DNA of 64,000 nucleotides from Minisyncoccota bacterium (lineage in GTDB: Bacteria; Patescibacteriota; Minisyncoccia; Phycocordibacterales; CAJBRS01), in NCBI GenBank assembly GCA_017881075.1, contig JADGRH010000006.1, positions 48,154 to 112,153 of the forward strand, read 5' to 3'. The notes beneath the pieces are model-generated. The model was not told where the DNA came from and made no database searches. It was given only the letters and a program-made list of their open reading frames with translations. This document shows positions 1-64,000 of the stretch, in pieces. The translations under genes and the position numbers were made by a program. Every line of letters begins with the position of its first letter. Positions within the stretch are counted from its first letter, which is position 1.

Positions 1-2
1 TT

Positions 3-260
3 GTCACCGAGGTCGGCCCGGCCGTAAATCTTCTCTCCGGCCTTCGCAAGATACAATATAAAAAATTCTTATTTTACGAGATTTTGGGTGAAATTACCGA
101 CGTTCTTCTTTACTCTCTCGGTGGTTTCATTTTCGGCAAGGCTTGGCTCTATATATATCCGGTTTTGAATAAAGTTTGGATTTTAATTGTACTTCTCTGG
201 ATTGGTTTTTATTTTTATCAGAAGAGTAAAAAGAAAAAACAAAAAAATACCCTTATCTAA
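3..260 (+). CDS. 3' end of a membrane protein gene (DedA-like C-terminus), truncated by window start
   Basis: Frame-3 translation gives a hydrophobic ...LFYEILGEITDVLLYSLGGFIFGKAWLYIYPVL... tail ending in a Lys-rich stretch and TAA at 258-260. Not in the ORF track because the 5' end is missing. Confidence 0.35.
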   Translation, partial: VTEVGPAVNLLSGLRKIQYKKFLFYEILGEITDVLLYSLGGFIFGKAWLYIYPVLNKVWILIVLLWIGFYFYQKSKKKKQKNTLI

Positions 261-975
261 TAGGTTCCCACACTTTTGAGAATGATTTGTTTAAGAAGAT
301 AACATGGGTTGTATTCATAAACCATTCAAAAAGTAGTCGCGGCCAACCAATACTATGAGCTCTTCGGCCACTATGATATACCGTCAGGTTCGGATCATAT
401 AATGTTCTGCCTATTTTTGAAAGACGGTAGAACATATCTGAATCTTCATGGGCAATAAGATCATTCCTGAAACCCCCAACTGATTGATAGGCCTCTTTCC
501 TTATCATTTGAAATTCTCCAGCCGCATCGCCGCGAGAAAAATAGTTATTCATCAATCGAAAATAATTGTTTAAAAAGCCGAAAAATATTTGATCCGATAA
601 GGTTTCATCTTTGGAAAAAACCTTAATCCCGGGTATTAAAGCTACCAATTTCTCATCATGCTGAAATCTCAATAGAGCTTGTGTTAGAAAAAGATTCGGA
701 TTTTCCAGCTGGCAATCAGCATCCATAAATACTAGGAATTCTCCATTGGCTTTTTCTGCCCCAGCATTCCTTCCGGCTGAAATGGTTTGACGAATATTTT
801 CTGAATAAAACACAACCTTATCGGCATATTTCCGGGCAATAGCCAGAGTGCCGTCGGAGCTTTTACCGTCCGAGACAATAATCTGGTGAGAGATGGTTAA
901 GTCTTTCTTTAGAGTAAGAAGAGTGGACTTCAGAACTTTCTCTTCGTTCAGGGTGGGAATGATAATTGAGATCAT
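253..975 (-). CDS. glycosyltransferase family 2
   Basis: N-terminal IIIPTLNEE motif and DxD-like FMDADCQ motif typical of GT2 (GT-A fold). Confidence 0.8.
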   Translation of the reverse strand: MISIIIPTLNEEKVLKSTLLTLKKDLTISHQIIVSDGKSSDGTLAIARKYADKVVFYSENIRQTISAGRNAGAEKANGEFLVFMDADCQLENPNLFLTQALLRFQHDEKLVALIPGIKVFSKDETLSDQIFFGFLNNYFRLMNNYFSRGDAAGEFQMIRKEAYQSVGGFRNDLIAHEDSDMFYRLSKIGRTLYDPNLTVYHSGRRAHSIGWPRLLFEWFMNTTHVIFLNKSFSKVWEPIR

Positions 976-1553
976 ATTGAATAAGCTTTAGTCAGTCGTC
1001 CTTTCAAATATTTTCCAAAGCCAAATAAAGCCAGAAACACAACTATAATCATAGCAACTATGGAGAATTTCCCAATGATGTTATCAACATGCACGTAAGC
1101 CTCGCCAAGATAGTAGCCAACTGACAAGAGAAGCCCCGTCCAAATGAATTCACCGATAAAATTAAGTAGGGCATAACGTTTGAAAGGAATTTTAACCATT
1201 CCGGCCGTAAAAAGAGTGACCACAGCAAAACCGAACCCTGTGGTCAACTTAGAGATTATTAAAATCTTATTGTGGTGTTCATGATAGAGTTTTTCTACTA
1301 TAGCAACCCCCTCTTCGGTAATACTAAAAAACCGGCCGAATTTTTTTGTAAAACGATTTCCAAAATGGTAGCCGATCCAATACCAAACAATGTCCCCCGC
1401 AAAATCTGAAATAACCAGGCATAGATAGAGGGGCAGAAAACTGAAATAACCAAGACGAAGGAGCAGTCCGGAGACCATCATCACTAAAGGCCCTTCGATT
1501 AATGTCAGAGGAGCAAGAATAAAATATTTGTAATGAAGAATGAGGGCAATCAT
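972..1553 (-). CDS. DedA/SNARE-associated (VTT domain) membrane protein
   Basis: Polytopic membrane protein with an LIEGPLVMMVSG...GYHFG pattern resembling the DedA family. Overlaps the neighbouring GT2 genes, consistent with an operon. Confidence 0.65.
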   Translation of the reverse strand: MIALILHYKYFILAPLTLIEGPLVMMVSGLLLRLGYFSFLPLYLCLVISDFAGDIVWYWIGYHFGNRFTKKFGRFFSITEEGVAIVEKLYHEHHNKILIISKLTTGFGFAVVTLFTAGMVKIPFKRYALLNFIGEFIWTGLLLSVGYYLGEAYVHVDNIIGKFSIVAMIIVVFLALFGFGKYLKGRLTKAYSI

Positions 1554-2251
1554 GAATTCTTGGGTTTAGTGGTTGAGAATGAAACCTTAAAGAAATGGAA
1601 GAAATACAAAAAAGTAATTCTCGAAATACCTTCCTCTCTAAGCCTTCTGGCCGATGTCCTCATCAGTAGATTTCTATCAAATACAATCCTTCCTGTGGCG
1701 GAAATCCTTTTAGCCGTATCGGTGCCATCTCCATAAAAAGTAAAGGAGGTGTCGTATCCCTGGATTTTTTCCAAAGCCATAGCTCTGAAGAGGACATTGC
1801 CTTCTATAATCATACCTCTTTTCAACGGCTGACACATCTTATGACATAAAAAATAGATATTTTTTTGAAACCATAATGAAAATCGGCGAAAGATTTTTGG
1901 AGCATCGTAATAATCATAAGGGCCCGTGACGGCCGAGACTCTCCAATCACTGAAAGGTTTGATCCCATTTGAAAGCCATGTTTTTTCTGGTAAACAATCC
2001 GCGTCCACATTAGCGATAATCTCGCCTTCTGCCTCTTTACGCCCTCGTTCGCGAGCCCAGAGAGTCCCTTTTTTTAATTCGTTGAGCACTTTTATCGGGA
2101 AAGTTCTGGCAATTTTTTCAGTCTTGTCCGTGCATGAATTACAGACAACAAGAACTTCAAAATCCGGGTAATCCTGCCTCAAAACCGCCTTCAGAGTTTC
2201 TCCGATATATTTCTCTTCGTTGTGGGCTGGAATGACTACGGATATTTTCAT
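1550..2251 (-). CDS. glycosyltransferase family 2
   Basis: VVIPAHNEEKYIGETL...NVDADC motifs typical of GT2. Confidence 0.8.
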   Translation of the reverse strand: MKISVVIPAHNEEKYIGETLKAVLRQDYPDFEVLVVCNSCTDKTEKIARTFPIKVLNELKKGTLWARERGRKEAEGEIIANVDADCLPEKTWLSNGIKPFSDWRVSAVTGPYDYYDAPKIFRRFSLWFQKNIYFLCHKMCQPLKRGMIIEGNVLFRAMALEKIQGYDTSFTFYGDGTDTAKRISATGRIVFDRNLLMRTSARRLREEGISRITFLYFFHFFKVSFSTTKPKNS

Positions 2252-2265
2252 GATATTATTATCTC

Positions 2266-2913
2266 ATGAACTTCCATACCTTAATAACTACTTATCGAAA
2301 TTTTTGGACCAGAGAGAGAGCAGTCTCTTTTTTCAAGGGGGTTTTGTTGTTTATTGTGGCCTTATTCATTGAAGGATATGCGGATGGTTATGTTAGCCGG
2401 TTAAGTGGATTGTCGGTAGATGACCTTATTTTAAGCCATATTCCGACAATAGATATAGACATCATTATCATTATGGGACCACTCGCTCTCACCTTTCTTA
2501 TTTTGTTGTTATTAATTTTCCAGCCAAGATACATCAATTTTACTTTAAAGACCTTAGCTGTGTTCATCATCATTCGATCATTTTTCATCAGTCTTACTCA
2601 CCTCGGCGTTGACCCTCACCAACTTCAAATTGACACCTCAAGTGTCGGCTTTGGACTTTATAATTTTCTTTACAATACTAAAGGAGATTTTTTCTTCTCC
2701 GGACATACCGGCATTCCGTTTTTAATGTCTCTTATTTTTTGGGAAGAAAAGACATGGCGATATGTTTTCCTCGCCACGTCCGTTCTACTTGGCGTGAGCG
2801 TCCTTCTCGCCCACATTCATTATTCCATTGATGTCTTTGCCGCGCCATTTATGGCCTTCGGCATTTTTTCAATCTCTAAATTTTTATTTCCAAAAGATTT
2901 TAGTGCAATATAA
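2266..2913 (+). CDS. PAP2-superfamily-like membrane protein
   Basis: Multi-TM protein with FFSGHTG and AHIHYSIDV motifs matching PAP2 phosphatase motifs C2 (PSGH) and C3 (SRxxxxxHxxxD). Confidence 0.5.
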   Translation: MNFHTLITTYRNFWTRERAVSFFKGVLLFIVALFIEGYADGYVSRLSGLSVDDLILSHIPTIDIDIIIIMGPLALTFLILLLLIFQPRYINFTLKTLAVFIIIRSFFISLTHLGVDPHQLQIDTSSVGFGLYNFLYNTKGDFFFSGHTGIPFLMSLIFWEEKTWRYVFLATSVLLGVSVLLAHIHYSIDVFAAPFMAFGIFSISKFLFPKDFSAI

Positions 2914-2958
2914 ATTCCGCCCCTTTACATTATTCTCATGATTCTTTAATCTAGATAG

Positions 2959-4449
2959 ATGAAGAAAGACCCCTTTTTTGAAAAAATGGCAAATCTGGGT
3001 TTAGCCCTCACTTATGATGATGTTCGCCTGCGTTCCGGCTATTCGGAAACTGATCCGCGAGATGTTTTGATCGAGAGTTTCTTTAGTAAAAATATTCCCC
3101 TGCACTGTCCTATTGTCAGTGCCCCAATGGATACGGTTACCGAAAGCAAGATGGCAATTGCCATGGCTAAGCTTGGCGGTTTAGGCATTATTCACAAAGG
3201 TCTCACTCCCGAGATCCAATCAAATCATGTCAAAAAAGTAAAACTTCACCTGAATGGCTTGATAGAAAAACCAATCACTGTAAAAGCGGATGATATCGTT
3301 GGAGCAATTGAAGAAAGACAACAAAATAAAGACTACGGTTTTCACAGTTTCCCGGTAGTGGATGAGGGTGGAAAATTAATCGGCCTGATTAGCCGCAACG
3401 ATTTTGATCTGAATAATGATAAAAGTCTCCGCGCCAGAGATATCATGACAGTTCTCGCGGAATTAATCACTGCTCCGGTAAACACTTCTCTGGAAGAAGC
3501 GTACTCTATTTTGAAACAGGCTCGGAAAAAAATACTGCCCCTCATCAACGATAAAACCGAACTTACTGGTTTGTATGTTTTCTCCGATGTTAATCGGCTT
3601 TTAACTGATAGTTCCAGTCTTTATAATGTCGATAAATCGGGACATTTACGCGTTGGGGCAGCCGTTGGCACCGGAAATGCTGAAATTGAAAGAGCTTCTC
3701 TTCTAGTGAGAGCGGGAGTTGATGTTTTAGTTATCGATACCGCTCACGGTGACTCCAAGAATGTTTACGAAACTTTGAAAACATTAAAACAATCGCACCC
3801 TAAAGTTGATATTGTGGTTGGAAATGTTTCGGAAGGAGAATCGGCCAAACGGCTTGTTGATGCCGGAGCTGATGGCATCAAAATTGGACAAGGGCCGGGT
3901 TCTATTTGCACCACTCGAATTATTGCTGGCATCGGCTGTCCCCAAGTGACAGCTGTCTATAATTGCGCCAAGGCCGTTCGTGGCTCCGGTGTTCCGGTCT
4001 GCGCCGACGGCGGCATTAAAAATTCCGGCGACATTACCATCGCCCTTGGCCTTGGCGCCCATTCGGTAATGCTTGGCCGAGTCTTGGCTGGCACAACAGA
4101 GACTCCCGGGGAAATACGGCTCACTGCCCAGGGCCGGATGAAAATTTACCGGGGTATGGGATCTCTTGGAGCAATGCAATCTAGTCGAACGGCACGAGAG
4201 CGTTACCGCCAAGGAGAAGACGATATTAAGAAGCTGGTGCCTGAAGGAATAGAGAGTGTGGTGTCCTATCAAGGAGATCTTGCCAACGTTCTTTTTAAAC
4301 AAATTGGTGGATTACGAAGTGGTATGGGCTATGTTGGCGCTAAAACGATTGCGGAACTCCAAGAAAAAGCAGACTTCCATCGTCTATCCGGTGCCGGCAT
4401 GATAGAATCACATCCTCACGATGTTACTATTATAGATTCTGCTCAATAA
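2959..4449 (+). CDS. guaB: inosine-5'-monophosphate dehydrogenase
   Basis: IMPDH catalytic TIM barrel with GSICTTR active-site loop and a tandem CBS insert; 496 aa. Confidence 0.95.
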
Positions 4450-4463
4450 ATCCGAACAATACA

Positions 4464-5972
4464 GTGAGTTCGTCACCAAAAAATTATCAGCAATTACTTG
4501 TTGGAGTAAAGACTCTGGCTGTTGTCTGCAATCAGTGGGGCGACACCGGCAAGGGAAAATTTGTGGATGTTTTTGCTGAATGGGCCGACATCATTGCCCG
4601 CGGTACCGGCGGAGCTAATGCCGGGCATACAATTTCCCTCAACGGCAAAGAAAATATCTTCCATCTTGTTCCATCCGGTATTCTGCATGATGGAGATGGC
4701 AAGATAAATATCATCGGTAGTGGTGTTGCCCTTGATCCGAAGGTTGTTTGTGAGGAGTTGGATATGTTAAAAGAGGAAGGTTTGAGCTATAAAAATTTGA
4801 AGATCTCCAAAAATGCCAAGTTGGTTCTGCCACAGCACCTGGTAATGGATAGAGCCAGAGACACGATTGTGGATGGAAAGATCGGCACTACTGGCCGAGG
4901 CATTGGACCGGTTTACGAAGATTATGTGGCCAGAATTGGGCTAACAATTAATGATCTTTTGAATAAAGATATCTTTGTTAAAAAACTGAAGCGCAACCTG
5001 CGCGACAAAATAATGTTTTTAAAATTGGCTGACCAAGAAATTATTAAAAATATCATGCAGCATGAGCATCTTAGTAAAGGCCGTTACTGGAGTGCTGAAA
5101 ACATTTTTGATATTGATGCCATAACTCAAAATTATATGCGATATGGTGAGAGACTATCCGACATGATTGATGATACCGATACATATCTCCGAGAGGCTAT
5201 AGGCAAGAAGAATATTTTACTTGAAGGAGCTCAAGGAAATCTCTTGAGCGTTGATATCGGCACATATCCTTATGTGACATCATCGGATTGCTCCATTTCC
5301 AACTTAGTGAAAGGTGTGGGATTAAAAGAAAATGATGTTAACTTAACTCTTGGAATCGTTAAAGCCTATTATATGACTCGGGTGGGTGGTGGACCATTCC
5401 CTACAGAATTGGGGAGAGATAAATATGAAGAGCTATGCAGTAAAAGCGGCACGACAAAAGAAACAGAAAAGAAACAGTTTGGCCACCCGACAGTAAACGA
5501 AAAAGACGAATTCCTTCAAAGTATCGGCATCAGAATGGCGGGGGCAGAATATGGCGCAACCACTGGCCGACCACGCCGAATTGGCTGGCTTGATCTAGCG
5601 CTCTTGAGACATTCCGTAATTTATAGCGGTCCAAACGTCATTTTAACAAAACTGGATGTCTTAGATGAATGTAAAGAAATTAAAATTTGCCATGCATATG
5701 AATATGTAGGCGCACCGTATCGAGTAGGCAAGATTACTCTAAAGAAAGGAGATCGAATTGACATCGCAATTATGGATAATGAAATAATGAAGAATTCAAA
5801 ACCGATTTACCAAACATTTCCCGGCTGGCAAAGCCCGCTCGGAGATATCAGAAATTTTGAAGATCTCCCCACGAACTTCAAAAACATCCTGAAGTTTGTG
5901 GCAGACCAGACCGGAATAAAAACCCGAGTCATCTCCGTCGGACCGGACCGAGATCAAAATATATTTATCTAA
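4464..5972 (+). CDS. purA: adenylosuccinate synthetase
   Basis: QWGDTGKGKFVD P-loop and GIGPVYEDK motifs. 502 aa, about 70 aa longer than typical PurA, with an internal insertion around KSGTTKETEKKQ. Confidence 0.93.
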   Translation: MSSSPKNYQQLLVGVKTLAVVCNQWGDTGKGKFVDVFAEWADIIARGTGGANAGHTISLNGKENIFHLVPSGILHDGDGKINIIGSGVALDPKVVCEELDMLKEEGLSYKNLKISKNAKLVLPQHLVMDRARDTIVDGKIGTTGRGIGPVYEDYVARIGLTINDLLNKDIFVKKLKRNLRDKIMFLKLADQEIIKNIMQHEHLSKGRYWSAENIFDIDAITQNYMRYGERLSDMIDDTDTYLREAIGKKNILLEGAQGNLLSVDIGTYPYVTSSDCSISNLVKGVGLKENDVNLTLGIVKAYYMTRVGGGPFPTELGRDKYEELCSKSGTTKETEKKQFGHPTVNEKDEFLQSIGIRMAGAEYGATTGRPRRIGWLDLALLRHSVIYSGPNVILTKLDVLDECKEIKICHAYEYVGAPYRVGKITLKKGDRIDIAIMDNEIMKNSKPIYQTFPGWQSPLGDIRNFEDLPTNFKNILKFVADQTGIKTRVISVGPDRDQNIFI

Positions 5973-6438
5973 TTCCACTATCGAATTGAATGTTTAGGTG
6001 AGAAAATGTATTGGCTTTGACCACTACTGATTGAGGCGACATGCTGGGCAGACCAGACTTGTTTGCTTGGCGAATTTCATAATTGCCCGGCGAGAGATTT
6101 ATTGTAAATTTACCATTACTATCCGACTTAAGTGTATTGATTAACGTCTCCACTCCGTCTCCTGGACCAGCTTTGGAATAGAGATTGAAGGTGGCGGAAT
6201 AAGGTTTATCTTCACATCCAGGTCGTGTCGGACCAGCGCATGTGGGACCGATGGTAACAGTACCTGTTATACCCGAATCCGTAGAGATTGGCGTTGGCGT
6301 TGGGGTTGTGGAGGTGGCAACCGGAGGAATAGTCTCGTTCACATTAGAAACATCCTGATTCTTCACTGAAGTAGTAATGTACCAGACAATGGCCAAAACA
6401 ATGATAATAACAACAATCCATATAATTTTTTTATTCAT
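5965..6438 (-). CDS. hypothetical secreted/membrane-anchored protein with Thr/Pro-rich linker
   Basis: N-terminal TM helix, TTPTPTP linker, then a small beta-rich domain. Confidence 0.45.
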   Translation of the reverse strand: MNKKIIWIVVIIIVLAIVWYITTSVKNQDVSNVNETIPPVATSTTPTPTPISTDSGITGTVTIGPTCAGPTRPGCEDKPYSATFNLYSKAGPGDGVETLINTLKSDSNGKFTINLSPGNYEIRQANKSGLPSMSPQSVVVKANTFSHLNIQFDSGIR

Positions 6439-6983
6439 ATTCTTAATTTATATATTAAATTCCCCATCGAGACAATAGATATCGATTTCATATATCGACC
6501 TGCTTCAAATATGCCAAAGAATGCTCCTGTGTAGAATAGATCTCCAAAAAGAGAATTCTTAAAAAATGGGATAGCCATAGTATAAGACTCCACAAGGCCC
6601 TGCCATGAATGAACATACATAGTCCCGAACTGCCATACAGCCCAATTGGTAACTAAAAAGAAAACGAGAGATGAGCTAATTGTTAATACAATTGTCGAGC
6701 CAATGGTCTTATTTTTCTGAAGATACATGCCCAATAATCCGGCAAGGACGAGACTGCCGTATACAGAAAGCATAATTGGCCAAGAATAAAAACCAATAAT
6801 TGCATCGCTTATTAACATCAGACCAATGATTGTTGGAATTGAATATCTTATTCCAAAATATGCAGAAATAAAAAGTGCGATTGCCGTTACGGGTGTTACA
6901 TTTGCCGCATGAGAAATAAGCCTCATCACTACGCCGAGAATTATTAAAGCAATTAAACTATAAAATATATTTTTCTTAGACAT
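6435..6983 (-). CDS. small polytopic membrane protein, candidate ECF-transporter S component (possibly cobalamin-specific)
   Basis: 182 aa, about 5-6 TM helices. Translationally coupled to the downstream DUF4430 gene and adjacent to the B12-dependent RNR and adenosyltransferase genes. Call is by size, topology and context only. Confidence 0.4.
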   Translation of the reverse strand: MSKKNIFYSLIALIILGVVMRLISHAANVTPVTAIALFISAYFGIRYSIPTIIGLMLISDAIIGFYSWPIMLSVYGSLVLAGLLGMYLQKNKTIGSTIVLTISSSLVFFLVTNWAVWQFGTMYVHSWQGLVESYTMAIPFFKNSLFGDLFYTGAFFGIFEAGRYMKSISIVSMGNLIYKLRI

Positions 6984-7435
6984 TATTGTTGACCTTGAAT
7001 AAATTTAAACTCAACCACATCACCTTTCTGAATTTTATATGTGCTTGCTCCGATTTGACTATATTTATCGTTTACCCAATACTGCCACCAACTTTTTCCG
7101 GAAGGATCTTTGCCTACACCCCCAATTGAATCAATAAATACTCCGAGCTCTCCTCCATAATCCTTATATTTTAAATCAATCTTATTTTTGTCAGCGGCCT
7201 GCTTCAAAACATCGAAGACAGTTGCTCCGTTTGTAATTACAAGATCATTGTATGTCCCTACCTTGCCATTACCGTAATCAACCATCAGGTTTGCTGTTGT
7301 CGCCTGGGTCTGGTTTTGGCTAATTGCTTTAGTGTCCGGGGCCTTATACCCTCTCCCAACTGAAATACCCAACAAAAACACAGCGGCGATAATGACCAAC
7401 CTCCCAATATATGTTAGGAATCTGTTATTTTGCAT
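6983..7435 (-). CDS. DUF4430-domain exported protein (transcobalamin-like beta-domain family)
   Basis: Signal/TM start followed by GATVFDVLKQA...GGELGVFIDSIGG...WQYWVND...KGDVVEF, characteristic of DUF4430. Confidence 0.65.
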   Translation of the reverse strand: MQNNRFLTYIGRLVIIAAVFLLGISVGRGYKAPDTKAISQNQTQATTANLMVDYGNGKVGTYNDLVITNGATVFDVLKQAADKNKIDLKYKDYGGELGVFIDSIGGVGKDPSGKSWWQYWVNDKYSQIGASTYKIQKGDVVEFKFIQGQQ

Positions 7436-7580
7436 AGATGGTTAGGCTAAAAGTGGAGTTTCAAATTGACATCCAGCAAGAGCTGATGCGCAACATACAT
7501 TTTACCCCTTTTTTCTTTGAATCACCGCCTTTGATTGATATACTAATTTAGTAATAATTAACTACTTAAGAATATCACCT

Positions 7581-9896
7581 ATGGCAACCAAAAGGAATGC
7601 CCGAATTGTCGAAGTAATAATTAAAAACATTCAAAAAAGAGACGATTCGATTGTTCCTTTTGATATTCAAAGAATAATTACTGCGGTTAACAAAGCGATG
7701 ATCGCTGCAAGTGAAGGTTCTCTTAAAGAAGCGGAGTCGGTGGCAAATAAAGTATACACCGATGTCCTGCATATAACTAAAAAGTATAAAAACTTTGTTC
7801 CGACGGTTGAAGGCATACAGGATACGGTGGAAAAAGAGCTTATTTTGTCCGAATATGTCCAAACCGCCAAGACTTACATCCTCTACCGAGAAAAACGATC
7901 CAAGCTCCGGGCAAAAGGATTGCGTGTTCCTCCAAAAGTAAGAAAGTTAGCAGAAGAAAGCAAGAAATATTTTAGAAATTCTCTTGGAGAGTTTGTATAT
8001 TATCGTACTTACTCGCGTTGGATTACCGAAGAGGGTCGCCGAGAGACGTGGATCGAAACAGTAGACCGTTACATTTCATTCATGAAAGAGAATTTGGGCA
8101 ATAAACTAAAAGAATCAGAATATAAAGAGATTCGGGAAGGAATTCTCAACCAAGAAGCAATGCCCTCAATGAGACTTCTGCAGTTTGCCGGCCACGCCGC
8201 CCGAAAGACAAGTGTCTGCGCATATAATTGTTCATACATTGCTCCTGAAAAATTTCAAGATCTAGCTGAAATTATGTATATCTCTATGTGCGGTACTGGT
8301 ACTGGATGGTCTGTAGAAAGCCAGAATATTCAAAAGTTTCCACAAATTAATCTGCAGAGTGGTAAGAAGCTTCCGATCCATATAATTCCTGACAATAAAG
8401 AAGGTTGGGCAGATGCGTTGACTCTTGGAATGAATGCATGGGCTCTGGGTCAAGAGATTGATTTTGATTATTCCCTGCTTCGTCCTGCAGGCACAAGATT
8501 GGAAACTATGGGAGGTAAAGCCTCCGGTCCCGAACCTCTGCGACGACTGCTTACATTTACCCGAGAAAAGATGCTCGCTCGACAAGGCAGAAGGCTTCGC
8601 AATATTGATATTCACGACATTATCTGCATGATTGGCGATTGCGTCGTCTCGGGAGGTGTCCGCAGAAGCGCCATGATTTCCCTATCAGACTTGGATGATA
8701 ACGATATTCGTGATGCCAAAAAGGGAGCATTTTATATGAATGATCCCCAAAGAATGTTAGCCAATAACTCTGCTGTATATATTCAAAAACCATCTAACAC
8801 CGAGTTTGTTGAGGAGTGGACTGCCCTTATGAAATCGGGCTCGGGTGAACGAGGTATTTTTAACAGGGGTTCGCTTGCCAATACACTGCCAGAGAGACGA
8901 ATTAAGGTGCTGAAAGAATATGAAGGATACTTTGATCCAACCGGCCAAAATATTATTGGATCTATTGGCACAAATCCTTGCGGCGAAATTATTTTACAAT
9001 CAAAACAATTTTGTAATTTATCGGAAGTAGTAGCACGAGCAGAAGACACCGAGAAATCTCTGCTTCGAAAGATTCGTCTGGCAACAATACTTGGAACATA
9101 TCAGGCAAGTCTTACCCATTTCCCTTATTTATCAAAAGAATGGAAAGAACATTGTGAAAAGGAAGCACTGCTTGGAGTCTCAGTCACCGGCCAGTGGGAT
9201 TGTCTAGCCGTAAGAAATGCAAAAACACTTGAAAAACTGAAGAAAGAAGTAATTAAAGTCAATCAGAAATATGCCAAAAAATTGGGAATCAACCCGTCAA
9301 CCTGCGCTACGGCAGTAAAGCCTTCTGGTAACCTTTCTCAAACAGTTGACTGTTCTTCCGGTATGCACCCTCGTCACGCACCTTACTACATTCGAAGAGT
9401 CCGGATCTCGGCAACCGATGCCTTGTTTAAGATGCTGAAAGATCAAGGGGTTCCCTATCATCCCGAAGTAGGCCAATCAAAGGACAACGCCACCACTTAT
9501 GTTCTGGAATTTCCAGTGAAAGCTCCCGATGGGTCGCTCTATAAAAATGATATTTCAGCCATAGATCAGCTTGAGCATTGGAAGTTGGTAAAGATAAATT
9601 ATACAGAGCATAATCCGTCCGTCACAGTTTCTGTCGGAGAAGATGAGTGGATTGAGGTGGCTAATTGGGTATATAAGAATTGGGACATTGTTGGTGGCCT
9701 TTCTTTCCTTCCTAGAGATAATCATGTCTATCAGCTTGCACCTTATGAAACAATTAATGAAAAGAAGTATCTTGAACTTTCAGAAAGGCTTATGCATATT
9801 GATTATTCCAAGATCATCACTTACGAGAAGACTGATGAGCTTGATATAAAAAAAGAATTAGCTTGTGTCGCTGGTGTCTGTGAGATTGCCTTGTAG
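7581..9896 (+). CDS. nrdJ: ribonucleoside-triphosphate/diphosphate reductase, class II (adenosylcobalamin-dependent), with N-terminal ATP-cone
   Basis: ATP-cone (VIKNIQKRDDSIVPFD...), the NPCGEI active-site motif, and a C-terminal Cys pair; 771 aa. Confidence 0.9.
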   Translation: MATKRNARIVEVIIKNIQKRDDSIVPFDIQRIITAVNKAMIAASEGSLKEAESVANKVYTDVLHITKKYKNFVPTVEGIQDTVEKELILSEYVQTAKTYILYREKRSKLRAKGLRVPPKVRKLAEESKKYFRNSLGEFVYYRTYSRWITEEGRRETWIETVDRYISFMKENLGNKLKESEYKEIREGILNQEAMPSMRLLQFAGHAARKTSVCAYNCSYIAPEKFQDLAEIMYISMCGTGTGWSVESQNIQKFPQINLQSGKKLPIHIIPDNKEGWADALTLGMNAWALGQEIDFDYSLLRPAGTRLETMGGKASGPEPLRRLLTFTREKMLARQGRRLRNIDIHDIICMIGDCVVSGGVRRSAMISLSDLDDNDIRDAKKGAFYMNDPQRMLANNSAVYIQKPSNTEFVEEWTALMKSGSGERGIFNRGSLANTLPERRIKVLKEYEGYFDPTGQNIIGSIGTNPCGEIILQSKQFCNLSEVVARAEDTEKSLLRKIRLATILGTYQASLTHFPYLSKEWKEHCEKEALLGVSVTGQWDCLAVRNAKTLEKLKKEVIKVNQKYAKKLGINPSTCATAVKPSGNLSQTVDCSSGMHPRHAPYYIRRVRISATDALFKMLKDQGVPYHPEVGQSKDNATTYVLEFPVKAPDGSLYKNDISAIDQLEHWKLVKINYTEHNPSVTVSVGEDEWIEVANWVYKNWDIVGGLSFLPRDNHVYQLAPYETINEKKYLELSERLMHIDYSKIITYEKTDELDIKKELACVAGVCEIAL

Positions 9897-9898
9897 CT

Positions 9899-10420
9899 AT
9901 GCTTATTATTTTTACCGGAAATGGCAAAGGCAAAACTACAGCTGCCTTAGGACAAGCTCTGCGGGCGGTAGGAGATGGTAAAAAGGTCCTAATGGTTCAA
10001 TTTATTAAAGGGCCATGGAAATCCGGTGAGGATAGCTCGTATCATAAATTAGAGCCTGATTTAAAAATTGTGAAAACCGGCAAAGGTTTTGTGGGCATTG
10101 GTAATGATACTCTGCCTTTTGAAGAGCATCGAAAAGCGGCTGAAGACGGCCTAAAATATGCGGATGAGGAGGCCTCGTCAAAAAAGTGGGATATCTTAAT
10201 ACTTGATGAGATATGGAATGCTCTCAAACTGAAGTTAATTAGTTCAGAAGCTATTCAGGACTTTATCAACAAGTATGTATCTACAATCGAACATCTTATA
10301 CTGACCGGCCGTGATTGCCCGCCAAAATTCATAGATCAAGCAAACCTCGTTACTGAAATGCGGGAAATTAAACATCCTTTTTCTGAAGGAATAAAAGGGA
10401 CAAAGGGTGTCGAGTACTAA
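9899..10420 (+). CDS. btuR: cob(I)yrinic acid a,c-diamide / corrinoid adenosyltransferase (CobA/BtuR/CobO type)
   Basis: IIFTGNGKGKTTAALGQALRAVGDGKKVLMVQFIKG P-loop signature of the CobA family. Start overlaps the nrdJ stop. Confidence 0.85.
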   Translation: MLIIFTGNGKGKTTAALGQALRAVGDGKKVLMVQFIKGPWKSGEDSSYHKLEPDLKIVKTGKGFVGIGNDTLPFEEHRKAAEDGLKYADEEASSKKWDILILDEIWNALKLKLISSEAIQDFINKYVSTIEHLILTGRDCPPKFIDQANLVTEMREIKHPFSEGIKGTKGVEY

Positions 10421-10438
10421 AGCTCGGGTTTGTTTCAA

Positions 10439-10981
10439 TTAAAGGGCACTGCCTGGCCGCCAGGATCTGGTGAGAAACGGTAACAAATAACGATCAAGTC
10501 CATAATATCCGGCAACCTTTCGGGCAAGAACAATACCTATGGCCAAAGTAAACAAAGTGGGATTGGTACTGACCGTTCCGGCAAGAAGATAGTTCAGATT
10601 CATAAAGAGGCCGAAGAATGCGGCAATTCCTGTCAATATTCCAAGAATAAGAGCGATACCAACAAGAAGTTCCCCATAGGCCACAGCATGGGACCAGATA
10701 TTGGTGTGAGGCAAAACTACATTCTGTAAAAAAGAAGCATACCAGCCCGAGACATCAGCATGAGCGCCTGTGGTTTTTTGCATTGCTCCTTGGACAAAGC
10801 CCGTCAGTGCGGAACCGGCATCCGGCCCTGTCCAAACAGGATTAATAACTTTTTCCCAGCCGGCCACAAGCCATTCCCAGCCGACATACAATCTAACAAT
10901 TAACCAAAACCAAGCAAGACGGGTGTCAGAAAACAAGAACTTAGATATAGACGACCTCTCTAATGAAATTTGTTGAGCCAT
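10439..10981 (-). CDS. DoxX-family membrane protein
   Basis: Four TM segments with the WLIVRLYVGWEWLVAGWEK pattern typical of DoxX/DoxD. Confidence 0.65.
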   Translation of the reverse strand: MAQQISLERSSISKFLFSDTRLAWFWLIVRLYVGWEWLVAGWEKVINPVWTGPDAGSALTGFVQGAMQKTTGAHADVSGWYASFLQNVVLPHTNIWSHAVAYGELLVGIALILGILTGIAAFFGLFMNLNYLLAGTVSTNPTLFTLAIGIVLARKVAGYYGLDRYLLPFLTRSWRPGSAL

Positions 10982-11067
10982 GTTAGTTAAAGTTAATAAT
11001 AAGTAAGGTTATTAATATTATCTAACAAGAAAGCTCATTTGGAAAGGAGGTGAGTGTGTTCGTATGA

Positions 11068-11277
11068 TTAATCATTGGAAGTTGCTTCCCACTTCGGCTT
11101 CATTTCTTTACCCCATTTCTGCGGGTCTTCGTTGTGCATCTTTTCCATCTCCTTTGCAACATCAGGATGTTTTTCCATCACGTGTTTTGTCATTGTTGTT
11201 ACCATCTCATCCCACGACTCAGCCGACAACTTCTGGTCACATGCTCCACCCAATTCTTTACAGGTCATTGTTTTCAT
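11068..11277 (-). CDS. DUF1059 small protein
   Basis: MKTMTCKELGGACD... N-terminal signature of DUF1059; 69 aa. Confidence 0.65.
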   Translation of the reverse strand: MKTMTCKELGGACDQKLSAESWDEMVTTMTKHVMEKHPDVAKEMEKMHNEDPQKWGKEMKPKWEATSND

Positions 11278-11477
11278 ATGTTTTTTGTTTAATTGATAAG
11301 GATTGTCAATATTAATGTCGTTTTAGGATACTAGCTATTACAACCGAGTACCGTTAGAACTGATTTCACAGCCCTAATAAAAGATAATTTAAAGATTTTT
11401 ATCGCTAGGTGCACCGTTCGCTTCTTACAGAGCTCCCAGCACACTCCAAAAATATAGTCGCTTCGCTCGTTATTTTT

Positions 11478-11550
11478 GGGTGGCTAGAGAGAATCGGACT
11501 CTCGACTCAAGTTCCACAAACTTGGGTTTTACCACTAAACTATAGCCACC
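11478..11550 (-). tRNA. tRNA-His (anticodon GTG)
   Basis: Reverse complement folds as a cloverleaf: acceptor GGTGGCT/AGCCACC, anticodon stem CAAGT/ACTTG with loop TTGTGGA (GTG), T-arm GAGAG-TCCGATT-CTCTC. Confidence 0.85.
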
Positions 11551-11558
11551 ATAGTAGT

Positions 11559-11581
11559 GAAGCGGCCTTCGGCCGCTTCGT
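11559..11581. terminator. perfect 9-bp GC hairpin (GAAGCGGCC-TTC-GGCCGCTTC)
   Basis: Lies between the minus-strand gene ending at 11620 and tRNA-His. Likely terminator/processing hairpin. Confidence 0.4.
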
Positions 11582-11619
11582 TGTTATTATATATCAGATT
11601 TTAGGGGCCTTAGCTAGAA

Positions 11620-12423
11620 TTATTGACTGATCTTGCTTCTAAGTGCGCCCATAGGATTTAAAATATTTTTCAGAGAACTGTAAGGAATAGTAATCTCCTG
11701 CTCACCGGCGGCATATGAAGCCACCTGATATTCATTGAAAATTACCAGTAGTCCCTGATCGGTGATAAGAAAAGTTCCAAAATTGTCTTCCTTTGGCCCA
11801 GCTCCCACCGCGATTGTGTCGGCAGAAGTATCGGCACCGAGCTTATCTTCCAGGGCATTGATGGAGTAAGAAGAGAGAACGTCCAAGTATTGGGAGCCGG
11901 GCCGGAAAAGACTGACAAGACTAATAGGCTCTCCGGAAGTTAGATCATAATTTGCGGTTACTATAGTCGCTCCCGGATGAGCCGCGCCGGCACTGTAAAA
12001 GTCCTCATTAAACTTGATAGGTAGAATATTTTTAAGAGTTTGATTAGCGTCAATGCTAAAAGTGAGAGCAAAAGTGCTGGCGCCATATTGGCCACCCGGA
12101 TTTGCGGTGCCATCAAAAGAAGATTTGTATGCCCCCGTTTCCTGATTAACCAACAAAACAATATTATCGTTAAGATTTTTTTGAGCCTCGGCATTACTTA
12201 AAGAAAAAACCGGATAGGTAGATGTAATAGAATAAAATTTATCTTTGTTATCTTCGGTAATAGTTTTGGTGGTGTAAGTAAAAGCAGCTTCGAGAGTTGT
12301 AGTGCCGGTCTGAATACTTTTTTCCGGGGCCTGAGTTTTCACCGGAAAGAAAAAGTAAAAAAGAGCGGCAATTATAACAAGGACGAGAAAAAATATTAGG
12401 AGATGAATTCGTTGCGGAGTCAT
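11620..12423 (-). CDS. hypothetical exported protein (N-terminal TM anchor)
   Basis: ORF-track start at 12486 overlaps tRNA-Leu. Internal Met (MTPQRIHLLIFF...) at 12423 is followed by a TM helix, so the start is reassigned there. Confidence 0.5.
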   Translation of the reverse strand: MTPQRIHLLIFFLVLVIIAALFYFFFPVKTQAPEKSIQTGTTTLEAAFTYTTKTITEDNKDKFYSITSTYPVFSLSNAEAQKNLNDNIVLLVNQETGAYKSSFDGTANPGGQYGASTFALTFSIDANQTLKNILPIKFNEDFYSAGAAHPGATIVTANYDLTSGEPISLVSLFRPGSQYLDVLSSYSINALEDKLGADTSADTIAVGAGPKEDNFGTFLITDQGLLVIFNEYQVASYAAGEQEITIPYSSLKNILNPMGALRSKISQ

Positions 12424-12441
12424 ATGTTGATTATAGCACTG

Positions 12442-12523
12442 TGCCCGGGACAGGAGTTGAACCTGCATGCCTTTCGGCGCTACCACCTCAAGGTAGTACG
12501 TCTACCAGTTTCGCCACCCGGGC
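12442..12523 (-). tRNA. tRNA-Leu (anticodon GAG), long variable arm
   Basis: Reverse complement: acceptor GCCCGGG/CCCGGGC, anticodon stem CTACC/GGTAG with loop TTGAGGT (GAG), long variable arm CGCCGAAAGGCATG, T-arm CAGGTTCAACTCCTG. Confidence 0.85.
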
Positions 12524-12529
12524 AAATAT

Positions 12530-13009
12530 TTAAACTACGGGCTCAGCAACTACTTCAGGAGTTTTTACTTCCTCGTCTGATTTTTCTGTAAATGCAGGCG
12601 CTTCAACTGTTTCTTCTTTAACAGCCATCATTCTTTCTTGTCGCATCTGTCGGTTAATTTCTTTGGCTACCTTGTCGCGAACATAATAGAGTTTTGATCG
12701 ACGAACTTTCGCTCGGCGGACCACTTCAATCTTATCAATTAGAGGAGAGTATAGCGGGAAAATTTTTTCCACACCGTAGCCACCGGAAACTCTGCGGACG
12801 GTAAAGGTAGCACCTGCTTCAGTACCATGCTTTCTGGCCAGAACCAACCCCTCAAACATCTGTAGGCGAGTCTTACCCTTTTCCTGAATTTTCTGAGAAA
12901 TACGAACGGTGTCACCGGCTCGGAGGTCGGTCTTTTTTCGCTCTTCCTTGTTTAAAGTGGAAAGAGTGATGATTTTTGGGGTGTTTACGGTCTTTACTGC
13001 TTTAGCCAT
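12530..13009 (-). CDS. rplS: 50S ribosomal protein L19 with C-terminal acidic extension
   Basis: RAGDTVRISQKIQEKGKTRLQMFEGLVLARKHGT...TFTVRRVSGGYGVEKIFPLYSP aligns to L19. Extra C-terminal tail. Confidence 0.9.
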   Translation of the reverse strand: MAKAVKTVNTPKIITLSTLNKEERKKTDLRAGDTVRISQKIQEKGKTRLQMFEGLVLARKHGTEAGATFTVRRVSGGYGVEKIFPLYSPLIDKIEVVRRAKVRRSKLYYVRDKVAKEINRQMRQERMMAVKEETVEAPAFTEKSDEEVKTPEVVAEPVV

Positions 13010-13068
13010 TAGGAGATTAATTTAACACAGGTCTTTTTCATTAGCAAACTGCGGCCTAAGACGCGAAA

Positions 13069-13135
13069 CCCACAACTTTCAGAGAGACTAAGACTTGGGC
13101 AAACGCCCCGGAGTGGTCTCTCTGAAAGTTGTGGG
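13069..13135. repeat. palindromic repeat element copy 1 (27-nt conserved core flanked by 20-bp perfect inverted arms)
   Basis: Arms cccacaactttcagagagac / gtctctctgaaagttgtggg enclose core TAAGACTTGGGCAAACGCCCCGGAGTG. An outer, weaker inverted repeat ggcctaa/ttaggcc extends the structure. Intergenic between rluA-family gene and rplS. Confidence 0.65.
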
Positions 13136-13143
13136 TGAGCGGT

Positions 13144-13878
13144 TTAGGCCGTAAGCTCTAAAGCTCTTTGGAAATCAGACGGAAGCGGTGCCTCTGCCTT
13201 GATAAGAGTGCCGTCCATACTTTTAAACTCAATGCTCTTGGCATGAAGGGCCAGCCGTTCAAAACCGAGAATAGGAGCACGTTTTGGAGCATAGAGCTTA
13301 TCGCAGACAATCGGGTGATTAATGGCTTTGAAATGAACACGGATTTGGTGGGTCCGGCCGGTTTCCGGCCGGACCTCTAAGTAGCTCGCCCCGCCAAGGG
13401 CGGGGCTCGTCTCCTTACTCCTTTTCAAAACCTTAAAATTAGTCACCGCCTCCCTCGCCACTCCTCTTCCCCCTCTTTGTGCCGACCACATCCGAAAATC
13501 TTTTTTGCTTCTGGCGATTGGTCTGTCGATCACTCCTTCGTCCTGCTTTACTTCACCATAAACAAAGGCATGATAAATTTTTGAGATCTCCCGAGTCTGA
13601 AAAAGATTTTTTAAATATAAAAATGATTCTTGAGTTCTGGCCACCACCAATACACCTGAAGTCTCCCTATCGAGTCGATGCACAATCCCAGGTCTGTAAA
13701 TAATTTTTCCGTCGGGTGTTTTCCACGGTTCCCCCACCTCCTTTATCTCCGGATATTTTTCTAAAAGCCAATCGACAACCGAAAGCTCCTTGGTCTTGCC
13801 ATCAGAATGAACGACAAAGCTGGAGGGTTTGTCTAGGATCAGGAGATTTTTATCTTCATGTAACATATTCATATTCAT
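13144..13878 (-). CDS. RluA-family 23S rRNA/tRNA pseudouridine synthase
   Basis: HRLDRETSGVLVVART catalytic-Asp motif and TGRTHQIRVH motif. Contains an internal GC palindrome (13384-13410). Confidence 0.85.
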   Translation of the reverse strand: MNMNMLHEDKNLLILDKPSSFVVHSDGKTKELSVVDWLLEKYPEIKEVGEPWKTPDGKIIYRPGIVHRLDRETSGVLVVARTQESFLYLKNLFQTREISKIYHAFVYGEVKQDEGVIDRPIARSKKDFRMWSAQRGGRGVAREAVTNFKVLKRSKETSPALGGASYLEVRPETGRTHQIRVHFKAINHPIVCDKLYAPKRAPILGFERLALHAKSIEFKSMDGTLIKAEAPLPSDFQRALELTA

Positions 13879-13948
13879 TTTTTCATTGTAACAAAATATA
13901 AGAGCCTTAAAAATAAAACTAGGGCCAAGGGATAAAACCTCAGCCCTA

Positions 13949-14482
13949 TCAAATTACTTGATGCACCAGTTTTTTTTGCAAAGCCTCCTCCCACTCAAAG
14001 ACCTTGCCGTCCGGTGTATTCATGATCTTCGTCAATTCCGATCGACTTATCTTGGTGTTGGCCAAAATAATGCGTTCGGCGACTGCCTGGAGAATGAGAG
14101 CCTCGCGGAATCGCGACCGCTTCAGAAGACCGTTACAATTGAAATCACTTAGTGGAACATTAACGTCCAGTATGTGAAGTCCGATCCGATCGCCCTTATG
14201 CATGATCCTCTGTTTGAGAGAGAGGAAGATAATGGCGGCGGCCGAATTGGCCTCGCCGCGTGTCATTCCCACCGTGGGAATAGGACTTTTCATTATCTGC
14301 TGAGCGAGCGAGACGGAGTTTTGGCTATGTCCGCCAATGCTATTGATGTGAAAAACGATTGGTTCAGTTCCTTCTCTCCCTAGTTGAGCGAACATCTCCC
14401 CGGCCCTTATCAGGACCCCGGGGGTCAGAACCTTGATGCCGGCATGTAGCGGCAGATTAATGATGCGTGGCTGATTGATAAG
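13949..14482 (-). CDS. clpP: ClpP-like serine peptidase (S14) lacking a canonical start codon
   Basis: IVFHINSIGG...GEANSAAAIIFL...RIMHKGDRIGLH matches the ClpP core. ATG ORF is 13949-14395, but homology continues upstream (..RIINLPLHAGIKVLTPGVLIRAGEMFAQL..) to an in-frame TGA at about 14483 with no ATG/GTG/TTG in between. Confidence 0.55.
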   Translation of the reverse strand, partial: LINQPRIINLPLHAGIKVLTPGVLIRAGEMFAQLGREGTEPIVFHINSIGGHSQNSVSLAQQIMKSPIPTVGMTRGEANSAAAIIFLSLKQRIMHKGDRIGLHILDVNVPLSDFNCNGLLKRSRFREALILQAVAERIILANTKISRSELTKIMNTPDGKVFEWEEALQKKLVHQVI

Positions 14483-14571
14483 TCACCCCCTTGTCTAATT
14501 AAATGGTTTGTGCTATACTATACCTGTCGCAACAATAACTTATTATTATCAAATTGTCAAATAATAAAACC

Positions 14572-14772
14572 ATGACATCACCAGAAGAAAATAAAAGTGA
14601 AAGGGTTAACATTACTGCAGAAGAAATTCTCGGGCGTAAATTCGGAGATGTTTTTGGAGAAGGTGGAGAGAATCTTAAATCCATAGTGGTGGAAATGAAT
14701 AATGGAGAAAGAATGACTTTCACTAATATGCAAGAGATAAAAGATTGGAGAGATAGCGAAAAAGAGAGATAA
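14572..14772 (+). CDS. small hypothetical protein (66-72 aa)
   Basis: ORF with ATG at 14572 (track uses TTG at 14554), followed by a strong terminator. Acidic; no recognisable domain. Confidence 0.4.
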   Translation: MTSPEENKSERVNITAEEILGRKFGDVFGEGGENLKSIVVEMNNGERMTFTNMQEIKDWRDSEKER

Positions 14773-14796
14773 CTCCAATTTATAAAAAAGTAAATC

Positions 14797-14826
14797 AAAA
14801 AGCCGCCCAGAGGGCGGCTTTTTGAT
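14797..14826. terminator. bidirectional rho-independent terminator
   Basis: GCCGCCC-AGA-GGGCGGC hairpin flanked by an A-run on one side and a T-run on the other. Confidence 0.7.
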
Positions 14827-14935
14827 TTTATTTGTGGGCGATGAGGGATTCGGTCACGAATAATTTTCTGCTGAAAATTTTCGCGACCCCGCCTCGGCGC
14901 CGACGCACCTGCGGCTTTCTCATCCCTCATCGCCT
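14823..14935 (-). repeat. tRNA-associated conserved module, copy A, fused to a 20-nt duplicate of the tRNA-Val 3' end
   Basis: 14823-14842 is an exact copy of 14991-15010, the 3' 20 nt of tRNA-Val. 14842-14885 carries the conserved hairpin ggtcacgaataattttc-tgct-gaaaattttcgcgacc plus gcgaccccgcctc, shared with 17091-17135, 29683-29731 and 33001-33050. An inner inverted repeat ggcgatgagggat/atccctcatcgcc forms a 13-bp minihelix. Confidence 0.55.
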
Positions 14936-14992
14936 CACAATGATGAATGATTGATTGCTCGAAGAGTCCCCGACTCTTCTCGCAAATCATTG

Positions 14993-15065
14993 TGGGCGAT
15001 GAGGGATTCGAACCCCCGACCTTTTCGGTGTAAACGAATTGCTCTACCAACTGAGCTAATCGCCC
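14993..15065 (-). tRNA. tRNA-Val (anticodon TAC)
   Basis: Reverse complement: acceptor GGGCGAT/ATCGCCC, D-arm GCTC-AGTTGGTA-GAGC, anticodon loop TTTACAC (TAC), T-arm GGGGG-TTCGAAT-CCCTC, discriminator A. Confidence 0.85.
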
Positions 15066-15106
15066 CTGCTTTTGCTAGCTTAAACTATATCTTTCTAGTT
15101 TTCAAC

Positions 15107-16225
15107 CTATCTGATGGATCGGTAGCCACCGACTACACCTTTTTTTGATAGGACAATCTGCCACAATTGAATATTCCGAGCTCTAAAACTACCAGCGAAA
15201 GAGAGAAGATAAAATTGCCACATTCTGTAAAACTTTTTGCCATATTTTGAAGCAATTTCTGGCCAATGTTTTTTAAAATTATTCTCCCAAGCTAAGAGGG
15301 TTTTTTCATAATCTAGTCCGAAATTGTGCCAGTCCTCCATGACGAATTTACTACCAAAGCTTTTACCTATACTAGAAATAGTTGGGAGAGCTCCATTGGG
15401 AAAAATGTAGCGTTCCACCCAAGGATTGTTGGTATCATAGGCTCTCTGATTACTGCCTATTGTATGAAGAAGAAATAAGGCGTGTGGGGGGAGACACTTA
15501 TATACTACGTCCATAAATTTATTGAAATTCTTATACCCAACAGCCTCAAACATTCCTATCGAGACCACCGCATCAAATTTCTCGTTGAGATCCCTATAGT
15601 CTTGCAATCTAATTTCAATAGGCAATTTTTCACATAACTTTTTAGCAAAAGTTAATTGTTCTTTTGATAAAGTGATACCCACGCCGACTATTCCATATTT
15701 TTCGGCAGCAAATTTAAGAAAACTTCCAAAACCACAACCAATATCCAATATTTTCATTCCCGGCTTCAAATTAAGTTTGCGGCAAATAAGATCAAGCTTG
15801 TCTTCTTGAGCCTTATCTAAGTCATCGGTATTTGCCCAATAGGCACAGGTGTACACCATGCGCTTATCGAGCATTCTTTCATACAAATCATTGCCTAAAT
15901 CATAATGGATATCAATTACTTCTTTTGCTTTATTTTTGGTTTGTTTATTTATTATACGAGCAAGCAAATAATCTATGATTAGACCTGGACTTATGGGCAA
16001 ACTCTTTCTAATATTGGCTAGAAGGATTCTATTTATAAATTCATCAACACTTTCAGAATCCCACCAACCTTCCATGTATGATTCTCCTAAGCCTAATGAT
16101 CCTTGGCCTAAAACTCGGTTATAAAAGCGTTCATTGTGAACCTGAATATCCCAGGCACGTGAGCCATTAATTTTTATATCCGCCTTTAGAAGTAGGCTCT
16201 CTATAATCTTTTTTGCTTTATTCAT
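15107..16225 (-). CDS. cfa: cyclopropane-fatty-acyl-phospholipid synthase family SAM-dependent methyltransferase
   Basis: ILDIGCGFGSFLKFAAEKYG SAM-binding motif and overall CFA-synthase architecture; 372 aa. Confidence 0.88.
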   Translation of the reverse strand: MNKAKKIIESLLLKADIKINGSRAWDIQVHNERFYNRVLGQGSLGLGESYMEGWWDSESVDEFINRILLANIRKSLPISPGLIIDYLLARIINKQTKNKAKEVIDIHYDLGNDLYERMLDKRMVYTCAYWANTDDLDKAQEDKLDLICRKLNLKPGMKILDIGCGFGSFLKFAAEKYGIVGVGITLSKEQLTFAKKLCEKLPIEIRLQDYRDLNEKFDAVVSIGMFEAVGYKNFNKFMDVVYKCLPPHALFLLHTIGSNQRAYDTNNPWVERYIFPNGALPTISSIGKSFGSKFVMEDWHNFGLDYEKTLLAWENNFKKHWPEIASKYGKKFYRMWQFYLLSFAGSFRARNIQLWQIVLSKKGVVGGYRSIR

Positions 16226-16379
16226 GTATATTGTTTTTCCCCCTCTCGGTCTATCTCACTAAATGGTGCTCCACTCGCGTCTCGGACGTGGGTATACCAA
16301 GCAGTGTAAGGCTTCCTGAACGATTTTCCAAGTCTTCAATTGAATCCCTTCATATCTGTGTTGACATTATGTACACGAC

Positions 16380-16646
16380 GTGTATACTAGAAATATGGAT
16401 ACATTACATATAAGAATCGATAAGGGCGTTAAAACTAAAGCGGGGAAAACTCTGGCTGATTTAGGCATGGATATGAGTACAGCGGTAAAGATTTTTCTCC
16501 ATCAGGTAATAGTAGATAAGGGTTTGCCTTTTACTCCATCACGAAATACGACAGCTCTTCGAGCCAGATGGGACAAAGAGGTTGCCGATGCTTTAGAAAA
16601 AGGTAAGAGATATAAAAGTGCTGAAGAAGCTCATGCGGATATTTAA
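16380..16646 (+). CDS. dinJ: DinJ/RelB-family antitoxin
   Basis: 88 aa. IRIDKGVKTKAGKTLADLGMDMSTAVKIFLHQVIVDKGLPF matches DinJ. Immediately followed by the toxin gene. Confidence 0.8.
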   Translation: MYTRNMDTLHIRIDKGVKTKAGKTLADLGMDMSTAVKIFLHQVIVDKGLPFTPSRNTTALRARWDKEVADALEKGKRYKSAEEAHADI

Positions 16647-16652
16647 TAAAAT

Positions 16653-16937
16653 ATGTATACTCTCGTTCTGGCTAAGGGCTATGTAAGGTCTTACAGAAAA
16701 TTAAGATATTCGGGCAATTTTACAATCAAAGCCAAAGAAGATTTAGAGTTTGCTATCAACACTCTACTTTTGGGTAATAAATTGCCCCTTGAATACAGAG
16801 ATCATCAATTAAGCGGTGAGCTCAAAGGCTATAGGGATTGTCATATTAAAGGGAACCTCTTACTAATTTATCAGATAAGAAGTAAGGAGCTTATTTTGAT
16901 TTTAGCTAATATTGGAACGCATTCGGAATTATTCTGA
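16653..16937 (+). CDS. yafQ: YafQ/RelE-family mRNA interferase toxin
   Basis: 94 aa. HQLSGELKGYRDCHIKGNLLLIYQI...LILANIGTHSELF matches YafQ. A terminator-like hairpin lies at 16946-16993. Confidence 0.8.
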   Translation: MYTLVLAKGYVRSYRKLRYSGNFTIKAKEDLEFAINTLLLGNKLPLEYRDHQLSGELKGYRDCHIKGNLLLIYQIRSKELILILANIGTHSELF

Positions 16938-16998
16938 AAAAATCCAAAGAAGTCGATGCTTCATCGCACTGTCGAGTGTAAGGATTTTTTGGCTTGTG

Positions 16999-17071
16999 CT
17001 CCTGGTAGGAATCGAACCTACATTGACGGCTTAGAAGTCCGCAGTTCTATCCATTGAACTACAGGAGCATG
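16999..17071 (-). tRNA. tRNA-Arg (anticodon TCT)
   Basis: Reverse complement: acceptor GCTCCTG/CAGGAGC, anticodon loop CTTCTAA (TCT), T-arm GTAGG-TTCGATT-CCTAC. One A-G mismatch at the base of the anticodon stem. Confidence 0.8.
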
Positions 17072-17079
17072 AAAATATT

Positions 17080-17236
17080 ATACAGGAATCGGTCACACAT
17101 AATTTTCTGCTGAAAATTTGCGCGACCCCGCCTCCTCGCCTTCGCTCGTCCGGCCTTGCGCTTTGGGTCCCATCCCAAAGCTCACCTCTCATTACGGCTT
17201 AGAAGTCCGCTGTTCTATCCATTGAACTACGAGGGC
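17080..17236 (-). repeat. tRNA-associated conserved module, copy B, fused to a duplicated 5' portion (positions 1-47) of a tRNA-Arg-like sequence
   Basis: 17193-17236 (minus strand) reproduces the tRNA-Arg acceptor 5' strand variant GCCCTCG, D-arm and full TCT anticodon arm. Then a roughly 110-nt insert contains the shared hairpin (17091-17135) and ends in ..GACCGATTCCT, imitating the T-loop 3' side, 17 nt before the intact tRNA-Arg. Confidence 0.55.
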
Positions 17237-17277
17237 ATTGAATCTATAAAATAGCGCGTAACAGACATGGGCGCAAG

Positions 17278-17607
17278 TTAAAAGGTGGGATCTATCGTGG
17301 TGGGTTTCGCCAAGCGAAGTGCTTCGAACTGCTTCTCCTTTGCATCATAGATGGTCAAAATATTTTTCAGATTATCCCGAGTGGCGGCATCGGCGCCGAC
17401 CGTAGGCGCCGATGCCACTTCAAAAATATCCCCTTGGTTGATCTGCCAGAAAAGATAGGCACTCCAACCAATGGTTAAAAGATTGATGGTAAGAAAAAGG
17501 ATGACCAACTTCTCCCAATCTTTTCTCGGGTCCTGGCCGAAAAAAACTTGGGTTCTGACCTTTTTCTTGAAGAGTTTGCTAAATATGGATCCAATGTTCT
17601 GTTTCAT
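17278..17607 (-). CDS. small membrane protein, last gene of the pilM/N/O-like operon
   Basis: 109 aa, single TM helix. Start overlaps the upstream gene's stop. Confidence 0.4.
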   Translation of the reverse strand: MKQNIGSIFSKLFKKKVRTQVFFGQDPRKDWEKLVILFLTINLLTIGWSAYLFWQINQGDIFEVASAPTVGADAATRDNLKNILTIYDAKEKQFEALRLAKPTTIDPTF

Positions 17608-18215
17608 TATTTTAATTTGGTTACTGAAATATCATAAGATGTCTCCCAGACACTACTTTTTTTAGTGGCTACCGTTGAAATGGAAGTGCTTGAACTACTG
17701 GAGATTGTTTCCGCAACCGTCCCGCCAGTGGAATGAAGATTGATCTGATTAATAGTTAGCTGAAATGGAAGACTCTCAAGAAGAGAAATGAAGTAATAGG
17801 TATTCTGCCAACTACCGTTAGTCCTAAAAGTAATGTGGAGTCTTTCTCGATTGGCCGAAGATGGATTTTCCTCCTCTGTGTTAACTGTCTGAGTTTCATG
17901 ATTAAGATTGGCAAAGGTAGCTAAATTTTCAATGATAGTAATAAAATCAACCGCTCCGTCGCTCTGAACGAAATAGGAATTTATTTTCTGCCTCTCATTG
18001 GTAGTATCGGAAAAAACAGCTTTCAATGAATTGAGGTTGGTTTCTTCAGTCAAGAGTGAGGTGGTCTCATTGCTAAGAGTGGATATTTTTTCGCCAGTCA
18101 CCCGAAGTTCATGAAAAAAATAATAGTAGGCACCAACCATAAGCAGAACCAGGATAAAGAAGCCGATCAATAACTGTCTAACATTGGAAATTCCTTCTTT
18201 ATTTCTTTCAGTCAT
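17607..18215 (-). CDS. PilO-like type IV pilus assembly protein
   Basis: Short cytoplasmic N-terminus, TM helix, coiled-coil periplasmic region. Operon position after the pilN-like gene. Confidence 0.45.
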   Translation of the reverse strand: MTERNKEGISNVRQLLIGFFILVLLMVGAYYYFFHELRVTGEKISTLSNETTSLLTEETNLNSLKAVFSDTTNERQKINSYFVQSDGAVDFITIIENLATFANLNHETQTVNTEEENPSSANRERLHITFRTNGSWQNTYYFISLLESLPFQLTINQINLHSTGGTVAETISSSSSTSISTVATKKSSVWETSYDISVTKLK

Positions 18216-18738
18216 TAGTTTTTAGAGTAATGGTAATAGAAAAATTAATGTTTTTATCTTTAGCAAAATCTGAAATGGGCAGATCCACCTTGCTAAAATC
18301 CGCTACCATCTGAAGATCACGAGAGAAACGGATTAGATTATCGCGATTATCTGCTTGGCCGCCAATAATAATGCCCTTGCCATCCCGACTAAAAGAATCA
18401 ATGCCGATGCCAGTGGTTTTCTTATCCGTAATTTCTTTTACAAGAGTCGAAAAATTAGGGGTTTTTTGGGTTGGTTTTAGAGCGGCTAAATTGTCTTTCA
18501 AGGTAGAGAGAAATGTGGAAATAGACGGGTCGGTCTTGGTTTTAATCTCGTTCTTTACTTGGTCATTTCTGACACTAACGTCAGTTAGTCTCCTTGCTGA
18601 CAGAAGATAGGATGGCAAGAGAAAAACACTGGCTACAACCAAACTTGCCAGAATAAAAATTAAACCAACTAATAGCAGGCGATAACGATACTCGGCTTCT
18701 AATACTTTCTTTTCTTTTTCTGGGAGAAGATGAAACAT
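18208..18738 (-). CDS. PilN-like type IV pilus assembly protein
   Basis: 176 aa, N-terminal TM helix followed by coiled-coil. Overlaps pilM stop and pilO-like start. Confidence 0.5.
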   Translation of the reverse strand: MFHLLPEKEKKVLEAEYRYRLLLVGLIFILASLVVASVFLLPSYLLSARRLTDVSVRNDQVKNEIKTKTDPSISTFLSTLKDNLAALKPTQKTPNFSTLVKEITDKKTTGIGIDSFSRDGKGIIIGGQADNRDNLIRFSRDLQMVADFSKVDLPISDFAKDKNINFSITITLKTND

Positions 18739-18742
18739 GTTT

Positions 18743-19825
18743 TTAAAGTTTTGGCAAAGCGAGCCCTATGACAGTGGCGTAGTCTAAGGCGTCATGGTAT
18801 TCGATTGGAGGAATGTAATCGTCAAAAGAAAATCCATTGACCCAGACGTCGGCCACTTCCGCTTCCACTCGAACGCTTTCAGTAATATATTCTTTAAAAC
18901 CAACAATGGAAGCATCTTTACCCGTAAGCAGTATTTTTTTAACCTTTCCTCTGTCATTTTGGACTTTCTCGACATGAGTATGCCAATAAACATGAACTCT
19001 TTCAATTTCATCTTTCAAAGCAGAAGCAACACTAATCAGAGCAAAAAAGAGATCCTTGTTTTCTTTATCTTTAACAAAACCTTTTTCCCGTTTCAATTTT
19101 TTAGCTTGATCGGGAGTGATATTGAATTGTTTGACAATAGCGGAAGTGAAGTCGTCAGCTCCTACCGCTAAAGTAGAGGTAAATTGAACAGCATCATCGC
19201 TCACTATGGCCACTTCGGTTTTAGTATCGTTTATATGAACGATGAGATAAGTATCTCTGTCCCCTTTTTTGATCACCGCCTTAGCAATGGCCTGGGATTC
19301 AATTAAAAAAGAAACCGGAATCAACCCGACTTTATGAAATAACTCTATGTATTCATTCACTACCTGCTTCGGTAGCACTGATACGGTGGCCTCTTTAAAC
19401 GCTACCTCCTTCTTATCTGGGTCCTTTTCAATGACATGATAATCAAAAATGGCCTCCTCAAGAGAGATGGGCACGTTTTCTTCTAAATGAAATTCTATGT
19501 GATTGCAGATCTCGTTTTCGCTTTTGTTTGGAATCTCCATCTTAAAAAGGTAGGACTTCTCTTCCGGCAAAGCGGCTTCAATAAACTTTAGACCGTATTC
19601 TGTTTTTAGATCACGAAGAGCTGATTCCACTTCCTTATTTTCTATTAAGGAAATAGTTGGATTATAGGAGGTTAATTTCTTTTCGGCGAAACGGCCCACT
19701 CGGAAACCATTCTTGACTCTCAAGATCTCTATAAAACGGACGGCTCGAGGAGTAATATTAATACCAATGTATGGGAATTCCAGAAAACGAGGCGGGGGAA
19801 AATAATCAAAAAACTTTTTGCTCAT
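18743..19825 (-). CDS. pilM: type IV pilus assembly ATPase-fold protein PilM
   Basis: 360 aa actin-like fold (YIGINITPRAVRFIEI... N-terminus). Followed by PilN/PilO-like genes. Confidence 0.65.
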   Translation of the reverse strand: MSKKFFDYFPPPRFLEFPYIGINITPRAVRFIEILRVKNGFRVGRFAEKKLTSYNPTISLIENKEVESALRDLKTEYGLKFIEAALPEEKSYLFKMEIPNKSENEICNHIEFHLEENVPISLEEAIFDYHVIEKDPDKKEVAFKEATVSVLPKQVVNEYIELFHKVGLIPVSFLIESQAIAKAVIKKGDRDTYLIVHINDTKTEVAIVSDDAVQFTSTLAVGADDFTSAIVKQFNITPDQAKKLKREKGFVKDKENKDLFFALISVASALKDEIERVHVYWHTHVEKVQNDRGKVKKILLTGKDASIVGFKEYITESVRVEAEVADVWVNGFSFDDYIPPIEYHDALDYATVIGLALPKL

Positions 19826-19975
19826 TATGAATATTATACAACATTCAAGCCTTCCCGCTCCATCATCAGTATTATCTCAGCGGGCATTCGCCGACTCATG
19901 CCCATGACGGCCACGGCACGTAGGAAGTGCCCCGCAATGCTTCGATAACACTGATGATTGCGCGGGAAGTCTTGA

Positions 19976-20329
19976 TTAGTTACCCATTGTACCTTCTGGG
20001 ACTTCGGGATTGGATGGAGTAATGAGAGAAAACGGAATACCCTCCTTCCCTCCCATGGCAAAAAGCATCCCATTACTCTCATACCCACGTATAGTGCGAG
20101 GCTCCAGATTTGTGACAAAAAGACACTTCACTCCCACAAGCACCGCTGGATCAGAAAAATATTCAGCGATGCCGGAAACAATTTGACGCGGCTCACCCTC
20201 GGCAAGATCCACCATAAGTTTCAGTAGTTTATCGGTGTCGGGAATTCGGTCGGCCGCGAGAATCCGGCCGACCTTTATCTCCACTTTCTTGAAATCGTCA
20301 TATGAAATTTTTGATTGGTCGGGATTCAT
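19976..20329 (-). CDS. csaA: tRNA-binding domain protein (CsaA/Trbp111/EMAP-II-like)
   Basis: KVGRILAADRIPDTDKLLKLMVDLAEGEPRQIVSGIAEYF...GMLFA matches the OB-fold tRNA-binding domain. Confidence 0.8.
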   Translation of the reverse strand: MNPDQSKISYDDFKKVEIKVGRILAADRIPDTDKLLKLMVDLAEGEPRQIVSGIAEYFSDPAVLVGVKCLFVTNLEPRTIRGYESNGMLFAMGGKEGIPFSLITPSNPEVPEGTMGN

Positions 20330-20730
20330 AATTTTTTATTCCTCCGTTTAGCTAAAAAACTTTTTAATATCAGTGCCGCCGCCGAAGCATCCAACATCGG
20401 CGATCGTCCACCCTGAAGCCGTGATGCCTCAGCCGAGGTCATAAATTCTGGTTCAAAATAGACCGGCAAGCCTGTTTGAGAAGCAAGAAGTTGTTTGAAC
20501 ATCTTGATCTCCCCCATCACTTTATTTTCTTCTCCTTTGAAATTATGGGACTCACCGATGATAATGGCTGCCACTTCTTCTTTTAGACAGAGTTCTTTGA
20601 TCTTGGTCAGTAAATTTTTATCATTATTCAACACATCCTTCGGAAATGCCATCGTCTGATCCTCATTAGAAACAGCCAGCCCCACATTTCTCCCGCCGTA
20701 ATCAATGCCTAATAACTTGGACATAGTCAT
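20326..20730 (-). CDS. ruvX: Holliday junction resolvase-like protein YqgF/RuvX
   Basis: LGIDYGGRNVGLAVSN...IIIGESHNFKGEEN pattern of the RuvX family; 134 aa. Confidence 0.85.
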   Translation of the reverse strand: MTMSKLLGIDYGGRNVGLAVSNEDQTMAFPKDVLNNDKNLLTKIKELCLKEEVAAIIIGESHNFKGEENKVMGEIKMFKQLLASQTGLPVYFEPEFMTSAEASRLQGGRSPMLDASAAALILKSFLAKRRNKKL

Positions 20731-20764
20731 AGTTTAACATGTCGAGCAATGGGATTTATATAAA

Positions 20765-22243
20765 TTATTCCAGATGCACCTTAATATCAGAGCGTTCATT
20801 TTTTAATTTCAAAAAAAGTATCGTAAACGATCCGATAAAAACTATAATTGAAGCAATTAAAAAGACATAGTCATAAGCAACTACTTGAGCCTTTAGTTCT
20901 ATAAGAGACGTAAACTTCTGAATTTCTATCGGAGAGTGGCTGTTTATTTTACTAAAGCTATTGATAGTAATAACGTTACTGGTGATTCTATTACTTAGTA
21001 TTGTGGCAAAAATAGCTATACCGAATGCACCGGCTATGTTTCGCACCAGAGCGAGAACAGAAGAGGCAATACCAATCTCGCTTTGCGGCACAACCGACGC
21101 AATAATATTTGTTCGCTGTGCCATTCCAAAACCAAGTCCAAATGCCATAATCGACAAAGGAATCATAATATCGATAGCGGTTGATTTTGGATCAAGACCA
21201 GTAAAAAGATAGATACCGAGCGCGGCTACAATGGTACTGGCAAATATAACGTAACGAGATTGTACTTTCCCGGTGAGCATTCCGCCCAGCGGTGCTCCCA
21301 TCATCATCGCCACTGCCATCGGGATAAAAAGATATCCTGCTTCTGTCGCATTGAATCCTAGAAATGTTTGAGCAAAAACTGGTATGAGAAATACGCCTCC
21401 CATCATACCCATAAAAACAACAAAGTTGTTAACCAGTGCATTAACAAATGCCGGAATTTTGAAAAACTTAAGATCAACAATTGGTTCAGGAGCCTTATGT
21501 TCAATTTTAATAAATAACCCCAGAAGAAATACGACTAAGAAATAACATATGCTACTACTTACCGATAGCCACCCCCAATCAGAACCTTTATCTAATACTA
21601 AAACAAGTGAGGAAAGCATACCCCCTAAAACAAATGCGCCCCACCAATCAAAGAATTTTGTTTTTATATTTGAGCGTGATTCATTTATGAAGCGCATGGC
21701 CATAACAATACCCAGAATTCCAATCGGTAAATTAATTAAAAAAACTGATCGCCAACCAAAATTATCAATGAGCGGTCCACCGAGCAACGGACCAAATACT
21801 ACGGCGGCCGCAAAAGAAGAGGACCAGATACCGAGAGCTTGCGCCCGTTCCTTTCCCTCTTTGAATGTTACGGCGATGATGGCCATGGCCGTTGGATAGT
21901 CTGCCGATCCGGCGATTGCTTGGATTATACGAAAAACAATCATTGATAAAAGATTCCAGGATAAACCGGCTAAAACCGAACCGATTATAAAAATACTAAA
22001 GCCCCAAATATAAACCTTCTTTCGTCCGAGTGTATCGCCTAGTTTGCCCCAGATAGGGACAAAAACCGCGTTGGCAATTATGTATGCCGTAGCAATCCAC
22101 CCAGCGGAAGAAACGGTGATACCAAAGTCGTTAATAATCTTTGGCAGAGCTAGGTTGACGATAGTCTGATCAAGGCGACCTAAAAATGTGCCTACAATAA
22201 CAGTAAGTAATATCCACCAACGTAAGTTAGATCCCCCCTTCAT
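20765..22243 (-). CDS. MFS transporter, DHA2 (EmrB/QacA-like, 14 TMS) efflux pump
   Basis: 492 aa, 14 predicted TM segments, MFS motif GKLGDTLGRKK. In an operon with HlyD-family and MarR genes. Confidence 0.85.
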   Translation of the reverse strand: MKGGSNLRWWILLTVIVGTFLGRLDQTIVNLALPKIINDFGITVSSAGWIATAYIIANAVFVPIWGKLGDTLGRKKVYIWGFSIFIIGSVLAGLSWNLLSMIVFRIIQAIAGSADYPTAMAIIAVTFKEGKERAQALGIWSSSFAAAVVFGPLLGGPLIDNFGWRSVFLINLPIGILGIVMAMRFINESRSNIKTKFFDWWGAFVLGGMLSSLVLVLDKGSDWGWLSVSSSICYFLVVFLLGLFIKIEHKAPEPIVDLKFFKIPAFVNALVNNFVVFMGMMGGVFLIPVFAQTFLGFNATEAGYLFIPMAVAMMMGAPLGGMLTGKVQSRYVIFASTIVAALGIYLFTGLDPKSTAIDIMIPLSIMAFGLGFGMAQRTNIIASVVPQSEIGIASSVLALVRNIAGAFGIAIFATILSNRITSNVITINSFSKINSHSPIEIQKFTSLIELKAQVVAYDYVFLIASIIVFIGSFTILFLKLKNERSDIKVHLE

Positions 22244-22883
22244 AAACTGTTATTTTTGCAGACATTCCACTCTTCAGCTCGGGATAATTAGCGACATTAA
22301 AACGCACTTTTATATCAAATTTTTTAACCGGGCGTTTATCCGAAATAGAAAAGACTACGCCGTTGTCACTTGACACTGGGCTTATCTCGTCCAATACCCC
22401 TTCATAATTTTTACCCGGAAAGGCATCTACGGTAAAAACCGCACGCTGTCCTGTTTTAAGACTGCTTAATCCTTTAGTTTCTTCGATTTGACCTACCACT
22501 TTCATTTCCTGGTCATTGACGATAGAAACAATAGTATCTCCGGGAGAAAAATAAGATCCTAATATAGGAGAGGCGCTGGAAACAATACCGGCTTCTTGTG
22601 TATAAATAACCTGAGAACCTACTAAGGTTACTTGAGTATTTGCTTGTACTCGATCCCCTTCTTTCACATATAAAGCATTCAATGTCCCGGGTAATGTTGG
22701 AGAAAGATTTATAATTGGTGCATCCAAATATGAATTTTCGATAAATACAGTGCCACGCTTAGTTTGCCAAAACAAAAATGTTGCTAATGCACCAAAAATA
22801 AACACAAAAGCAATAATGCTCTGCATCCAAGGTCTTCTTAATAAGTGTACTTTTTTTAATGTTTGCTCTATGTTTTTTTCCAT
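22227..22883 (-). CDS. HlyD-family membrane fusion protein (short)
   Basis: N-terminal TM, a biotin-lipoyl-like hairpin (VKEGDRVQANTQVTLVG), and a beta-barrel C-terminus. Confidence 0.65.
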   Translation of the reverse strand: MEKNIEQTLKKVHLLRRPWMQSIIAFVFIFGALATFLFWQTKRGTVFIENSYLDAPIINLSPTLPGTLNALYVKEGDRVQANTQVTLVGSQVIYTQEAGIVSSASPILGSYFSPGDTIVSIVNDQEMKVVGQIEETKGLSSLKTGQRAVFTVDAFPGKNYEGVLDEISPVSSDNGVVFSISDKRPVKKFDIKVRFNVANYPELKSGMSAKITVYEGGI

Positions 22884-22892
22884 ACAGTTTTT

Positions 22893-23969
22893 TTAAATTG
22901 AATCGTTACTTAAAAACCCAATGGCGGGGGCATTCGGTACGGCTATTTGACCGGCAGTAATGGAAACTGATGTCACCGCTCCATCAGACGGAGCGGTGAT
23001 TATCGTATTTTTATAAGCAGCATCGGCAATTTCTACAGCACCGAGGGCACTATTTACCTGTGCCTCTGCAGCTATCACATCTTCTGGACGGGCAGTTGTC
23101 ACTACAGCAGTAAGAGCCGCATTAGCCTGATCAAGGCTTGCTTGTGCCCCAGCAATTATTTGGTTCTTTGTTTGAATAGCCAATTGGTAATTGTTGGAAT
23201 TTACCAAATAATTTGAAGCTTTTTTATTTGGAATTTCGATATTCCAATCCTTTGTATCAAAATTGTCAGATGAACATTTAATATATAATCCTGAGTTACC
23301 TATTGATTGTGATGTGATTGTATTACAAGAACCACTGCCGGTAGTTAAGCCAGAGGCATTAAAGTTTACACCTCCGGCACTATTATAAAAACTAATTTTT
23401 ATAGTTCCTTCTTCTCCTAAATTATAATTACCGCTAATTATTGGCGCGACATAATCCTTGGTAATATCATTCGGTACTGCTTCTGGACTTGAATTAAGAA
23501 GGTTGCGATAAGCATTATCAACTAAAATATTTTGCTGTTTGGTAACTTGATCAAGATTTGTTTTAGCTGTATTTAGAGCAACCTTGGCAACATCTATTGT
23601 TGTGCCGGTTGCGCCATTAATAACTTTCTGATAATTAGCTTGTGCTGTTTGGTATGATGCCCTAGCTTGAGTGAGTGCACCAACAGTATTTCCGGCATCA
23701 AGTTCTGCTAGTACCTGATCTTTTTTAACAACATCACCGGCCTTAACGGCAACAGATTTAATTCTTCCGGAAGCTAGAAAACCAAGAGTGAGATTACGAG
23801 AAGATGAAGTTGTGGCGTTTATATTTGTGTTTTCCTCTACCGTCGAGATAGCCACATTTTTATTTATTTTAATGTAGCCAAAAATGCCTATTGCTAATGC
23901 AATAATTAGAGAAATTATAATTACTCTTTTTGGATGATGCGGTAATGATTTTATGTGTTTGTGAATCAT
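22893..23969 (-). CDS. HlyD/EmrA-family membrane fusion protein
   Basis: TM anchor, GRIKSVAVKAGDVVKKDQVLAELD lipoyl-like motif, long coiled-coil. Confidence 0.7.
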   Translation of the reverse strand: MIHKHIKSLPHHPKRVIIISLIIALAIGIFGYIKINKNVAISTVEENTNINATTSSSRNLTLGFLASGRIKSVAVKAGDVVKKDQVLAELDAGNTVGALTQARASYQTAQANYQKVINGATGTTIDVAKVALNTAKTNLDQVTKQQNILVDNAYRNLLNSSPEAVPNDITKDYVAPIISGNYNLGEEGTIKISFYNSAGGVNFNASGLTTGSGSCNTITSQSIGNSGLYIKCSSDNFDTKDWNIEIPNKKASNYLVNSNNYQLAIQTKNQIIAGAQASLDQANAALTAVVTTARPEDVIAAEAQVNSALGAVEIADAAYKNTIITAPSDGAVTSVSITAGQIAVPNAPAIGFLSNDSI

Positions 23970-23971
23970 AA

Positions 23972-24397
23972 TTATTCAGTTATTAAAATTCGAATAATGC
24001 GTTCAAGATTATTCTTATCTTTTTCATTTAATTTCGTAATCATTTTTTTAAAAATGGCATCTTTCCGTTTAGAAAGAGAGGTAAAAAGTTTTCTGGAAAT
24101 TTCTGTCGGAACAATAAAAATAACACGCCTATCAGCTTTATTACCCTGCCTTTTAACTAAACCCTTTTTTTCTAATTCGGCTACTATGACTGTTGCTGAA
24201 GGAGGAGTAATTTTCAAATAATCCGCAATACTTTTCATGGTTTCTTTTCCATTGGGTCCGACAAAACTTAAAACCTCGACTTGGGAAAAAGTCAACTCAT
24301 GTTTTAAGCCTTCTTTTCTAATACTTTCACGGATGTTTCTTCGAAAAAGAAATAACAGATCCCCTAAATTGGATTCGGTATGTTTATTGTTTTTCAT
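23972..24397 (-). CDS. MarR-family transcriptional regulator
   Basis: Winged-helix motif LTFSQVEVLSFV...TMKSIADYLKITPPSATVIVAELEKKGLVKRQ...DRRV. Confidence 0.85.
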   Translation of the reverse strand: MKNNKHTESNLGDLLFLFRRNIRESIRKEGLKHELTFSQVEVLSFVGPNGKETMKSIADYLKITPPSATVIVAELEKKGLVKRQGNKADRRVIFIVPTEISRKLFTSLSKRKDAIFKKMITKLNEKDKNNLERIIRILITE

Positions 24398-24405
24398 ATA
24401 TTTAT

Positions 24406-24426
24406 CTATCTAATAGTTAGATAGAC
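24406..24426. promoter_or_regulatory. perfect palindrome TCTATCTAA-TAG-TTAGATAGA immediately upstream of marR
   Basis: 9-bp arms, located 9 bp upstream of the marR start. Candidate MarR autoregulatory operator. Confidence 0.4.
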
Positions 24427-24660
24427 TAAGTATATACTACAGCATAAACATTGTCAATATTATGTAATACAGGGCCTTGATTTTTCGAAATGTGATTCTT
24501 GGCGGGCCATCTCGAGTTAGAACTTTTCTCGGTTAGGCCTGGCAAGGGTTTTTAACATATTTTTATTTTATCGCAACGACGGCGCTCGAGCAGACTAATT
24601 TTTCAAATAAAAATGAGCCTGTCACCAGGTCTCATAGCTAACAAACCGGTATTTCAGAGA

Positions 24661-25206
24661 TCAACGAATACGATTGTACTCTTCAAGCACGACATCCTTG
24701 ACCTTTTCAGGGGTTGCTTTGTCGCCCAATTCTTTCAACCTCTCTTCAACGTTAAGCTGAAAATCCGCCCCAGTCGTGGGAATGTAATCCTTAAGGCTCC
24801 CGGTCCATTTTGAGGAAAGATTTTCTTTGCGGATTTTATCTAGTGACTTATCGAAGTATATGTGTGCCATTTCGTCGTCGTTATTTAAGAGACCTTCTCC
24901 ATCTTGCCAGCCAAGAACATCGCGAATGTTATTTTGAAGTTTATCTCTCCAAAAATATTCTTTCCGGCCCTCATTCTCTTCTTGTCTCTTGCGCTCTTGT
25001 TCCTCCCCTTTCTCTCTCATCAACTTTCTAAATTCCTCCGGTGGTAACTCAGCCAGATTTTTATAGCCTGGAAACCTTTTTTGAAGCTCAGGAGATAATG
25101 GTCGAAGTGTTACCCATTCTTCCTCCTCCTTTTCTTTTGCGGTCATCTCATCCTTATTCACATCATTCTCCTCTTCGGATGATACATTGGGTGTTTCGAA
25201 TGGCAT
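24661..25206 (-). CDS. hypothetical highly charged (Glu/Lys-rich) protein
   Basis: 181 aa ORF with no recognisable domain. AT-rich, native-like composition. Confidence 0.45.
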   Translation of the reverse strand: MPFETPNVSSEEENDVNKDEMTAKEKEEEEWVTLRPLSPELQKRFPGYKNLAELPPEEFRKLMREKGEEQERKRQEENEGRKEYFWRDKLQNNIRDVLGWQDGEGLLNNDDEMAHIYFDKSLDKIRKENLSSKWTGSLKDYIPTTGADFQLNVEERLKELGDKATPEKVKDVVLEEYNRIR

Positions 25207-25335
25207 ATTGTCTTTATTAGATAATAATAGTCTTAGTTTATCATAGGCTAAAGATATTCTATAAGAGACATTACTCCTCCTTATGGATGATGTTAGGACC
25301 TACCGGGTGAAGAAAAATCAAGATTTGTACTCAGC

Positions 25336-25671
25336 TTATTTAAGAAACACCGCCGATAGTAAACCAAGAATACCAAGAATTAAGCCAGTCAGAGCTCCTT
25401 TTGATGGTAGCTGGTGAAATATAATATAGTTAATTAATGGCTCCATGATCACGATTGAGGCAATCGATACTACACCCACTATCCAAATACTACCGAGATA
25501 TTTAACACCCAGCATATATCCAGCAATTAAAAATATTCCAGCGATAGCTATAAGTACCGACATTTTTATTAGAACCGGAGCGAAATTTTCTAAATTTTTA
25601 GCTGCAATTACTTCAGAATAGATAGACAGGCTTTCTCCAAAGAATATAAGGAGTATGGGAAATATCTGCAT
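25336..25671 (-). CDS. small 3-TM membrane protein
   Basis: 111 aa hydrophobic ORF. Confidence 0.45.
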   Translation of the reverse strand: MQIFPILLIFFGESLSIYSEVIAAKNLENFAPVLIKMSVLIAIAGIFLIAGYMLGVKYLGSIWIVGVVSIASIVIMEPLINYIIFHQLPSKGALTGLILGILGLLSAVFLK

Positions 25672-25838
25672 ATAAAAATTATATCACTGGAGTGTGGAAT
25701 TTGGTCATAAGATTATCAGTTAAGGCGAGTCTCGTGCGCGATGACTCATCACGACTTGGCGGAGCCCTACGTCGAGGACTCCTCAGGACTCTCGTAAAAC
25801 ATAGTCGCCCAATGCTTCACATTGTGCTCCTTGTTTTG

Positions 25839-25925
25839 CGGAGGAGGTGAGATTCGAACTCACGACCCCGTTTCCAGGGTTCCAGTTTTCAAGACTGGTG
25901 CGATCGACCACTCTGCCACTCCTCC
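25839..25925 (-). tRNA. tRNA-Ser (anticodon TGA), long variable arm
   Basis: Reverse complement: acceptor GGAGGAG/CTCCTCC, anticodon stem CCAGT/ACTGG with loop CTTGAAA (TGA), variable arm AACCCTGGAAACGGGGTC, T-arm GTGAG-TTCGAAT-CTCAC. Confidence 0.85.
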
Positions 25926-25929
25926 GTGG

Positions 25930-26166
25930 TTATATATTATTCTCTGGAATACGATTTGTTTCTACTGTATCCTTTGAGAAAAAGTAGATGTAAAGAATAT
26001 CCAAGATGCCTAGAGTATTAACCAGAAGTAGAACAACAAACCAAATCTTTTCTCCTCTTCGGGCTGATCTCCACAAAGCCATTCCTTTCCACGCAAGAGT
26101 CCAGATGACCAGCAAGATAAGTATCAATATGAATCCGGGTCTATTATTAAACATAAAGTATGGCAT
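25930..26166 (-). CDS. small 2-TM membrane protein
   Basis: 78 aa hydrophobic ORF. Confidence 0.4.
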   Translation of the reverse strand: MPYFMFNNRPGFILILILLVIWTLAWKGMALWRSARRGEKIWFVVLLLVNTLGILDILYIYFFSKDTVETNRIPENNI

Positions 26167-26226
26167 GCGGAAATACTATAATAAACGGCCTCTTTTTACA
26201 AGAAAGCTTCTATTCGGCGTGGTTCA

Positions 26227-26718
26227 GTGATAAAATTAAAAGAAATGGATAAACCTATTCCTATAACTTGGCAAGCTCTTGAATATCACCATGAACCGAA
26301 AGGAACGGATTGGTTTTGGGCCGTTGGTATTGTGGCTGTCTGTATCGCCATCACTTCCATAATTTATGGCAATATTCTCTTTGCTATTTTAATAATGATC
26401 GCCACGGCCGCTCTTTTTATGTATGCGGTGAGACTGCCGGAGCTTATTGAATTTGAATTGAATAACAAAGGGGTGGTAATCGAGGAGAAAATGTATCCTT
26501 ATGCAACCCTGCAGTCCTTTTGGGTAGAGGATTTTGATAATCGCCATCCCCACATGAAACTCTTGATCAAATCGCAGAAGCTCACCATGCCGCTGATTGT
26601 CATACCTATATCGGGCGTGCATCCAGAAGATATCAGAGAATTCCTTCTGAATTATCTTGTAGAAGAAGAGCAATTTGAGCCCCTCTCGCAGAAGGTGATG
26701 GAATATTTGGGGTTTTAA
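26227..26718 (+). CDS. hypothetical membrane protein
   Basis: 163 aa, two TM helices near the N-terminus, soluble C-terminal domain. Confidence 0.45.
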   Translation: MIKLKEMDKPIPITWQALEYHHEPKGTDWFWAVGIVAVCIAITSIIYGNILFAILIMIATAALFMYAVRLPELIEFELNNKGVVIEEKMYPYATLQSFWVEDFDNRHPHMKLLIKSQKLTMPLIVIPISGVHPEDIREFLLNYLVEEEQFEPLSQKVMEYLGF

Positions 26719-26742
26719 TAAATTTGCGCTACATTTCTATAA

Positions 26743-26814
26743 CCCCTCGTCGTTCAATGGATAGGATGCAGACTTGCGGAGTCTGTGATATAGGTTCGAT
26801 TCCTATCGAGGGGA
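26743..26814 (+). tRNA. tRNA-Arg (anticodon GCG)
   Basis: Acceptor CCCCTCG/CGAGGGG, anticodon stem CAGAC/GTCTG with loop TTGCGGA (GCG), T-arm ATAGG-TTCGATT-CCTAT. C1-G72 pair and G37 are atypical for tRNA-Arg. Confidence 0.7.
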
Positions 26815-26820
26815 CAAATT

Positions 26821-27084
26821 TTAAGAAGCCTTCTTGATCAGTTTTGAGAGGCGGGACTTTTTGCGAGCGGCGTTATTCTTCTTGATGATTCCCCTCTTAG
26901 CGGCCTTGTCGATGGCTTTGTAGGCCCGGCTAAGAGCGACCTTGGCCTCTTTCACATTTTTCAGGCCAACCATTTTTTTGATCTCTTTAGTGACGTTATC
27001 CATCTTGCTCTTGCGACGGAGGTTGAATACTCGCTTTCGCTTTGAGGCTCGCAGGGCTTTTTTAGCATTTTTTGTGATCGGCAT
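26821..27084 (-). CDS. rpsT: 30S ribosomal protein S20
   Basis: KNAKKALRASKRKRVFNLRRKSKM... aligns to S20; 87 aa. Confidence 0.9.
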   Translation of the reverse strand: MPITKNAKKALRASKRKRVFNLRRKSKMDNVTKEIKKMVGLKNVKEAKVALSRAYKAIDKAAKRGIIKKNNAARKKSRLSKLIKKAS

Positions 27085-27140
27085 AGTTTTCCTACTTTAG
27101 CAAAACTGGTATAAAGAAGCAAATATTCTATACTATAGCT

Positions 27141-27710
27141 ATGATTGGCAGACTTGAAGGTAAAATCTCCTACAAAGACGAGCGATTCATTATATTGAAT
27201 GTCGCAGGCGTCGGCTACAAAGTTTTTATAACATTAGACATTCTCCAAAAAACAAAAGAGGGTGATGCCGCTTCGTTTTGGACATACCTCGCTGTCCGCG
27301 AAAATGCTCTGGATCTTTATGGTTTTGTCGACAGAGAATCTCTAGATTTTTTTGAAATGCTCTTGGATGTGCCTGGGATCGGCCCGAAGTCTGCCATGAC
27401 TGTCCTTAGCACTGCCGGAATTGAGACTTTGAAATCCGCCATCTCTTCAAGTGATCATAATTATCTCACCAAGCTCTCTGGCATCGGCCGCCGCACTGCA
27501 GAAAAAATTGTTCTCGAATTGAAAGATAAAATGGGAATAACAACGGAAAGTGGCAACACCACAATGAAAGATGAATCAGATGCAATCGACGCTCTAAAAT
27601 CCCTTGGCTATCGCGAGCGTGAGGCCCGAGATGCTCTCAAAAAAGTGCCAAAAGAAACAGTGGGCACCAATCAGAAAATAAAAGAGGCTTTAAAGATCCT
27701 CGGCCGATAA
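27141..27710 (+). CDS. ruvA: Holliday junction branch-migration complex subunit RuvA
   Basis: MIGRLEGKI...GVGYKV N-terminal OB domain and helix-hairpin-helix motifs (LLDVPGIGPKSA, LSGIGRRTAEKIV). Confidence 0.9.
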   Translation: MIGRLEGKISYKDERFIILNVAGVGYKVFITLDILQKTKEGDAASFWTYLAVRENALDLYGFVDRESLDFFEMLLDVPGIGPKSAMTVLSTAGIETLKSAISSSDHNYLTKLSGIGRRTAEKIVLELKDKMGITTESGNTTMKDESDAIDALKSLGYREREARDALKKVPKETVGTNQKIKEALKILGR

Positions 27711-27714
27711 AGAT

Positions 27715-28638
27715 ATGCCGGAACTTCCTGAAGTACAAACCACAGTCAATGGTTTGAAAGAGTCTGTAGTTGGTCTAAAAATCTTGGATGTCTGGACGGA
27801 TTATCGGAGTGTTTCGCATGTTGGAAAAGATAATATTAAAGACAAAATTTTCTTCGCCTCATTCAGGAAGAAAATTTTGGGCAAAAAGATCACCGGCGCT
27901 TCGCGCCGAGCCAAAAATGTTCTAATCCATCTCTCCGGCGATCTCACTATTTTAATTCATATGAAAATGACCGGCCACATCATGCACGGCCGATATAAAT
28001 TTGACCCCAAGGCGAAGAAAGATAGTTGGATCGCACTTGATGAAGGTCCCCTGAAAGACCCTTTCAATAAATTCATTCGACTTGCATTCACTCTCTCCGA
28101 TAAAAAACAATTGGTCCTTTCCGATATGCGGCGCTTCGCCAAAGTAACATTGATTGAGGGCAAAAATTTAGAGGAATCACCACATCTAAAAGGACTAGGC
28201 CCCGAACCGCTCACCAAAGATTTCACCTACCCCATTTTCAAAAAGCAGATCATGATGCGCCCTAACGGCCGCATCAAAAACGTCCTGATGGACCAAACTC
28301 TCATAGCCGGTATCGGCAATATCTATTCTGACGAAGCGCTCTTCCGCAGCAACATTCACCCCGAAAGCCGAGTAGCAAAAATCCCAGAAAAAAATCTGAA
28401 GCTCCTTTTTCCTGCTACTAAAGAGGTCTTGAAAAAAGGTCTTGAGTTTGGTGGCGACTCCACCTCCGATTATCGTAACCTCAAAGGCGAGCGCGGCCGT
28501 TTCCAAGCCGAGCACCAAGTCTATCGCCGCAAGGGCAAACCCTGCCCGAAGAAAGGCTGTAAAGGAATTATTGTCCGCAAAGTAGTCGGTGGCCGTAGTG
28601 CTCATTTTTGTCCGGTGCATCAAAAACTATTTCACTAG
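27715..28638 (+). CDS. mutM: formamidopyrimidine-DNA glycosylase (Fpg/MutM)
   Basis: MPELPEVQT catalytic N-terminus, H2TH domain, C-terminal zinc finger CPKKGCKG...FCPVHQ. Confidence 0.9.
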   Translation: MPELPEVQTTVNGLKESVVGLKILDVWTDYRSVSHVGKDNIKDKIFFASFRKKILGKKITGASRRAKNVLIHLSGDLTILIHMKMTGHIMHGRYKFDPKAKKDSWIALDEGPLKDPFNKFIRLAFTLSDKKQLVLSDMRRFAKVTLIEGKNLEESPHLKGLGPEPLTKDFTYPIFKKQIMMRPNGRIKNVLMDQTLIAGIGNIYSDEALFRSNIHPESRVAKIPEKNLKLLFPATKEVLKKGLEFGGDSTSDYRNLKGERGRFQAEHQVYRRKGKPCPKKGCKGIIVRKVVGGRSAHFCPVHQKLFH

Positions 28639-29105
28639 ATGTCTAAAATCCGAAACAAGGCAATGCCGGCGGCGACGGAGACATTCAGGGATTCTTTCTT
28701 CCCTTTCATGGGGATCTGGCAGATGATATCGCATTGATCAAGTATTTCCTTTGGAATGCCGTGAACTTCTTCACCAAGAATGATAGCAGAGGGGTATTTC
28801 AATTTCACTTCTTTGTAATCAATTGCGTCCGGCGATTGTTCCAAAGCGATAATTTGCACTCCTTCCTTTTTTAGTTTTTGAATTAATGCTTCGGCCGACG
28901 GCAGGTGCTCCCACTTCAATGATCGTTCGGCGCCAAGGGCCACTTTGGAGAGATCTGGTCGCGGACGGCCGAAGCGATCAGTTGGCGCCGGTGTCGTGCC
29001 AATCAAGTAAATCTTTCCAACACCAGCCCCGTCCGCCGTCCGAAAAATGGAACCGACATTGTGAACGCTTCGGATATTATTGAGGATAAGATATAATTTA
29101 TTCAT
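28635..29105 (-). CDS. SpoU/TrmH/TrmL-family RNA 2'-O-methyltransferase (SPOUT)
   Basis: HNVGSIFRTADGAGV...YLIGTT and GIALFRI SPOUT knot motifs; 156 aa. Confidence 0.8.
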   Translation of the reverse strand: MNKLYLILNNIRSVHNVGSIFRTADGAGVGKIYLIGTTPAPTDRFGRPRPDLSKVALGAERSLKWEHLPSAEALIQKLKKEGVQIIALEQSPDAIDYKEVKLKYPSAIILGEEVHGIPKEILDQCDIICQIPMKGKKESLNVSVAAGIALFRILDI

Positions 29106-29496
29106 GTTTCATATTCTAACCCCTTTTCCCAACCTTCTCATCTACAGCCTTTGGGCACCAATCATTTTACGTGTAGCTCTCGGTTACTTCTTTTTCATGG
29201 TGGCTATTTCCAGATTTAAAACGGTTTCCTCTAGCGAAGGATCGTTGGCAACACCCACGAGTTGGAAGATCTTAGGAGTTGTGGAAATTATCCTGGCTAT
29301 TTGTTTTGTTGCAGGTCTGGGTATTCAGATAGATGCCCTGATCTCGATCATCCTTATCGGCACCGCTTTGATCTTCTTTCAAGATACTTACTATCTTAGA
29401 AAATATTCTAAAGAGGCCCTATGGCTCCTTCTTCTCATTTCCTTTTCTCTCCTCCTCTCCGGCGCCGGCCTCCCGGCAATTGATTTGCCGTTATAA
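29080..29496 (+). CDS. hypothetical membrane protein (DoxX-like topology)
   Basis: 138 aa, four hydrophobic segments. Weak call. Confidence 0.35.
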   Translation: MRIRYNLFMFHILTPFPNLLIYSLWAPIILRVALGYFFFMVAISRFKTVSSSEGSLATPTSWKILGVVEIILAICFVAGLGIQIDALISIILIGTALIFFQDTYYLRKYSKEALWLLLLISFSLLLSGAGLPAIDLPL

Positions 29497-29529
29497 TCTG
29501 TTATATTTTCTATCTGTTAGTCATATTAA

Positions 29530-29602
29530 CCGCCCGTAGCTCAGTCGGTAGAGCAGCTCCCTTTTAAGGAGATGGTCGCAGGTTCGATTCCTGCCGGGCG
29601 GA
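29530..29602 (+). tRNA. tRNA-Lys (anticodon TTT)
   Basis: Acceptor CCGCCCG/CGGGCGG, D-arm GCTC-AGTCGGTA-GAGC, anticodon loop CTTTTAA (TTT), T-arm GCAGG-TTCGATT-CCTGC, discriminator A. Confidence 0.85.
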
Positions 29603-29743
29603 CAAGAGAGAAAAATGCAAACCGCTTTGCATTTTTCGATACTTGTCCGAGCCGCAGTCATGTTGAGGCTTTGCGAGACAGACGAGGCGGGGTCGCAGAA
29701 ATTTTGCTGCAGCAAAATTATCTGTGGCGACAGTTAAAAGGAG
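29599..29743 (+). repeat. direct repeat copy 1 (attL-like): tRNA-Lys 3' end plus trailer terminator hairpin plus conserved module C
   Basis: 98 bp (29599-29696) identical to 32913-33010, with continued similarity to about 29743. Contains a terminator-like hairpin AAAAATGCAAA-ccgc-TTTGCATTTTT and the gaggcggggtcgc-hairpin module. Confidence 0.7.
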
Positions 29744-29766
29744 GAGTGTTGGTAAGCTGTTGGCAA

Positions 29767-30525
29767 CTAAATCGCTTGTTTACTAACGATAGATTTCCAT
29801 ATAATTTCAAATTGTTCGCGTTGCATTTGAACCATACTCTTGTTTTCAATCAATATAGAAATAATCGGCTCTACTATCTGCGTAATAATTAATTTATGTG
29901 GGAGGATAACCAAATTGGCTGTTAAATCAACCTCTTTCGGTAAGAAACGGACCTCCTGGTTAGTATTTTTCTCTATCTGCTTATAGTAATGAGCATCTTC
30001 ATTATCTTGCAAAATTGTTCTTATTTTTAAATCAAGTTTTGCTCTTTTCTCGATGAAATTAGTGAAATACCTTCTATCCATACTTAAAAATCTTTTCATA
30101 TCGGAGAGGATTAAATATTCATCTCCTGGTTTAAGTCCATCGAGAATTTCATCATAGACAGTTTTTACTCCCTTAATGCCTTCATAATATTTAATAAAAC
30201 TTTCTCCACTTTTTAAGCTGTGTATGGCATTGAGTTCGGGTATCATGCTTTTTAAGCGATCCTTTTTCTGTTCAATTATCCCCTCTAATCTTTCGGGCCT
30301 CTCAGCCATAAAGAGTTTTTTAAGACCTTGAACCTCAGTAGTCATTATTCCTTTATTTTTAAGTGCGTCGATGACTGTGTAAATAGTGGTACGTTTTACA
30401 CCTGATTTTTTAGCTATTTCTTGAACGGTGGACGGACCTAATGATAGGGACGCCAAATAGACCAAAGCCTCATGCTCACTTAACCCAAAATCAATCAAAA
30501 TATCGGTTAATTCGTCTTTTTTCAT
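29767..30525 (-). CDS. TrmB-family transcriptional regulator
   Basis: N-terminal HTH (LSEHEALVYLASLSLGPSTVQEIAKKSGVKRTTIYTVIDALKNKG) and a TrmB-type C-terminal domain; 252 aa. Confidence 0.75.
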   Translation of the reverse strand: MKKDELTDILIDFGLSEHEALVYLASLSLGPSTVQEIAKKSGVKRTTIYTVIDALKNKGIMTTEVQGLKKLFMAERPERLEGIIEQKKDRLKSMIPELNAIHSLKSGESFIKYYEGIKGVKTVYDEILDGLKPGDEYLILSDMKRFLSMDRRYFTNFIEKRAKLDLKIRTILQDNEDAHYYKQIEKNTNQEVRFLPKEVDLTANLVILPHKLIITQIVEPIISILIENKSMVQMQREQFEIIWKSIVSKQAI

Positions 30526-30641
30526 AAAATGTCGATTAAATCGACAACAAATATATCATATAAAATATAGATATTATTGTCAATATAGATATATTGTCGA
30601 CACATTTGACACTACTGTTAAAAATTACTATAATACTTAAT
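30526..30641. promoter_or_regulatory. divergent promoter region with palindromic operator candidates
   Basis: Perfect palindrome GTCGATTAAATCGAC (30531-30545), a TGTCGACA palindrome about 30592, and a TATAAT -10-like hexamer just upstream of the aminotransferase start. Confidence 0.4.
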
Positions 30642-31955
30642 ATGAAAAATGTCAATTCAGTAAAAGTACTTGGAGCAAACAGAGGGGTCGTAATGCTCAA
30701 TAACGCTGCAACAACAGCGCCTTTTGCGAGTACCATGCTAGAAGTAAATAATTACCTTAAAGAATACGGCGCTCTACATCGTGGGTCTGGCCCTTATGCT
30801 AATAAGACTTATGATAAGGCTATTAAGGCGCAGTCGATTATTAGGAAGTTTATTGGCGCCAAAGATGAGACATGTCTTCTCTTTACTCAAAATACAAGCA
30901 GTGCGATCAATCTCTTTGTTCGTCTGCTTAATTTAAAGAAGGTTGATGTCATTCTGACTTCTTCAATAGAACACACCTCTAATAATCTACCGTATATCTA
31001 TAACAGCAAAGCTAGAGTAATTTACATCGATACATTTAATGATGGTTCAATCGACTACGCTGATTTAGAAAAGAAAGCTTCAAAATACGCGCTTCATTTA
31101 AAGCTCATTAGCATTACAGGAGCATCAAATCTAAGCGGATATATTCCAGATATTAAAAGAGTTGCCAATATAGCTCACAGGAACAATGCTCTGTTGTTTG
31201 TCGATGCGGCTCAGCTTGCGCCTCACAGACAAATTGATATGCAGAAATCTCATATTGATGCTTTAGCGTTCTCTGCCCATAAGATTTACGCACCTTTTGG
31301 CTTAGGAGTTCTTGCTATATCAAAATCGATATTAGATAAAACTCCAGTTGAACCAGGGGGAGGCTCAATAGACATGCTAAGCAATCACGGAGTTGTTTGG
31401 GCATCAGTGCCTAATCGACACCAAACAGGCACATGGAATGTCACCGGCATCGTAGCGCTTGGGGCCAGTTGTAAACAAATCATAGACACTGGTTGGAAAA
31501 AAATTGTTCAACATGAGCGAGAGCTAGTTGAATATACAACAAAAAATCTGAAAAAGGTTCCTGGTCTAGTTATGTACATAACGCCGGAAAAGTATTTAGA
31601 GGAAGACAGAATAGGAACTTTTGTTTTTAATCTACCGAGCTATCATCATGCATTACTATCTTCAATCTTAGATCGTGAATATGGTATAGAAACTCGCGCT
31701 GGGACAATTTGTAATCATAAGCTTGTCCGACGATGGTTTAAAGTCGACGACAAAGATCAACTAAGGATTGAAAAAGAAATCAGGGAGGGTAACAAATTGG
31801 CCTCATATGGAATTGTTCGAGTCAGTCTTGGCATGCAAAATACCAAGAAGGATATAGACAAATTGGTTACGGCTCTTATCTCAATTCAGAAAAACGGCCC
31901 AAAACTAAAATACAAAGCGGCACCCAAAGAGGAGGCTTATTCGGTAATAAAATAA
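30642..31955 (+). CDS. class V aminotransferase / cysteine desulfurase-like PLP enzyme
   Basis: PLP fold-type I with LAFSAHKIYAPFGLGVL (Lys-PLP site) and VDAAQLAPH. Start moved to ATG at 30642, because the first 16 track codons overlap the operator region. Confidence 0.75.
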   Translation: MKNVNSVKVLGANRGVVMLNNAATTAPFASTMLEVNNYLKEYGALHRGSGPYANKTYDKAIKAQSIIRKFIGAKDETCLLFTQNTSSAINLFVRLLNLKKVDVILTSSIEHTSNNLPYIYNSKARVIYIDTFNDGSIDYADLEKKASKYALHLKLISITGASNLSGYIPDIKRVANIAHRNNALLFVDAAQLAPHRQIDMQKSHIDALAFSAHKIYAPFGLGVLAISKSILDKTPVEPGGGSIDMLSNHGVVWASVPNRHQTGTWNVTGIVALGASCKQIIDTGWKKIVQHERELVEYTTKNLKKVPGLVMYITPEKYLEEDRIGTFVFNLPSYHHALLSSILDREYGIETRAGTICNHKLVRRWFKVDDKDQLRIEKEIREGNKLASYGIVRVSLGMQNTKKDIDKLVTALISIQKNGPKLKYKAAPKEEAYSVIK

Positions 31956-31959
31956 ACAT

Positions 31960-32658
31960 ATGAAAACTACAAACGTTAAAGCAGATAATTTAAATTACGA
32001 TCATTATGCAACGGGGAAGTATGATGCTGATATCCGCAGGGTTATTCCCGGCCATGAGGATTTACATAAAGAAATTGAAAATTTTGTTACTGACTATACT
32101 AAATCTAACAAGATATCTAGAGTTGCTGATCTTGGTATCGGCACGGGTCTTACCTCGGAGAGAATATTAAAACTTACACCTGATGCAGAACTTATTGCCA
32201 TTGATTTCTCTGATCAAATGATAGAAGGAGCAAAGAAGAGACTTGCTTCCTATAATGTTAAGTACCGGTTTGGTGATTATTCCGAAATTAATTTTGGAGA
32301 AAATTTCGATATTGTAACTTCAGTTATTGGAATCCATCATCAAAATACTGGGGGTAAAAAGAAGGTGTTTAAGAAAGTCTATGACTCTCTAAAGAAAGGA
32401 GGAGTCTTCATGTTTGGTGATTTAGTTACCTACCGAGACAAAGAAGAAGCGGCTTACAATGATGCAAAACATTATGCCTTGATGGTAAAAAATGCTGAGG
32501 ATGAGAAATCTCTTAGGGAGTGGGCTTATCACCATAAGTTTCTCAATGATCTGGCTCCAATCGAAGACCAAATTAAATGGTTAAAAGCTGTAGGCTTCAA
32601 ACATGTCACTGTTACATTTCAGTATCTAAACACAGCTTTGATTATTGCGGAGAAATAA
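31960..32658 (+). CDS. class I SAM-dependent methyltransferase
   Basis: VADLGIGTGLTSERIL motif I and downstream acidic motif II; 232 aa. Tightly linked to the aminotransferase gene. Confidence 0.8.
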   Translation: MKTTNVKADNLNYDHYATGKYDADIRRVIPGHEDLHKEIENFVTDYTKSNKISRVADLGIGTGLTSERILKLTPDAELIAIDFSDQMIEGAKKRLASYNVKYRFGDYSEINFGENFDIVTSVIGIHHQNTGGKKKVFKKVYDSLKKGGVFMFGDLVTYRDKEEAAYNDAKHYALMVKNAEDEKSLREWAYHHKFLNDLAPIEDQIKWLKAVGFKHVTVTFQYLNTALIIAEK

Positions 32659-32912
32659 AGCAAGATAGATCCAGAATAACATTGTTAACATCTAACATAG
32701 TACATTCCTGTTCAATCATTGCGGTTCTTATATCGACTACTAGACCGGAGTAGTATTCAACTTGTGAAAGTTGTGAACATCATTCGTTTTAATAGAATGA
32801 GATCAAGTTTTTTGCTCCTCCTTCTGCAAAGCCCTAATAAACAATAGTTTGTTATACAGACCTTCCATGTAATCTCCATCTGAAAGAATGGTTATAATAT
32901 TGTGATGGTCTC

Positions 32913-33057
32913 CGGACAAGAGAGAAAAATGCAAACCGCTTTGCATTTTTCGATACTTGTCCGAGCCGCAGTCATGTTGAGGCTTTGCGAGACAGACGAG
33001 GCGGGGTCGCGGAAATTTCCGAGTTGGCGAGGAAATTATCTGTGACGACATTAAAAG
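32913..33057 (+). repeat. direct repeat copy 2 (attR-like), including conserved module D
   Basis: 98-bp perfect match to 29599-29696, starting with the last 6 nt of tRNA-Lys (cggaca). Followed by a variant of the hairpin module. Confidence 0.7.
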
Positions 33058-33133
33058 ATGCTAATTGGCTATTGCATTTCCCTCATTTTCCCGTACTATC
33101 GTCTTTAGAAAACAAAAGGGAAAGATCTATAAA

Positions 33134-34198
33134 ATGAAAATATGCGGAATTAATTTCGGCCCGATCTGGGCTATGTCTGGCGCTTTGAATTTCTTCGGCG
33201 AAGGTTACAACTACCACAAACTACTGAAAGCTCTTCTTGGTGTTCGTGTCGACGGTCTTACCTTTGTGGCAAAGACCGTTACTCTGAAATCTCGGCAAGG
33301 AAACATGCCGATGAATGAGAGAACTCTTCAACCGAAAGAGCTTTTGCCCGCCTGTATCTGGATTAATCACAGAAAAGGCATCGCTCTAAACGCAGTCGGT
33401 CTCACCAATACTGGCATCTACAACATGATGCGACGGGGAATATGGCAGCAAAGAAAAGACCCCGGATTCTTTCTTTCCTTCATGCCGGTAGGTGAAACTT
33501 CGAAAGAAAGACTGGAAGAAGCGGCTTGTTTCGTCGAAATTGTCCTACAATTTCTGCACGAATTTAAATCGAAGCGATTCGGTATACAGATCAACTTGAC
33601 TTGCCCGAACACCGGCCACAAGGCAGAGACATTAATGGCGGAAGCAAATGGAATACTGACTGCTTTTCAGCCACTTGCTGAGCGAGGTATCGTCATTGGC
33701 GTAAAATTCAGTGTAGAAATCCCGCCGGAAACGGCGGTAGAGATCGCCAATCATCCGGTTTGCGACTTTGTTCATGTGAGCAACACTGTGCCATTCAGAG
33801 CTCTCCCGGATTTGATCGACTGGGACGCCTATTTCGGTAAGGTACCGGACCATTATCTTTCCGAGCTTAAGCTAGGCATTCGAAAATGGGGAGAGTACAA
33901 AGGGCCGGGCGGCTCGCCGCTGGTCATAGAAAGAGGACTGAAACAGCCTGGCGGCCTTTCCGGAGAACCACTACGACTATTGGTCGTTAACTGGGTCAGA
34001 CAAGTTCGTGAACTTGGTTGTACCAAACCGCTCAATGCCGGAGGAGGCATTCTGCATCCGTCTCACATTGACGAGCTTCGACGTGCCGACGCAGATAGCT
34101 ATTCCATCGGTAGCATCTTCTTTCTGCGGCCTTGGGCGATAAATGCCACCATCGCCAGGGCACATGAATTGAGCCAGTACGCCAGAGGATATCGTTAA
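33134..34198 (+). CDS. dihydroorotate dehydrogenase-family (FMN TIM-barrel) protein
   Basis: GLTNTG and NLTCPNTGHK motifs resemble the class 1 dihydroorotate dehydrogenase (DHOD) signature (N.SCPN). Start set at ATG 33134 (MKICGINFGP...). Confidence 0.65.
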   Translation: MKICGINFGPIWAMSGALNFFGEGYNYHKLLKALLGVRVDGLTFVAKTVTLKSRQGNMPMNERTLQPKELLPACIWINHRKGIALNAVGLTNTGIYNMMRRGIWQQRKDPGFFLSFMPVGETSKERLEEAACFVEIVLQFLHEFKSKRFGIQINLTCPNTGHKAETLMAEANGILTAFQPLAERGIVIGVKFSVEIPPETAVEIANHPVCDFVHVSNTVPFRALPDLIDWDAYFGKVPDHYLSELKLGIRKWGEYKGPGGSPLVIERGLKQPGGLSGEPLRLLVVNWVRQVRELGCTKPLNAGGGILHPSHIDELRRADADSYSIGSIFFLRPWAINATIARAHELSQYARGYR

Positions 34199-34260
34199 GA
34201 TTCGTCGGCCGGTCGCGTAAACTCTGCGACCGGCTCTTTTATTTTCCCTAGCGTCAGAGA

Positions 34261-35646
34261 TTAATTAGCAGAAGTAATTGTGAATTTAAGGGCGTTGCTG
34301 GTGCCGTTAATATTTGCCACCGAGATGGTGTGATCGCCTGGCTGGGTCATTTGTGAGGGGATATAGCATTGAGGTGATGTGTGGAAGCAGGCGTAATCGG
34401 TTCCTGAAGGAATAGTGAAGGAAATGCTGGTGCCATTTGATGAGCTTAGATTACTTAGATTATAGTACTCGCCTCCACTGAAATTTATTTTGTTTCCGGT
34501 TGCGGTAAACTTTGAACCATAAATTGTTACCTGCATACCTACCGGGCCCGAATTAGGTGAGAGCTGGCTTAAGGTTGGACCACCCACAGTTGAAAGAATA
34601 TCTACCTGAACTGTAGTTTTTGTCTGTGCTTGCCCTACTCCATTGCTCACTGTAAAAGTTTGAGTATAGATGCCTGCCTGTGAGTAGGAATGAGTAAAGG
34701 AAGCCGATTGCTGGAAGGATGATACTGGAGCAGCTGCGGCCGACGAAAAGTAACAAGGTGATTCACGATTTGGTGGACAATATTGACTCTCTCCCCAGTC
34801 TACAGCGTAGGAAAGTTGATTGTTTATCGGAGAAGCACTCTGATCATTTACTGGATTGGTTGCTTTCACGGTCCAGGTGCCCATTTGGTTTAGAGCAAGA
34901 GTAGTGGGCGCAGTCACTCCGTTTATAATCGGACCGCCGTTATTATTAGAAGAACCAACAATGAAGTTAACACTATTGCTTGTGCCGTTGATATTTGTAA
35001 CGGAGACGGGATAGTTGCCGGGTACTACTTGTTGGCTAGCAATTAGGCATTGTGGGCTGGAGTAGTAACAGCCTGGATTAAGAGAGTTAGGCACGGTAAA
35101 AGTAAGTGATGTGCCATTGCTACTTGAAATATTTGGAATTACTCCTCCACCAAAATTTACTGTATTTCCGTTTGAGACAAATCCATTTCCAAAAATGGTC
35201 ACTTGGGTTTGGGCGGGACCGGAGGAAGGCGAAATTGCGGAAAGGGAAATATTCCGATTAGTATCTCCACACCCTATTGATTGGAATTTAGCTCGAGTGA
35301 TCGAACCAAAATATCCGACTGCCGGATAAATTCCAAGACTGGCCTGGTAAGAAGCCAGCGCCTTTTTAGTCAAATTTCCAAAGTACCCTGTGGATACTCC
35401 CGGCGGCATAGTTAAATACCCTTTCAGTACTAAAATATTCTGCAAAACACTGACCTTTCCATTGCTGGCGGCGTCGACAGAGCCTACATGAAGATCTATG
35501 GGGCTTACATAAAGATCTTGGGACAGGGTGGGGCAGGAAGGAACAGGGCCGCTTACTGAAGATACAGGCCCGCTTTGCTGTGCAAAAATGGCTCCTGGGA
35601 TTAGGAGGCTAAGGCTAATAATGGCTGAAAATATTGTTTTTTTCAT
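34261..35646 (-). CDS. secreted cell-surface protein: peptidoglycan-binding domain plus repeated IPT/TIG-like beta domains
   Basis: Signal peptide. PG_binding_1-like segment (LQNILVLKGYL...ALASYQASLG). Two repeats: SPNSGPVGMQVTIYGSKF and SPSSGPAQTQVTIFGNGF. Confidence 0.55.
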   Translation of the reverse strand: MKKTIFSAIISLSLLIPGAIFAQQSGPVSSVSGPVPSCPTLSQDLYVSPIDLHVGSVDAASNGKVSVLQNILVLKGYLTMPPGVSTGYFGNLTKKALASYQASLGIYPAVGYFGSITRAKFQSIGCGDTNRNISLSAISPSSGPAQTQVTIFGNGFVSNGNTVNFGGGVIPNISSSNGTSLTFTVPNSLNPGCYYSSPQCLIASQQVVPGNYPVSVTNINGTSNSVNFIVGSSNNNGGPIINGVTAPTTLALNQMGTWTVKATNPVNDQSASPINNQLSYAVDWGESQYCPPNRESPCYFSSAAAAPVSSFQQSASFTHSYSQAGIYTQTFTVSNGVGQAQTKTTVQVDILSTVGGPTLSQLSPNSGPVGMQVTIYGSKFTATGNKINFSGGEYYNLSNLSSSNGTSISFTIPSGTDYACFHTSPQCYIPSQMTQPGDHTISVANINGTSNALKFTITSAN

Positions 35647-35680
35647 ATGTATTAAATAAGACGTTATTAATAATAAAACC

Positions 35681-36346
35681 TTACATTTTTAGAATAAACC
35701 TTTCAAGAGCTAAGTCAAACTCAAATAAGCCACGGTGAGCGTCGTGATATATGGAAACAAGGGTAAACGCGATTTTCTTTAGTTCATCGGCCGAGTATTT
35801 CCCGGCTTTACCCGAGAGAATCATATTTTTTACCTTCCACCAGAGAATGCCGTGGATTTCTTCGGGCACGGCATTCTTTCTAGCCGTCTGATAGAGGATC
35901 CAGAGTTTTCTTTTATCCCGATATTCCAGAGCGAAAGTCAGGCTGAAGATGTTGAATTTTTCTTTGCCTGCCCCGAGCTTTATCGAGGGGTCGGCGGAAA
36001 ATGCTTGCGCTTTTTCCGCCTGTTTCTCAATCCTAGTCAGGCTTGCCTTATCCAATTTCTGCTGAAGAATTATAAAGATGTGTGATGACTCTTTTAGATT
36101 GTTGAGAGACTTTAAAATAAATTCTTTCGCTTCCTCATTTTCAATGACTCTGTCTAAAATAACAATGTATTTATTTTCAAATAATCCTTGAGCCGTAATC
36201 AACTCTTCTAATTGAAATTGATTAAAGTTCTCCGCGTTAAATCTAAAAATGGAAGCATTCGGCTTCTTCTTTAATAGATCTTGCTGCAGGCTATTTGCTT
36301 TTTCTCTGACTTTCTCAAAATCAGTTCCGTGGAGAAGATAGAGCAT
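35681..36346 (-). CDS. holA: DNA polymerase III delta subunit-like (HolA) protein
   Basis: 221 aa. LYLLHGTDFEKVREKA N-terminus and overall helical C-terminus resemble the clamp-loader delta subunit. Weak call. Confidence 0.45.
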   Translation of the reverse strand: MLYLLHGTDFEKVREKANSLQQDLLKKKPNASIFRFNAENFNQFQLEELITAQGLFENKYIVILDRVIENEEAKEFILKSLNNLKESSHIFIILQQKLDKASLTRIEKQAEKAQAFSADPSIKLGAGKEKFNIFSLTFALEYRDKRKLWILYQTARKNAVPEEIHGILWWKVKNMILSGKAGKYSADELKKIAFTLVSIYHDAHRGLFEFDLALERFILKM

Positions 36347-36377
36347 ATGGAAAGTATATCAAAATAAAAGGCCAGCC

Positions 36378-36791
36378 TTACTGGACTGGCACATTTGCAC
36401 GTTCGATAGTGAGATAATCGGCCATTTTTTTGGCAAGATCGCAGGCCCAGATGTCAAAGACGCGATGGGATTGATAGCGGTCCCTAAAACCTGTAACCCA
36501 CGAGCTGGGGAAATCGCCGACCAAAATAACATCCGGTTTGATCTTTTCTTCCTCGAGATCCTCGGCCAACATAGGCAAGGAATATAGATCCGTCATGGTG
36601 TTAAAACTCACCACCACAACAGTCAGATTTGGTAAGCGTTTTACGATTTCCGAGAACTTCGATGGAGAGTACTCCAGTAACACTTGCTCTTCTGCTCTCT
36701 CACCAAAACGATTTATGAGACTTCCAATCCAGAGAGCATAGATATCTGGATTTCGTTCAAATACCAATGCTCTTATATTTTGTCTATCCAT
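36378..36791 (-). CDS. hypothetical protein
   Basis: 137 aa ORF immediately upstream of polA on the same strand. Confidence 0.4.
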   Translation of the reverse strand: MDRQNIRALVFERNPDIYALWIGSLINRFGERAEEQVLLEYSPSKFSEIVKRLPNLTVVVVSFNTMTDLYSLPMLAEDLEEEKIKPDVILVGDFPSSWVTGFRDRYQSHRVFDIWACDLAKKMADYLTIERANVPVQ

Positions 36792-36812
36792 TCTGAAAAA
36801 AGATTACCACAA

Positions 36813-39242
36813 CTAGACTATTTTATCCATCTCTCCCCAATTATCCCCTGCCGCGGCGTTAGCTACAATCGGAATTCCTTTGGTTTCTTCCAAACTAAGA
36901 ACTCCTTCCATAATCTCTTTTATCTTCGGTGAAAGCTCGTCCACCAAATTATTTTTAATTTCATAAACTAATTCGTCGTGCACTTGGAGTAGTAAATAAA
37001 CTTTTTCTTGAAAATCGGATTTAGTAAGACGCTCATCAATTCTGCCCATAGCGATTTTAATAATATCCGATTGTGTGCCTTGCATCGGCGCATTGATAGC
37101 CATGCGCTCGGCTTGGGCCCGGATGTATGGCAGTTTGGAATCAATGCCGGCGAAATAGCGCCGACGCCCAAAGAGCGTCTCGGTGTAGCCGAGACGGAGG
37201 GCGTCGGCCTTCACTTTATCCAAATACCAAGCCAAGCCCGAATAGTTCTTAAAATATTCATTATAAAAATTTTGGGCCTCTTCCCGCGTGCCACCAAGAT
37301 TGGCCCGCAAAGCATTCACCCCCATGCCGTATAGGATACCGAAGTTAATGACCTTGGCCTCTCGACGCATCTCGGCATCCACTATTTCCGGCGGCACACC
37401 GAAAACTTGTGCCGCCACGGCCGTGTGAACATCCTGTTTGGATTTGAAAATCTCCATCAATTTTGGATCTTCGGAGAGAATGGCGGCAACCCGAAGTTCA
37501 ATTTGAGAATAATCAAAAGCCACTAATTTAAAACCTTTCTCCGCCACAAAAGCCTTTCGAATATTACGCCCGAGTTCCGATTTTATCGGAATATTCTGTA
37601 AATTCGGATTGTTTGACGACATTCGGCCGGTAGTAGTGCCGGTTTGAGAGAAGGTGGTATGCAAACGGTCATTTTCATCAAGCAAAACCGGAATGGTGTC
37701 AATGTAAGTGGAGAGCAGTTTTGAAAGCTCCCGATGATTGAGAATGAGATCAATAATTGGATGTAAGTCCTTCAATTTCAAAAGTTCCGATTCTTTAGTA
37801 GAAAGAGCACCGCCAGGGGTCTTTTTAACCTTTGCCTTTAACCCCAACTTGTCAAAGATAATCTTTGACATCTGTTTCGGAGAATTAATATTGAATTTCT
37901 CCCCACCTTGTTGCCATATCTCCTGCTCCAGTTTTTCCAGTTCTTGATGATAATTCTTGCTTAGTTCGACAAGATAGGGTTTATCAATCTTAATCCCCCG
38001 TTTTTCCATTTTTTCAATAATCGGACAAAGTGGTAATTCGATCTTTTCATAAACCTTCTCTAGTTTCCGTTTGTGAATTTCGGCCAGGATAATTTCTCGG
38101 GCTTTTTCAAAAGATTTTGTTTTGGCAAAATGTAAAATGTCATCAAGAACAGGGTTGGTAATATTCGAATCCAAAACCCAGAGAGCAACAGCTATTTCGC
38201 GCAACTCGCCTTTATCAATTTTTTCGTCAAGTATTTCATTGAAGCTTAACTGAGATACGGTATTCTCCTCGGTCGACTTCGCCGCAACAGCAGTTTTGAC
38301 TCCGTCTCCTTTCGGCGATATGCCCATCACTTCTTTCGTCCTGGCCAGCAAAGTTTTGAATTCCAATTCTCTAAAAAGGGTCTCTATTTTTTCAATATTG
38401 AAAGATTCTTTCCAGGATTGTTCGGTCAATTTGAAGTCAATTGGCACATCTCGCTTTATGGTGGCCAGCATCTTACTAAAGAGGGCTTCCTCCTTGCCCT
38501 CCTCGAGAAGTTTAATAATGCGGTCGGTCATTCCGGTCTTTTTGAATTTCTCCGGCCCTTTTTCCAATTCTTTGTAAATGTTTTCAATAGTGCCAAATTG
38601 TTGGATCAAAATAGTGGCGGTCTTTTCACCAATGCCAGCAATACCGATAATGTTGTCAGAGGGATCTCCCCGAAGGCCTTTGTAATCGGCGAGAAGTATG
38701 GGCGGAAAACCAAATCGTTCAACTACTTTTTTCTGGTCATATAAAATGGTGTCATTGATTCCTTTTCGTAAAGTATAAACTTGGACTTTTTTGTCATCTA
38801 CTAACTGAAGAGTATCCATATCGCCCGAAGCGATAACAGTAGAGATGCTTTTTTCTTTTATCATTTCCTCGGCAATAGTGCCAATAATGTCATCGGCTTC
38901 AAAACCAACTTTATCGTAAATGGGAATATTAAATGCCGTGAAAACATCTCGTGAGCGCTCTATTTGAGAGACCAGTTCCGGATCTGTCTTCTTACGTCCC
39001 GCTTTGTAAGCTTCGTAAGCTTGGTGACGATAAGTCGGTTCGGGCAGATCGTAACAAGCCACCAAATAATCGGGCTTCAGATCTTGGATAATTTTGATCA
39101 GCATGGCAGAAAGTCCGTAGAGTCCGCCTGTGGCTTCTCCCTTGCTTGAAGAAAAATCGGGTAGAGCGTGGTAGGCCCGATGCAGAATGGCGTGCGCATC
39201 AAGGAGAATGAGTTTTTTGTTTTCTGTTTTATTTTCTACCAT
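36813..39242 (-). CDS. polA: DNA polymerase I (5'-3' exonuclease plus polymerase domains)
   Basis: N-terminal FEN-like 5' nuclease (LLDAHAILHRAYHA), then the polymerase A motif DYSQIELRVAA and motif C VHDELV; 809 aa. Confidence 0.95.
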   Translation of the reverse strand: MVENKTENKKLILLDAHAILHRAYHALPDFSSSKGEATGGLYGLSAMLIKIIQDLKPDYLVACYDLPEPTYRHQAYEAYKAGRKKTDPELVSQIERSRDVFTAFNIPIYDKVGFEADDIIGTIAEEMIKEKSISTVIASGDMDTLQLVDDKKVQVYTLRKGINDTILYDQKKVVERFGFPPILLADYKGLRGDPSDNIIGIAGIGEKTATILIQQFGTIENIYKELEKGPEKFKKTGMTDRIIKLLEEGKEEALFSKMLATIKRDVPIDFKLTEQSWKESFNIEKIETLFRELEFKTLLARTKEVMGISPKGDGVKTAVAAKSTEENTVSQLSFNEILDEKIDKGELREIAVALWVLDSNITNPVLDDILHFAKTKSFEKAREIILAEIHKRKLEKVYEKIELPLCPIIEKMEKRGIKIDKPYLVELSKNYHQELEKLEQEIWQQGGEKFNINSPKQMSKIIFDKLGLKAKVKKTPGGALSTKESELLKLKDLHPIIDLILNHRELSKLLSTYIDTIPVLLDENDRLHTTFSQTGTTTGRMSSNNPNLQNIPIKSELGRNIRKAFVAEKGFKLVAFDYSQIELRVAAILSEDPKLMEIFKSKQDVHTAVAAQVFGVPPEIVDAEMRREAKVINFGILYGMGVNALRANLGGTREEAQNFYNEYFKNYSGLAWYLDKVKADALRLGYTETLFGRRRYFAGIDSKLPYIRAQAERMAINAPMQGTQSDIIKIAMGRIDERLTKSDFQEKVYLLLQVHDELVYEIKNNLVDELSPKIKEIMEGVLSLEETKGIPIVANAAAGDNWGEMDKIV

Positions 39243-39269
39243 TTAATAAATATAGTATACGCTCGCATA

Positions 39270-39328
39270 CGAACTTTAAAACAGACCGCTCCGGGGCGCT
39301 TGCCCAAGTCTTAGTCTATTTTAAAGTT
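39270..39328. repeat. palindromic repeat element copy 2 (opposite orientation), at the tsaE 3' end / polA upstream intergenic region
   Basis: Reverse complement reads acaactttaaaatagac-TAAGACTTGGGCAAGCGCCCCGGAGCG-gtctgttttaaagtt. Core differs at two positions from copies 1 and 3. The last four tsaE codons (HTTLK) and the TAG stop lie in the right arm. Confidence 0.6.
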
Positions 39329-39864
39329 GTATGTTTCGCGCTACTATATTCTATTTCACGTGTGTTTTCGTCAATAAATTTAAAATAAACTTTATGAAAG
39401 TTTTCCGGCATAGCGCTCGCTACATTTTCCGGCCACTCTATTAAAACAAGATTATTCGGATCTGCAAGCACTTCGGCAAAGTTCAACTTCATTAATTCTT
39501 CACCGTTTTTTAGACGGTAAGCGTCTATGTGAATGAGTCTTTCAAAAGACGAGGTGGGGCGATCGGAACCAGCCATTTTAGAGACTAAGACTTGGGCAAA
39601 CGCCCCGGAGTGGTCTCTAAAATGGCTGGTTCCGGGAGCTTCCACCTCATATCTTTTCATAATCACAAACGTGGGGCTGGTGATAATCTCTTTGATTCCC
39701 ACAAGCCTCCCTATCGCCTGAACAAAGGTAGTTTTTCCGGCACCCAAGTCGCCAAAGAGTCCCGCGACTTGGGCGCCTTTTCCTACTTTATTTTCACTCA
39801 AAAAATCTAAAAAATCCTTGGCGGCCTCTTCTGTCTCGGCCAAACTTTTACTTACCCTCTTCAT
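39316..39864 (-). CDS. tsaE: tRNA threonylcarbamoyladenosine biosynthesis ATPase TsaE (YjeE), with about 31-aa in-frame insertion
   Basis: GDLGAGKTTF Walker A, SPTF and HIDAYRL motifs. The segment GTSHFRDHSGAFAQVLVSKMAGSDRPTSSFE between them is encoded by palindromic element copy 3. Confidence 0.8.
   Translation of the reverse strand: MKRVSKSLAETEEAAKDFLDFLSENKVGKGAQVAGLFGDLGAGKTTFVQAIGRLVGIKEIITSPTFVIMKRYEVEAPGTSHFRDHSGAFAQVLVSKMAGSDRPTSSFERLIHIDAYRLKNGEELMKLNFAEVLADPNNLVLIEWPENVASAMPENFHKVYFKFIDENTREIEYSSAKHTTLK
39563..39634. repeat. palindromic repeat element copy 3, inserted in-frame inside tsaE
   Basis: 22-bp perfect arms cggaaccagccattttagagac / gtctctaaaatggctggttccg flank core TAAGACTTGGGCAAACGCCCCGGAGTG, identical to copy 1. 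No stop codon in the tsaE frame. Confidence 0.65.
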
Positions 39865-39942
39865 AAATGAATCTTAACATAAAAGAAAACGGCGGGTTCA
39901 GAATTGAACCCGCCGGCGAACTTTGCGCTTACGCGCGATGCT

Positions 39943-40806
39943 CTATCGTCGTACTCCGTTAACCGTCACGGTGGTGTAGTTCCCATTGGAGTTATAATTA
40001 CCGGTCGTGTTCGTGAGCACAATCCCAGGACCTGCCATCTGCCGCTGTGGCTGTGGCTGTGGCCGCGGTTGCTGTTGCGGTTGCATCCGAGGAAACTGCT
40101 GCCGAATCGGCTGGGAATGATACTGAGAAATTAACCTCGGTAACATCGCCAGAAACGGTTGGAACGGCTGAGGCGACGGCCGGTATTGAGGCCGCGGTAC
40201 TTGCTGACGCTGCACCTCACATTCTCGACAAGGCGGTGGAGGAGCAGACACGTGCCGTCTTTCCTGCTTCGGACATGGTACCTGAGTAAGATTTACCCGG
40301 TTCTTATAATCATGGCCGTCGAGAATGCAGTGGTCAATGTAGAGGGGAATCCACATCCCCTTAATCTTGAGACACCAGAACCACGCATCTTTGGCCTGGT
40401 CCAGTTCCACCCCGCCATTGTTCATGTCGTTGAGGAAGAGGTAGCCAGGAATCTCGCTTCCAGGAACGTGAGTCAAGCCTTTCAAACTTTCCGGGCCTGC
40501 ATATCGTGGCTGACGAAAAATCTCCGGGCCGACACCGCTCTCGCTCACCGTTTTGATAGTGTCGTAGCGTTTTTCCGTATGACCTGTCCGATCGTGAGGC
40601 CGATATCGGTTTCCATCGTAGGAAGTGCGCTGAGGTCGCGAGTCGGTGCGATCGTAGTGATCGCTTGATTCGGATGGTCCGTAACTTGGAAGCGACGGCG
40701 CCATTGGAAGTGTTGGGTCGTACTCGCCACCATTTTGGGCGCGCACGTTGATAGTTAAACTGACGCTGACAATTGCTGTCAGCAAGATTGCAATGAACGT
40801 TTTCAT
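39943..40806 (-). CDS. secreted Pro/Gln/Arg-rich repetitive protein
   Basis: Signal peptide. C-terminal QPRPQPQPQRQ-type low-complexity repeats from the ggctgtggctgtgg DNA repeat at about 40020-40110. Confidence 0.5.
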   Translation of the reverse strand: MKTFIAILLTAIVSVSLTINVRAQNGGEYDPTLPMAPSLPSYGPSESSDHYDRTDSRPQRTSYDGNRYRPHDRTGHTEKRYDTIKTVSESGVGPEIFRQPRYAGPESLKGLTHVPGSEIPGYLFLNDMNNGGVELDQAKDAWFWCLKIKGMWIPLYIDHCILDGHDYKNRVNLTQVPCPKQERRHVSAPPPPCRECEVQRQQVPRPQYRPSPQPFQPFLAMLPRLISQYHSQPIRQQFPRMQPQQQPRPQPQPQRQMAGPGIVLTNTTGNYNSNGNYTTVTVNGVRR

Positions 40807-40920
40807 ACTGTCCTTTCGTTGAGGTTTATCTGAAATTTACTATGGTGTATTATATCACTTTCAGCCAAAAAGTCAAGCATAAGGCTCTCTTTAGCTAAAT
40901 ATGCGATATAATAAGGGCTC

Positions 40921-42603
40921 ATGGTCAAATTTAACGAAGACAAACAAAAACGTCGTATAGCCGATCTCTATAAAAGTGAGGAGGAAGAGTTGGCTCAGGT
41001 TCTTTCTAAAAAGTACGACTTGGAATATGTAGACCTCACCAGTATTACCATCAATACCGATGCTCTGCGTATAGTGAAGGAAGAAGAGGCTCGAAAGAGC
41101 CATCTGGCTGTCTTTGACATTGTTAATAAAAAAATCAACGTGGCCATTCAGACCCCCAATAATCCAGACACTGTGACGACACTGGCAGACTTAAAACAAA
41201 AAGGCTACGAGTCAAGAGTTTTTATGACTTCAACTGAGAGTTTAAATAAGGCTTGGGATCGTTATAAGGATCTTTCTTTTGCTTTTGAAACTGCCGCTGG
41301 TTCGTTGGACATTTCTAATGAAGAAATCGAAACTTTTTTGGGTCAGGTACATAAATTACCGGACATTCAAAAACTGATCGTGGAAACTTTGGCCATGAAA
41401 AAGAGTTATCGCGTCTCTCGAGTGTTGGTGATTATTTTAGCCGGCGCTCTTTCTACAAAAGCTTCCGATATTCATATTGAACCGGAAGAGGACCACACCC
41501 GATTGCGTTATAGGCTGGACGGGGTGTTGCTGGATGTCCTTAATTTTGATAATGAAACTTATAATCTTCTGCTTTCTCGAATCAAACTCCTCTCTAATTT
41601 GAAATTAAATATTAAACAGAACGCCCAAGATGGACGCTTTAGTATTAAAGTTCGTGATGATGAGATTGAGGTTCGAACTTCTATTTTGCCCGGCAATTAC
41701 GGTGAGTCTATCGTGTTACGACTTTTGAATCCTAAATCCATCACCGTCCCATTAGAAGAATTGGGGGTGGAGCCGCGCCTCTTTAAAATTCTGGAAGCGG
41801 AAATCAGAAAACCAAACGGCATGATCTTAACTACAGGACCAACCGGTTCCGGCAAGACTACTACTCTCTATTCTTTTATGCGCCGTATCTATAGCCCAGA
41901 AATTAAAATCATTACCATTGAAGATCCAATTGAATACCATTTGTCCGGCATTGTTCAAACCCAAGTTGAGGCTAAAAAGGGTTATACCTTCGTGGCCGGA
42001 TTACGCAGCGCTCTTCGACAAGACCCTGATGTGATAATGGTGGGAGAAATCCGAGATGAAGAGACAGCGGAGATTGCTATTAATTCCAGTCTTACCGGAC
42101 ATTTAGTTTTTTCCACCCTTCACACCAACGACGCCGCCGGTACCTATCCGCGTTTGATAGACCTAGGAATTAACCCGCAAGTTCTTTCGTCGGCAATCAA
42201 TGTCTCTATTGCCCAACGTTTGGTGCGAGTGCTTTGTCCGGCCTGTAAAAAAGAGATTCCGGTGCCGGAAGAGAGAAAAGTGATTTTAGATAAAGTAATA
42301 GGTTCTATCTTTTTGGAAGAAAATAAAGTGGAAGTGAAAACAATTTTTGAGCCGGTGGGTTGCGAGAAATGTAATCATCAGGGGTTTAAAGGCCGTATCG
42401 GTATCTATGAAGCGATCGTTACCGACGCAGCACTCGAAGAAGTAATTAAAATGAATCCGAGCGAGCGAGAGATCCGAAAAGCCACCCGACCGCAAGGAAT
42501 CCTCACTATGGAACAAGACGGCGTACTGAAAGTACTTCGTGGTGTCACCTCCATCTCTGAACTCGAACGTGTCGTCAATTTGGAACAGTATTTGAATCTA
42601 TAA
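40921..42603 (+). CDS. pilB: type IV pilus assembly ATPase PilB / GspE-family secretion ATPase
   Basis: Walker A TTGPTGSGKTTTLYS, Asp box, His box, tetracysteine motif CPACK...CEKCN; 560 aa. Confidence 0.9.
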   Translation: MVKFNEDKQKRRIADLYKSEEEELAQVLSKKYDLEYVDLTSITINTDALRIVKEEEARKSHLAVFDIVNKKINVAIQTPNNPDTVTTLADLKQKGYESRVFMTSTESLNKAWDRYKDLSFAFETAAGSLDISNEEIETFLGQVHKLPDIQKLIVETLAMKKSYRVSRVLVIILAGALSTKASDIHIEPEEDHTRLRYRLDGVLLDVLNFDNETYNLLLSRIKLLSNLKLNIKQNAQDGRFSIKVRDDEIEVRTSILPGNYGESIVLRLLNPKSITVPLEELGVEPRLFKILEAEIRKPNGMILTTGPTGSGKTTTLYSFMRRIYSPEIKIITIEDPIEYHLSGIVQTQVEAKKGYTFVAGLRSALRQDPDVIMVGEIRDEETAEIAINSSLTGHLVFSTLHTNDAAGTYPRLIDLGINPQVLSSAINVSIAQRLVRVLCPACKKEIPVPEERKVILDKVIGSIFLEENKVEVKTIFEPVGCEKCNHQGFKGRIGIYEAIVTDAALEEVIKMNPSEREIRKATRPQGILTMEQDGVLKVLRGVTSISELERVVNLEQYLNL

Positions 42604-42740
42604 CCTGGAGTAGCCGCGCCACTACACAAAAACCATGCAATACCCAATGGTCCAGGCTGTTCCCGGAGAGCTCGTGAACGACACTTCTGGAGTCTGCGGA
42701 AGAATGTCGGGCAGGAGCGATACGGGCCACACCAGACTAT

Positions 42741-42768
42741 TTGAAAAATATTGAAGTCAGACTTCAAT
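42741..42768. repeat. 13-bp perfect inverted repeat AAATATTGAAGTC-A-GACTTCAATATTT
   Basis: About 140 nt downstream of pilB, in a 575-bp stretch with poor coding potential. Confidence 0.4.
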
Positions 42769-43090
42769 ATTTTCCACCACAAAAATGGGGATATGTTAAG
42801 TTGCGCGATTAAAGAGAGAGGTTTAGCATGCAAAATAGATACAAAAAAGACCTCGACAGCATAAATCTCTCAGCAATGCTTTCAATGTTTATGATTAAAA
42901 GATAAGCGCCTCTTGTAAGGATAACGCCAGCTAGCTTCCCGAAGGTAGCACCAGAGTGTCCTATGAGAAGCACCAGTAAGCCCGTTAAGGGCCTAATTGC
43001 TGAGAGATTTATATTGTCGAAGTTTCTTTCCCACATACTAGCATATATAAACCTTTTTGTCAAATCGTTGAGAATTGCCACTTTTAGCAT

Positions 43091-43113
43091 AAATAAAGAA
43101 GCCCCGCGCAAGT
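43091..43113 (-). terminator. GC hairpin GCCCCG-cgcaagtgcga-CGGGGC followed on the minus strand by a T-rich tract
   Basis: Immediately downstream (minus strand) of the GC-rich gene at 43179-43796. Confidence 0.4.
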
Positions 43114-43178
43114 GCGACGGGGCTGGAAGTTGAACGCTATTCTCCCGAGCGTGTATATATTTTGCCGAGGACTAAGTC

Positions 43179-43796
43179 CTAAGCGTTGACTTGCGAGACG
43201 ACAAACGCGAACCCGTGCTCACGAAACCACCCGCTGCCGGGGTGGCCGCCGTACGCGTGCAGCCAGCGACCATCGACGCCGCGGCTCGCGCCGAGGAGGC
43301 CCGGAGAGCCGTCGGAATCCTCGATCGGCTCATGCATGGCGACAATCCAGATGAGGCCCATGGCTTCAATCTCATCGTCCGAGAAGTTGTCGCGGATGAG
43401 GCAACCCACTTCGGCGTTCGGCTTGCCCAGGTTGCGGCGGTCAGCTTCGGCCCGGATCTTCTTGGTAACGCGGTCGCTATCCGAGAAGAGCATGCCCTTC
43501 AGGATGGCGATCCGGTAGGTAACGCCTTTCGTCGGCTTGAAGTCGTCCGAGAGAAGAAAGCTCTTGGCGTATTTGGTCAGGCGAATGCCCTTCTTCTCAA
43601 AGTGAGCGACCCATTCCGCACCGGTTTTGCCGTCGGAAGTGACCGTGATGTAGATGACGCCGTCCTTTTCTTCGAAGCGGCGATCCGGTTCGGCGATTGT
43701 AATTTCGCCGCGGAGAAGTCGGTCCACACCATCTTCACCGCCAAGTATGTTCCAGACCGCTTCAATGCGGCCCAGTGTATTTGGGTACTTACTCAT
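43179..43796 (-). CDS. hypothetical protein encoded by a ~60% GC segment (compositionally foreign)
   Basis: 205 aa with balanced amino-acid composition. The overlapping plus-strand 219-aa ORF is Ala/Arg-rich and looks like an antisense artefact. GC content about 20 points above surrounding DNA. Confidence 0.55.
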   Translation of the reverse strand: MSKYPNTLGRIEAVWNILGGEDGVDRLLRGEITIAEPDRRFEEKDGVIYITVTSDGKTGAEWVAHFEKKGIRLTKYAKSFLLSDDFKPTKGVTYRIAILKGMLFSDSDRVTKKIRAEADRRNLGKPNAEVGCLIRDNFSDDEIEAMGLIWIVAMHEPIEDSDGSPGLLGASRGVDGRWLHAYGGHPGSGWFREHGFAFVVSQVNA

Positions 43797-44020
43797 GATT
43801 TTTTGTCTATCCTTTCAACTTTTAGTTGGAGTTTTATGCCTTTCTACTAGAAAGGACATACTAGACCGTGCGGTCGTAGCCAGGAAGCGCCCAATAGCTT
43901 CAGCACCTTCTGGCTACGACCGATTTCGCGAGTCATTTCAAGGAACCCAATTTGGCTGTATTATACCATATCTAATTTAAAAATGCAAGCTCGTTATTTT
44001 ATGATATTATTTTTGTAACT

Positions 44021-45052
44021 ATGAATGCTGAGGATAAAAAGGTAGATGAAACGGAGAAAGTTTATGTGGAGGATCAGGTCCTCGACCAGACCTTGCGGCC
44101 GACCCGGTGGGATGATTATGTCGGACAAGATCCGATAAAACAAAATCTTAATATTCTTCTTTCTGCCGCCAAGGAGAGGAAACACCCACCGGAACATGTT
44201 CTTTTTTACGGACCACCAGGACTTGGTAAAACAACATTGGCACACTTAATTGCTAAAGAGATCAGCGCACCTATTAAAATCACTTCCGGTCCTGCTATTG
44301 AACGAGTTGGCGATCTTGCTTCCATTCTGACCAATCTTTCAGCTGGTGATATTTTATTTATTGATGAGATCCATCGCTTGAACAAAACAATTGAGGAAGT
44401 ACTATACCCCGCCATGGAATCAGGGGTGTTAGATATTATTATTGGCAAGGGGCCATCGGCGCGTACCATTCAACTTGATCTCCCCAGCTTCACTCTGATT
44501 GCCGCCACTACTCGTATTGCTCTTCTCTCTTCTCCACTTCGATCACGTTTTTCCGGTGGAGTTTTTCGTTTGGAGTTCTATAGTCAGAAAGAAATTGAAG
44601 AAATCGTTCGTCGTTCAGCCAAGATCTTAAAAATTGAGATTGAGGAAGAAGCGATTAAAGAAATTGCCAAACGGAGCCGTTTTACTCCGCGGACCGCCAA
44701 CTATCTACTGAAACGATGTCGTGATTATGCACAAATTAAGAGGGTCCCACTTTCTAAAGAAATGGTAGTGGAGGCATTGAAACTCCTTGGTATTGATGAA
44801 GTGGGGCTCTCGCTTTCGGACAAAAATCTTTTGGAGACAATAATTAATAAATTCAATGGTGGGCCGGTTGGCCTAAACACTTTGTCTGCCTCAATGTCGG
44901 AAGAAGAAACCACTATTGAAGAGTTCAACGAACCTTATCTGATTCAGATAGGTTTTTTGGAGAGGACACCGCGCGGCCGTACCGCCACAGCGCGCGGATA
45001 TGGGCATTTGAAAATAAAAATGCCAGAACATTTACAAAATAAATTACTTTAA
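44021..45052 (+). CDS. ruvB: Holliday junction branch-migration ATPase RuvB
   Basis: AAA+ Walker A GPPGLGKTTLAHLIAKE, Walker B ILFIDEIHRL, sensor and winged-helix C-terminus. Confidence 0.95.
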   Translation: MNAEDKKVDETEKVYVEDQVLDQTLRPTRWDDYVGQDPIKQNLNILLSAAKERKHPPEHVLFYGPPGLGKTTLAHLIAKEISAPIKITSGPAIERVGDLASILTNLSAGDILFIDEIHRLNKTIEEVLYPAMESGVLDIIIGKGPSARTIQLDLPSFTLIAATTRIALLSSPLRSRFSGGVFRLEFYSQKEIEEIVRRSAKILKIEIEEEAIKEIAKRSRFTPRTANYLLKRCRDYAQIKRVPLSKEMVVEALKLLGIDEVGLSLSDKNLLETIINKFNGGPVGLNTLSASMSEEETTIEEFNEPYLIQIGFLERTPRGRTATARGYGHLKIKMPEHLQNKLL

Positions 45053-45053
45053 A

Positions 45054-45374
45054 ATGAAATTGCAACCAGGATTCTACTATCACTACAAACATGATCCAAA
45101 GAAAGGGATATTTGATTACGCTTACGAGATATTGAACATCGCCCATCATACTGAAATAGCCGATTGGGATTTGAGTGAAATGGTAATTTATCGTCCACTT
45201 TATGAGGGAGCTCGAGTTTATCAATCCGGCAAACATTGGGATGCCCGGCCACTGGGAATGTTTATGGAAAATGTGGGGGGGTCAGAGAATCCCATTCCTC
45301 GATTCGAGCAGATTACTGACAAAAAAATAATTGTCGAGCTGGAAAAACAACGCGACAAAATGTATCCGAATTAA
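45054..45374 (+). CDS. DUF1653-domain protein
   Basis: FYYHYKHDPKKGI.DYAYEILNIAHHTE...MVIYRPLYE pattern typical of DUF1653; 106 aa. Confidence 0.55.
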   Translation: MKLQPGFYYHYKHDPKKGIFDYAYEILNIAHHTEIADWDLSEMVIYRPLYEGARVYQSGKHWDARPLGMFMENVGGSENPIPRFEQITDKKIIVELEKQRDKMYPN

Positions 45375-45413
45375 CCCTATAAGCTAACACCTAAAAGCTA
45401 TAAGCTATTCAAA

Positions 45414-45944
45414 ATGTCCGGACATAATAAATTTTCTAAAATTAAACACCAAAAAGCGGCGACCGATGCCAAGAAAAGTCAAGTGTTTTCTAAATATTCA
45501 CGATTGATTACCTCGGAGTCAAAGAAAGTGAAGGGTGATGTCAATTCTCCTAGTTTGGTATTTATAATTGAAAAAGCTCGCAAAGAAAATATGCCAAAGG
45601 ATGTGATAGAGCGCGCCGTTAAAAAAGGAACGGAAAGCGGCGCAGGCTCAATGGAAGCAATTATGTATGAGGGGTATGGGCCCGGCGGAGTAGGAATAAT
45701 TATTGAAGTTTTAACTGATAATCGCAACAAATCAGCCCAAGAAATAAAGTTTATTCTTTCTAGAAACGAGGCCTCACTTGCAGCTATGGGTGCCGCTAGC
45801 TGGGCCTTCACTAAACAGGAACGTGGGTGGATTCCAAATACTACTATTTCTCTCGAAGATTCCGACATTGAAAAATTAGGAAAGCTCGTGGACGAACTTG
45901 AGAGCAATGATGACGTGCAGGCAGTGTTTACAAACGCAGAATAA
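45414..45944 (+). CDS. yebC: YebC/PmpR-family probable transcriptional regulator (short form)
   Basis: SGHNKFSKIKHQKAATDAKK...YEGYGPGGVGIIIEVLTDNRNK matches YebC/TACO1. Sits directly upstream of ruvC, as is common. Confidence 0.75.
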   Translation: MSGHNKFSKIKHQKAATDAKKSQVFSKYSRLITSESKKVKGDVNSPSLVFIIEKARKENMPKDVIERAVKKGTESGAGSMEAIMYEGYGPGGVGIIIEVLTDNRNKSAQEIKFILSRNEASLAAMGAASWAFTKQERGWIPNTTISLEDSDIEKLGKLVDELESNDDVQAVFTNAE

Positions 45945-45951
45945 ATAAAAG

Positions 45952-46434
45952 ATGAAAATCTTATCAATTGATCCAGGATATGAGAGATTGGGAGTGGCGA
46001 TAGTTAAAAAGAATCCAGGAGAGAAAGAGAAACTGGTTTATTCGAATTGTTTTAAGACCTCGGCCAAGCTCTCCTTTCACGACCGACTTGTTCTTATTGG
46101 AAAAGAAGTGAAAAGATTAATAAAAGAATTCGAGCCGACTGCCTTGGCAATAGAGACTTTATATTTCAATACCAATCAAAAGACAGCCATAAATGTGGCA
46201 GAGGTGTGTGGAGTTATAAAATACGAAGCTTTGTCAGCCAAATTAAAACTTTACGAATACACTCCCCTTCAAGTAAAGATCGCTGTCACCGGCTACGGTC
46301 GTGGCGATAAAAAACAAGTTATCTCCATGATCAATCGGCTCATAACCATCGATAAAAAAATCACTCATGACGACGAATTCGACGCCATCGCCATCGGCCT
46401 CACCTATTTTGCCTCTGTTTCGAGCCTGAAATGA
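45952..46434 (+). CDS. ruvC: crossover junction endodeoxyribonuclease RuvC
   Basis: ILSIDPGYERLGVAIV N-terminal catalytic Asp motif, RNase H-like fold; 160 aa. Confidence 0.9.
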   Translation: MKILSIDPGYERLGVAIVKKNPGEKEKLVYSNCFKTSAKLSFHDRLVLIGKEVKRLIKEFEPTALAIETLYFNTNQKTAINVAEVCGVIKYEALSAKLKLYEYTPLQVKIAVTGYGRGDKKQVISMINRLITIDKKITHDDEFDAIAIGLTYFASVSSLK

Positions 46435-46635
46435 GTGGTGCAGAACCAAAAAGCCTGTTTCGCCGCCGAGGATAGCGAAAGTACTGCTAGGATTGCCTTT
46501 TCAAGAGCGTCGCACCGCAGGCAAGAAACAGGCTTTTTGGTGAAGCAAAACTTATCCACAGGTTATTCCTACAGCTCTTCACAAGTTATCCTTTATTTGA
46601 TACAACTAGGGCATTAATAGTTAGCTCATTGCTAA

Positions 46636-46800
46636 ATGCAAGACGATTTACAAAACGATTCCGCAGTGGCGGACCAAGATGATGCCGGCGTTGTCGCCGA
46701 CGACAATCTTGATCTCGAAACGGCGGAGCTCGATGAAGAGGAAAACGCCTATCTGGTCAACGATGACGAGATAAGTGAAGGATTCCAATTTCAAAGTTAA
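46636..46800 (+). CDS. small acidic protein (54 aa), below the ORF-track threshold
   Basis: ATG...TAA ORF encoding MQDDLQNDSAVADQDDAGVV...EEENAYLVNDDEISEGFQFQS. Followed 8 nt later by a strong terminator. Confidence 0.35.
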   Translation: MQDDLQNDSAVADQDDAGVVADDNLDLETAELDEEENAYLVNDDEISEGFQFQS

Positions 46801-46808
46801 AAAAGATG

Positions 46809-46836
46809 CCCCGCCGGAAGGCGGGGTTTCTTTTTT
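46809..46836 (+). terminator. rho-independent terminator CCCCGCC-GGAA-GGCGGGG plus T-run
   Basis: 7-bp GC stem, GNRA-like loop, then TTTCTTTTTT. Confidence 0.65.
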
Positions 46837-46937
46837 AACACCCCCTCCTTAGATAAGGAGGGGGCAGGGGGTGGTCTGAGATCAATTAGTCTTCAACCAC
46901 CCCTCAATCCCCTCCTCATCTGAGGAGGGGAGGAAGA

Positions 46938-48155
46938 CTACTCAACATTAACTCTCAGAAATCTTTTCTTGCCGATTTTAAAGTCGGTGGTAGTTTCAAT
47001 TTTAAAATCTTTATCTTTTATTTTTTCCTCACTACCTATTACCGAAACAGCTCCTTCGGCTACTAAGCGACTAAATTCCGTCTTTGATTTGACAAGACCT
47101 TGACGAAGTAAAACGTCCCCTAATTTCTGACCTTTTTTAATCTTGACAATTTCTATTTCCAGCGGAGCTTCTCTTTTTTGGAATGCAGCGGAAAAAGCGG
47201 CAGTAGCTTTTTCCGCTGCATTCTCCCCATGATAAATTTTTACAATTTCTTTCGCTAGTCGAACTTTCAGCTCTTTCGGATTAACTCCCCTTTTTAAATC
47301 TTTTTCCATTTGTTTAACCTGCTTCATTGATAGATCGGTGCAGAGTTCAAAACCTGAAATAATCATTTCATCTGTCCAGCTCATCACCTTGCCGAACATT
47401 TCATTTGAACTGTCAGAAAGAGTTATCATATTGCCTTCTGTCTTGCCCATCTTTCGGCCGCTGCTGTCAGTCAGTAGTTTCATGGCAATGATAATCTTTT
47501 CCTTATTCTTGATTTGTTTCAAAAGTTGACGACCAACAAGCATGTTGAAGGTCTGATCGTTTCCACCAATCTCACCATCCACTTCCATAGCAACACCATC
47601 GTAACCGTGGAAAAGTGGGTAAAGAAATTCATGAATAAAAATCGGTCGAGCATTCTTAATTCTATCCTCAAACATGTCGCGCTTCAGCATCTGCTCCACT
47701 GTCATGTGGGAGAGTAGTTTCATCACTTCAGAAAGGTTCATTTTAGAAAGCCATTCGGAATTGTATCGAATCAAGGCGGCGCCTTTGCCCGAAAAATTCA
47801 AAAACGCCACCGCTTGTTTTTTGTAATTCTTAAAATTCCTAGCTACTTCAGCCACCGAGAGTGATTTTCTGGTAGCGTCTTTACCGGTCGGATCGCCAAT
47901 GGTGGCAGTGAAATCACCAATTAAAAGCACCACTTTATGGCCAAGCTTCTGCAGTTCGGCAAGTTTTCTCAAATTAATAGCGTGGCCCAAATGAAGCGAT
48001 GGGCCGGTCGGATCAATTCCTAGGTAAAAAGAAAGCTTCTTTCCGGATTTTAAGAGCTTCTCGGCAAATTCTTTATTAGGAAAGACATTTTCTACCCCCC
48101 GATTCAATATTTCCTTTAGGATATCTTCCTTCATATTAATAAATCTAGCATACAC
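46938..48155 (-). CDS. tyrS: tyrosine--tRNA ligase
   Basis: HIGH-type motif (LHLGHA), KMGKT (KMSKS) motif, C-terminal S4-like domain; 405 aa. Confidence 0.95.
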   Translation of the reverse strand: MYARFINMKEDILKEILNRGVENVFPNKEFAEKLLKSGKKLSFYLGIDPTGPSLHLGHAINLRKLAELQKLGHKVVLLIGDFTATIGDPTGKDATRKSLSVAEVARNFKNYKKQAVAFLNFSGKGAALIRYNSEWLSKMNLSEVMKLLSHMTVEQMLKRDMFEDRIKNARPIFIHEFLYPLFHGYDGVAMEVDGEIGGNDQTFNMLVGRQLLKQIKNKEKIIIAMKLLTDSSGRKMGKTEGNMITLSDSSNEMFGKVMSWTDEMIISGFELCTDLSMKQVKQMEKDLKRGVNPKELKVRLAKEIVKIYHGENAAEKATAAFSAAFQKREAPLEIEIVKIKKGQKLGDVLLRQGLVKSKTEFSRLVAEGAVSVIGSEEKIKDKDFKIETTTDFKIGKKRFLRVNVE

Positions 48156-48187
48156 GCCCCTATTTTGATACCATTTGAATACTATAT

Positions 48188-50761
48188 ATGTGGTATCAAT
48201 TCTTTAAATCCGTCAGGAGAGAGATTTTGTCTTTATCCAAAACTTTTCGCCAATTGGGAGGCAAATTAAAAAATTGGAAAGTGATCCGGGACGGTTTGAT
48301 AATTTTGGTGATCTTATTCCTGATAGCTGTGGGTGCTATTTTGCTTTGGTCTTCTTTCCTTCAAATACCAGACTTGAATTCTTTTGATCAAAAACTGATC
48401 AGCCAGTCCACCCAGATCTACGATCGCACCGGTAAAATTCTACTTTATGATCTCGGTCATGAGGTCAGAAGAACGGTGGTACCGTTTGATCAAATCTCGC
48501 CAAATATTAAAAATGCCACCGTCGCCATTGAGGATGCTGAATTTTATACTCACAAAGGAATTCGACCCACTTCCATTATTCGAGCCATTCTTTATGACAT
48601 TCTTCATTTCGGCATCAACCCTCAAGGCGGCTCAACTATCACCCAACAAGTCATTAAAAATTCCCTCTTAACCAATAATAGAAGTATCACCAGAAAGATA
48701 AAGGAGTGGATTTTGGCCATCAAACTTGAACAGCAGGCCGATAAAGATACCATTCTTAATCTTTATTTAAATCTTATTCCTTACGGAGGTAACATCTACG
48801 GCATTGAGGAAGCAAGCCAGACTTATTTCGGCAAACATTCTATAGATTTGACTCTAACTGAGTCGGCCTATCTCGCCGCCATGACTCAAGCACCGAGCTA
48901 CTACTCTCCTTATGGTGCTCACCGTGAGGCCCTGGAAGTCAGAAAGAATCTGGTATTAGAAAAAATGTTGGAGAATCATTTTATTACCCAGAAGCAACAT
49001 GATCAGGCTATGACCGAGCAAGCTACTTTTCTTTCTCAGCCTACAAATAGCATAAAGGCTCCACATTTTTCCATGTTCATTGAACAATATTTGGAAGACA
49101 AATACGGTGTCGATGTGGTGGCGCAAAGCGGTTTGAAAGTTATTACTACTTTGGACTACGTCATGCAGCAAAAAGCGGAGGATATTGTCAGTAAATACGT
49201 AAAAGACCACGCTAAAAGTTTCAAAGCAAGTAATGGTGCCCTGGTTGCCATAGATCCAAAAAGTGGTCAGATCCTAACTATGGTAGGATCGCGAGATTAT
49301 TTTGATAAAGATATTGATGGGAATTTTAATGTTGCCACCGCTCACCGCCAGCCGGGTTCTTCATTCAAACCGTTTGTTTACTCCACCGCTTTTGATAAAG
49401 GCTACACTCCCGACACAGTTGTCTTCGATGTTAATACTGAATTTTCGGTTAATTGTAGTGTTGATAGCGTTCCTAATTTCCCTGGTGCCCAATGTTATAA
49501 TCCACAAAATTATGAGGGTGGTTATCAAGGGCCAATGACTTTACGCAAAGCTCTCGGACAATCCAGAAATATTCCCGGGGTAAAAGTTTTATATTTGGCC
49601 GGAGTGAAAGAGTCGCTTAATACGGCGCACGCCATGGGTATTCAGAGTTTAAACGGATCACCAAATCAATATGGTCTTACTTTAGTGCTTGGAGGCGGAG
49701 AAGTCTCGCCACTTGATATGGCGGAGGCTTACGGAGTCTTTGCTAATAACGGGGCCCGAAATCCGGAAACAGGAATTTTAAGTGTTATTGATCGAGATGG
49801 AAAAGTTTTGGAAGAATTCGCCACTAGCACGACTCAAGCTATTCCAGAACAATCGGCGTTGCTTATTAATGACATTCTGTCGGATACCGGTGCTCGCACT
49901 CAAATTTTTCCGCCAAGTTATTTTGGCACTAGAAAAGTGGCTATGAAAACTGGAACTACTAACGATTCCCGAGATGCGTGGGTCATTGGTTACACTCCGG
50001 ATATCGCCGTCAGTGCCTGGATGGGAAATAATGATAACAGCCCGATGGTCCAAAAAGCTTCCGCTTTGATTGTGGCGCCGATGTGGAAACAATTCATGGA
50101 TGCTATTTTACCCGACCTGTCTGATACTCCGTTTAAAGCCCCGTCTCCGATTGATGAGTCTAGTATGAAACCAGTTTTGCGTGGTGTATGGCAGGGAGGA
50201 GTAGCTTACACCACTGACAAGACTACAGGTGGTATTGCTACCGAACTCACGCCGCCTGAACTCCGTCAAGATGTTTACAATTATAATGTCCATGAAATCC
50301 TTTATTGGTTAAATAAAGATGACCCACAAGGGCCGCCGCCCGAGAACCCCGCTCTTGACCCCCAATTTGAGCATTGGGAGATACCTGTGGAACGGTGGGC
50401 AGCGACCCAAGGCTATAGTAGTCTGATCTCCTCAAGTAGTGCTCCAAGTGTCTTTGATACAGCTCACACGCCCGAGTCAGCTCCGAAAATTTCTATCACC
50501 AATCCTAATGCCGGTCGCTCTTATTCCAGGTCAGACTCTTTAATTATCACCATTAACAATCAAGGGTTATTTCCTCTTTCAAAAGTGGACTACTTTGTGA
50601 ATGGATCATATATCGGCTCTGCCGACCGAGCTCCTTTTAGTTTCACCTTCACTCCTGAGGCTGTTTCCAACTTGAAAGAAGTGAATGAGTTACGAGCTGA
50701 AGCTTACGATAATGTTTTAAATAAAGGAGAAGCTTCAGTTTTGTTTAAGATAAGTCTTTAA
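48188..50761 (+). CDS. penicillin-binding protein 1A (bifunctional glycosyltransferase/transpeptidase) with C-terminal extension
   Basis: GT51 motifs (AIEDAEFYTHKGI, GGSTITQQV), transpeptidase SxxK (SSFKP), SxN and KTG (KTGTT) motifs; 857 aa. Confidence 0.9.
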   Translation: MWYQFFKSVRREILSLSKTFRQLGGKLKNWKVIRDGLIILVILFLIAVGAILLWSSFLQIPDLNSFDQKLISQSTQIYDRTGKILLYDLGHEVRRTVVPFDQISPNIKNATVAIEDAEFYTHKGIRPTSIIRAILYDILHFGINPQGGSTITQQVIKNSLLTNNRSITRKIKEWILAIKLEQQADKDTILNLYLNLIPYGGNIYGIEEASQTYFGKHSIDLTLTESAYLAAMTQAPSYYSPYGAHREALEVRKNLVLEKMLENHFITQKQHDQAMTEQATFLSQPTNSIKAPHFSMFIEQYLEDKYGVDVVAQSGLKVITTLDYVMQQKAEDIVSKYVKDHAKSFKASNGALVAIDPKSGQILTMVGSRDYFDKDIDGNFNVATAHRQPGSSFKPFVYSTAFDKGYTPDTVVFDVNTEFSVNCSVDSVPNFPGAQCYNPQNYEGGYQGPMTLRKALGQSRNIPGVKVLYLAGVKESLNTAHAMGIQSLNGSPNQYGLTLVLGGGEVSPLDMAEAYGVFANNGARNPETGILSVIDRDGKVLEEFATSTTQAIPEQSALLINDILSDTGARTQIFPPSYFGTRKVAMKTGTTNDSRDAWVIGYTPDIAVSAWMGNNDNSPMVQKASALIVAPMWKQFMDAILPDLSDTPFKAPSPIDESSMKPVLRGVWQGGVAYTTDKTTGGIATELTPPELRQDVYNYNVHEILYWLNKDDPQGPPPENPALDPQFEHWEIPVERWAATQGYSSLISSSSAPSVFDTAHTPESAPKISITNPNAGRSYSRSDSLIITINNQGLFPLSKVDYFVNGSYIGSADRAPFSFTFTPEAVSNLKEVNELRAEAYDNVLNKGEASVLFKISL

Positions 50762-51012
50762 AGGATTTTTTTGATCTTAAAATTGGGTAATTTTTCTTTT
50801 AATTCTTGAAGGATTTTTTCTTGTTGTAGAAAAATTTCATTTTTAACATAGCTGTCTGCTTTAATAAAGAGGATGCCACCATGTAATTCTAATTGTTTTT
50901 TATTCAGTAACAATCCTGTAGATTCGACAATTTGTTTCAGTAAGATTTCTTTCTTTGCATCCGGGTGTTCAAGGTTTTTAAATTTTAAAAGAAGCTCGGA
51001 GATTTTTTTCAT
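50758..51012 (-). CDS. DUF721-like small protein downstream of dnaN
   Basis: 84 aa, Lys/Glu-rich. Sits in the conserved position after dnaN. Confidence 0.5.
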   Translation of the reverse strand: MKKISELLLKFKNLEHPDAKKEILLKQIVESTGLLLNKKQLELHGGILFIKADSYVKNEIFLQQEKILQELKEKLPNFKIKKIL

Positions 51013-51023
51013 CTTCTCTCTTT

Positions 51024-52124
51024 TTATTTATTCATTGGGCTCACCAAGTAGAGGAAAGACTTATCATTGACCCCTCTTAGCACTAATGGTTTGCCGGCCC
51101 CATTAAAACTTAATGAGACACTATCTGCTTCTATTGATTGAAAAGAGTCGTTAATATATTTATAATTAAAACTAATTTCAATATCTTCTCCAGAAAGAGC
51201 CGCTTCTAATTTATCTTGATTTTCTCCTACTTCACCATTTTTAGTACTTAACTCAAAAATTTTTTGCTTTGCTGATATCTTCATACTAATTTGATTGAAG
51301 TTATCTGAAAAAATATTAGCCACTTTTAAAGAGTTGATTAAATCTTGTTTCAAAACCACTACTTCGGTAGTTGCTTCTTTAGGAAGAATTTGTTTGTAAT
51401 CAGGAAAGATGCCGTCAATGACCCGGGAAATTAGTCGAATACTATTAACTTCGAAAGAGATTTGGTTTTTACTTAAAAAAACATTTATCTCTCCTTCAGC
51501 TTGTTCTAAGGTCCTGATAATCTCGGGGATGTTTTTAAACGGGATAAGAATTTGGGAAAAATCTTTTTTTTGTTTTACTTTAATTTTTTTTTCAGCTAAA
51601 CGAAAGGAATCGGTGGCCACAAAAACTACCGAGTCGTTGTCTGGGTAGACAAAAATACTGGAGAGTTCTGGTTTCATACTAGAAATAGACGAGCTATACC
51701 AAACAGATTTAAAACCATTTATAAGATCTTTACTATTAAAAGTGAGTTTTTTAGCCCCAGATACCTCAGGGATGCCGGGGAAATCTTCGTGTGGATAACT
51801 TTTTATTAAGGTTTTGTTTCTTTTGGTAGAAATTTGGAGGTTATTGTTTTTAGTCTCTAAAATAATATTTTTCTCTCCTTGTAAACTAGTAATTAGGGTA
51901 TTTAGGGTATTACCCGGAACAGCAACTATTCCAACTTCTTCAGTTTTCACTGGTAAGGTTATTTCAATACCTAAATCAAGGTTGGTTGCTTTTATAACAA
52001 GAAGATTGTCTTTAGCTTCCAATAAAACACACTTAAGAACCGGGAGAGTGGTGTTTCGGGAGGTGATTTTTTCCGCTAAAGAAATAGCGGTGGTAATTTT
52101 TTCTTTTAAACACTCAACTTTCAT
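51024..52124 (-). CDS. dnaN: DNA polymerase III beta sliding clamp
   Basis: Three-domain beta-clamp architecture, 366 aa, directly downstream of dnaA. Confidence 0.9.
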   Translation of the reverse strand: MKVECLKEKITTAISLAEKITSRNTTLPVLKCVLLEAKDNLLVIKATNLDLGIEITLPVKTEEVGIVAVPGNTLNTLITSLQGEKNIILETKNNNLQISTKRNKTLIKSYPHEDFPGIPEVSGAKKLTFNSKDLINGFKSVWYSSSISSMKPELSSIFVYPDNDSVVFVATDSFRLAEKKIKVKQKKDFSQILIPFKNIPEIIRTLEQAEGEINVFLSKNQISFEVNSIRLISRVIDGIFPDYKQILPKEATTEVVVLKQDLINSLKVANIFSDNFNQISMKISAKQKIFELSTKNGEVGENQDKLEAALSGEDIEISFNYKYINDSFQSIEADSVSLSFNGAGKPLVLRGVNDKSFLYLVSPMNK

Positions 52125-52279
52125 TTTATTTATTTAATAACTATTATAATTTTATATATAAATACTTACTATTATATTTAAGGCTGTGGATTTGTGGATA
52201 AAAATATTTAACTATATTCTTAGGTTCTTTTTAGCTTTGGGTGATTGATAAATTGTGGACAAGTGTTTAATAAAAATTT
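52125..52279. promoter_or_regulatory. AT-rich dnaA-dnaN intergenic region with DnaA boxes (candidate oriC segment)
   Basis: TGTGGATAA (52194-52202, perfect reverse complement of TTATCCACA) and TGTGGACAA (52254-52262). Region GC content is very low. The 16-mer tgataaattgtggacaa recurs upstream of dnaA at 53706-53722. Confidence 0.55.
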
Positions 52280-53614
52280 TTAAATAAGGGCTTTTATTTG
52301 GGTAAGCTCCTGAACCAATAAGTTATCCACTTTTAATTCATTCTTTATCTTCTCACAAGAATGAATAACTGTAGTGTGGTCTCTTCCCCCAAGCTTCTGG
52401 CCGATTGATGGGTAGGAAACATTAAACTCTTCCCGTAGAATATACATTGCTAATTGTCTTGGCCTTACCACTTCCTTACGGCGAGTTTTATCATAAATAC
52501 TATCTTCTTCAATGTTGTAAAAACCAGCCACAATTTTTACCACCTCCTTTACTGAAAGATTTTTAATCGGCTTAGCGCTATTTTTCAATAAAGTTTTAAT
52601 CTCCACTAAACTCAATTCCCTACCTCGCACCTGAGATTGATGCATTAAAGAATTCAAAAGTCCTTCCAATTCGCGGATATTTCCTTCAACTGAAGAAGCT
52701 AAATAGTCGGCCACTTCCCTGGGTAGGGTAAAATTATGGGCCCGGCTTTTAGTCTGAAGAATAGCAACCCTTGACTCTTGGTCTGGAGCCGGAATATCAA
52801 CCATCATGCCTGCCACACACCTTGATTTCAGGCGCTCTTCTAGTCCGGGAATAAAATTAGGATGTTTATCAGAAGAAAAAACCAACTGCTTATTATTATC
52901 GTAAAGGTAATTAAAAAGATGGAAAAGCTCCTCCTGACTCTTCTCTTTATTTGAGAGGAATTGAACATCATCCATAATCAAACAGTCATACTTTCGGTAT
53001 TTATCCTTAAAATTCTTCATTTTATTACTCTGAATGCAATTAACTAGATCTTGAGAGAATTTTTCCGAGGTAACGTAATAAATCTTTTTACCACTCTGCC
53101 CTTTCATTTGGTTGCCAATAGCCTGCATTAAGTGAGTTTTACCAAGACCAGTATTGCCGTAGATAAAAAGTGGATTATAAGCAACTGGTTTCTTGATAAT
53201 AGCTTGGGCCGCAGCGTGAGCCAGCTCATTAAAAGGTCCCACCACAAAAGAGTCAAAAGTATATCGAGGGTTTAAATTATCTTCAGGGTTAATATATAGA
53301 TCGGAAAGAGGAAGTTCTTGAGTGGGCATGTGACCGGAGAAAACCGGCGCCTCCTTTGGGGCCTGACTAGCAGAAATAACATATTCAATAGAGCGGACAT
53401 TTTCTTGAAGCTCTCGCAAAATCTTCAACATAGTCTTATGGAACTTGTCGGAGAGCCAGTCTTTAACGAATGGGTTTGGCACCGAAAGAGTAATAATCCC
53501 CTCTTCTTGTTTTAGAACGTAGGTTGGTTTAAACCAAACATTAAAGTTACCTTTTGAAACTAAAAGCTCCACTCGAGCCAGTACTGAATCCCAGAGTTTT
53601 TTATTATCCAACAT
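52280..53614 (-). CDS. dnaA: chromosomal replication initiator protein DnaA
   Basis: AAA+ Walker A GNTGLGKTHLMQAIGN, Walker B, and a C-terminal DNA-binding domain; 444 aa. Confidence 0.95.
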   Translation of the reverse strand: MLDNKKLWDSVLARVELLVSKGNFNVWFKPTYVLKQEEGIITLSVPNPFVKDWLSDKFHKTMLKILRELQENVRSIEYVISASQAPKEAPVFSGHMPTQELPLSDLYINPEDNLNPRYTFDSFVVGPFNELAHAAAQAIIKKPVAYNPLFIYGNTGLGKTHLMQAIGNQMKGQSGKKIYYVTSEKFSQDLVNCIQSNKMKNFKDKYRKYDCLIMDDVQFLSNKEKSQEELFHLFNYLYDNNKQLVFSSDKHPNFIPGLEERLKSRCVAGMMVDIPAPDQESRVAILQTKSRAHNFTLPREVADYLASSVEGNIRELEGLLNSLMHQSQVRGRELSLVEIKTLLKNSAKPIKNLSVKEVVKIVAGFYNIEEDSIYDKTRRKEVVRPRQLAMYILREEFNVSYPSIGQKLGGRDHTTVIHSCEKIKNELKVDNLLVQELTQIKALI

Positions 53615-53800
53615 AACTTAAAGTTTAGATAAAGATATGATAAAAGTTTTCTTATTATATACTTCTAGCCCAAATTGCAACCTTGTTTAAAGTTTATAAC
53701 CATGTTGATAAATTGTGGACAACTCATCATGCCGAAATAGGCTTCATGTGTCAATGAAGAAAATTTTAGCCAAAATTGAATTTTAATGTATAATTTAATC

Positions 53801-53935
53801 ATGTCTATCACATATAAACCAAAAAAGAGAAAAAGAGCTCGAAGTCACGGATTTTTGAAGAGACAAAGAAGCAAAACTGGCCGAAGAGTTATAAAAAAAA
53901 GAAGACAAAAAGGCCGAAAGCGCTTGTCGGTTTAA
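53801..53935 (+). CDS. rpmH: 50S ribosomal protein L34
   Basis: 44-aa [47 protein letters not shown]. Not in the ORF track (under 60 aa). Confidence 0.85.
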
Positions 53936-53948
53936 ATCCCCTTTCAAA

Positions 53949-54164
53949 ATGTCTGCTCCGAAGCCGATAGTGATCGTTTCTAAAAAATCTTATCGAAGAG
54001 CTGTTGATCGAAATAAATTAAAAAGAAGACTACGAGTTATTCTTGGAAAATTAAAACAAAACCGTCGAACTCCAATTATTTTTGTGGCCAAAAAAGGAGA
54101 CCTGGAACTTTCTTTTGTAGATTTAGAAAAAAAAGTCAACATGTTGTTGCAAAAAATCAAATAA
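53949..54164 (+). CDS. rnpA: ribonuclease P protein component (unusually short)
   Basis: IVIVSKKSYRRAVDRNKLKRRLRVIL matches the RnpA RNR-motif region. Only 71 aa; the usual N-terminal 40 aa are absent. Sits between rpmH and yidC, as is conserved. Confidence 0.6.
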   Translation: MSAPKPIVIVSKKSYRRAVDRNKLKRRLRVILGKLKQNRRTPIIFVAKKGDLELSFVDLEKKVNMLLQKIK

Positions 54165-54179
54165 GATACTATAAATCCA

Positions 54180-54905
54180 ATGATTGAACACTTCTTTAAA
54201 CCTCTTTTTTATACCCCGCTCTACAACGGACTAATTTTTTTAATTTCCGTTTTACCGGGAGCCAACGTTGGCTTAGCGGTAATTATTTTTACCATCTTAG
54301 TGAAATTAGTTTTGTACCCCCTGACCAAAAGCTCCGTTATCACTCAAGCCAAAATGAAGAAACTTGAGCCGGAACTGGCGGCTTTACGCAAGAAATATGA
54401 AAAAGATAAACAGGAGCAAGCAAAACAAGTCATGGCATTTTACAAAGAAAATAATGTCAATCCTTTCTCCGGTATATGGCTTCTTTTAATCCAAACCCCC
54501 ATTATTTTAAGCCTTTATTACATCTTTTTGAGGGGGGGTCTACCAAACATCAGCACCGATCTGCTTTATCCTTTCATTCATGTTCCGGCGGCCATAAGTA
54601 TGCATTTCTTGGGAATGGATATGGGCAAGCCAAGCATTATCTTGGGAGCTATAGCAGCAATAACTCAATTTTTTCAAATCAGACTTTCAGTGCCAGCTTA
54701 TAAAAAACCGGAGGGTAATGAGCCGGCCTCATTTAAAAATGATCTGGCTCGTAGTATGAATATGCAATTTCGATACGTTCTGCCGATTTTTATTTTTATT
54801 ATCGCCTTGAAAGTTTCCGGTGCTGTCGCTCTCTACTGGATCACCAGCAATCTTTTTATTATCGGACAGGAACTAATCGTCAGAAAAAAGTTTAAGAAGG
54901 GTTAA
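54180..54905 (+). CDS. yidC: membrane protein insertase YidC/Oxa1 family (short form)
   Basis: Five TM helices with a conserved LYPF / NPFSGIWLLLIQ-like core; 241 aa. Confidence 0.85.
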   Translation: MIEHFFKPLFYTPLYNGLIFLISVLPGANVGLAVIIFTILVKLVLYPLTKSSVITQAKMKKLEPELAALRKKYEKDKQEQAKQVMAFYKENNVNPFSGIWLLLIQTPIILSLYYIFLRGGLPNISTDLLYPFIHVPAAISMHFLGMDMGKPSIILGAIAAITQFFQIRLSVPAYKKPEGNEPASFKNDLARSMNMQFRYVLPIFIFIIALKVSGAVALYWITSNLFIIGQELIVRKKFKKG

Positions 54906-56404
54906 CGTAAAATCGTACTTCTCACTGAAGTAGAGGTGGTAGCAGTAGTTGTGGCCGTTGAAGTTGCTGTGGTACTTGTCGACGTTAATGGAGCGGGTGG
55001 CACAGGCGGAGTGATCAAAAGATTCCACAAAGTAAGATCTTTTTTGTTGGTGAACATCAGATAATTTTCATTTGGGTCAAGTGTGAGGTTGGTTGCATCC
55101 ATACTTACTCTGGTTAACTGATTTGGTTGAGCAACCAAAGTCCTGTCTCCTGTTCTTACATTTATCTTCCAAATATTATCCGTAAAAGAAACTGCTCCCT
55201 GATACCAAACATCAGGATAGCTTCCTGATGGAACAGCTAAAGGCACAGCGCAATAGACGACAGCTGTCATTTTTTCGCTCCAGATACATTTTTCAGGAAG
55301 AGTTTTGAGGGAAACTCCCGAGCTTAGACCATTGGCTGGAGTATAGACGTTCAAACTAAAGTTAGAACCATTATTAGCCGAATAAAGGATGGAGGTTAGA
55401 TCCGGAGAAGGCAAAACAGTCAGTCCGGCCACATTTCCAAAAATTTTAGTGAATGTCCCGGCATTAACATTGAGAGAAAAAAGATAACCAGCCACTCCTC
55501 CCGAAGGCTTGGTGGTGAGAAAGATTGTATTAGTACCTGACCAATTAACCAACCATTCTTTAAGAGGATTGGTAAATATTTGTTTTTTTGAGGTGTTGTC
55601 GGGAAGGGCAATTACTCCAGTTGATCCCAGAGCAGTATTTTGCAGATAAAAAATTCGATCTTTTGCCGGCGAAATGGCTAAACTAAACAGATTTGGAGGT
55701 AAAATCGATCCAACCAATTGATATGTTGTGGTTGAGGTAGCTATGACAGCAGGTGTCGATGTCGCCTTGGTTGAAGTAGCTTGCCCCGAGCTTGTCGAGG
55801 GGCTAGTGGTTGCAACTTTAGGCAAGACTAAATTAGCATAATAAGTTTCAATAGTGTTTTCATCAGTGTCTAAATAACGATAGAGGATAGCAGTACCCCC
55901 CTTAACAAATGAAGCGTCATATATTTTAGGAATAGTTGTATTTGAAATTTCTATACTACTTAAAACTTCCGGCTTGGTTTCAAAAATGTGTCCGGTGGCA
56001 CGTTCAACATAACGAATGAAGGTTGTTGGAACCAAAATAGTTTTTAAAACTCCTTTAGTTAATGTGCTGGTGGCGACAACTCTACTCATAAAAGTTGCGC
56101 CAGCAGTTGGAGTATTAGAAACCTGACGCAAGCGTGGAATAGTCACGGACTCTCCATTGTCTGCTTGGATATTTACGGTAGGAGAAGTGGTAGTTCCTGC
56201 TGTTCCGGAATTATTATTAGTGCCTCGAAAGATAGAAAAGAAACCGCCGAAAGGATTACTTTGAGCTCCTCCATTTCCAGCAAGTTTATTAGAGCCGAGT
56301 GATAGGTACCCAATCACTAGAATAACAAGGAGGAGAATACAGACGCAGGCTATAATTGTGTAGAGTATTTTTCGCGACATATCTATTGATGACAAGTGGA
56401 ACAA
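54902..56404 (-). CDS. secreted/anchored Thr/Ser-rich beta-rich protein
   Basis: N-terminal TM anchor, Thr-rich linkers (TSTSTTATSTATTTATTSTS) and repeated beta-strand segments. Adjacent to the T4SS-like genes. Confidence 0.45.
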   Translation of the reverse strand: MFHLSSIDMSRKILYTIIACVCILLLVILVIGYLSLGSNKLAGNGGAQSNPFGGFFSIFRGTNNNSGTAGTTTSPTVNIQADNGESVTIPRLRQVSNTPTAGATFMSRVVATSTLTKGVLKTILVPTTFIRYVERATGHIFETKPEVLSSIEISNTTIPKIYDASFVKGGTAILYRYLDTDENTIETYYANLVLPKVATTSPSTSSGQATSTKATSTPAVIATSTTTYQLVGSILPPNLFSLAISPAKDRIFYLQNTALGSTGVIALPDNTSKKQIFTNPLKEWLVNWSGTNTIFLTTKPSGGVAGYLFSLNVNAGTFTKIFGNVAGLTVLPSPDLTSILYSANNGSNFSLNVYTPANGLSSGVSLKTLPEKCIWSEKMTAVVYCAVPLAVPSGSYPDVWYQGAVSFTDNIWKINVRTGDRTLVAQPNQLTRVSMDATNLTLDPNENYLMFTNKKDLTLWNLLITPPVPPAPLTSTSTTATSTATTTATTSTSVRSTILR

Positions 56405-57417
56405 GTTCCGTAAAAAGTAAAAGTAATATTATGACTTTGATTTATGTTGTTGTTATTACCAGGTGACCATAACCCAAGAGCATTTGCCGCCGCCGGCGAC
56501 ATCTCTCCCCAACCAGTTGCCCCATTATCTCCCGCTACCGCCATTATTGATCGAGGGGGTTGGGCGGTGTTATCAGTGATCAATACCGGTGTGCCCATAG
56601 GAATACCAGAGTTGCTTGGTACGGCAACGTAAGGAACATTAAAGGCATCTAAACTATGTCCATTTGGCTGATAAGATGTACCTGATGTCCAGGTGCTGTC
56701 CCAACCAGGATTATTTCCTCCATCAGTATCCAAGGCCACATTGTTTGCCTGATGGGGCATACCATTTACCACATTCCCATTTGGATCAATAAAATAAGAA
56801 CTGCTTCCATCCACCGGATTCACACCAGTGTAGCCATTATTATAATCCGTATATGTTCCATCACTCTCGTTACGTATCTGTGCTACCCCACTATCTCCTC
56901 CAGCAAGCCCGACTGGCGTAACTCCACTCCCAGTAGGAGCTTGTCCTCGCGGATTATTCAGACTGTCAGCTGTAACATTCACTCCTCCAATATTCGGCTC
57001 GGTGTTAAGTAGTTGTGGGTTGATAGTATTTAAGAGGAGATATGCTCCCAAGGCAATCAACAATCCCCACAAAGCCGAAGTAATTTTATCCTTTCCATCC
57101 TCTTTGCCCCCAATAGCATCGGTAGACATATATTTAATACCTCCCAAGACAATCATGACAACGGCCAGACCCGTGGCAATGGCCACCCCCAGTCGGAACA
57201 AGCCATTTAAATAACCAGTTAGATTATCAGATGTAGTAGAGGGTAAATATCCTGTTATAGGAGCGAGAGGAACATACGGAGTACCACCAACTGCCGAAGC
57301 ATTGCCGGAAGCCCCGATTCCAGCGGCCGATACAATAAATGGAAGAAAAATAAATAAAAAAAGGGATAAATAAACCAAACCCGTCAACGATAATTTTTTG
57401 AATTTAGAAGGTAACAT
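56383..57417 (-). CDS. VirB2/TrbC-like T4SS pilin with long Gly/Asn/Thr-rich C-terminal extension
   Basis: Long signal-like N-terminus, then two hydrophobic segments LGVAIATGLAVVMIVLGGIKYM and ITSALWGLLIALGAYLLLNTI, matching TrbC/VirB2 topology. 344 aa is much longer than canonical pilins. Confidence 0.45.
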   Translation of the reverse strand: MLPSKFKKLSLTGLVYLSLFLFIFLPFIVSAAGIGASGNASAVGGTPYVPLAPITGYLPSTTSDNLTGYLNGLFRLGVAIATGLAVVMIVLGGIKYMSTDAIGGKEDGKDKITSALWGLLIALGAYLLLNTINPQLLNTEPNIGGVNVTADSLNNPRGQAPTGSGVTPVGLAGGDSGVAQIRNESDGTYTDYNNGYTGVNPVDGSSSYFIDPNGNVVNGMPHQANNVALDTDGGNNPGWDSTWTSGTSYQPNGHSLDAFNVPYVAVPSNSGIPMGTPVLITDNTAQPPRSIMAVAGDNGATGWGEMSPAAANALGLWSPGNNNNINQSHNITFTFYGTCSTCHQ

Positions 57418-58447
57418 TGTTGCTTAATCCAAAACTAATCATTAAATTATTCGCCGCTTCCTGAAGAAAAGTTAAATTACTCAAAACATCTGTTGAAATT
57501 AAAGATTGCCCTTCAACTATACCATCCGGTTTTCGAAAAACGACACTATTCTGATTTGCTGACAATGTGTTAATCGAACTATTATTAATAGCCCACTGGT
57601 ATTTTAGTGAGGAAGAAGACGGACTATTAGTAGAAAAATAATAAGGATAGGCGCTTAATTTGAATTCAGTCTCTTTTAGAGCAAACTGATCTCGGAGGGC
57701 GTTATTGAACAACACACCGTACAGTGGATTATTTTCATAAAGTAAAACTTGAGGATTAACAGAGCCGACCGATATCGCACCTTCTCCCACCACCTCGTTC
57801 TTTATAGAATTGGCTTTTACTGAAATATTGACCGGGTGATTCAAAACATCACCACTCACCGTCAAAGTATTTTTGCCATAGCCAGAGCGATCCCCCAAAA
57901 TTTCATCATCCTGACTCCATGTGTAGATAAGATTTTGCGGACTGATCCTTACTCCGTTTAGGACTAAATTTGGTAAAGCCACAAAAGTCAGATTTCCTTC
58001 CGGCTGGTGTAGTTTCTTTCCATTATAAAAAGGTGGAACATATGAATCGGCTTCCCAAACAAGGTCAATATTTCCAGGATTGATCACTACTCTCTTGGTG
58101 ATCTTAATCCCATTAACTGGCAAGATTAAAATAGTGATATCCGAGACTGAGCCAATTTTGCCAGTATTAAAATTATATGTAATTATACCGACTCCACTCT
58201 GCGAAACCTTGTTATTTAAAAGCCAGGAAATAGTAGCCCTGTTTAAGTCGGTGCCAAAGGCCTCTAAACTGATTGAAACGTTTTGATTAGGCCCAGGATT
58301 CTCCGGGTTTACATGCACGCTAATTTGCTCTTCAAATCCCGGAATAAGGCTGGGAATAGAGGGGATATCATATTGGGCCAAGGCGCGAGACACCAAAAAA
58401 GAGAAGAAAAAAAGGACGCTTACAATAATTAACAAAATTCTTTTCAT
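57404..58447 (-). CDS. secreted hypothetical protein
   Basis: Signal peptide, 347 aa, beta-rich. Part of the same minus-strand operon as the VirB4 genes. Confidence 0.45.
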   Translation of the reverse strand: MKRILLIIVSVLFFFSFLVSRALAQYDIPSIPSLIPGFEEQISVHVNPENPGPNQNVSISLEAFGTDLNRATISWLLNNKVSQSGVGIITYNFNTGKIGSVSDITILILPVNGIKITKRVVINPGNIDLVWEADSYVPPFYNGKKLHQPEGNLTFVALPNLVLNGVRISPQNLIYTWSQDDEILGDRSGYGKNTLTVSGDVLNHPVNISVKANSIKNEVVGEGAISVGSVNPQVLLYENNPLYGVLFNNALRDQFALKETEFKLSAYPYYFSTNSPSSSSLKYQWAINNSSINTLSANQNSVVFRKPDGIVEGQSLISTDVLSNLTFLQEAANNLMISFGLSNNVTF

Positions 58448-58497
58448 TATTTAAATTATATAACTTATAGCCAAATCTGCCACTAAGCGGCCTCGCG

Positions 58498-59055
58498 CTA
58501 ATCTTCTCTCGGTGCTCTAATGTCATTCATCGACTGTGGCCGATTATTGAAATTCGGCCGGACGATGTTGTTGGAGCCTCCTCTAACATCTTCTGTACTC
58601 ACCGATCGATTGAGATCTGGCCGCACCCTCGACTGAGTTGTTTGAGGTCGCGGACCACTTAAATTACTTCCGCCTATTTTTGAACCAGGCACTCTTGCGG
58701 CAATATTTTGCAAATTTGTTCTAACATGATTAACACTTCTGACTGTCATTATCACACTGACTGTCCAAGCGAACCAACTGGTAAAAGGAATAAAACCCAA
58801 AGCAATTCCTAACCAAAAAGACATTGCTCTTTTGGTGCTAGAAAAAGTTACTCCTTTTGTCTTAAACCAAACATAAAATGTTAAACTAGCCAGCACATTA
58901 ATCAAAAATTCAAGCATTAATCCAACACCGGTTCCTATAATGGGAATTAACATAATCAAATCAGCAATGGCTTCAAGAACGTCAAAAAAAATAGAGACAG
59001 GAATCATCAGCCATAGGGTTGCTGAAGAAATTTGGGGGTTTCGATTTGGCTCCAT
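58498..59055 (-). CDS. polytopic membrane protein, possibly T4SS-associated
   Basis: Four TM helices in the first 110 aa, polar Arg/Asn-rich C-terminal tail. Confidence 0.4.
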   Translation of the reverse strand: MEPNRNPQISSATLWLMIPVSIFFDVLEAIADLIMLIPIIGTGVGLMLEFLINVLASLTFYVWFKTKGVTFSSTKRAMSFWLGIALGFIPFTSWFAWTVSVIMTVRSVNHVRTNLQNIAARVPGSKIGGSNLSGPRPQTTQSRVRPDLNRSVSTEDVRGGSNNIVRPNFNNRPQSMNDIRAPRED

Positions 59056-59060
59056 TTCTT

Positions 59061-60878
59061 TTAGGCCTGTCCTTCCTCCAGATCTTTTCGAGCTTGTTTA
59101 ATAGCGAGAAGTTGGTGTGGGTCGGAAGTGATGATCTGGTCTTCGGTGTAGGATGCGATCACTTTAATAGCTACGTGTTTTAGTCCGGCAAAAAAGATTC
59201 CCTCTCCGACGTCTGATTCCAATAATAAATATTTTTCTTCCTCGGTCAGGTTAAAAGTTTTCTGAACGATATCAATAGAGGATGGAGATTGTTTCATCAA
59301 CATTTGAATAGAAGAGTTGGTGATAATTGGCACGCCGTACTGGGATTTCAAAAAGTCTTCAACGTCTTGAGTGATGGTGGCGAGGCCGAGATAATATTTT
59401 CGGCCTCGCTTGGCAAGACCTAAAAGAAAGGAGGCTGTGTCTTCGGATTTCATCATCCACCAGGCCTCATCAATCACCAAAAGCCGTTTTTTCAATTGTT
59501 TTCTGATGGCATTCCAAATGAAGTGGGTGACAATATACATAGCCACCGGTTTTAATTCGTCTTCCATGTCTCGAATGGAAAAGACCACGAATTTTTTATT
59601 TATATCTACATTTGTAGGACGATTGATAAATCCGGACCACGACCCCTTCGTATATTTAGTCAGTCTTTGCACTAACGATTCCCCTCCTTCCATACCGGCA
59701 AGCACCAATTCAAAGTCGGAAAGAAGCGGCGGCTCAACGTCAGCAAAGTTGGCTTCAGGAGTAATGTCTTTTAAGGCGTAAGTTTCGGTAATGGCCCGGT
59801 CAATGATGGAGTCTTCCTCCGGAGTCAGTCCTCCCAACATGATTCGAAAGAGTCCAACAAGATTGACCGTGTTTGAACGCAAAACATCTGCCTGCGATTC
59901 ATCCTCACGGGCTATCGGCAGATCAAATGGATTAATATGATTATCGGAAGTGAGGGAAATATTGAAATAACGTCCGCCGGTAGCTTCTACAAGATATTCG
60001 TACTCTCGTTCAGGGTCGATCACCAACACGTCGGTATCAAACATCAATGAGCGCAGAATTTCCAGTTTAGTGAAATATGATTTTCCCGATCCGGCTTTGG
60101 CAAAGGTGACAGAATTGTAGTTTTCCAATGAAAAACGATCAAAGAGAATTAAACTTGAGTTGTGGCGATTAATGCCGTAAAGAATTCCTTTGTCAGAAGT
60201 TAAGTCAAAAGAAATAAATGGAAAAAGACTTGATAGTGGAGAAGAATTCAGTTTTGAACGAACTTCTAAAAGATCGGTAGAAATTGGCAGAATACTTTTA
60301 TATCCCTGCTCTTGTTGAAAAAGGGCTGGCTTCACATACACAAGGCTCGCTTCCAAAATAGATTTAATTTCCGATTCGGTTTTATCCAACTCCCCCTCAT
60401 CTTCTCCGTAAATAGACATATAAAGACCTACGTCAAAAATTCTCTCCTGGGCTTGTTGAAGATTGTCCCGGAGTTGTTCAAGATCCTGATAAGCAGTATC
60501 TAAGATCGGATCACGGACAAGACCTTTTTCTTCTCGAGTGGAAATCTGGCTTTGAACTTCGGCTACCTTCTTTTGGAATTGGCGTAGGATGGTGGCAGTT
60601 TCAATTGGATGAATGAAAATAGAAATATCAAAAACCTTGTCCAAATTGATAATAGGAGCAAACCAGGAGTCTCCTAAAAATCTCGGATAAGAAATGACGA
60701 AAAAAGTGCGCACTACCTTGTCCCCCAGATTCATTTCGCGGGGGGTGATTTTTAGAGCCGATGGAGCAATAATGTCTTTCAGCTCCAAAACTCCTGCCTG
60801 GTATATCTCCTGAGGCAGAATAGAAGTAATCTTTGACAACTCCTTCTTTTTTGGTTTAAAAAGGTCTAAAAGAGCCAT
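59061..60878 (-). CDS. virB4: VirB4/TrbE-family type IV secretion ATPase, C-terminal two thirds
   Basis: Walker A FAKAGSGKSYFT, Walker B LLVIDEAWWMM, LGLATITQ motif; 605 aa. Lacks the N-terminal domain, which is encoded by the preceding ORF in another frame. Confidence 0.8.
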   Translation of the reverse strand: MALLDLFKPKKKELSKITSILPQEIYQAGVLELKDIIAPSALKITPREMNLGDKVVRTFFVISYPRFLGDSWFAPIINLDKVFDISIFIHPIETATILRQFQKKVAEVQSQISTREEKGLVRDPILDTAYQDLEQLRDNLQQAQERIFDVGLYMSIYGEDEGELDKTESEIKSILEASLVYVKPALFQQEQGYKSILPISTDLLEVRSKLNSSPLSSLFPFISFDLTSDKGILYGINRHNSSLILFDRFSLENYNSVTFAKAGSGKSYFTKLEILRSLMFDTDVLVIDPEREYEYLVEATGGRYFNISLTSDNHINPFDLPIAREDESQADVLRSNTVNLVGLFRIMLGGLTPEEDSIIDRAITETYALKDITPEANFADVEPPLLSDFELVLAGMEGGESLVQRLTKYTKGSWSGFINRPTNVDINKKFVVFSIRDMEDELKPVAMYIVTHFIWNAIRKQLKKRLLVIDEAWWMMKSEDTASFLLGLAKRGRKYYLGLATITQDVEDFLKSQYGVPIITNSSIQMLMKQSPSSIDIVQKTFNLTEEEKYLLLESDVGEGIFFAGLKHVAIKVIASYTEDQIITSDPHQLLAIKQARKDLEEGQA

Positions 60879-60894
60879 GAAAGTATTATATCAC

Positions 60895-61533
60895 TTAAGA
60901 TAGGGCTATTGGCTTCTCCGTGTCTCCCGGATTGAAGATCTTATAGAACAATTCAATCAATTCTTCGGTGCCAAGCTGGACGATACGAATGCCGCAGCGA
61001 ACCAGGCCCTGCTCTACCACATCAACTCTCTGCTCGAGTTGGGTGCGATGTTCTTCAAAATCGTGCCCAGCTTCCTCTGCCATTTCTCCTTCCGTTCTTT
61101 TCTTTTTCATAAAATTACCGAAGCCTTTTTTAGCCTGTAAAATAGCCGGAGTAAAAGGAATGACTACGAAGAAACTTTTAGACATTATATTAGAGTTGTC
61201 GGTAAAGTTTTTAATAAACTCTATGTATTCATGAGTCTGGATCTTCATCAAATCAATTGTTTGTTCTTTCTCGGTCTGCTCCAAGAGGGCAATATAAGGT
61301 CGAATATTAAGCTTTCTTGACTCAATAAAGATTTGAATGGAAAAATTTAGAGAGTTGAGAAAGTTTTGGAATTGGAAGATGATTGAAGTTTGTTCGTCTT
61401 GGGATTTAAGAGCGAAGTTCAGGGAAGAGGTCATAATAATAGAGCGAAGAGAGCCATCTTTTAAGACGATCACTCCGTCTCGGATCTCTTTGATCGGTAC
61501 AAACTCTTGAGTTGCTTTGGAAATTGTAGCCAT
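60895..61533 (-). CDS. virB4: VirB4-family N-terminal domain (separate ORF)
   Basis: FVPIKEIRDGVIVLKDGSLRSIIMTSSLNFALKSQDEQTSIIFQFQNFLNSL resembles the N-terminus of Gram-positive-type VirB4 proteins. Stop TAA at 60895-60897 is followed 16 nt later by the ATG of the ATPase ORF in the +1 frame. Confidence 0.5.
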   Translation of the reverse strand: MATISKATQEFVPIKEIRDGVIVLKDGSLRSIIMTSSLNFALKSQDEQTSIIFQFQNFLNSLNFSIQIFIESRKLNIRPYIALLEQTEKEQTIDLMKIQTHEYIEFIKNFTDNSNIMSKSFFVVIPFTPAILQAKKGFGNFMKKKRTEGEMAEEAGHDFEEHRTQLEQRVDVVEQGLVRCGIRIVQLGTEELIELFYKIFNPGDTEKPIALS

Positions 61534-61541
61534 TCCCTTAA

Positions 61542-61988
61542 TTATACACCAGTTCTTTGTTCTCTCTGAAATTTCTTGGTTTCCTGTGAGTAAATAGTAT
61601 CGTTTATATCAAGGCTCCAGGTCAGATCCTTTAGTTTGCTTTCCGATAATTTAGGAATATAGATAGGATTTATTGGTTTTATCAACTGCTCCATAGTATG
61701 AGGAGTCCTATCCACTTTTTTCCAGATATAGAGCTTGTTGCCAATAACATAACGAAAAGCCGACTCCATTATTTTTACAAAAGGGCGATTATTAACCTTA
61801 TAAAATGCTAAAGCGGCGACCAGTCCTAAGATCGGAATAATAAAAAAGAGAGCAATGATAAGAGGAAAAAATTTATAAAAAACATAAGAGAGGCCAGCTC
61901 CGCCGGCCAGATATATAAATTGCTTGAAGGTCAACGGACCAAAGATCTTGTCCTCTACTTCTATGAATTGTGGAACTTGGAATCGCAT
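61542..61988 (-). CDS. VirB3/PrgI-like small membrane protein
   Basis: 148 aa with two adjacent TM helices (FIYLAGGAGLSYVFYKFFPLIIALFFIIPILGLVAALAFY), immediately upstream of the VirB4 N-terminal-domain ORF, as in conjugative T4SS operons. Confidence 0.45.
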   Translation of the reverse strand: MRFQVPQFIEVEDKIFGPLTFKQFIYLAGGAGLSYVFYKFFPLIIALFFIIPILGLVAALAFYKVNNRPFVKIMESAFRYVIGNKLYIWKKVDRTPHTMEQLIKPINPIYIPKLSESKLKDLTWSLDINDTIYSQETKKFQREQRTGV

Positions 61989-62366
61989 TTATCTTTTGCC
62001 TCCGTGCGCTAACTCTCCGCAGAGCTTATTAACTACACCACTCTGCATAGCTATTTTATCAAATGTAGCCTGGTCAAGGTAGCCTAGATCCCTAGCAATC
62101 AGAATATAATTTTGAATTTCTCGCACTGATTTAAGGGCGAATGAATAGAATTGAACTTTTTCCTTGAAGACTTTTCGACCAAAACCTTCAACGATATTAG
62201 AAGTGATAGCCAGAGCCGATCTTTTTATCTGACTGGTCAATCCATATACCTCTGTCGGCGAAAAATTTTTAGTAGCCTGAAATATTTCCAATACCAATTG
62301 ATGTCCTTCCTGCCAGGCAGGGAGTTCTGTAAAAGATTTGATCTGACCTATTTTAATTTCACTCAT
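61989..62366 (-). CDS. four-helix-bundle protein (23S rRNA intervening-sequence protein family)
   Basis: 125 aa all-helical ORF with LTSQIKRSALAITSNIVEGFGR pattern typical of the TIGR02436 family. Confidence 0.65.
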   Translation of the reverse strand: MSEIKIGQIKSFTELPAWQEGHQLVLEIFQATKNFSPTEVYGLTSQIKRSALAITSNIVEGFGRKVFKEKVQFYSFALKSVREIQNYILIARDLGYLDQATFDKIAMQSGVVNKLCGELAHGGKR

Positions 62367-62396
62367 ATTTACCGGAGTTTAACTCCCATAATCCTT

Positions 62397-63146
62397 TTAA
62401 TTGGCTGGTTCGCGATATGGATCAACCACCGAGGATTTTACCGCCTCTGCCGGCAATTTTACACTAATCTCTTTTTTGGGTGCCGTTACCACTTTAGTCA
62501 ATTTATCATCCACAAAACTTTTCTCCTCCTTCCTAATTCCTAATTCTTGATCCCTAACACCTACTTCCTGACTCCTCTCCTTCTCCGCTCTCCTCAAATC
62601 ATCCAAATGCTTCGATTCAGTCATTACCTGCATATCTCGGTCCCTCAATTTCTCACTAATATTAGAAAGTCCACTTGAACGGATGGGCATTCTGATAGGT
62701 TGGGAAGGTTGCTCAATCTCTCGAAGCAGTGCCTCCTTGTTCGCTGAAACATCCCCCCCTTCGCCCGGATTCTTCATCGTTGGTCCAGCATTTATTCTTA
62801 CCGGCTCATCCACCTCTTCCTCCTCCCCCGCGTATGTTTCCTTTAATGAGTCTTTAATATCTTTTAAGATAGACTCATTAACGTCATCGGAAATACTTCT
62901 TGCCTCATCGCGGGTAAGTCGCAACTCTCTCTCAATATTTTCCAGGTAGTTTTTGGTTGGCTCAAGCTCAAGCATTACCAAAAATGTTTCTGTTTCCAAA
63001 GCATTAGCCTGATCAATATGAAGATTATGTTTTCTAGAAATGGTACTAAATTTTTCAGCTAGATTAGCAGAAGTAATAGCCTCCTGCACTCTTTTTGGCA
63101 GTCTGCTGTATGCTTCCTGAATTAATTTTTTTGATTCGGGGCCCAT
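62397..63146 (-). CDS. hypothetical charged protein
   Basis: 249 aa Glu/Lys/Arg-rich ORF, no recognisable domain. Confidence 0.4.
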   Translation of the reverse strand: MGPESKKLIQEAYSRLPKRVQEAITSANLAEKFSTISRKHNLHIDQANALETETFLVMLELEPTKNYLENIERELRLTRDEARSISDDVNESILKDIKDSLKETYAGEEEEVDEPVRINAGPTMKNPGEGGDVSANKEALLREIEQPSQPIRMPIRSSGLSNISEKLRDRDMQVMTESKHLDDLRRAEKERSQEVGVRDQELGIRKEEKSFVDDKLTKVVTAPKKEISVKLPAEAVKSSVVDPYREPAN

Positions 63147-63171
63147 TTTTATCGAAAATTATAACTAATCT

Positions 63172-63981
63172 TTATTTCTTACTTTCTTCAACATCATCTG
63201 CCACTCCTTTTATTTCTTCCTCTAAATGTTCAATTCCAGATTCGGTTTTCTTCTCTCCCTTTTCTAACTCATCTAAAACTTCTTTAAAATCGTCAATTCT
63301 TCTTTCTTTTTTACTCTTACTCATATCCACTCTAATCTTATTAATCTCTTGTTTTGGAGCGAAGACGCCAAGATTATAAACACTCGGCCTCTCTTTTTCT
63401 GATAGATAGGCATGCTTTCGAACATCTCCTGCATCTTTTGCATCTTGTTTGACTCGGCTAATCTTGTCCGCTGCTTTGTCCATTACTCTGCTAACTTGTT
63501 TAAATTTCTCTACGTTTGCTTTCTCTGTGTCTGACAACTTATCTATGGAACCTCTTAACTCATCGCGCTCACTGTTAATATTTCTCAAACTCCTCTCAAG
63601 TCGAGATTTATCCGCTGCTGCTTTTCTTAACTCTTCATCGGCTAAACTTTTTGCCTCAGGATCCTTATTTAAAATAGCCTGCAAGGAAGCTTCAGAGTGT
63701 TTAGTCATTCTTGCTTCTACCGCCTGTAGTGCCTTTTCATCCTTTCCAGCTTTGACGTCTATTTCATGACTTCTAACTGCAAGGGGTTTAGTTTTTTCCT
63801 TGTCCTCAAATGGAATAGCTTCTCTTTCTGCTTTTTTATCTCCTTCCTCTTTTACAGCACCAGCAATCTTTGCCAGCTCTTCGCTTGATGCCCGTGCCTG
63901 CCTCTTAGACGCTTCAATCAAAGCCTTCTCTCTTCTTTCCGTAATCTTTTCATATCCTCCCGTGCCTGCCGCTTGACCCAT
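63172..63981 (-). CDS. hypothetical coiled-coil protein
   Basis: 269 aa, heptad-like Lys/Glu/Ala-rich sequence. Confidence 0.4.
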   Translation of the reverse strand: MGQAAGTGGYEKITERREKALIEASKRQARASSEELAKIAGAVKEEGDKKAEREAIPFEDKEKTKPLAVRSHEIDVKAGKDEKALQAVEARMTKHSEASLQAILNKDPEAKSLADEELRKAAADKSRLERSLRNINSERDELRGSIDKLSDTEKANVEKFKQVSRVMDKAADKISRVKQDAKDAGDVRKHAYLSEKERPSVYNLGVFAPKQEINKIRVDMSKSKKERRIDDFKEVLDELEKGEKKTESGIEHLEEEIKGVADDVEESKK

Positions 63982-64000
63982 TCCACTCTGCTTGCCCGCA

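Follow-up and report, generated by a model that had tools for sequence, protein, structure and literature searches.

A candidate corrinoid scavenging and utilization module built around a DUF4430-DUF6580 protein pair in a CPR bacterium

The 64-kb stretch of DNA analyzed here (the window) contains a locus that very probably forms a self-contained module for the scavenging and use of corrinoids (vitamin B12). Support for this assignment comes from the families and folds of its products, their intact catalytic motifs, the conserved linkage of the genes, a natural gene fusion, and the control of related loci by riboswitches. In the proposed pathway, a membrane-anchored DUF4430 protein would catch cobalamin or a related corrinoid outside the cell through its transcobalamin β-like domain and pass it to the adjacent DUF6580 protein. 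This predicted six-helix carrier of the S-component type would bring the corrinoid over the membrane, presumably by toppling as S-components do. In the cytoplasm, CobA would convert it to adenosylcobalamin, the radical cofactor with which the neighboring NrdJ would produce deoxyribonucleotides, under dATP/ATP control by its ATP-cone. We infer B12 binding, the hand-over from DUF4430 to DUF6580, the direction of transport, and the energy source. Points against the module include the lack of a riboswitch and of an α/α-toroid partner in the window, and a locus with no evident reductase to furnish the cob(I)alamin that CobA requires.

Organization of the locus

All four open reading frames described in an earlier note on this DNA are present at the coordinates given there and match the families named (ORF list; Pfam/NCBIfam), with the uptake genes on the minus strand and divergent from nrdJ and cobA on the plus strand. 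The gene for the DUF4430 protein (6983-7435, 150 aa; PF14478) is followed by that for the DUF6580 protein (6435-6983, 182 aa, six transmembrane helices, no cysteine; PF20221), and the stop codon of the first overlaps the start codon of the second by 1 nt (TAATG). The minus-strand unit comprises three genes rather than two. The third (5965-6438, minus strand, a 157-aa ORF call) lies outside the range covered by the earlier note (6435-10420); its ATG overlaps the DUF6580 stop codon by 4 nt (ATGA), and it is probably co-transcribed with the DUF4430-DUF6580 pair. Its product consists of an N-terminal transmembrane helix, a Thr/Pro-rich linker, and a weak prealbumin/CarboxypepD_reg-like domain, with Pfam matches to PF13620 and PF17802 that are weak and below threshold. 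This weak domain recurs inside the large DUF4430 protein of one related locus (L028). No significant homolog of the third gene was found in 80 related loci, and none downstream of DUF6580.

A divergent intergenic region of 145 nt (7436-7580) separates the DUF4430 gene from nrdJ and holds a promoter-like site for nrdJ (7517-7544, plus strand; promoter scan). By eye, nothing convincing as an NrdR box was seen in this region. On the plus strand, nrdJ (7581-9896) encodes an RTPR-like Class II ribonucleotide reductase (RNR) with an N-terminal ATP-cone, and cobA (9899-10420, 173 aa) encodes a CobA/BtuR-type ATP:cob(I)alamin adenosyltransferase. The two genes had been thought to overlap at the nrdJ stop codon; this is refuted by the junction, which reads TAG-ct-ATG and leaves a 2-nt gap. 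This gap and the TAATG and ATGA overlaps are counted as signs of probable translational coupling. A terminator-like hairpin (10410-10427; terminator scan) lies at the 3' end of the nrdJ-cobA unit.

The window was scanned for protein families using ORFs of at least 140 aa, leaving out a few listed ORFs that overlap longer genes. No second RNR, ECF A or T component, or cob/cbi gene was identified among the scanned ORFs, in agreement with the earlier claim that NrdJ is the sole RNR of the window. The same ORFs include no BtuC, BtuD, or BtuF homolog, and tblastn found no NrdR, PduO-type adenosyltransferase, or B12-radical-SAM gene in the window. The further proposal, that DNA-precursor synthesis depends on scavenged corrinoids, meets nothing contrary within the 64 kb, while its genome-level part extends beyond the window.

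Enzymes, surface protein, and membrane carrier

NrdJ displays three Pfam domains: the ATP-cone (PF03477, residues 16-107; E 4e-19, 69.4 bits against a cutoff of 25.8), RNR_Alpha, and the barrel domain. The ATP-cone predicts control by dATP/ATP. The match to TIGR02505 reaches 287 bits, below the equivalog cutoff of 340, and is still the best family by far; the closest solved relative is the Lactobacillus leichmannii RTPR (PDB entry 1L1L, E 7e-51). From these comparisons, NrdJ is classified as RTPR-like with an extra ATP-cone, and not as a strict RTPR equivalog. The thiyl-radical loop (NPCGE, residues 465-469) is intact. A C-terminal redox pair is provided by CVAGVC (residues 762-767, CxxxxC), with what we take to be the same C-x4-C spacing as the Cys731/Cys736 pair of the L. 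leichmannii enzyme. CobA matches PF02572 (E 1.5e-54, 185 bits against a cutoff of 25.7) and, just over its cutoff of 167.75, TIGR00708 (169 bits), and has its P-loop (GNGKGKTT) at residues 7-14. In other genomes, the corresponding slot is filled by CobA or by a PduO-type enzyme.

The DUF4430 protein (PF14478, E 1.2e-18, 67.7 bits against a cutoff of 23.8) is built from an N-terminal transmembrane anchor (residues 4-27), a disordered linker (residues 30-42), and a β-grasp domain (residues 46-147) with a transcobalamin β-like (SLBB) fold (AF2 model, pLDDT 81.8). The top 19 PDB matches of the model in Foldseek are 3U7Z and the β domains of transcobalamin, haptocorrin, and intrinsic factor (E 3e-7 to 1e-5), and the next matches are ubiquitin-like proteins with E >0.02. 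Aligned with isolated β domains, the model yields target-normalized TM scores of 0.72-0.81. The listed matches include PDB entry 5NP4, an isolated human transcobalamin β domain crystallized with cyanocobalamin. In the window, the small β-domain protein stands alone, without the α/α-toroid partner that sandwiches B12 in transcobalamin; such a partner is encoded in many related loci. On the basis of model and sequence, we propose that the protein captures corrinoids at the cell surface as a counterpart of Lactobacillus CbrS, B12 binding being predicted. The family had been linked to cobalamin uptake in the earlier note, and both the B12-binder β-domain fold and the association of relatives with B12 genes and riboswitches bear this out.

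PF20221 is the only Pfam match of the DUF6580 protein (residues 6-162; E 4.5e-40, 138 bits against a cutoff of 27), and of 256 homologs found, all those listed are annotated with the same family. The AlphaFold model (pLDDT 95) has the six-helix fold of an ECF S-component. FolT and RibU score nearly as high as BtuM in the fold ranking, which therefore cannot assign a substrate. A single-sequence search of the PDB with the protein gave no match, and CbrT was reached by the family profile only. This profile, searched against all PDB sequences at E<=10, retrieved CbrT and a rhodopsin only, and no match to BtuM. The alignment with CbrT (PDB entry 6FNP; E 2e-4) spans 76 residues and includes shared motifs in loop 1 and helix 3. 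The description of this protein as S-component-like, and the comparison with CbrT-type S-components suggested as a check, were thus confirmed by model and profile, and no match to an unrelated transporter family emerged. The DUF6580 protein is therefore proposed as a predicted corrinoid translocator.

Two residue-level features distinguish DUF6580 from solved B12 S-components. Helix 1 of CbrT carries an A16xxxA20 motif that aligns with DUF6580 positions 11 and 15 and is not conserved there: position 11 is mostly Leu, Ile, or Val, position 15 is Ala in 18 of 68 sequences, and the window protein has Ile at both. Cysteine is absent from the window protein and from 35 of the 68 family members, and no alignment column reaches 30% Cys. 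Loop 1 contains a near-invariant His25.

Conserved linkage and riboswitch control in related loci

The comparison set comprised the 80 loci that resembled the query most closely, mostly from CPR bacteria, for which our own crude ORF calls were combined with BLAST clustering. The main counts refer to 76 other genomes, and adjacency to DUF4430 was testable in 74 loci. DUF4430 lies directly upstream of DUF6580 on the same strand in 65 of the 74 testable loci. NrdJ is present in 22/76 loci, where both the RTPR-like and dimeric subclasses occur, and 16/76 encode an adenosyltransferase of the CobA or PduO type, two unrelated families; five contain B12-binding radical-SAM genes. At least one independent B12 marker was found in 60 of the 76. 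The gene for the global nrd repressor NrdR sits immediately ahead of the linked NrdJ gene in relatives. Two Bacteroidota loci (L077 and L078) display the order cobalamin riboswitch, TonB receptor (647 aa), DUF6580, with no ABC genes, and in L068 a TonB receptor fragment precedes DUF6580. A natural fusion (P0217) joins DUF6580, one extra transmembrane helix, and DUF4430 in a single protein. A second fusion candidate (P0166, 372 aa) was rejected as a probable gene-call artefact, since its N-terminal 196 residues contain no domain. In three Lactobacillales-type loci (L085-L087), DUF4430 proteins lie between RTPR and a CbrT homolog, that is, in the cbrS position. No recurrent ABC or EcfT neighbor of DUF6580 was found in 77 loci. 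ABC-like ORFs detected by motif near DUF6580 were considered as a hidden ECF module and rejected, the seven among them that were compared with Pfam being ZnuABC, an exporter, and SbcC/SMC. At the level of sequence, the comparative evidence ties DUF6580 firmly to a predicted role in B12 uptake.

The window itself contains no cobalamin riboswitch at Rfam gathering thresholds, and positions 7300-7750 have none with Rfam at E<=10. When a covariance model trained on CPR sequences was run with filters off over 5800-10600, its top match scored 11 bits and fell within a coding region. The earlier failure to recognize a B12 riboswitch in 7436-7580 is upheld by these scans. Expression of the DUF4430, DUF6580, and nrdJ genes here is thus predicted to be free of B12-riboswitch control, in contrast to about half of the related loci. 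A B12 riboswitch precedes the DUF4430-DUF6580 operon in 36/76 loci, counted as matches to the CPR-trained model at E<0.01. All 36 are on the DUF6580 strand, and 34 precede the first DUF4430 gene; the loci belong to CPR bacteria, Bacteroidota, and one MAG labeled as an actinomycete. Riboswitches at the Rfam gathering level lie directly upstream in L013, L014, L018, L019, L048, L051, and L028, and in the Bacteroidota L077 and L078 (119 and 107 bits). Matches below the Rfam threshold coincide with CPR-model sites in three of four re-checked loci. Covariation is strong, with 95.5% of cells paired compared with 76.5% in shuffles, and 99 compensatory cells compared with 25. In two relatives (L005 and L006), the riboswitch occupies the equivalent, longer intergenic region. 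Many CPR B12 riboswitches score under the curated Rfam thresholds.

Known systems and alternative explanations

By sequence comparison, the locus corresponds, in CPR bacteria, to the nrdJ-cbrS-cbrT-pduO cluster (ECF-CbrT) of Lactobacillus delbrueckii (Santos et al. 2018, PMC5997447; PDB entry 6FNP), with DUF6580 in place of CbrT and CobA in place of PduO. Both bring together an RTPR-type NrdJ, a DUF4430 protein at the cbrS position, a protein with the S-component fold, and an adenosyltransferase; the window NrdJ is 27% identical over 760 residues to the RTPR of the Lactobacillales-type locus L085. However, CbrT homologs belong to PF12822/PF07155 rather than PF20221, pairwise similarity is marginal (E 0.05), and the helix-1 AxxxA motif separates the two families. 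The adenosyltransferase is of the PduO type in Lactobacillus and of the CobA type here, the solved RTPR lacks the ATP-cone carried by the window NrdJ, and nrdJ in the window is divergent from the uptake genes. The use of an ECF module is known for CbrT and is only a possibility for DUF6580. The low identities (27%; 34% over 44 residues; marginal) led us to reject a recent horizontal acquisition of the Lactobacillus cluster.

The other reference point is BtuM, an S-component-type protein that transports B12 on its own in Proteobacteria (Rempel et al. 2018, PMC6072759; PDB entries 8OVV/6FFV), whose defining feature is the cobalt ligand Cys80 in loop 3. DUF6580 has no detectable sequence similarity to BtuM, lacks this ligand, and carries the loop-1 His25 instead; it is also paired with an extracytoplasmic DUF4430 binder, whereas BtuM has none. 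Co-localization with a btuB-type TonB receptor is shared with BtuM by the family members in L077, L078, and L068, and not by the window. The DUF4430 domain has the same β-grasp fold and hairpin insert as transcobalamin, intrinsic factor, and haptocorrin, and large proteins of related loci join an α/α-toroid to DUF4430, reproducing the full two-domain architecture of transcobalamin. In contrast, the window protein is a β domain alone on a membrane anchor. Burroughs, Iyer & Aravind 2007 (PMC1796856) already predicted B12 scavenging for bacterial transcobalamin-like SLBB proteins and noted CbiO/CbiQ-like genes as their partners; here the partner is DUF6580. The classical type II ABC importer BtuCDF-BtuB has the same proposed role, high-affinity corrinoid uptake that is often controlled by B12 riboswitches, while its fold and mechanism are unrelated to DUF4430-DUF6580.

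How transport would be energized is the point on which readings diverge most. Operation like BtuM, with no dedicated ECF module, is slightly favored. The fuller version, in which DUF4430 and DUF6580 represent a separate kind of B12 importer that is widespread among CPR bacteria, with a solitary carrier fed by a tethered transcobalamin-like binder in the absence of an ECF ATPase, is put forward tentatively and stays short of probable. A serious competitor, to which we give somewhat less than an even chance, leaves the pathway intact and makes DUF6580 a conventional group-II ECF S-component that needs an EcfA-EcfA'-EcfT module encoded elsewhere, as CbrT does in Lactobacillus. The sole solved relative detectable by sequence is CbrT, which uses a shared module (PMC5997447), and transcobalamin-like SLBB genes usually occur in operons with CbiO/CbiQ-like genes (PMC1796856). 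By definition, the genes of a group-II module lie away from those of its S-components, so that the absence of a module nearby says little. Against a conventional ECF arrangement, the called ORFs of the window (at least 60 aa) contain no ABC ATPase motif, the scanned ORFs include no EcfT/CbiQ or ABC_tran family member, the 77 loci share no recurrent ABC/EcfT neighbor, and the CbrT docking motif on helix 1 is not conserved in DUF6580, the window protein having Ile at positions 11 and 15. In the Bacteroidota loci, DUF6580 comes after a TonB receptor under riboswitch control and ABC genes are absent, which reproduces the btuB-btuM type of context in which BtuM acts alone (PMC6072759).

Two readings that would remove B12 import by DUF6580 are both very improbable. 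The pair might import a non-corrinoid, such as heme, another tetrapyrrole, or another vitamin, with the adjacency to nrdJ and cobA incidental; heme has been proposed as substrate for a transcobalamin-like/ECF operon of L. sakei (preprint 10.1101/864751), and the window has no riboswitch. The 36 operons preceded by cobalamin-specific riboswitches of the B12 class argue otherwise, as does a linkage that extends to both NrdJ subclasses, to adenosyltransferases of two non-homologous families, and to B12-radical-SAM enzymes. The DUF4430 domain has no close structural matches other than B12 binders. Alternatively, B12 might enter by another route and DUF6580 might serve as a membrane dock, a sensor, or a shape-type protein; the S-component fold also occurs in the 5TMR-LYT sensor kinases and MreD, which are not carriers. 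The family, however, is 160-200 aa long throughout and has no cytoplasmic signaling domain, its sequence homology is to CbrT, no alternative importer candidate is linked to these operons, and in Bacteroidota it fills the inner-membrane transporter slot behind a BtuB-like receptor. A different question is whether the organism strictly depends on B12, given that a class I or III RNR may lie elsewhere in the genome; the contig is at least 204.8 kb long, of which the window covers 64 kb, and class III NrdD is carried by many anaerobic CPR genomes. We consider a second RNR unlikely, though less remote than either of the preceding readings. The scanned ORFs of the window hold no other RNR, nrdJ sits like a core housekeeping gene beside the purine-nucleotide genes IMPDH and PurA, near dnaA, and the position of NrdR directly ahead of linked NrdJ in relatives points the same way.

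With corrinoid uptake by the DUF4430-DUF6580 pair as the preferred reading, DUF6580, a family of ~4,400 clusters (50% identity, E<=1e-10) for which a literature search found no publication, gains a well-supported predicted function, as does its near-obligate partner DUF4430/CbrS. Literature searches also found nothing joining Patescibacteria with energy-coupling factor and nothing relevant on CPR, cobalamin, and RNR, and among the papers searched CbrS appears in a single relevant one. DUF6580 is a candidate for the second B12 S-component, after BtuM, to work without an ECF module. If it is indeed a solitary importer, binding-protein-assisted capture would be joined to a class of carriers believed to work without binding proteins, and a function would be suggested for the uncharacterized CbrS of Lactobacillus. 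CPR bacteria are ultra-small, probably symbiotic, and unable to make cofactors. In many of them, deoxyribonucleotide synthesis would be hard-wired to B12 derived from neighbors, a concrete and testable metabolic dependency.

Layout of the locus and gene content of the window

All four open reading frames proposed in the earlier note were recovered exactly where it had placed them. The minus strand carries a DUF4430 protein (6983-7435; PF14478, E 1.2e-18) and a DUF6580 membrane protein (6435-6983; PF20221, 138 bits), for the latter of which neither a named ECF family nor an NCBIfam model gave a match. The plus strand carries NrdJ (7581-9896), with an N-terminal ATP-cone (69 bits), an RNR_Alpha domain and the RTPR model TIGR02505 as best NCBIfam match (287 bits, below the equivalog cutoff of 340), and a CobA-type adenosyltransferase (9899-10420; PF02572, 185 bits; TIGR00708, 169 bits against a cutoff of 167.75). 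The nrdJ stop had been described as overlapping cobA, but the junction reads TAG-ct-ATG. The minus-strand unit comprises the DUF4430 and DUF6580 genes as described, but extends further, into a third gene of 157 aa (5965-6438): at each junction the ATG of the following gene overlaps the preceding stop, as TAATG between DUF4430 and DUF6580 and as ATGA between DUF6580 and the third gene. In the third product a transmembrane helix is followed by a linker rich in Thr/Pro and by a domain with weak likeness to prealbumin/CarboxypepD_reg; none of the other 80 loci compared has a homologue. A weak domain similar to that of this product lies within a large DUF4430/toroid protein of locus L028. In the database, the gene call for the DUF6580 protein (P0001, 163 aa) begins only at Met20; the 182-aa start was retained because the Pfam match already begins at residue 6.

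IMPDH (2959-4449) and PurA (4464-5972), both on the plus strand, flank the locus, and dnaA/dnaN lie ~42 kb away. Other DUF6580 loci (L001, L020 and others) adjoin IMPDH/GuaA, CTP synthase, NrdR or Dus, and together with the flanking genes here this suggests a loose nucleotide-metabolism neighbourhood. The closest homologues belong to Parcubacteria/Paceibacterota-type CPR genomes. A Pfam scan of window ORFs of ≥140 aa, minus a few listed ORFs overlapping longer genes, found no EcfT/CbiQ, ABC ATPase, BtuCDF or cob/cbi genes and no second ribonucleotide reductase, in agreement with the earlier reading of NrdJ as the only such enzyme in the window. A motif scan of the window likewise returned no ABC ATPase, and tblastn no NrdR, PduO or B12-radical-SAM genes.

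Elsewhere in the window, dnaN and dnaA (51024-53614, minus strand) mark a replication-origin region. Genes resembling those of type IV secretion/conjugation occupy 54902-63146 on the minus strand; among them are a VirB4/TraG-like ATPase (59061-60878), a PrgI-family protein (61542-61988) and a sub-threshold T4SS pilin-domain match (56383-57417), and several ORFs of this run lack a Pfam match. In the last 2 kb (62001-64000) strand bias is unusually pronounced (GC skew -0.28, AT skew -0.24).

Fold and family of the DUF6580 and DUF4430 proteins

The AlphaFold model of the window DUF6580 protein (pLDDT 95.1, built on 68 homologues) settles its predicted fold as that of an S-component; the substrate cannot be read from the fold ranking. 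The single sequence matched nothing in the PDB, while the family profile matches 6FNP chain A (E 2e-4), the ECF-CbrT cobalamin transporter of L. delbrueckii (PMC5997447). Model and profile match together bear out the S-component-like character assigned to this protein from sequence. In the alignment, DUF6580 and CbrT share an invariant Arg closing helix 1, N-x-x-P in loop 1 and S-D/N-x3-G-F in helix 3. CbrT homologues fall in PF12822/PF07155, not PF20221, which makes DUF6580 a family of its own, distantly related to CbrT. BtuM possesses a cobalt-ligating cysteine (PMC6072759), whereas the window protein contains no Cys at all; Cys is absent from 35 of 68 relatives, and no alignment column is enriched in it. 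A loop-1 histidine, His25, is shared by 67 of 68 sequences. An exhaustive family search yielded 6,227 representatives at 50% identity; for 4,429, E was ≤ 1e-10.

In the DUF4430 model (pLDDT 81.8), a transmembrane helix (aa 4-27) is joined through a disordered linker (aa 30-42) to a beta-grasp domain (aa 46-147). Its 19 best Foldseek matches (E 3e-7 to 1.2e-5) comprise 3U7Z, itself a bacterial DUF4430 structure, together with the beta domains by which transcobalamin, haptocorrin and intrinsic factor bind cobalamin; generic ubiquitin-like folds follow at E > 0.02. In one match, 5NP4, the beta domain of human transcobalamin was crystallised on its own with cyanocobalamin, and thus a beta domain alone can hold B12. 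A "transcobalamin-like SLBB" clade was defined by Burroughs, Iyer and Aravind in 2007, who also described members fused to alpha/alpha-toroids and proposed a role in B12 scavenging (PMC1796856). In many related loci there is a further, large DUF4430 protein of 500-980 aa that matches alpha/alpha-toroids weakly, e.g. L020 7413-9779, L005 7928-9982, L012 5908-7716 and L028 3605-5581. These proteins are secreted, their toroid part is recognised by weak Prenyltrans/SQHop_cyclase matches, and their genes usually sit between the small DUF4430 gene and DUF6580. DUF4430 plus toroid is the complete two-domain transcobalamin architecture, here in CPR bacteria.

The database protein P0217 joins both families in one 337-aa polypeptide: DUF6580 (aa 5-165), an extra hydrophobic helix (IGIILLIVALVLALGFYFIYF) and DUF4430 (aa 255-329). 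Both termini of an S-component are cytoplasmic, so the extra helix is what DUF4430 would require to lie outside the cell. The fusion supports a predicted direct cooperation of the two proteins at the membrane's external face.

Conserved linkage and riboswitches in related loci

Neighbourhoods were compared in the best 80 of at least 581 candidate DUF6580 loci, the most query-like, from species-representative and mostly CPR genomes; several MAG titles ("uncultured Gammaproteobacteria", "Saccharibacteria", automated pipelines) look unreliable. ORFs were called, neighbours within 5 kb clustered without prior labels, and recurrent clusters then annotated. Counts derive from simple gene calling by longest ORF and from single-linkage clustering by BLAST, and refer to the 76 non-window loci where gene calls recovered DUF6580. 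DUF4430 is the immediate same-strand upstream gene in 65 of the 74 loci with sufficient upstream sequence; with the B12-binder beta-domain matches, this supports the proposed association of DUF4430 with cobalamin uptake. NrdJ lies within 5 kb of DUF6580 in 22 loci, an adenosyltransferase in 16 (CobA-type or, in the same slot, the unrelated PduO-type; PF01923, E 1.3e-42), NrdR in 10 and B12-binding radical-SAM enzymes in 5. The most frequent compact order is NrdR > NrdJ > (CobA or PduO) > DUF4430 > DUF6580. Linked NrdJs are either RTPR-like (~770 aa, C-terminal C-x4-C) or of the dimeric type (800-1100 aa, Cys-rich zinc-finger-like tail). With two NrdJ subclasses and two adenosyltransferases, the linkage thus survives non-orthologous replacement of both B12 user and B12 activator, as would be predicted from functional coupling. 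At least one independent B12 marker is present in 60 of 76 loci.

The RTPR-like NrdJs (window, L005-L007, L056, L065, L073, L081) are ~30 aa longer than the solved RTPR, and their catalytic loop sits ~45-60 residues nearer the C-terminus than in L. leichmannii RTPR. This shift fits an N-terminal ATP-cone, Pfam-confirmed only in the window NrdJ (7581-7901). None has an adjacent NrdR; in other loci, an NrdR gene usually comes before the dimeric-type NrdJ.

Riboswitches of the B12 clan reach Rfam gathering thresholds directly 5' of the operon in the CPR loci L013, L014, L018 and L019 (AdoCbl), between PduO and DUF4430 in L048 (AdoCbl-II), between CobA and DUF4430 in L051 (Cobalamin), and in the actinomycete-labelled L028 (riboswitch > DUF4430 > DUF4430/toroid > DUF6580). 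In the Bacteroidota MAGs L077 and L078 they score 119 and 107 bits, and the operon is TonB-dependent receptor (647 aa) > DUF6580, without DUF4430. A CPR model trained on only four sequences (the AdoCbl matches) and run over 1.33 Mb of locus sequence gave 36 matches at E < 0.01, all 36 on the DUF6580 strand and 34 just 5' of the DUF4430 gene that comes first in a co-directional operon, with no opposite-strand gene between. Rfam sub-threshold B12 matches occur at the same coordinates in three of four loci rechecked. Across 32 aligned matches, in an alignment fitted to the riboswitch model itself, 95.5% of cells are paired (76.5% when shuffled, 33-51% with slid partners), compensatory changes number 99 cells against 25 expected, and both sides vary in 10 of 17 pairs. 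Riboswitches total 36 of 76 loci. CPR representatives often score under Rfam gathering (e.g. 43.6, 33.9 and 28.6 bits against cutoffs of 50 and 31.5); such elements (L005 7470-7580, L006 6601-6725, L008 7067-7194, L009 6686-6820, L020 6685-6791 and ~20 more loci) were regained at 45-92 bits by the four-sequence model, with good covariation. Rfam-based surveys have probably undercounted CPR riboswitches.

L005 and L006, the closest window relatives with the same divergent nrdJ layout, carry the riboswitch in a longer intergenic region; it is absent from the window and from L007. At Rfam gathering thresholds the whole window yields tRNAs only, a permissive Rfam scan of 7300-7750 (E ≤ 10) noise only, and the CPR-trained model, run over 5800-10600 with filters off, a best score of 11 bits inside coding sequence. 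By these three negative searches the 145-nt intergenic region (7436-7580), in which the earlier note had seen no cobalamin riboswitch, is indeed not a B12 riboswitch. It does hold a promoter-like site for nrdJ, at 7517-7544. One tRNA match (17137-17236, minus strand; 29.3 bits, right at the Rfam threshold) spans 100 nt, exceeding normal tRNA length, and may contain an intron.

Proposed pathway, energy coupling and dependency

L. delbrueckii CbrT belongs to an nrdJ-cbrS-cbrT-pduO cluster (Santos et al., PMC5997447). Lactobacillales-type loci of CbrT homologues read RTPR (743 aa) > DUF4430 (129 aa) > DUF4430 (127 aa) > CbrT (PF12822) > PduO, and "CbrS", which a single relevant paper of the literature searched mentions, is therefore probably a DUF4430 protein. 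In locus L085 (6001-6600) the cbrT frame stops after 135 aa and the remainder lies in another frame, an apparent frameshift or assembly error in the record. In its architecture the window locus corresponds to this cluster, with DUF6580 instead of CbrT and CobA instead of PduO. Recent transfer of the Lactobacillus cluster was rejected on the low identities (NrdJ, 27%; DUF4430, 34% over 44 aa; DUF6580/CbrT, E 0.05).

The earlier finding is real and its reading right: the system follows the CbrS/CbrT-NrdJ-adenosyltransferase logic with another, so far unstudied, S-component family at its core. Fold and family of every part, tight gene coupling, conserved linkage and a fusion are in hand, B12-specific regulation occurs in relatives' loci, and the catalytic motifs are intact (NPCGE loop and C-terminal cysteine pair of NrdJ, P-loop of CobA). 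In the proposed pathway, DUF4430 would bind corrinoid outside the cell and hand it over to DUF6580, which would carry it inward; CobA would then convert it to AdoCbl, for use by NrdJ.

DUF6580 may work with or without an ECF module. CbrT, its sole sequence-detectable relative, uses a shared module encoded elsewhere, but no module was found among the window ORFs scanned or recurrently in 77 neighbourhoods, and those ABC-like ORFs near DUF6580 that were checked are ZnuABC, an exporter and SbcC/SMC. The helix-1 AxxxA motif, which serves for docking on EcfT (PMC11109136), is not conserved in DUF6580: the CbrT motif aligns to positions 11 and 15, of which the first is mostly L/I/V and the second Ala in only 18 of 68 sequences. 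The Bacteroidota context of DUF6580, moreover, mirrors btuB-btuM. Solitary operation, lacking a dedicated ECF module, has perhaps slightly better than even chances. As to dependence of dNTP synthesis on scavenged corrinoids, no gene within the 64-kb window contradicts it. A second ribonucleotide reductase encoded outside the window is rather unlikely; purine-gene context, dnaA proximity and NrdR linkage in relatives fit the window NrdJ as the primary enzyme.

The interest of the system would rise should the carrier prove ECF-independent and binder-assisted. Its most useful outcome is the predicted assignment, at family level, of DUF6580 and DUF4430 to corrinoid uptake.

Follow-up and report, generated by a model that had tools for sequence, protein, structure and literature searches.

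In E. coli, the spacers and trailers of tRNA operons reportedly give rise to functional RNAs, namely the 3'ETS-leuZ sponge and the rtT RNA derived from the 178-bp repeats distal to tyrT. Elements resembling tRNA ends may also be processed as such: mascRNA is a tRNA-like element at the 3' end of MALAT1, and RNase P, RNase Z and the CCA-adding enzyme accept minihelices composed of an acceptor and a T-arm. Integrative elements usually target tRNA and tmRNA genes, and their att repeats have a T-loop sublocation. The theta (minimal HDV-like) ribozymes adjoin phage tRNAs, cleave within 5 nt and have been proposed to act in 3'-trailer processing (PMC10879173). Group I introns of Patescibacteria occupy tRNA genes and the T-loop of tmRNA (PMC13011429).

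The module described here is a strongly conserved, folded RNA family of about 65 nt in the ultra-small Patescibacteria, adjoining tRNA genes. In the window, i.e. the whole stretch of 64,000 nt of Minisyncoccota DNA that was analysed, the 65-nt core is present in exactly four copies (Table 1). The four occurrences reported in the preliminary description were recovered both by the motif GAGGCGGGGTCGC (exact matches at 14883-14895 and 17122-17134 on the minus strand and at 29684-29696 and 32998-33010 on the plus strand) and by a covariance model (CM R1) derived from 40 homologues; the positions given there covered only the hairpin half of each unit. With 2 mismatches allowed, the motif had one additional match in the window; its chance expectation was 0.48 and 5 or more matches were obtained in 0 of 100 shuffles. 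The model scored the four copies at 86, 79.8, 41.6 and 36.6 bits, revealed no further ones and did not exceed 23 bits on the opposite strand. The exact 19-nt core pattern is present in at least 120 genome loci, and those listed come nearly all from Patescibacteria (CPR) of several classes; a model search of 100 loci gave 135 module matches. No Rfam 15 family matched the module at gathering thresholds in the window and 18 loci, and at E up to 5 the region 14700-17400 yielded nothing on the module except terminator-driven noise. No recurrent neighbouring gene family was found beside it across 120 loci.

Table 1. Positions of the module copies and associated features in the window
Feature	Position	Strand	Evidence
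Bidirectional intrinsic terminator, directly downstream of copy 1	14792..14828	.	terminator scan, 17-bp stem on both strands
X (CGAAUCCCUCAUCGCCCACAA): direct repeat of 21 nt, identical to tRNA-Val C56-76; 3' strand of P1	14832..14852	-	
Module copy 1 (Val)	14852..14918	-	CM R1 86 bits, E 3.6e-18; fold
Layout of copy 1: AAA-GCC-GCA-[P2 GGUGC GUCG GCGCC]-GA-GGC-GG-[P3 GGUCGCGAAAAUUUUC AGCA GAAAAUU(A)UUCGUGACC]	14852..14918	-	
X' (UGUGAGGCGAUGAGGGAUGAG): antisense to the tRNA-Val 3' end with one bulged A; 5' strand of P1	14919..14939	-	sequence
Spacer from tRNA-Val to X', with GGGG-loop hairpin (14958-14982)	14940..14991	-	read from sequence
tRNA-Val(UAC), intact; no encoded CCA, ends N73-CAA	14992..15065	-	ARAGORN; Rfam 71.3 bits
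tRNA-Arg(UCU), intact	16996..17068	-	ARAGORN; Rfam 67.2 bits
TGTATAAT: extended -10-like element, 9 nt upstream of intact tRNA-Arg	17077..17084	-	consensus match only
CGATTCCT / CGAUUCCU: tRNA-Arg T-loop/T-stem positions 56-63, directly 3' of the module	17084..17091	-	sequence
Module copy 2 (Arg), P2 variant CGAGCGAAGGCGAG	17091..17157	-	CM R1 79.8 bits, E 1e-16
Extra 5' hairpin of the long variant: GGUGAG-[GCUUUGGG AUGGGA CCCAAAGC]-CGCAAG	17158..17186	-	fold
Truncated tRNA-Arg(UCU) copy, 5' part, positions ~3-51	17190..17236	-	local alignment to intact tRNA
tRNA-Lys(UUU), intact	29530..29603	+	ARAGORN; Rfam 71.8 bits
Trailer hairpin GGACAAG...CUUGUCC around a terminator-like stem (29610-29637)	29600..29648	+	fold
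Module copy 3 (Lys), long P2 (GUC-AUG...CA-GAC type)	29648..29728	+	CM R1 41.6 bits, E 9e-8
Module copy 4 with trailer hairpin as at Lys	32913..33047	+	exact repeat; CM R1 36.6 bits (32979-33047)

The core has three helical parts: GCC/GGC, which is 3 bp long; P2, a short hairpin; and P3, a long hairpin rich in A/U. Invariant purines join them into a three-way junction, or a four-way one where an extra 5' hairpin exists. The 3-bp helix carries P2 via a GGA/GA internal loop and is followed by a GG linker, the base of P3 is an invariant GGUCGC/GUGACC containing a G.U pair and an equally invariant bulged A, and the junction is closed by local sequence. About 25 nucleotides of the module are invariant and about 8 invariant purines are unpaired in the core junction, whereas the P3 apex varies in length from 4 to 30 nt or more. 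In the alignment 99.1 % of the cells are paired and nine pairs show double changes; the observed pairing score was reached by 0 of 500 shuffles, and the slid controls pair at 36-47 %. Compensatory changes were found in all three helices, the 3-bp helix occurring as GAC/GUC, GGC/GCC, GUC/GAC, ACC/GGU and AGC/GCU, and the bulged A is retained even where the helix sequence around it is altered. The strand is marked by the invariant G.U and 15 further G.U pairs, and by a score of 86 bits in sense versus 23 bits in antisense. The 109-nt tRNA-Val unit folds as a three-way junction with -61.9 kcal/mol (z = -9.3). Our preferred reading, a tentative one, is that the module is a small-RNA domain that is functional, driven by tRNA promoters and bordered by tRNA-like ends. 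Among the three explanations put forward in the preliminary description, a tRNA-like or minihelix non-coding RNA is the best supported one, given the covarying structure on the tRNA strand and the tRNA-copied closing helix of the Val type.

In the tRNA-Val unit one strand of the closing helix P1 is exactly tRNA-Val 56-76, and the other strand, X', pairs with 14832-14851 in the MFE fold. The copy had been described as 20 nt long; it is indeed exact and comprises 21 nt (14832-14852 equals 14990-15010), identity extending on neither side. N73-CA is paired within P1 and the T-loop is absent. The spacer, the tRNA 3' end and X' together form a long imperfect palindrome, and YGGGG-loop hairpins resembling the one in this spacer occur in loci L003, L059 and L073. 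At the tRNA-Val(UAC) site the X'-module-X arrangement is kept in 3 genomes (the window, L213 and L215), while P2 and the spacer diverge. L213 and L215 retain a closing helix of 12-13 bp including G.U pairs, the P1 changes among the three are G.U-compatible, and L215 has an identical X' with the identical bulged A.

Like mascRNA and the minihelices, the Val-type helix comprises the 3' strand of acceptor and T-stem, the discriminator and the tail, and the module follows another RNA, in a position that the enzymes processing tRNA ends could cleave. In contrast to them it has no T-loop, D-arm or anticodon arm, and a conserved junction takes the position of the T-loop. In the Val copy the paired N73 and CA tail are atypical for substrates of RNase P or RNase Z, which counts against our preferred reading, and in many copies the closing helix has merely 4-7 bp. 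Each downstream tyrT repeat reportedly carries ~19 nt of the tRNA 3' end too, but the tRNA copy of the module is paired with an antisense segment.

The 21-nt repeat of the tRNA-Val 3' end speaks for the first option proposed earlier, att scars, here taken as the attL/attR remains of ordinary islands or prophages with an integrase that formerly occupied these tRNA genes. The likeness to att repeats extends to the course of the direct repeat from the T-loop to the tRNA 3' end, to the use of both tRNA and tmRNA as targets and to the remnant arrays; furthermore, the interval from tRNA-Val to tRNA-Arg contains a toxin-antitoxin pair as well as a gene for a CFA synthase, whose 83 %-identical homologue sits elsewhere among serine recombinase genes. 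The proposal is already contradicted and appears hardly tenable. The ~137 nt separating the Val repeats are the conserved element itself, present in at least 120 genomes with RNA covariation and at syntenic sites, and no integrase or transposase linked to the module was found in the window or in 120 loci. Likewise, the module had no match in 2.9 million viral contigs, phage records and plasmids. Unlike in an integrative element, the supposed element (~130-200 nt) and the conserved structured part are one and the same, without cargo and with an antisense repeat copy, X', for which scars offer no place.

The tRNA-Arg unit represents a long variant, whose GUGAG-hairpin-CGCAAG arrangement is shared by 26 listed copies (25 from other genomes and the one in the window). 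The duplicated 5' part of tRNA-Arg noted earlier exists; it covers positions ~3-51 and not 1-47, and its acceptor differs (GCCCUCG versus GCUCCUG in the intact gene). The T-loop-like ending reported for this unit was confirmed, since CGATTCCT matches positions 56-63. Rfam RF00005 reached 29.3 bits over 17137-17236 against a threshold of 29 because the tRNA-Arg 5' part is copied there; this segment has neither a T-arm nor a matching acceptor 3' strand, and the module cores themselves gave no RF00005 match (cloverleaf above the gathering threshold). The core behind the truncated tRNA copy is fully intact. The extended -10-like element was not recovered by a -35/-10 promoter scan.

The loci L016 (Ser), L029 (Asn), L106 (Phe) and L115 (Ala) each have a truncated tRNA copy in which the long variant separates the D-arm from the anticodon arm, with an intact gene for the same tRNA downstream; truncations of the T-loop type are found in the window Arg copy and in L099. 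A structured RNA at defined positions of tRNA-like genes, including the T-loop, in the same phylum resembles the group I introns. The module differs from them in its size (65-110 nt) and the lack of a group I core (no RF00028 match on the module), and what it interrupts are pseudogenes, truncated and accompanied by an intact gene, rather than genes that could be spliced. As in silico removal of the module only regenerated the neighbouring intact tRNA and never a unique interrupted one, a group I intron was rejected.

At tRNA-Lys the 5' strand of the trailer hairpin overlaps the final nucleotides of the tRNA. The first 98 nt of the copy 4 unit (32913-33010) are identical to 29599-29696 and the identity stops at the P3 base; the P3 apex of copy 4 is of another type than that of copy 3, and no tRNA adjoins it. 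The earlier statement that the junction imitates the T-loop of the adjacent tRNA in every case did not hold, as the Lys and fourth copies end with GTGGC/GTGAC-GACA, echoing the tRNA-Lys 3' end and trailer (GGACAAG).

These two units bracket a 3.3-kb gene block in the window, and such an arrangement, with identity ending at the P3 base, would suit a DNA-level site, either for recombination or of the hairpin kind, that is formed by a folded single strand in the manner of attC, dif or REP. A chromosomally encoded recombinase would use it, P3 being the protein-binding palindrome. As a palindrome P3 is imperfect: the base of its stem is conserved, one nucleotide is extrahelical and the apex varies. 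This form resembles integron attC sites, and single-stranded DNA hairpins also tolerate G.T wobbles. Still, we regard a DNA-level site as very improbable. The multi-helix junction, the invariant unpaired purines and the separately covarying 3-bp helix and P2 fit RNA tertiary structure better; an apex of 4 to at least 30 nt is incompatible with a fixed overlap region; and the orientation follows tRNA transcription in 88 of 100 tRNA-adjacent cases. Neither R/L boxes (consensus GTTRRRY) nor an 11-6-11 XerCD core was seen, no integron integrase was found near the modules, and no recombinase lies near any of the four window copies or recurs in the 120 loci.

The enrichment in tRNA 3' flanks, suggested earlier as a check, was borne out: a same-strand tRNA ends less than 300 nt upstream of 88 of the 135 copies (65 %), compared with about 4 % expected by chance (estimated from 234 tRNAs x 300 nt over ~0.9 Mb x 2 strands), and an opposite-strand one in 12 cases. 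Two copies are located downstream of tmRNA. The core starts 18-240 nt from the tRNA end, and spacer positions conserved across genomes include Arg(TCG)-E-Gly(GCC), Arg(GCG)-E-Arg(CCG) and Val(CAC)-E-Pro(CGG), E being the module.

Such a distribution is also compatible with a cis-acting element of the tRNA precursor, either a new self-cleaving ribozyme or a structure recognised by an RNase, with cleavage or protection of the 3' trailer or spacer as its effect. The module follows tRNA and tmRNA on their strand, often between co-oriented tRNAs, the 5' strand of an upstream hairpin starts at the last nucleotides of the tRNA in L059, L073, L021, the window Lys copy and other copies, and about 8 invariant unpaired junction purines are typical for small ribozymes or protein sites. 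The theta ribozymes, which are likewise small, conserved and, in many genomes, located at tRNA 3' ends on the strand of the tRNA, provide a precedent for 3'-trailer processing by tRNA-adjacent ribozymes (PMC10879173). The module differs from them in that it lacks an HDV-like fold, is chromosomal in Patescibacteria and not phage-borne, and has its core much further from the tRNA end than their 5 nt or less. The models of known self-cleaving ribozyme families (hammerhead, twister, twister-sister, pistol, hatchet, HDV-like) did not match the module, in 14700-17400 even at E up to 5. Moreover, a module accompanies just 3 of the window's 7 tRNA genes, which counts against our preferred reading as well, and the core is equally intact behind non-functional truncated tRNAs and beside antisense 5S genes, where there is no tRNA to process. 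A cis-acting role is considered unlikely.

An intrinsic terminator or attenuator of tRNA operons could also account for stable hairpins downstream of tRNA genes, and the order X ... X' ... X permits two alternative pairings, in the manner of attenuators. However, the upper stem of P3 is A/U-rich without a U-run, canonical terminators are separate and precede or follow the module, and sequence conservation is far above the needs of a terminator. In addition, another same-strand tRNA is present within 200 nt downstream of 20 of the 90 copies having an upstream tRNA, the module lying between co-transcribed tRNAs. This explanation is given very little credence. A canonical terminator separates tRNA and module in 10 of the 90; the approximately 10 % of copies placed behind one count against our preferred reading.

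The flanks of the module are often derived from tRNA: the 3' flank is frequently a repeat of tRNA positions C56-76, and an antisense segment pairs with it. Repeats of 15-21 nt from C56 were found in at least 15 loci besides the window, and the repeat length across the loci ranges from 4 to more than 40 nt. The loci L006, L028, L060, L116 and L215 contain remnants of the module's 3' end in tandem. Stand-alone intact cores adjoin 5S rRNA; the 5S-linked copies are antisense to the rRNA operon, another point against our preferred reading. Partial 5S copies with a module also occur beside intact 5S genes, and as those in L031 and L090 include non-5S flank, the duplication there arose at the DNA level. 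Several features resemble marks of insertion, namely the direct repeats, the gene copies that are truncated and the 3'-end remnants in tandem; our preferred reading leaves them unaccounted for.

These traces would be explained by the main rival, a selfish, non-autonomous tRNA-targeting element which inserts at T-loop position 55/56 and at position 26 by recombination with a short carried segment, leaving an intact gene and a displaced fragment; its fold would serve its own propagation and not the host. The direct repeats of up to 21 nt from C56 to the tRNA 3' end, the boundaries of which presumably correspond to the classical identity block of T-loop-targeting integrative elements, the recurrent insertion points in the truncated tRNAs, the partial 5S copies, the turnover seen in the tandem remnants and the bracketed 3.3-kb gene block all agree with it. 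Against it, transposase, integrase or reverse transcriptase genes are linked to the module in none of the 120 loci, and its absence from the viral, phage and plasmid collections weighs here too. The repeat length is unlike a fixed target-site duplication, and the in silico removals described above did not restore an interrupted gene. The similarity among paralogues within a locus (0.68) does not exceed that among copies taken from unrelated genomes (0.69), so that copies of one genome are as divergent as those of different classes, which indicates no recent burst. Since every copy nevertheless keeps its fold, through compensatory change, the data point to purifying selection acting on each copy, and syntenic positions are shared across genomes. 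A selfish element is a serious alternative, though a rather doubtful one. The mobile tRNA-trailer module proposed earlier fared similarly, being in agreement with the repeats, truncated tRNA and 5S copies and remnants but not with the within-genome divergence and synteny. A MITE or IS-derived repeat was rejected: copies within a locus are 68 % identical, the flanking inverted segments are local rather than fixed, and the repeat length varies.

According to our preferred reading, the module would be transcribed from borrowed tRNA promoters, on the same strand as the tRNA. Some copies would belong to tRNA and tmRNA transcription units, as part of the 3' trailer or a spacer, and others would follow a truncated tRNA 5' part whose tRNA promoter is preserved. 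The closing helix of the Val type, a copy of tRNA C56-76 with its antisense segment, may act as an acceptor/T-stem-like minihelix, and the RNA could be released by tRNA-type end recognition (RNase P, 3'-end maturation), possibly followed by CCA addition. The invariant core would be the working part, acting in trans, and would most likely serve as a platform to which a protein or RNA partner conserved in Patescibacteria binds. Neither a partner protein nor a gene family recurring nearby was found in the 120 loci, which speaks against this reading. The likeness to 3'ETS-leuZ and rtT lies in a non-tRNA RNA placed in a tRNA trailer or spacer and, for the module putatively, driven by a tRNA promoter. 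Those RNAs are reportedly species-specific, confined to single loci and without a conserved multi-helix core, whereas the module is phylum-wide and multi-copy, with its invariant nucleotides and covarying helices.

The antisense flank allows a further reading, which we consider improbable: the module might be the catalytic or guide core of an RNA element that recognises tRNA-like RNA or DNA via X'. There it would either cut or join, which would make it a small ribozyme of a new class, or guide insertion to T-loop 55/56 and position 26; the partial copies of tRNA, tmRNA and 5S would be the footprints it left. If true, it would represent a protein-independent, tRNA-targeting mobile or processing RNA maintained phylum-wide.

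The 3' tails of the module and of the tRNA genes are alike. The tRNA genes in these loci end with N73-CA in 130 of 234 cases and with CC in 4, and the repeat stops exactly at tRNA position 76. In some copies P3 is directly followed by A-CA(A), the same tail as that found after the discriminator of the tRNA genes.

The shared motif proposed for four places in the window was confirmed: the 13-mer GAGGCGGGGTCGC is present in four exact copies where 0.48 would be expected by chance, and no shuffle equalled the observed count. A covariance model of the module, built from 40 homologues, was used to search the window at E below 0.1 and returned the same four copies and no other match. The two best copies, those at tRNA-Val and tRNA-Arg, scored only 23.5 and 19.6 bits, respectively, on the reverse strand. 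The coordinates of the copies, of the seven tRNA genes of the window and of the genes lying between the Lys and the fourth copy are collected in the table.

Table. Module copies, tRNA genes and block genes in the window
Feature	Position	Strand	Basis or product
Module copy Val	14852-14918	-	covariance model, 86 bits
Module copy Arg	17091-17157	-	covariance model, 79.8 bits
Module copy Lys	29648-29728	+	covariance model, 41.6 bits
Fourth module copy	32979-33047	+	covariance model, 36.6 bits
tRNA gene	11478-11549		ARAGORN + Rfam
tRNA gene	12441-12523		ARAGORN + Rfam
tRNA-Val(UAC)	14992-15065	-	ARAGORN + Rfam
tRNA-Arg(UCU)	16996-17068	-	ARAGORN + Rfam
tRNA gene	25838-25925		ARAGORN + Rfam
tRNA gene	26743-26815		ARAGORN + Rfam
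tRNA-Lys(UUU)	29530-29603	+	ARAGORN + Rfam
3.3-kb block gene	29767-30525	-	TrmB-like regulator
3.3-kb block gene	30594-31955	+	class-V aminotransferase
3.3-kb block gene	31960-32658	+	SAM methyltransferase

The alignment of 40 copies defined a 65-nt core with the consensus aaa-GCC-gGA-[P2]-GA-GGC-GG-[P3: GGUCGCnn-AAAUUUnn-loop-nnAAAUU-A-U-nnGUGACC], in which the stem of hairpin P2 either has 4-5 bp and carries a GNCG loop or is longer. On the proposed structure 99.1 % of the alignment cells hold standard pairs, nine pairs have changed on both sides and the covariation score was equalled by none of 500 shuffles; with sliding partners as a control the pairing fell to 36-47 %. Copies outside the search pattern carry compensatory changes in the 3-bp helix (GAC/GUC, GGC/GCC, GUC/GAC, ACC/GGU and AGC/GCU), and they keep the bulged A even where the surrounding helix sequence differs. 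The fold is demonstrated, and so is its strand, since the invariant G.U pair and the many further G.U pairs identify the tRNA strand as the functional one. Folding of the extended Val region, as advised in the preliminary description, gave a 109-nt unit with a three-way junction (-61.9 kcal/mol, z = -9.3). A long variant, to which the Arg copy of the window belongs, has an additional 5' hairpin framed by GUGAG ... CGCAAG and forms a four-helix junction together with the closing helix. Some copies (among them L004, L010, L071, L076 and, in the window, 33019-33034) contain twice, in P2 and in the tip of P3, a sub-motif composed of a stem, a tandem G.A/A.G, a G-C stem of 2-4 bp and a GNCG loop, which may serve as a repeated unit for protein binding.

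A scan with the pattern GAGGCGGGGTCGCNNAAATTT, in which each species was represented by one genome, gave at least 120 loci. Among the matches listed nearly all belong to Patescibacteria, including Saccharibacteria, Paceibacterota and Adler-, Kaiser-, Nomura-, Harrison-, Niyogi-, Zambryskii- and Taylorbacteria; conservation across the phylum is demonstrated. The covariance model recovered 135 copies in 100 loci, and the predicted enrichment in the 3' flanks of tRNA genes was borne out: 88 of the 135 have a same-strand tRNA ending at most 300 nt upstream, compared with about 4 % estimated at random, and 12 have an opposite-strand tRNA on the upstream side. All kinds of tRNA are found beside the module, and two copies follow a same-strand tmRNA at a distance of about 100 nt, which extends the demonstrated linkage to tmRNA. 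The spacers are occupied alike in different genomes, with Arg(TCG)-module-Gly(GCC) at five loci, Arg(GCG)-module-Arg(CCG) at four and Val(CAC)-module-Pro(CGG) at two. The 90 copies with an upstream tRNA include 20 followed within 200 nt by another same-strand tRNA, 10 separated from their tRNA by a canonical terminator and 10 with a terminator just 3' of the module. The notion that the module itself works as a terminator or attenuator is contradicted by specific tests and is hardly credible.

Two main types of 3' flank were distinguished. In the T-loop type the 3' flank is a copy of at most 21 nt of the upstream tRNA, which begins at C56, extends as far as position 76 and does not go beyond the tRNA end; the 5' flank is antisense to this copy, which gives a closing helix P1 of 5-20 bp. 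In the 'CACA' type A-CA(A) directly follows hairpin P3 and P1 is short; the antisense segment also pairs with the tRNA end and trailer to form a hairpin overlapping the tRNA 3' end. The exact repeat of the tRNA-Val 3' end proposed earlier was found (14832-14852 is identical to 14990-15010), but it measures 21 nt instead of the claimed 20; identity extends on neither side of it. The antisense segment 14919-14939 pairs with the downstream repeat copy, and a strong bidirectional terminator (14792-14828) comes next after the Val copy. The 5' duplicate of tRNA-Arg likewise exists as a partial copy upstream of the module, but it covers positions about 3-51, not 1-47 as claimed, and its acceptor sequence is unlike that of the intact gene. 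The T-loop-like end was upheld at this copy, where CGAUUCCU directly after the module corresponds to tRNA-Arg positions 56-63. The claim that every junction imitates the T-loop failed for the Lys and fourth copies, whose ends (...GUGGC/GUGAC-GACA) echo the tRNA-Lys end and trailer GGACAAG. Right after the Arg module, and 9 nt upstream of the intact tRNA-Arg, TGTATAAT forms a perfect extended -10-like element (17077-17084, minus strand); the truncated tRNA-Arg copy has a similar upstream element of its own, TATAGATTCAAT-G.

The 3' tails of the tRNA genes resemble the end of the module. CCA is encoded in none of the seven tRNA genes of the window and all seven read discriminator-C-A-(A/G); of 234 tRNA genes in related loci, 130 have CA and only 4 have CC at positions 74-75. 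Since the tRNA genes lack CCA and read N73-CA, the module ends like a tRNA gene, and the tRNA derivation of its closing helix and tail is demonstrated. The discriminator-CA tail may be a conserved 3'-processing signal.

The search for empty sites in relatives, suggested in the preliminary description, was informative in part. A metagenome scan with the tRNA-Val 3' half returned mostly matches from outside Patescibacteria, and the two informative loci, L213 and L215, were both filled. In these two other organisms tRNA-Val(UAC) shows the same arrangement as in the window; L215 has the bulged A of the antisense segment and a different P2, 3-bp helix and spacer. Changes in the drifted downstream copy yield G.U pairs and 12-13 bp remain, which speaks for a long retention and for selection on P1 at the RNA level. 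Protein-anchored synteny found no close relatives of the window organism, the best matches of flanking genes being 83 % identical (in a different context) and 46-48 %. In many human-gut contigs (L201, L132, L224-L226, L232, L236 and others) an identical tRNA-Val 3' half stands before a terminator and a long-arm tRNA in convergent orientation; these contigs are not from Patescibacteria and are without the module, and this 3' half is shared far outside the phylum.

Traces resembling insertions were met at several loci, where the module stands behind a truncated copy of a gene that is intact just downstream. Where the truncated gene is a tRNA, its 5' part breaks off at position 20-26 in L016 (Ser), L029 (Asn), L106 (Phe) and L115 (Ala); in L099 (Glu) and in the Arg copy of the window the break is close to the T-loop. 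Five module copies (L001, L023, L025, L031 and L090) lie just past the 3' end of 5S rRNA genes on the opposite strand, with a partial antisense second 5S copy beside them. In L031 and L090 a 20-nt repeat is present and the duplicated segment takes in 16 nt outside the 5S gene, so this duplication arose at the DNA level. Copied tRNA pieces at the junction are often extended into perfect palindromes, e.g. in the window Val region 14921-15011. Downstream of the full copy in L006, L028, L060, L116 and L215, the 3' end of the module (...UUAUnnGUGACC) recurs as short tandem remnants, each with a tRNA 3' piece behind it, which suggests repeated duplication or replacement at the same tRNA. A 98-nt perfect direct repeat (29599-29696 and 32913-33010) spans the tRNA-Lys end with its trailer hairpin as well as the module's 5' half and places two module units around a 3.3-kb block. 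The Lys and fourth copies are mosaic, differing in the P3 apex, and the block looks like a gain through recombination at the module. In truncated copies (L016, L029, L106 on the minus strand, L115 and L070) the long variant sits at one place, about position 26 between the D-arm and the anticodon arm; the retained anticodon-arm piece is extended to a perfect palindrome and the intact gene follows just downstream.

The repeats, truncated copies and remnants are best accounted for by an old non-autonomous selfish element targeting tRNA genes. This explanation, which we consider unlikely but serious, fits poorly with several other results. No recombinase, transposase or reverse transcriptase was found near the four window copies, and Pfam searches of the neighbours gave nothing mobile. 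An exact-pattern scan of 2.9 million viral contigs of IMG/VR gave no match, and blastn of the Val unit against phage and plasmid collections returned nothing. When ORFs within 2.5 kb of the module in the 120 loci listed were clustered all against all, no recurrent neighbour family emerged: the largest cluster was present in 9 of the 120 and the clusters were all housekeeping (e.g. BipA, MurD, CCA-adding enzyme, YraN). Module copies are 68 % identical at the same locus and 69 % between unrelated genomes; same-locus copies being as divergent as unrelated ones, there was no recent burst, and the fold has nonetheless demonstrably been kept copy by copy. The removal in silico of the module plus 0-74 nt upstream (88,596 variants, ARAGORN rerun) produced no unique tRNA and only rebuilt neighbouring intact tRNAs, hence the module is not an intron of essential tRNAs. 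Specific tests also contradict a single-strand DNA recombination site, which is very improbable, and scars of integrase att sites, which can be given scarcely any credence.

The nearest known systems are functional RNAs encoded in tRNA spacers or trailers, together with the E. coli tyrT-distal repeats, mascRNA-type tRNA-like processing elements, theta ribozymes, att repeats of tRNA-targeting islands and group I introns. An att-type direct repeat was the only one of their tested membership features clearly found in the module. The cleavage site of theta ribozymes is no more than 5 nt from the tRNA 3' end (PMC10879173). The position of the module and its conserved junction would suit a cis-acting processing element or new ribozyme, but the distance to the tRNA end does not fit and some copies have no tRNA to process, which makes this explanation rather improbable. 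We give a still smaller chance to the module being categorically new as a tRNA-targeting ribozyme or RNA-based mobile element. No family of Rfam 15 matched the module at gathering thresholds in the window and 18 loci, or at E up to 5 in 14700-17400; these searches returned only tRNA, rRNA, tmRNA and terminator-type noise. Among individual candidates, a K-turn was rejected because the bulge measures 1 nt and the GCCGCAG variants lack a conserved GA, an H/ACA or C/D guide RNA because neither pocket nor boxes are present, a retroviral-type primer-binding site because the antisense segment mismatches a CCA-ended tRNA, and HDV-like or hammerhead ribozymes because their cores are absent. Group I introns have been surveyed in Patescibacteria tRNAs (PMC13011429); one in the 23S rRNA gene of a Nomurabacteria locus (L031 3555-3796, Rfam 57.6 bits) is unrelated to the module. 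A literature search covering part of the journals found no description of the module, the nearest papers being PMC13011429 and PMC10879173, and an earlier description is possible. The feature is real and non-random and, by the tests available, is a new RNA family linked to tRNA across the phylum; in kind it belongs with structured RNAs embedded in tRNA transcription units, or with tRNA-like elements.

With a chance somewhat short of even, the module forms the working part of a small RNA that occurs throughout the Patescibacteria, uses tRNA promoters and is framed by tRNA-like ends. The core is equally intact behind truncated tRNA copies and, standing alone, beside 5S genes; its role is therefore independent of an intact upstream tRNA, which speaks for an independent product rather than for a trailer signal acting purely in cis. 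The Arg copy behind the truncated tRNA has its own tRNA-type upstream region, and the TGTATAAT element would serve the next gene. Such a small RNA would be co-transcribed with the tRNA and released by RNase P and 3'-end enzymes, and a conserved protein or RNA partner would recognise the invariant junction, the G.U pair and the bulged A.

Patescibacteria represent a large share of bacterial diversity, with genomes of about 1 Mb under strong reduction, and are poorly understood at the RNA level. The module is multi-copy and has about 25 invariant nucleotides, and several classes of the phylum have retained it next to their tRNA genes. With this conservation and its absence from Rfam, a part in something basic is likely, for instance in tRNA transcript handling, a ribonucleoprotein or a long-lived tRNA-targeting element. 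It accounts for truncated tRNA and 5S 'pseudogenes' in Patescibacteria genomes, its covariance model is ready for annotation, and the cultivable Saccharibacteria make it directly testable. Between tRNA-Val and tRNA-Arg, the segment 15107-16937 encodes a cyclopropane-fatty-acid-synthase-like protein and a RelB/YafQ toxin-antitoxin pair; in another metagenome a synthase homologue with 83 % identity lies among serine-recombinase genes, with no module there, and the segment may be a variable island.

Follow-up and report, generated by a model that had tools for sequence, protein, structure and literature searches.

The 64-kb stretch of DNA analysed here (the window) carries a long direct repeat that begins at the 3′ end of a tRNA-Lys gene, and three genes lie between its two copies. 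The locus raises the question of whether these repeats are the attL and attR sites of an integrated islet, as the original prediction proposed, or copies of something else. The features of the locus are as follows.

29530..29602, + strand: tRNA-Lys(ttt) (ARAGORN; Rfam tRNA 71.8 bits)
29599..29742, + strand: left repeat copy, E_L (sequence, pair alignment, fold z = -3.3)
29767..30525, - strand: TrmB-like HTH regulator, 252 aa (Pfam TrmB 1e-14)
30526..30641, no strand: divergent promoter region with palindromes, i.e., TGTCGATTTAATCGACA and others (sequence)
30642..31955, + strand: class V aminotransferase-fold protein, SufS-like cysteine desulfurase family, 437 aa (Pfam Aminotran_5 5e-78)
31960..32658, + strand: SAM-dependent methyltransferase, 232 aa (Pfam Methyltransf_25 7.5e-18)
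32659..32912, no strand: spacer, 254 nt, without homologue in other cassette loci
32913..33058, + strand: right repeat copy, E_R (sequence, pair alignment, fold z = -4.0)
33134..34198, + strand: DHO_dh-like TIM-barrel protein, 354 aa, outside the cassette (Pfam DHO_dh 3e-7)

The repeat pair and the genes between

By direct comparison, 29599-29696 and 32913-33010 were identical over 98 nt, exactly as predicted. The run of identity extends to 106 nt at 99%, and similarity was still recognizable by pair alignment up to about 29742 and 33058. A 50-nt sub-pattern of the repeat was observed twice, against none in 100 shuffles. The repeat was described as a tRNA-trailer hairpin followed by a conserved module, and both parts are real. 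The terminator-like hairpin is present in both copies (29610-29637 and 32924-32951), and the core of the module recurs in the window after tRNA-Val (14851-14918, - strand) and after a tRNA-Arg fragment (17090-17157, - strand). The overlap with the tRNA was shorter than the six nucleotides first reported. Because the 3′ end of tRNA-Lys(ttt) lies at 29602 (Rfam) or 29603 (ARAGORN), the repeat covers 4-5 nt of the tRNA, i.e., CGGA(C).

The gene identities agreed with Pfam, i.e., TrmB-like regulator, class V aminotransferase fold, and SAM methyltransferase, whereas the predicted divergence held for the TrmB-like gene alone; the aminotransferase and methyltransferase genes are co-directional. The region between the divergent genes showed consensus promoter matches of 12/12 and 11/12 on both strands. 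The SufS-like protein scored 252 bits to NCBIfam sufS, under the family cutoff, and the methyltransferase weakly resembled CmoA over its full length (NCBIfam CmoA 63.6 bits, also under cutoff). Nucleotide homology to the related loci L123-L128 ends at 32658/32659, where the spacer begins. A TATAAT box in the spacer precedes E_R by about 20 nt, and 75 nt separate the end of E_R from the start codon of the downstream DHO_dh-like gene. The best homologue of the DHO_dh-like protein was only 47-48% identical.

The GC content of the cassette was 36.2% against a window mean of 41.3%, among the lowest 3% of 3-kb windows, so the compositional deviation looked for was found. No integrase or recombinase was detected in or beside the cassette among the ORFs from 26.8 to 36.4 kb, in agreement with the first reading. 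These ORFs encode RuvA, Fpg, SpoU, a membrane protein, the cassette genes, the DHO_dh-like protein, a PKD protein, and unknowns; the window-wide Pfam listing (68 ORFs) covers the 25 commonest families, so that the absence of a recombinase applies to the 26.8-36.4 kb region and not to the rest of the window.

Element E and its association with tRNA genes

The two repeats are complete copies of a structured element, named E, which is about 145 nt long here. Across the family, E has three hairpins on the sense strand and measures about 70-190 nt. Its order is a copy-specific hairpin P1, the junction J1 (AGCCGCAG), hairpin P2, the junction J2 (GAGGCGG), and a bulged hairpin P3 ending in GTGAC. Both repeats start (29599 and 32913) at the base of P1. 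In E_L, CGGACAAG (29599-29606) pairs with CTTGTCCG (29642-29649) to form P1, closing the terminator-like hairpin, and the 5′ strand of P1 starts with CGGA (29599-29602), the last four nucleotides of tRNA-Lys. J1 (29650-29657), P2 (29658-29683), J2 (29684-29690), and a short-tip P3 (29691-29728) with the conserved tail GACAGTTAAAAGGA follow. E_R is identical in P1, J1, P2, and J2, whereas its P3 is of the long-tip type (33005-33046) with the tail GACATTAAAAGA. Beyond nt 98 the two copies share about 90% identity; the P3 tip is built differently yet paired, all indels fall within this one hairpin, and compensatory changes keep its stem. The covariance model matched E_L at 29648-29730 (59.9 bits, E-value 1e-11) and E_R at 32962-33048 (65.2 bits, E-value 8e-13).

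By the covariance model, the window holds exactly four copies of E. The other two are the following.

14833..14990, - strand: copy behind tRNA-Val(tac) (14992-15065) (covariance model 14851-14918, 79.2 bits)
17085..17238, - strand: 5′ fragment of tRNA-Arg(tct) (17194-17238) with a long-form E at the T-loop position (sequence)

Behind the tRNA-Val copy come, in this order, a duplicate of the 3′ end of tRNA-Val, about 20-21 nt long (CGAATCCCTCATCGCCCACA, 14833-14852), and an intrinsic terminator. The copy at the tRNA-Arg fragment (covariance-model match 17090-17157, 73.6 bits) is followed by an intact tRNA-Arg(tct) (16996-17068), with a 45-nt direct repeat at 91%. The region of the fragment and E also gave a weak Rfam tRNA match (17137-17236).

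Outside the window, a distribution scan was made with a 19-base core pattern of E. At least 120 stretches of species-representative genomes, almost all of them from Patescibacteria, contain the core, and within 703 kb of these loci the covariance model located 135 copies. Nearly every base of the core, about 70 nt, is conserved across the range from Saccharibacteria to Paceibacterota, and the core occurs several times per genome. E typically lies directly behind a tRNA gene; in 76 of 125 copies, a tRNA on the same strand ended within the 200 nt ahead of the core. For 52 of 106 copies, removal of the segment ending at the 3′ end of E restored the tRNA that also stands intact beside it. Behind about half of the copies lies a displaced piece of tRNA 3′ end, and the neighbouring tRNA stays intact. 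In many copies the displaced duplicate starts at C56 of the T-loop and ends shortly after the discriminator; duplicates are about 4-20 nt long and, in L006, longer than 30 nt. A single tRNA can be trailed by several decayed copies in tandem. In L080, the copies at two different tRNA-Ser genes, 1 kb apart, have interiors identical over about 130 nt, and each has the 3′ end of its own tRNA behind it. Copying or conversion between neighbouring copies of E therefore happens. Most copies are intergenic and without cargo between them, one lies in frame within uvrC of L004 (30 codons without a stop), and some are antisense to and downstream of 5S rRNA. No protein family was enriched beside E in the 120 loci. 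By these features, E resembles a small insertional element that targets the 3′ ends of tRNA genes.

The alignment of copies also supports the fold. Pairing was kept in 98.9% of cells against 88.4% in shuffles, double-change cells numbered 181 against 46, and the covariation score was 0.323 against 0.115, with slid controls at or below 0.10. One G.U pair was kept without exception in the 100 sequences, and from it the fold can be assigned to the tRNA-sense strand. The closing stem differs from copy to copy and is built from neighbouring sequence.

These structural data allow a different reading, in which E is immobile, i.e., a vertically inherited cis-acting RNA domain of tRNA precursors with a role in 3′ processing, stability, termination, or protein binding. 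E_R would now serve the DHO_dh-like gene as a recruited 5′ leader, and selection together with conversion would account for the repeat identity. The sense orientation, the invariant G.U pair, and the phylum-wide conservation of the junction bases fit this reading, as do the position of the Val copy between tRNA and terminator, the TATAAT box and start codon around E_R, and the absence of E from viral contigs, phages, and plasmids. However, displaced tRNA 3′ ends, tandem decayed copies, the in-frame copy in uvrC, the copies antisense to 5S rRNA, and the identical interiors at two tRNA-Ser genes speak against an immobile domain. Orthologous tRNA-Lys genes also differ in the presence of E (the window against L126, below). 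It is quite unlikely that E is immobile.

A tRNA intron was considered and rejected. The published group I introns of Patescibacteria tRNAs are anticodon-loop introns and unrelated to E. Where excision of E, whether by self-splicing or by enzymes, would rebuild a tRNA (52 of 106 copies), that tRNA is always also present intact nearby. Among the 106 copies, no credible case of a sole tRNA copy interrupted by E was found, and the 5S-adjacent copies are antisense.

In Rfam 15, neither E_L nor E_R had a match at E-value <= 10, and none was found in 22 related loci. RAGATH-16, the best Rfam match (17 bits; the gathering score is 65.6), was unconvincing when its alignment was inspected. The core was absent from IMG/VR viral contigs, INPHARED phages, and PLSDB plasmids, so no autonomous parent element is present in these collections. 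Literature searching, with the core sequence as text included, returned nothing matching E, and the literature on Acido-Lenti-1, a possible analogue, adds nothing on E.

Origin of the bracketed operon

The TrmB-like, SufS-like, and methyltransferase genes are a conserved Patescibacteria operon. In L126, a distant relative and the only syntenic one found, the same three genes occupy the same interval between tRNA-Lys(ttt) and polA-tsaE. The order is as in the window, i.e., tRNA-Lys(ttt), two genes, the three genes, a 281-aa protein, PolA, TsaE, and T2SSE; the two genes that separate the tRNA from the cassette are extra in L126, and its tRNA-Lys(ttt) is 95% identical to that of the window. Neither E nor an att-like repeat was found at the L126 locus. 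The same genes without repeats in relatives had been named as the observation that would speak against the islet, and they are seen here, in this single distant relative. Since L126 has the operon in the same interval without E, the operon was probably bracketed by the repeats, not delivered with them.

Integrase-mediated insertion at a tRNA gene leaves attL and attR and a displaced tRNA 3′ end. A decayed islet of this type, with the repeats as attL/attR and the integrase gene lost, is suggested by direct repeats starting at a tRNA 3′ end, by the low GC, and by a cargo of regulator and metabolic genes. The attL/attR geometry did not survive closer analysis. The repeat shares 4 nt with the tRNA, and no second copy of the tRNA-Lys 3′ end was present in the window with up to three mismatches allowed. 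Each repeat is at the same time a full copy of an element that is phylum-wide, multicopy, and also present where nothing was inserted. No integrase remnant was found in the ORFs scanned, and the syntenic L126 locus lacks the repeats. Nor is the right repeat the trailer of a lost tRNA, since no tRNA-like sequence lies ahead of it even at E-value <= 10. The unoccupied tRNA-Lys site sought in relatives was not seen; L126 is occupied, and scanning of metagenomes for the Lys-type P1/J1 pattern gave two distant loci only and no strain-level empty site. Search of genome contigs with the DHO_dh-like protein found no further relatives, and the homologues inspected (42-47% identical) lay in unrelated contexts without E or tRNA-Lys. 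The decayed islet is largely refuted and has very little probability left.

The cassette was far closer to its homologues than the backbone was. The TrmB-like protein was 85-88% identical to the L123 and L126 homologues, the aminotransferase 74-75%, and the methyltransferase 67-72%, with 74% at the DNA level, against 50-52% for PolA, 40% for TsaE, 52% for T2SSE, and 27% for the 221/281-aa protein. Together with the low GC, this could mean either that the cassette arrived horizontally in recent time or that it evolves slowly. At least three unrelated neighbourhoods contain the cassette, and close homologues occur in archaea (Diapherotrites). These observations support a Campbell-type acquisition, in which circular or permuted DNA with one E and the three genes came from another Patescibacterium and recombined with the resident tRNA-Lys-linked E by a crossover inside the 98-nt block. 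The direct repeats and the sharp mosaic boundary at nt 98 agree with it. However, the incoming E must already have had a tRNA-Lys-type P1, identical over 98 nt, yet another P3, and the initial unit of E, cassette, and E still demands a duplication of E. L126 has the cassette in the same interval without any E, and no E occurs within 6 kb of the cassette in three other genomic contexts. Mobilisation of the cassette by recombination between modules, as originally suggested, could apply at this locus and lacks support elsewhere. We consider a Campbell-type acquisition unlikely.

An assembly artefact was also weighed, i.e., a cassette that is in truth a separate (e.g., circular) molecule or part of another region and was joined in through collapse of the 98-nt repeat. 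The Logan unitigs of SRR10489828 (k=31) end exactly at the repeat edges, so the k=31 graph fits the integrated arrangement and an empty site plus a circle alike, and its topology allows both resolutions. A 3.3-kb circle without a replication gene is, however, implausible, the copies differ just past nt 98 so that longer k-mers or read pairs resolve the paths, and the order of tRNA-Lys, cassette, and polA recurs in an independent assembly (L126). An artefact is hardly to be expected.

With moderate confidence, we consider the two repeats to be paralogous copies of E, not recombination scars of an island, around a resident operon that became bracketed. E_R keeps the tRNA-Lys-derived P1, including the four tRNA bases, without a tRNA ahead of it, and therefore presumably descends from the tRNA-Lys-linked copy. 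It may have arisen by local copying of E, or gene conversion may have overwritten the 5′ 98 nt of an older paralogue. A recent copy of the whole element should be identical throughout; P3 and the tail have diverged, so a second event, i.e., conversion or recombination, is needed. The operon would have been resident first and the copies of E would have bracketed it later. Because 98 nt are identical in direct orientation, RecA-mediated loop-out of the operon should be possible.

The tRNA-Lys locus would then represent neither a cryptic island nor a new integration system; it is an operon lying between two repeat copies. The wider meaning lies in E. As an RNA, E would be a widespread uncharacterised part of the tRNA transcripts of a phylum whose RNA-processing machinery is minimal. 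As mobile DNA, it would be an insertion system that targets tRNA genes without a protein of its own, in genomes regarded as poor in mobile elements. In practice, copies of E break short-k assemblies, give spurious ORFs and duplicated tRNA fragments, and are portable homology for deletions and rearrangements.

Comparison with known systems

Many copies of E resemble integrase-type insertions in that an intact tRNA is joined by a 3′-end duplicate beyond the insert, and decayed copies accumulate. The insert, however, is about 100-190 nt, has no integrase inside or enriched nearby, and is absent from the viral and plasmid collections. At tRNA-Lys, the deviant composition of the cassette (36.2% GC) is island-like, whereas the 4-nt overlap, the missing displaced end, and the lack of an empty site in L126 are not. 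Integron cassettes are promoterless single ORFs, each with its own attC, that form arrays beside intI and attI. They also differ, with no integrase here, three genes with their own divergent promoters, and most copies of E without cargo.

Rickettsia palindromic elements, MITEs, and Correia elements are short, ORF-less, multicopy, strongly folding repeats. E is likewise multicopy, ORF-less, shorter than 300 nt, and dispersed, with one copy in frame in a protein gene. Unlike them, it has no terminal inverted repeats of its own and no fixed short target duplication, is conserved phylum-wide almost base for base, and prefers tRNA 3′ ends. REP, BIME, and REPIN sequences, mobilised by RAYT, are extragenic imperfect palindromes with bulged bases, multicopy and often at the 3′ ends of transcription units; REPs are 20-40 nt long and species-specific. 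In contrast, E is a three-helix unit with conserved junctions, and no RAYT-like or other protein was associated with it in the 120 loci.

Among orphan structured RNA motifs (Rfam "Gene; sRNA"), which come from comparative genomics, E has no Rfam 15 counterpart, and its insertion-like target duplications are not known from ordinary sRNA genes; the covariation, the strand-specific G.U pairs, and the conserved junction nucleotides are shared. Tentatively, E may be an undescribed, Patescibacteria-specific class, i.e., a strand-specifically folded three-helix unit that is inserted at or copied to tRNA 3′ ends (T-loop position 56 or just past the discriminator) with the tRNA preserved and apparently without an element-encoded protein. 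Its copy-specific stem, complementary to the target 3′ end, may be a guide or a record of the previous target; alternatively, tRNA precursors may contain in E a new cis-acting RNA module that turned mobile.

The repeat pair at tRNA-Lys and its fold

The exact direct repeat described in the original prediction was confirmed, i.e., 29599-29696 and 32913-33010 are identical over 98 nt. A 50-nt piece of it had 0 matches in 100 shuffles. The ungapped match extends to 106 nt at 99%, and gapped similarity of the two copies was traceable to about 29742/33058. The 3' end of tRNA-Lys(ttt) was placed at 29602 by Rfam or 29603 by ARAGORN. The repeat had been said to contain six tRNA-Lys bases, but it has only CGGA(C) in common with the tRNA.

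The left copy (E_L, 29599-29742, plus strand) and the right copy (E_R, 32913-33058, plus strand) share one folded architecture, with fold z-scores of -3.3 and -4.0. This structured three-hairpin element, here called E, has the following parts.

Parts of the element E
P1: outer stem, CGGACAAG paired with CTTGTCCG, closing a terminator-like hairpin
J1: AGCCGCAG
P2: hairpin
J2: GAGGCGG
P3: long bulged hairpin, GGTCGC...AAATTT...AAATT-AT-...GTGAC
Tail: short and conserved, GACA(N)TTAAAAG

The 98 identical nucleotides comprise everything between the P1 base and the 5' foot of P3. Past nucleotide 98, E_L reads AAATTTTG-CTGCA-GCAAAATT and E_R reads AAATTTCC-GAGTTGGCGA-GGAAATT, and the P3 stem is kept in both despite these differences via compensatory changes. 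Thus, 0 differences in 98 nt are followed by roughly 10% divergence and a rebuilt hairpin tip. This identity-then-divergence pattern is that of a recombination mosaic; an assembly artefact is unlikely.

In an alignment of 100 copies, five covarying pairs were found in the consensus structure. Paired cells made up 98.9% (88.4% in the shuffled control), double-change cells numbered 181 (46 in the control), and the covariation score was 0.323 against 0.115 for shuffled and at most 0.10 for slid controls, a signal that comes from the flanking stems only, since the copies were chosen by exact pattern and their core columns are invariant by construction. One G.U pair is invariant in 100/100 sequences and a second position switches between G.U and G-C, so the fold belongs to the strand that runs in the same direction as the tRNA. 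The segment 5' of J1 forms a duplex of -18.3 kcal/mol with its own upstream sequence versus -12.8 with that of other copies (p 8e-21), and it pairs less strongly with its own downstream flank (p 2e-7). P1 is therefore copy-specific. Its start usually overlaps the last 2-4 nt of the tRNA.

Distribution of E and its behaviour at tRNA genes

The 19-base core pattern GAGGCGGGGTCGCNNAAATTT was searched in a species-representative genome collection. The core occurs in at least 120 stretches of these genomes. The original idea of a tRNA-trailer module was borne out and greatly extended. Among the matches listed, the carriers were almost all Patescibacteria, i.e., Saccharibacteria, Paceibacterota, Kaiser-, Adler-, Nomurabacteria, and others. 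A covariance model built from the 100-copy alignment recognized exactly four copies in the 64-kb window and 135 in 703 kb of related loci. Besides E_L and E_R, the window carries two cores.

14851-14918, minus strand, E core after tRNA-Val
17090-17157, minus strand, E core after a tRNA-Arg fragment

E was not found in IMG/VR, INPHARED, or PLSDB, the Rfam 15 search matched no family, and no description of E was found in the literature searched. No protein family was enriched beside E in the related loci.

In 76 of 125 copies, the core is preceded on the same strand, at a distance of less than 200 nt, by the end of a tRNA of any isotype, and in one comparison locus (L041) E lies 3' of tmRNA. For 52 of 106 copies, deletion of the segment that ends at the 3' end of E restores a tRNA, and it is the one that also stands intact next to E. 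A displaced 3' end of this tRNA, from C56 of the T-loop onwards, thus lies behind E in these copies. In the window, the displaced end after the Val-linked copy is CGAATCCCTCATCGCCCACA. Other tRNA-linked copies show a mere recurrence of about 4 nt (CACA, GACA). In the 106 copies examined, no tRNA was interrupted by E without an intact counterpart.

A long form of E was also observed. In the window (16996-17238, minus strand), it takes the place of the T-loop in a 45-nt 5' fragment of tRNA-Arg(tct) that matches the real gene at 91%. Next come 8 nt left over from the T-loop, a TATAAT box, and then tRNA-Arg(tct) in its intact form. At L039:5435-5700 (minus strand), tRNA-His is followed by a terminator, an inverted copy of the last ~29 nt of the tRNA, and a direct copy carrying E at the T-loop position. 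Both tRNA copies and E combine into a multi-helix junction whose linkers, GTGAG and CGCAAG, are conserved.

Insertion-like behaviour, seen at the tRNA-Arg(tct) fragment of the window, was also found in other genomes. A gene start is duplicated on both sides of E in L006, and decayed tandem copies stand behind one tRNA in L008 and L062. In L004:3442-3507, a UvrC gene contains E in frame, as 30 codons free of stops that separate the GIY-YIG domain from the UVR motif. In four unrelated genomes (L003, L025, L027, and L033), E faces the 5S rRNA gene from 60-240 nt downstream, i.e., it is antisense and convergent to this gene. The L003 copy seems to divide another, partial 5S rRNA.

A Saccharibacteria MAG (L080:1736-2995) has tRNA-Ser(cga) and tRNA-Ser(tga) at a distance of 1 kb, with E behind both genes. 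The two E interiors show no difference over about 130 nt, and the duplicated tRNA 3' end behind each copy is that of the respective tRNA-Ser, so that the two duplicates differ. This pair gives the strongest indication that E copies are copied from, or converted by, one another. Neighbouring copies elsewhere are 77-90% identical, and with the full identity in L080 this indicates that exchange between neighbours occurs.

At L129:1290-1680 (minus strand), a tRNA-Ile(tat) with a 3' end matching tRNA-Lys is followed by the 5' part of a Lys-type E (P1-J1-P2-GAGGCGGG). This part is fused to another kind of structured 3' portion (TGAG-hairpin-CGCAAG...), and the join is the same point where the identity of the two window copies stops. 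This join suggests that the J2/P3 boundary is a modular breakpoint.

The bracketed cassette and the origin of its repeats

The three gene types predicted between the repeats were found.

29767-30525, minus strand, TrmB-like regulator
30642-31955, plus strand, class V aminotransferase-fold, SufS-like protein
31960-32658, plus strand, SAM methyltransferase

The predicted palindromic sites are also present, with palindromes and strong divergent promoter matches at 30526-30641. Other Patescibacteria also have these genes together as one unit, in three distinct neighbourhoods, i.e., HU / cassette / RNase Y (L123), NUDIX / cassette / 281-aa protein - PolA (L126), and RuvC / cassette (L127). No E was detected within 6 kb of the cassette in these three loci. 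Nucleotide homology to other cassette loci is confined to 29789-32658.

Synteny with the window was found for the L126 locus, which reads tRNA-Lys(ttt), two genes, cassette, 281-aa protein, PolA, TsaE, T2SSE. The tRNA-Lys(ttt) of L126 is 95% identical to that of the window over 76 nt. The window reads tRNA-Lys, E, cassette, E, DHO_dh-like, PKD protein, 221-aa and 137-aa proteins, PolA, TsaE, T2SSE. No att-like repeat was found in L126. The proposed tRNA-Lys-integrated island was not supported, and a decayed integrase island is unlikely. The same position of the cassette in L126 favours its residency.

Identity of encoded proteins to homologues
Cassette TrmB-like: 85-88%
Cassette aminotransferase: 74-75%
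Cassette methyltransferase: 67-72%
Backbone 221/281-aa protein: 27%
Backbone TsaE: 40%
Backbone PolA: 50-52%
Backbone T2SSE: 52%

The cassette proteins are markedly closer to their homologues than the backbone proteins are to theirs. The cassette GC of 36% is in the lowest 3% of 3-kb windows. These similarity and GC data leave room for a possible horizontal replacement of the cassette. Homologues of the SufS-like aminotransferase with 58-64% identity are annotated in Diapherotrites (DPANN archaea), and others occur throughout Patescibacteria. The gene is therefore either slowly evolving or widely exchanged. The presence of homologues in both groups hints that the gene or operon may have passed between domains.

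E_R carries the tRNA-Lys-type P1, CGGA included, and no tRNA or tRNA remnant lies upstream of it. The same P1 and tail occur at a Saccharibacterial tRNA-Lys (L094/L130). E_R thus derives from a tRNA-Lys-linked E. In the most economical history, E would have been copied locally to the far side of the resident operon, and partial gene conversion would have followed; equivalently, an older paralogue would have been converted over its 5' part. The main rival is a Campbell-type insertion of E together with the cassette, which accounts for the similarity and GC data. However, it requires an incoming E that already matched the tRNA-Lys copy of the window, and it is at odds with the L126 synteny. That the repeats are paralogous E copies bracketing a resident operon is considered slightly more probable than not.

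A second small repeat was observed in the window. The 39-nt AGAGACTAAGACTTGGGCAAACGCCCCGGAGTGGTCTCT is perfectly repeated at 13083-13121 and 39580-39618, where the copies form the tips of two hairpins of about 28-30 bp that differ from one copy to the other. The latter copy is in frame within the TsaE ORF (39319-39864, minus strand) and breaks its Pfam match into two stretches.

Comparison with known systems

The arrangement of E at tRNAs imitates the attL/attR signature left by integrase-borne islands, but the insert is only roughly 130 nt and has no integrase. In size, copy number, and occasional in-frame insertion, E resembles the RPE, REP, and MITE small repeats, whereas it has no terminal repeats of its own or fixed target duplication and is conserved phylum-wide. 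Covariation is shared with orphan structured RNA motifs, from which E differs by its target duplications. E is a full member of none of these three classes. It was filed among small structured repeat or insertion elements, with the generally known properties of RPE, REP, and Correia elements as the basis of comparison.
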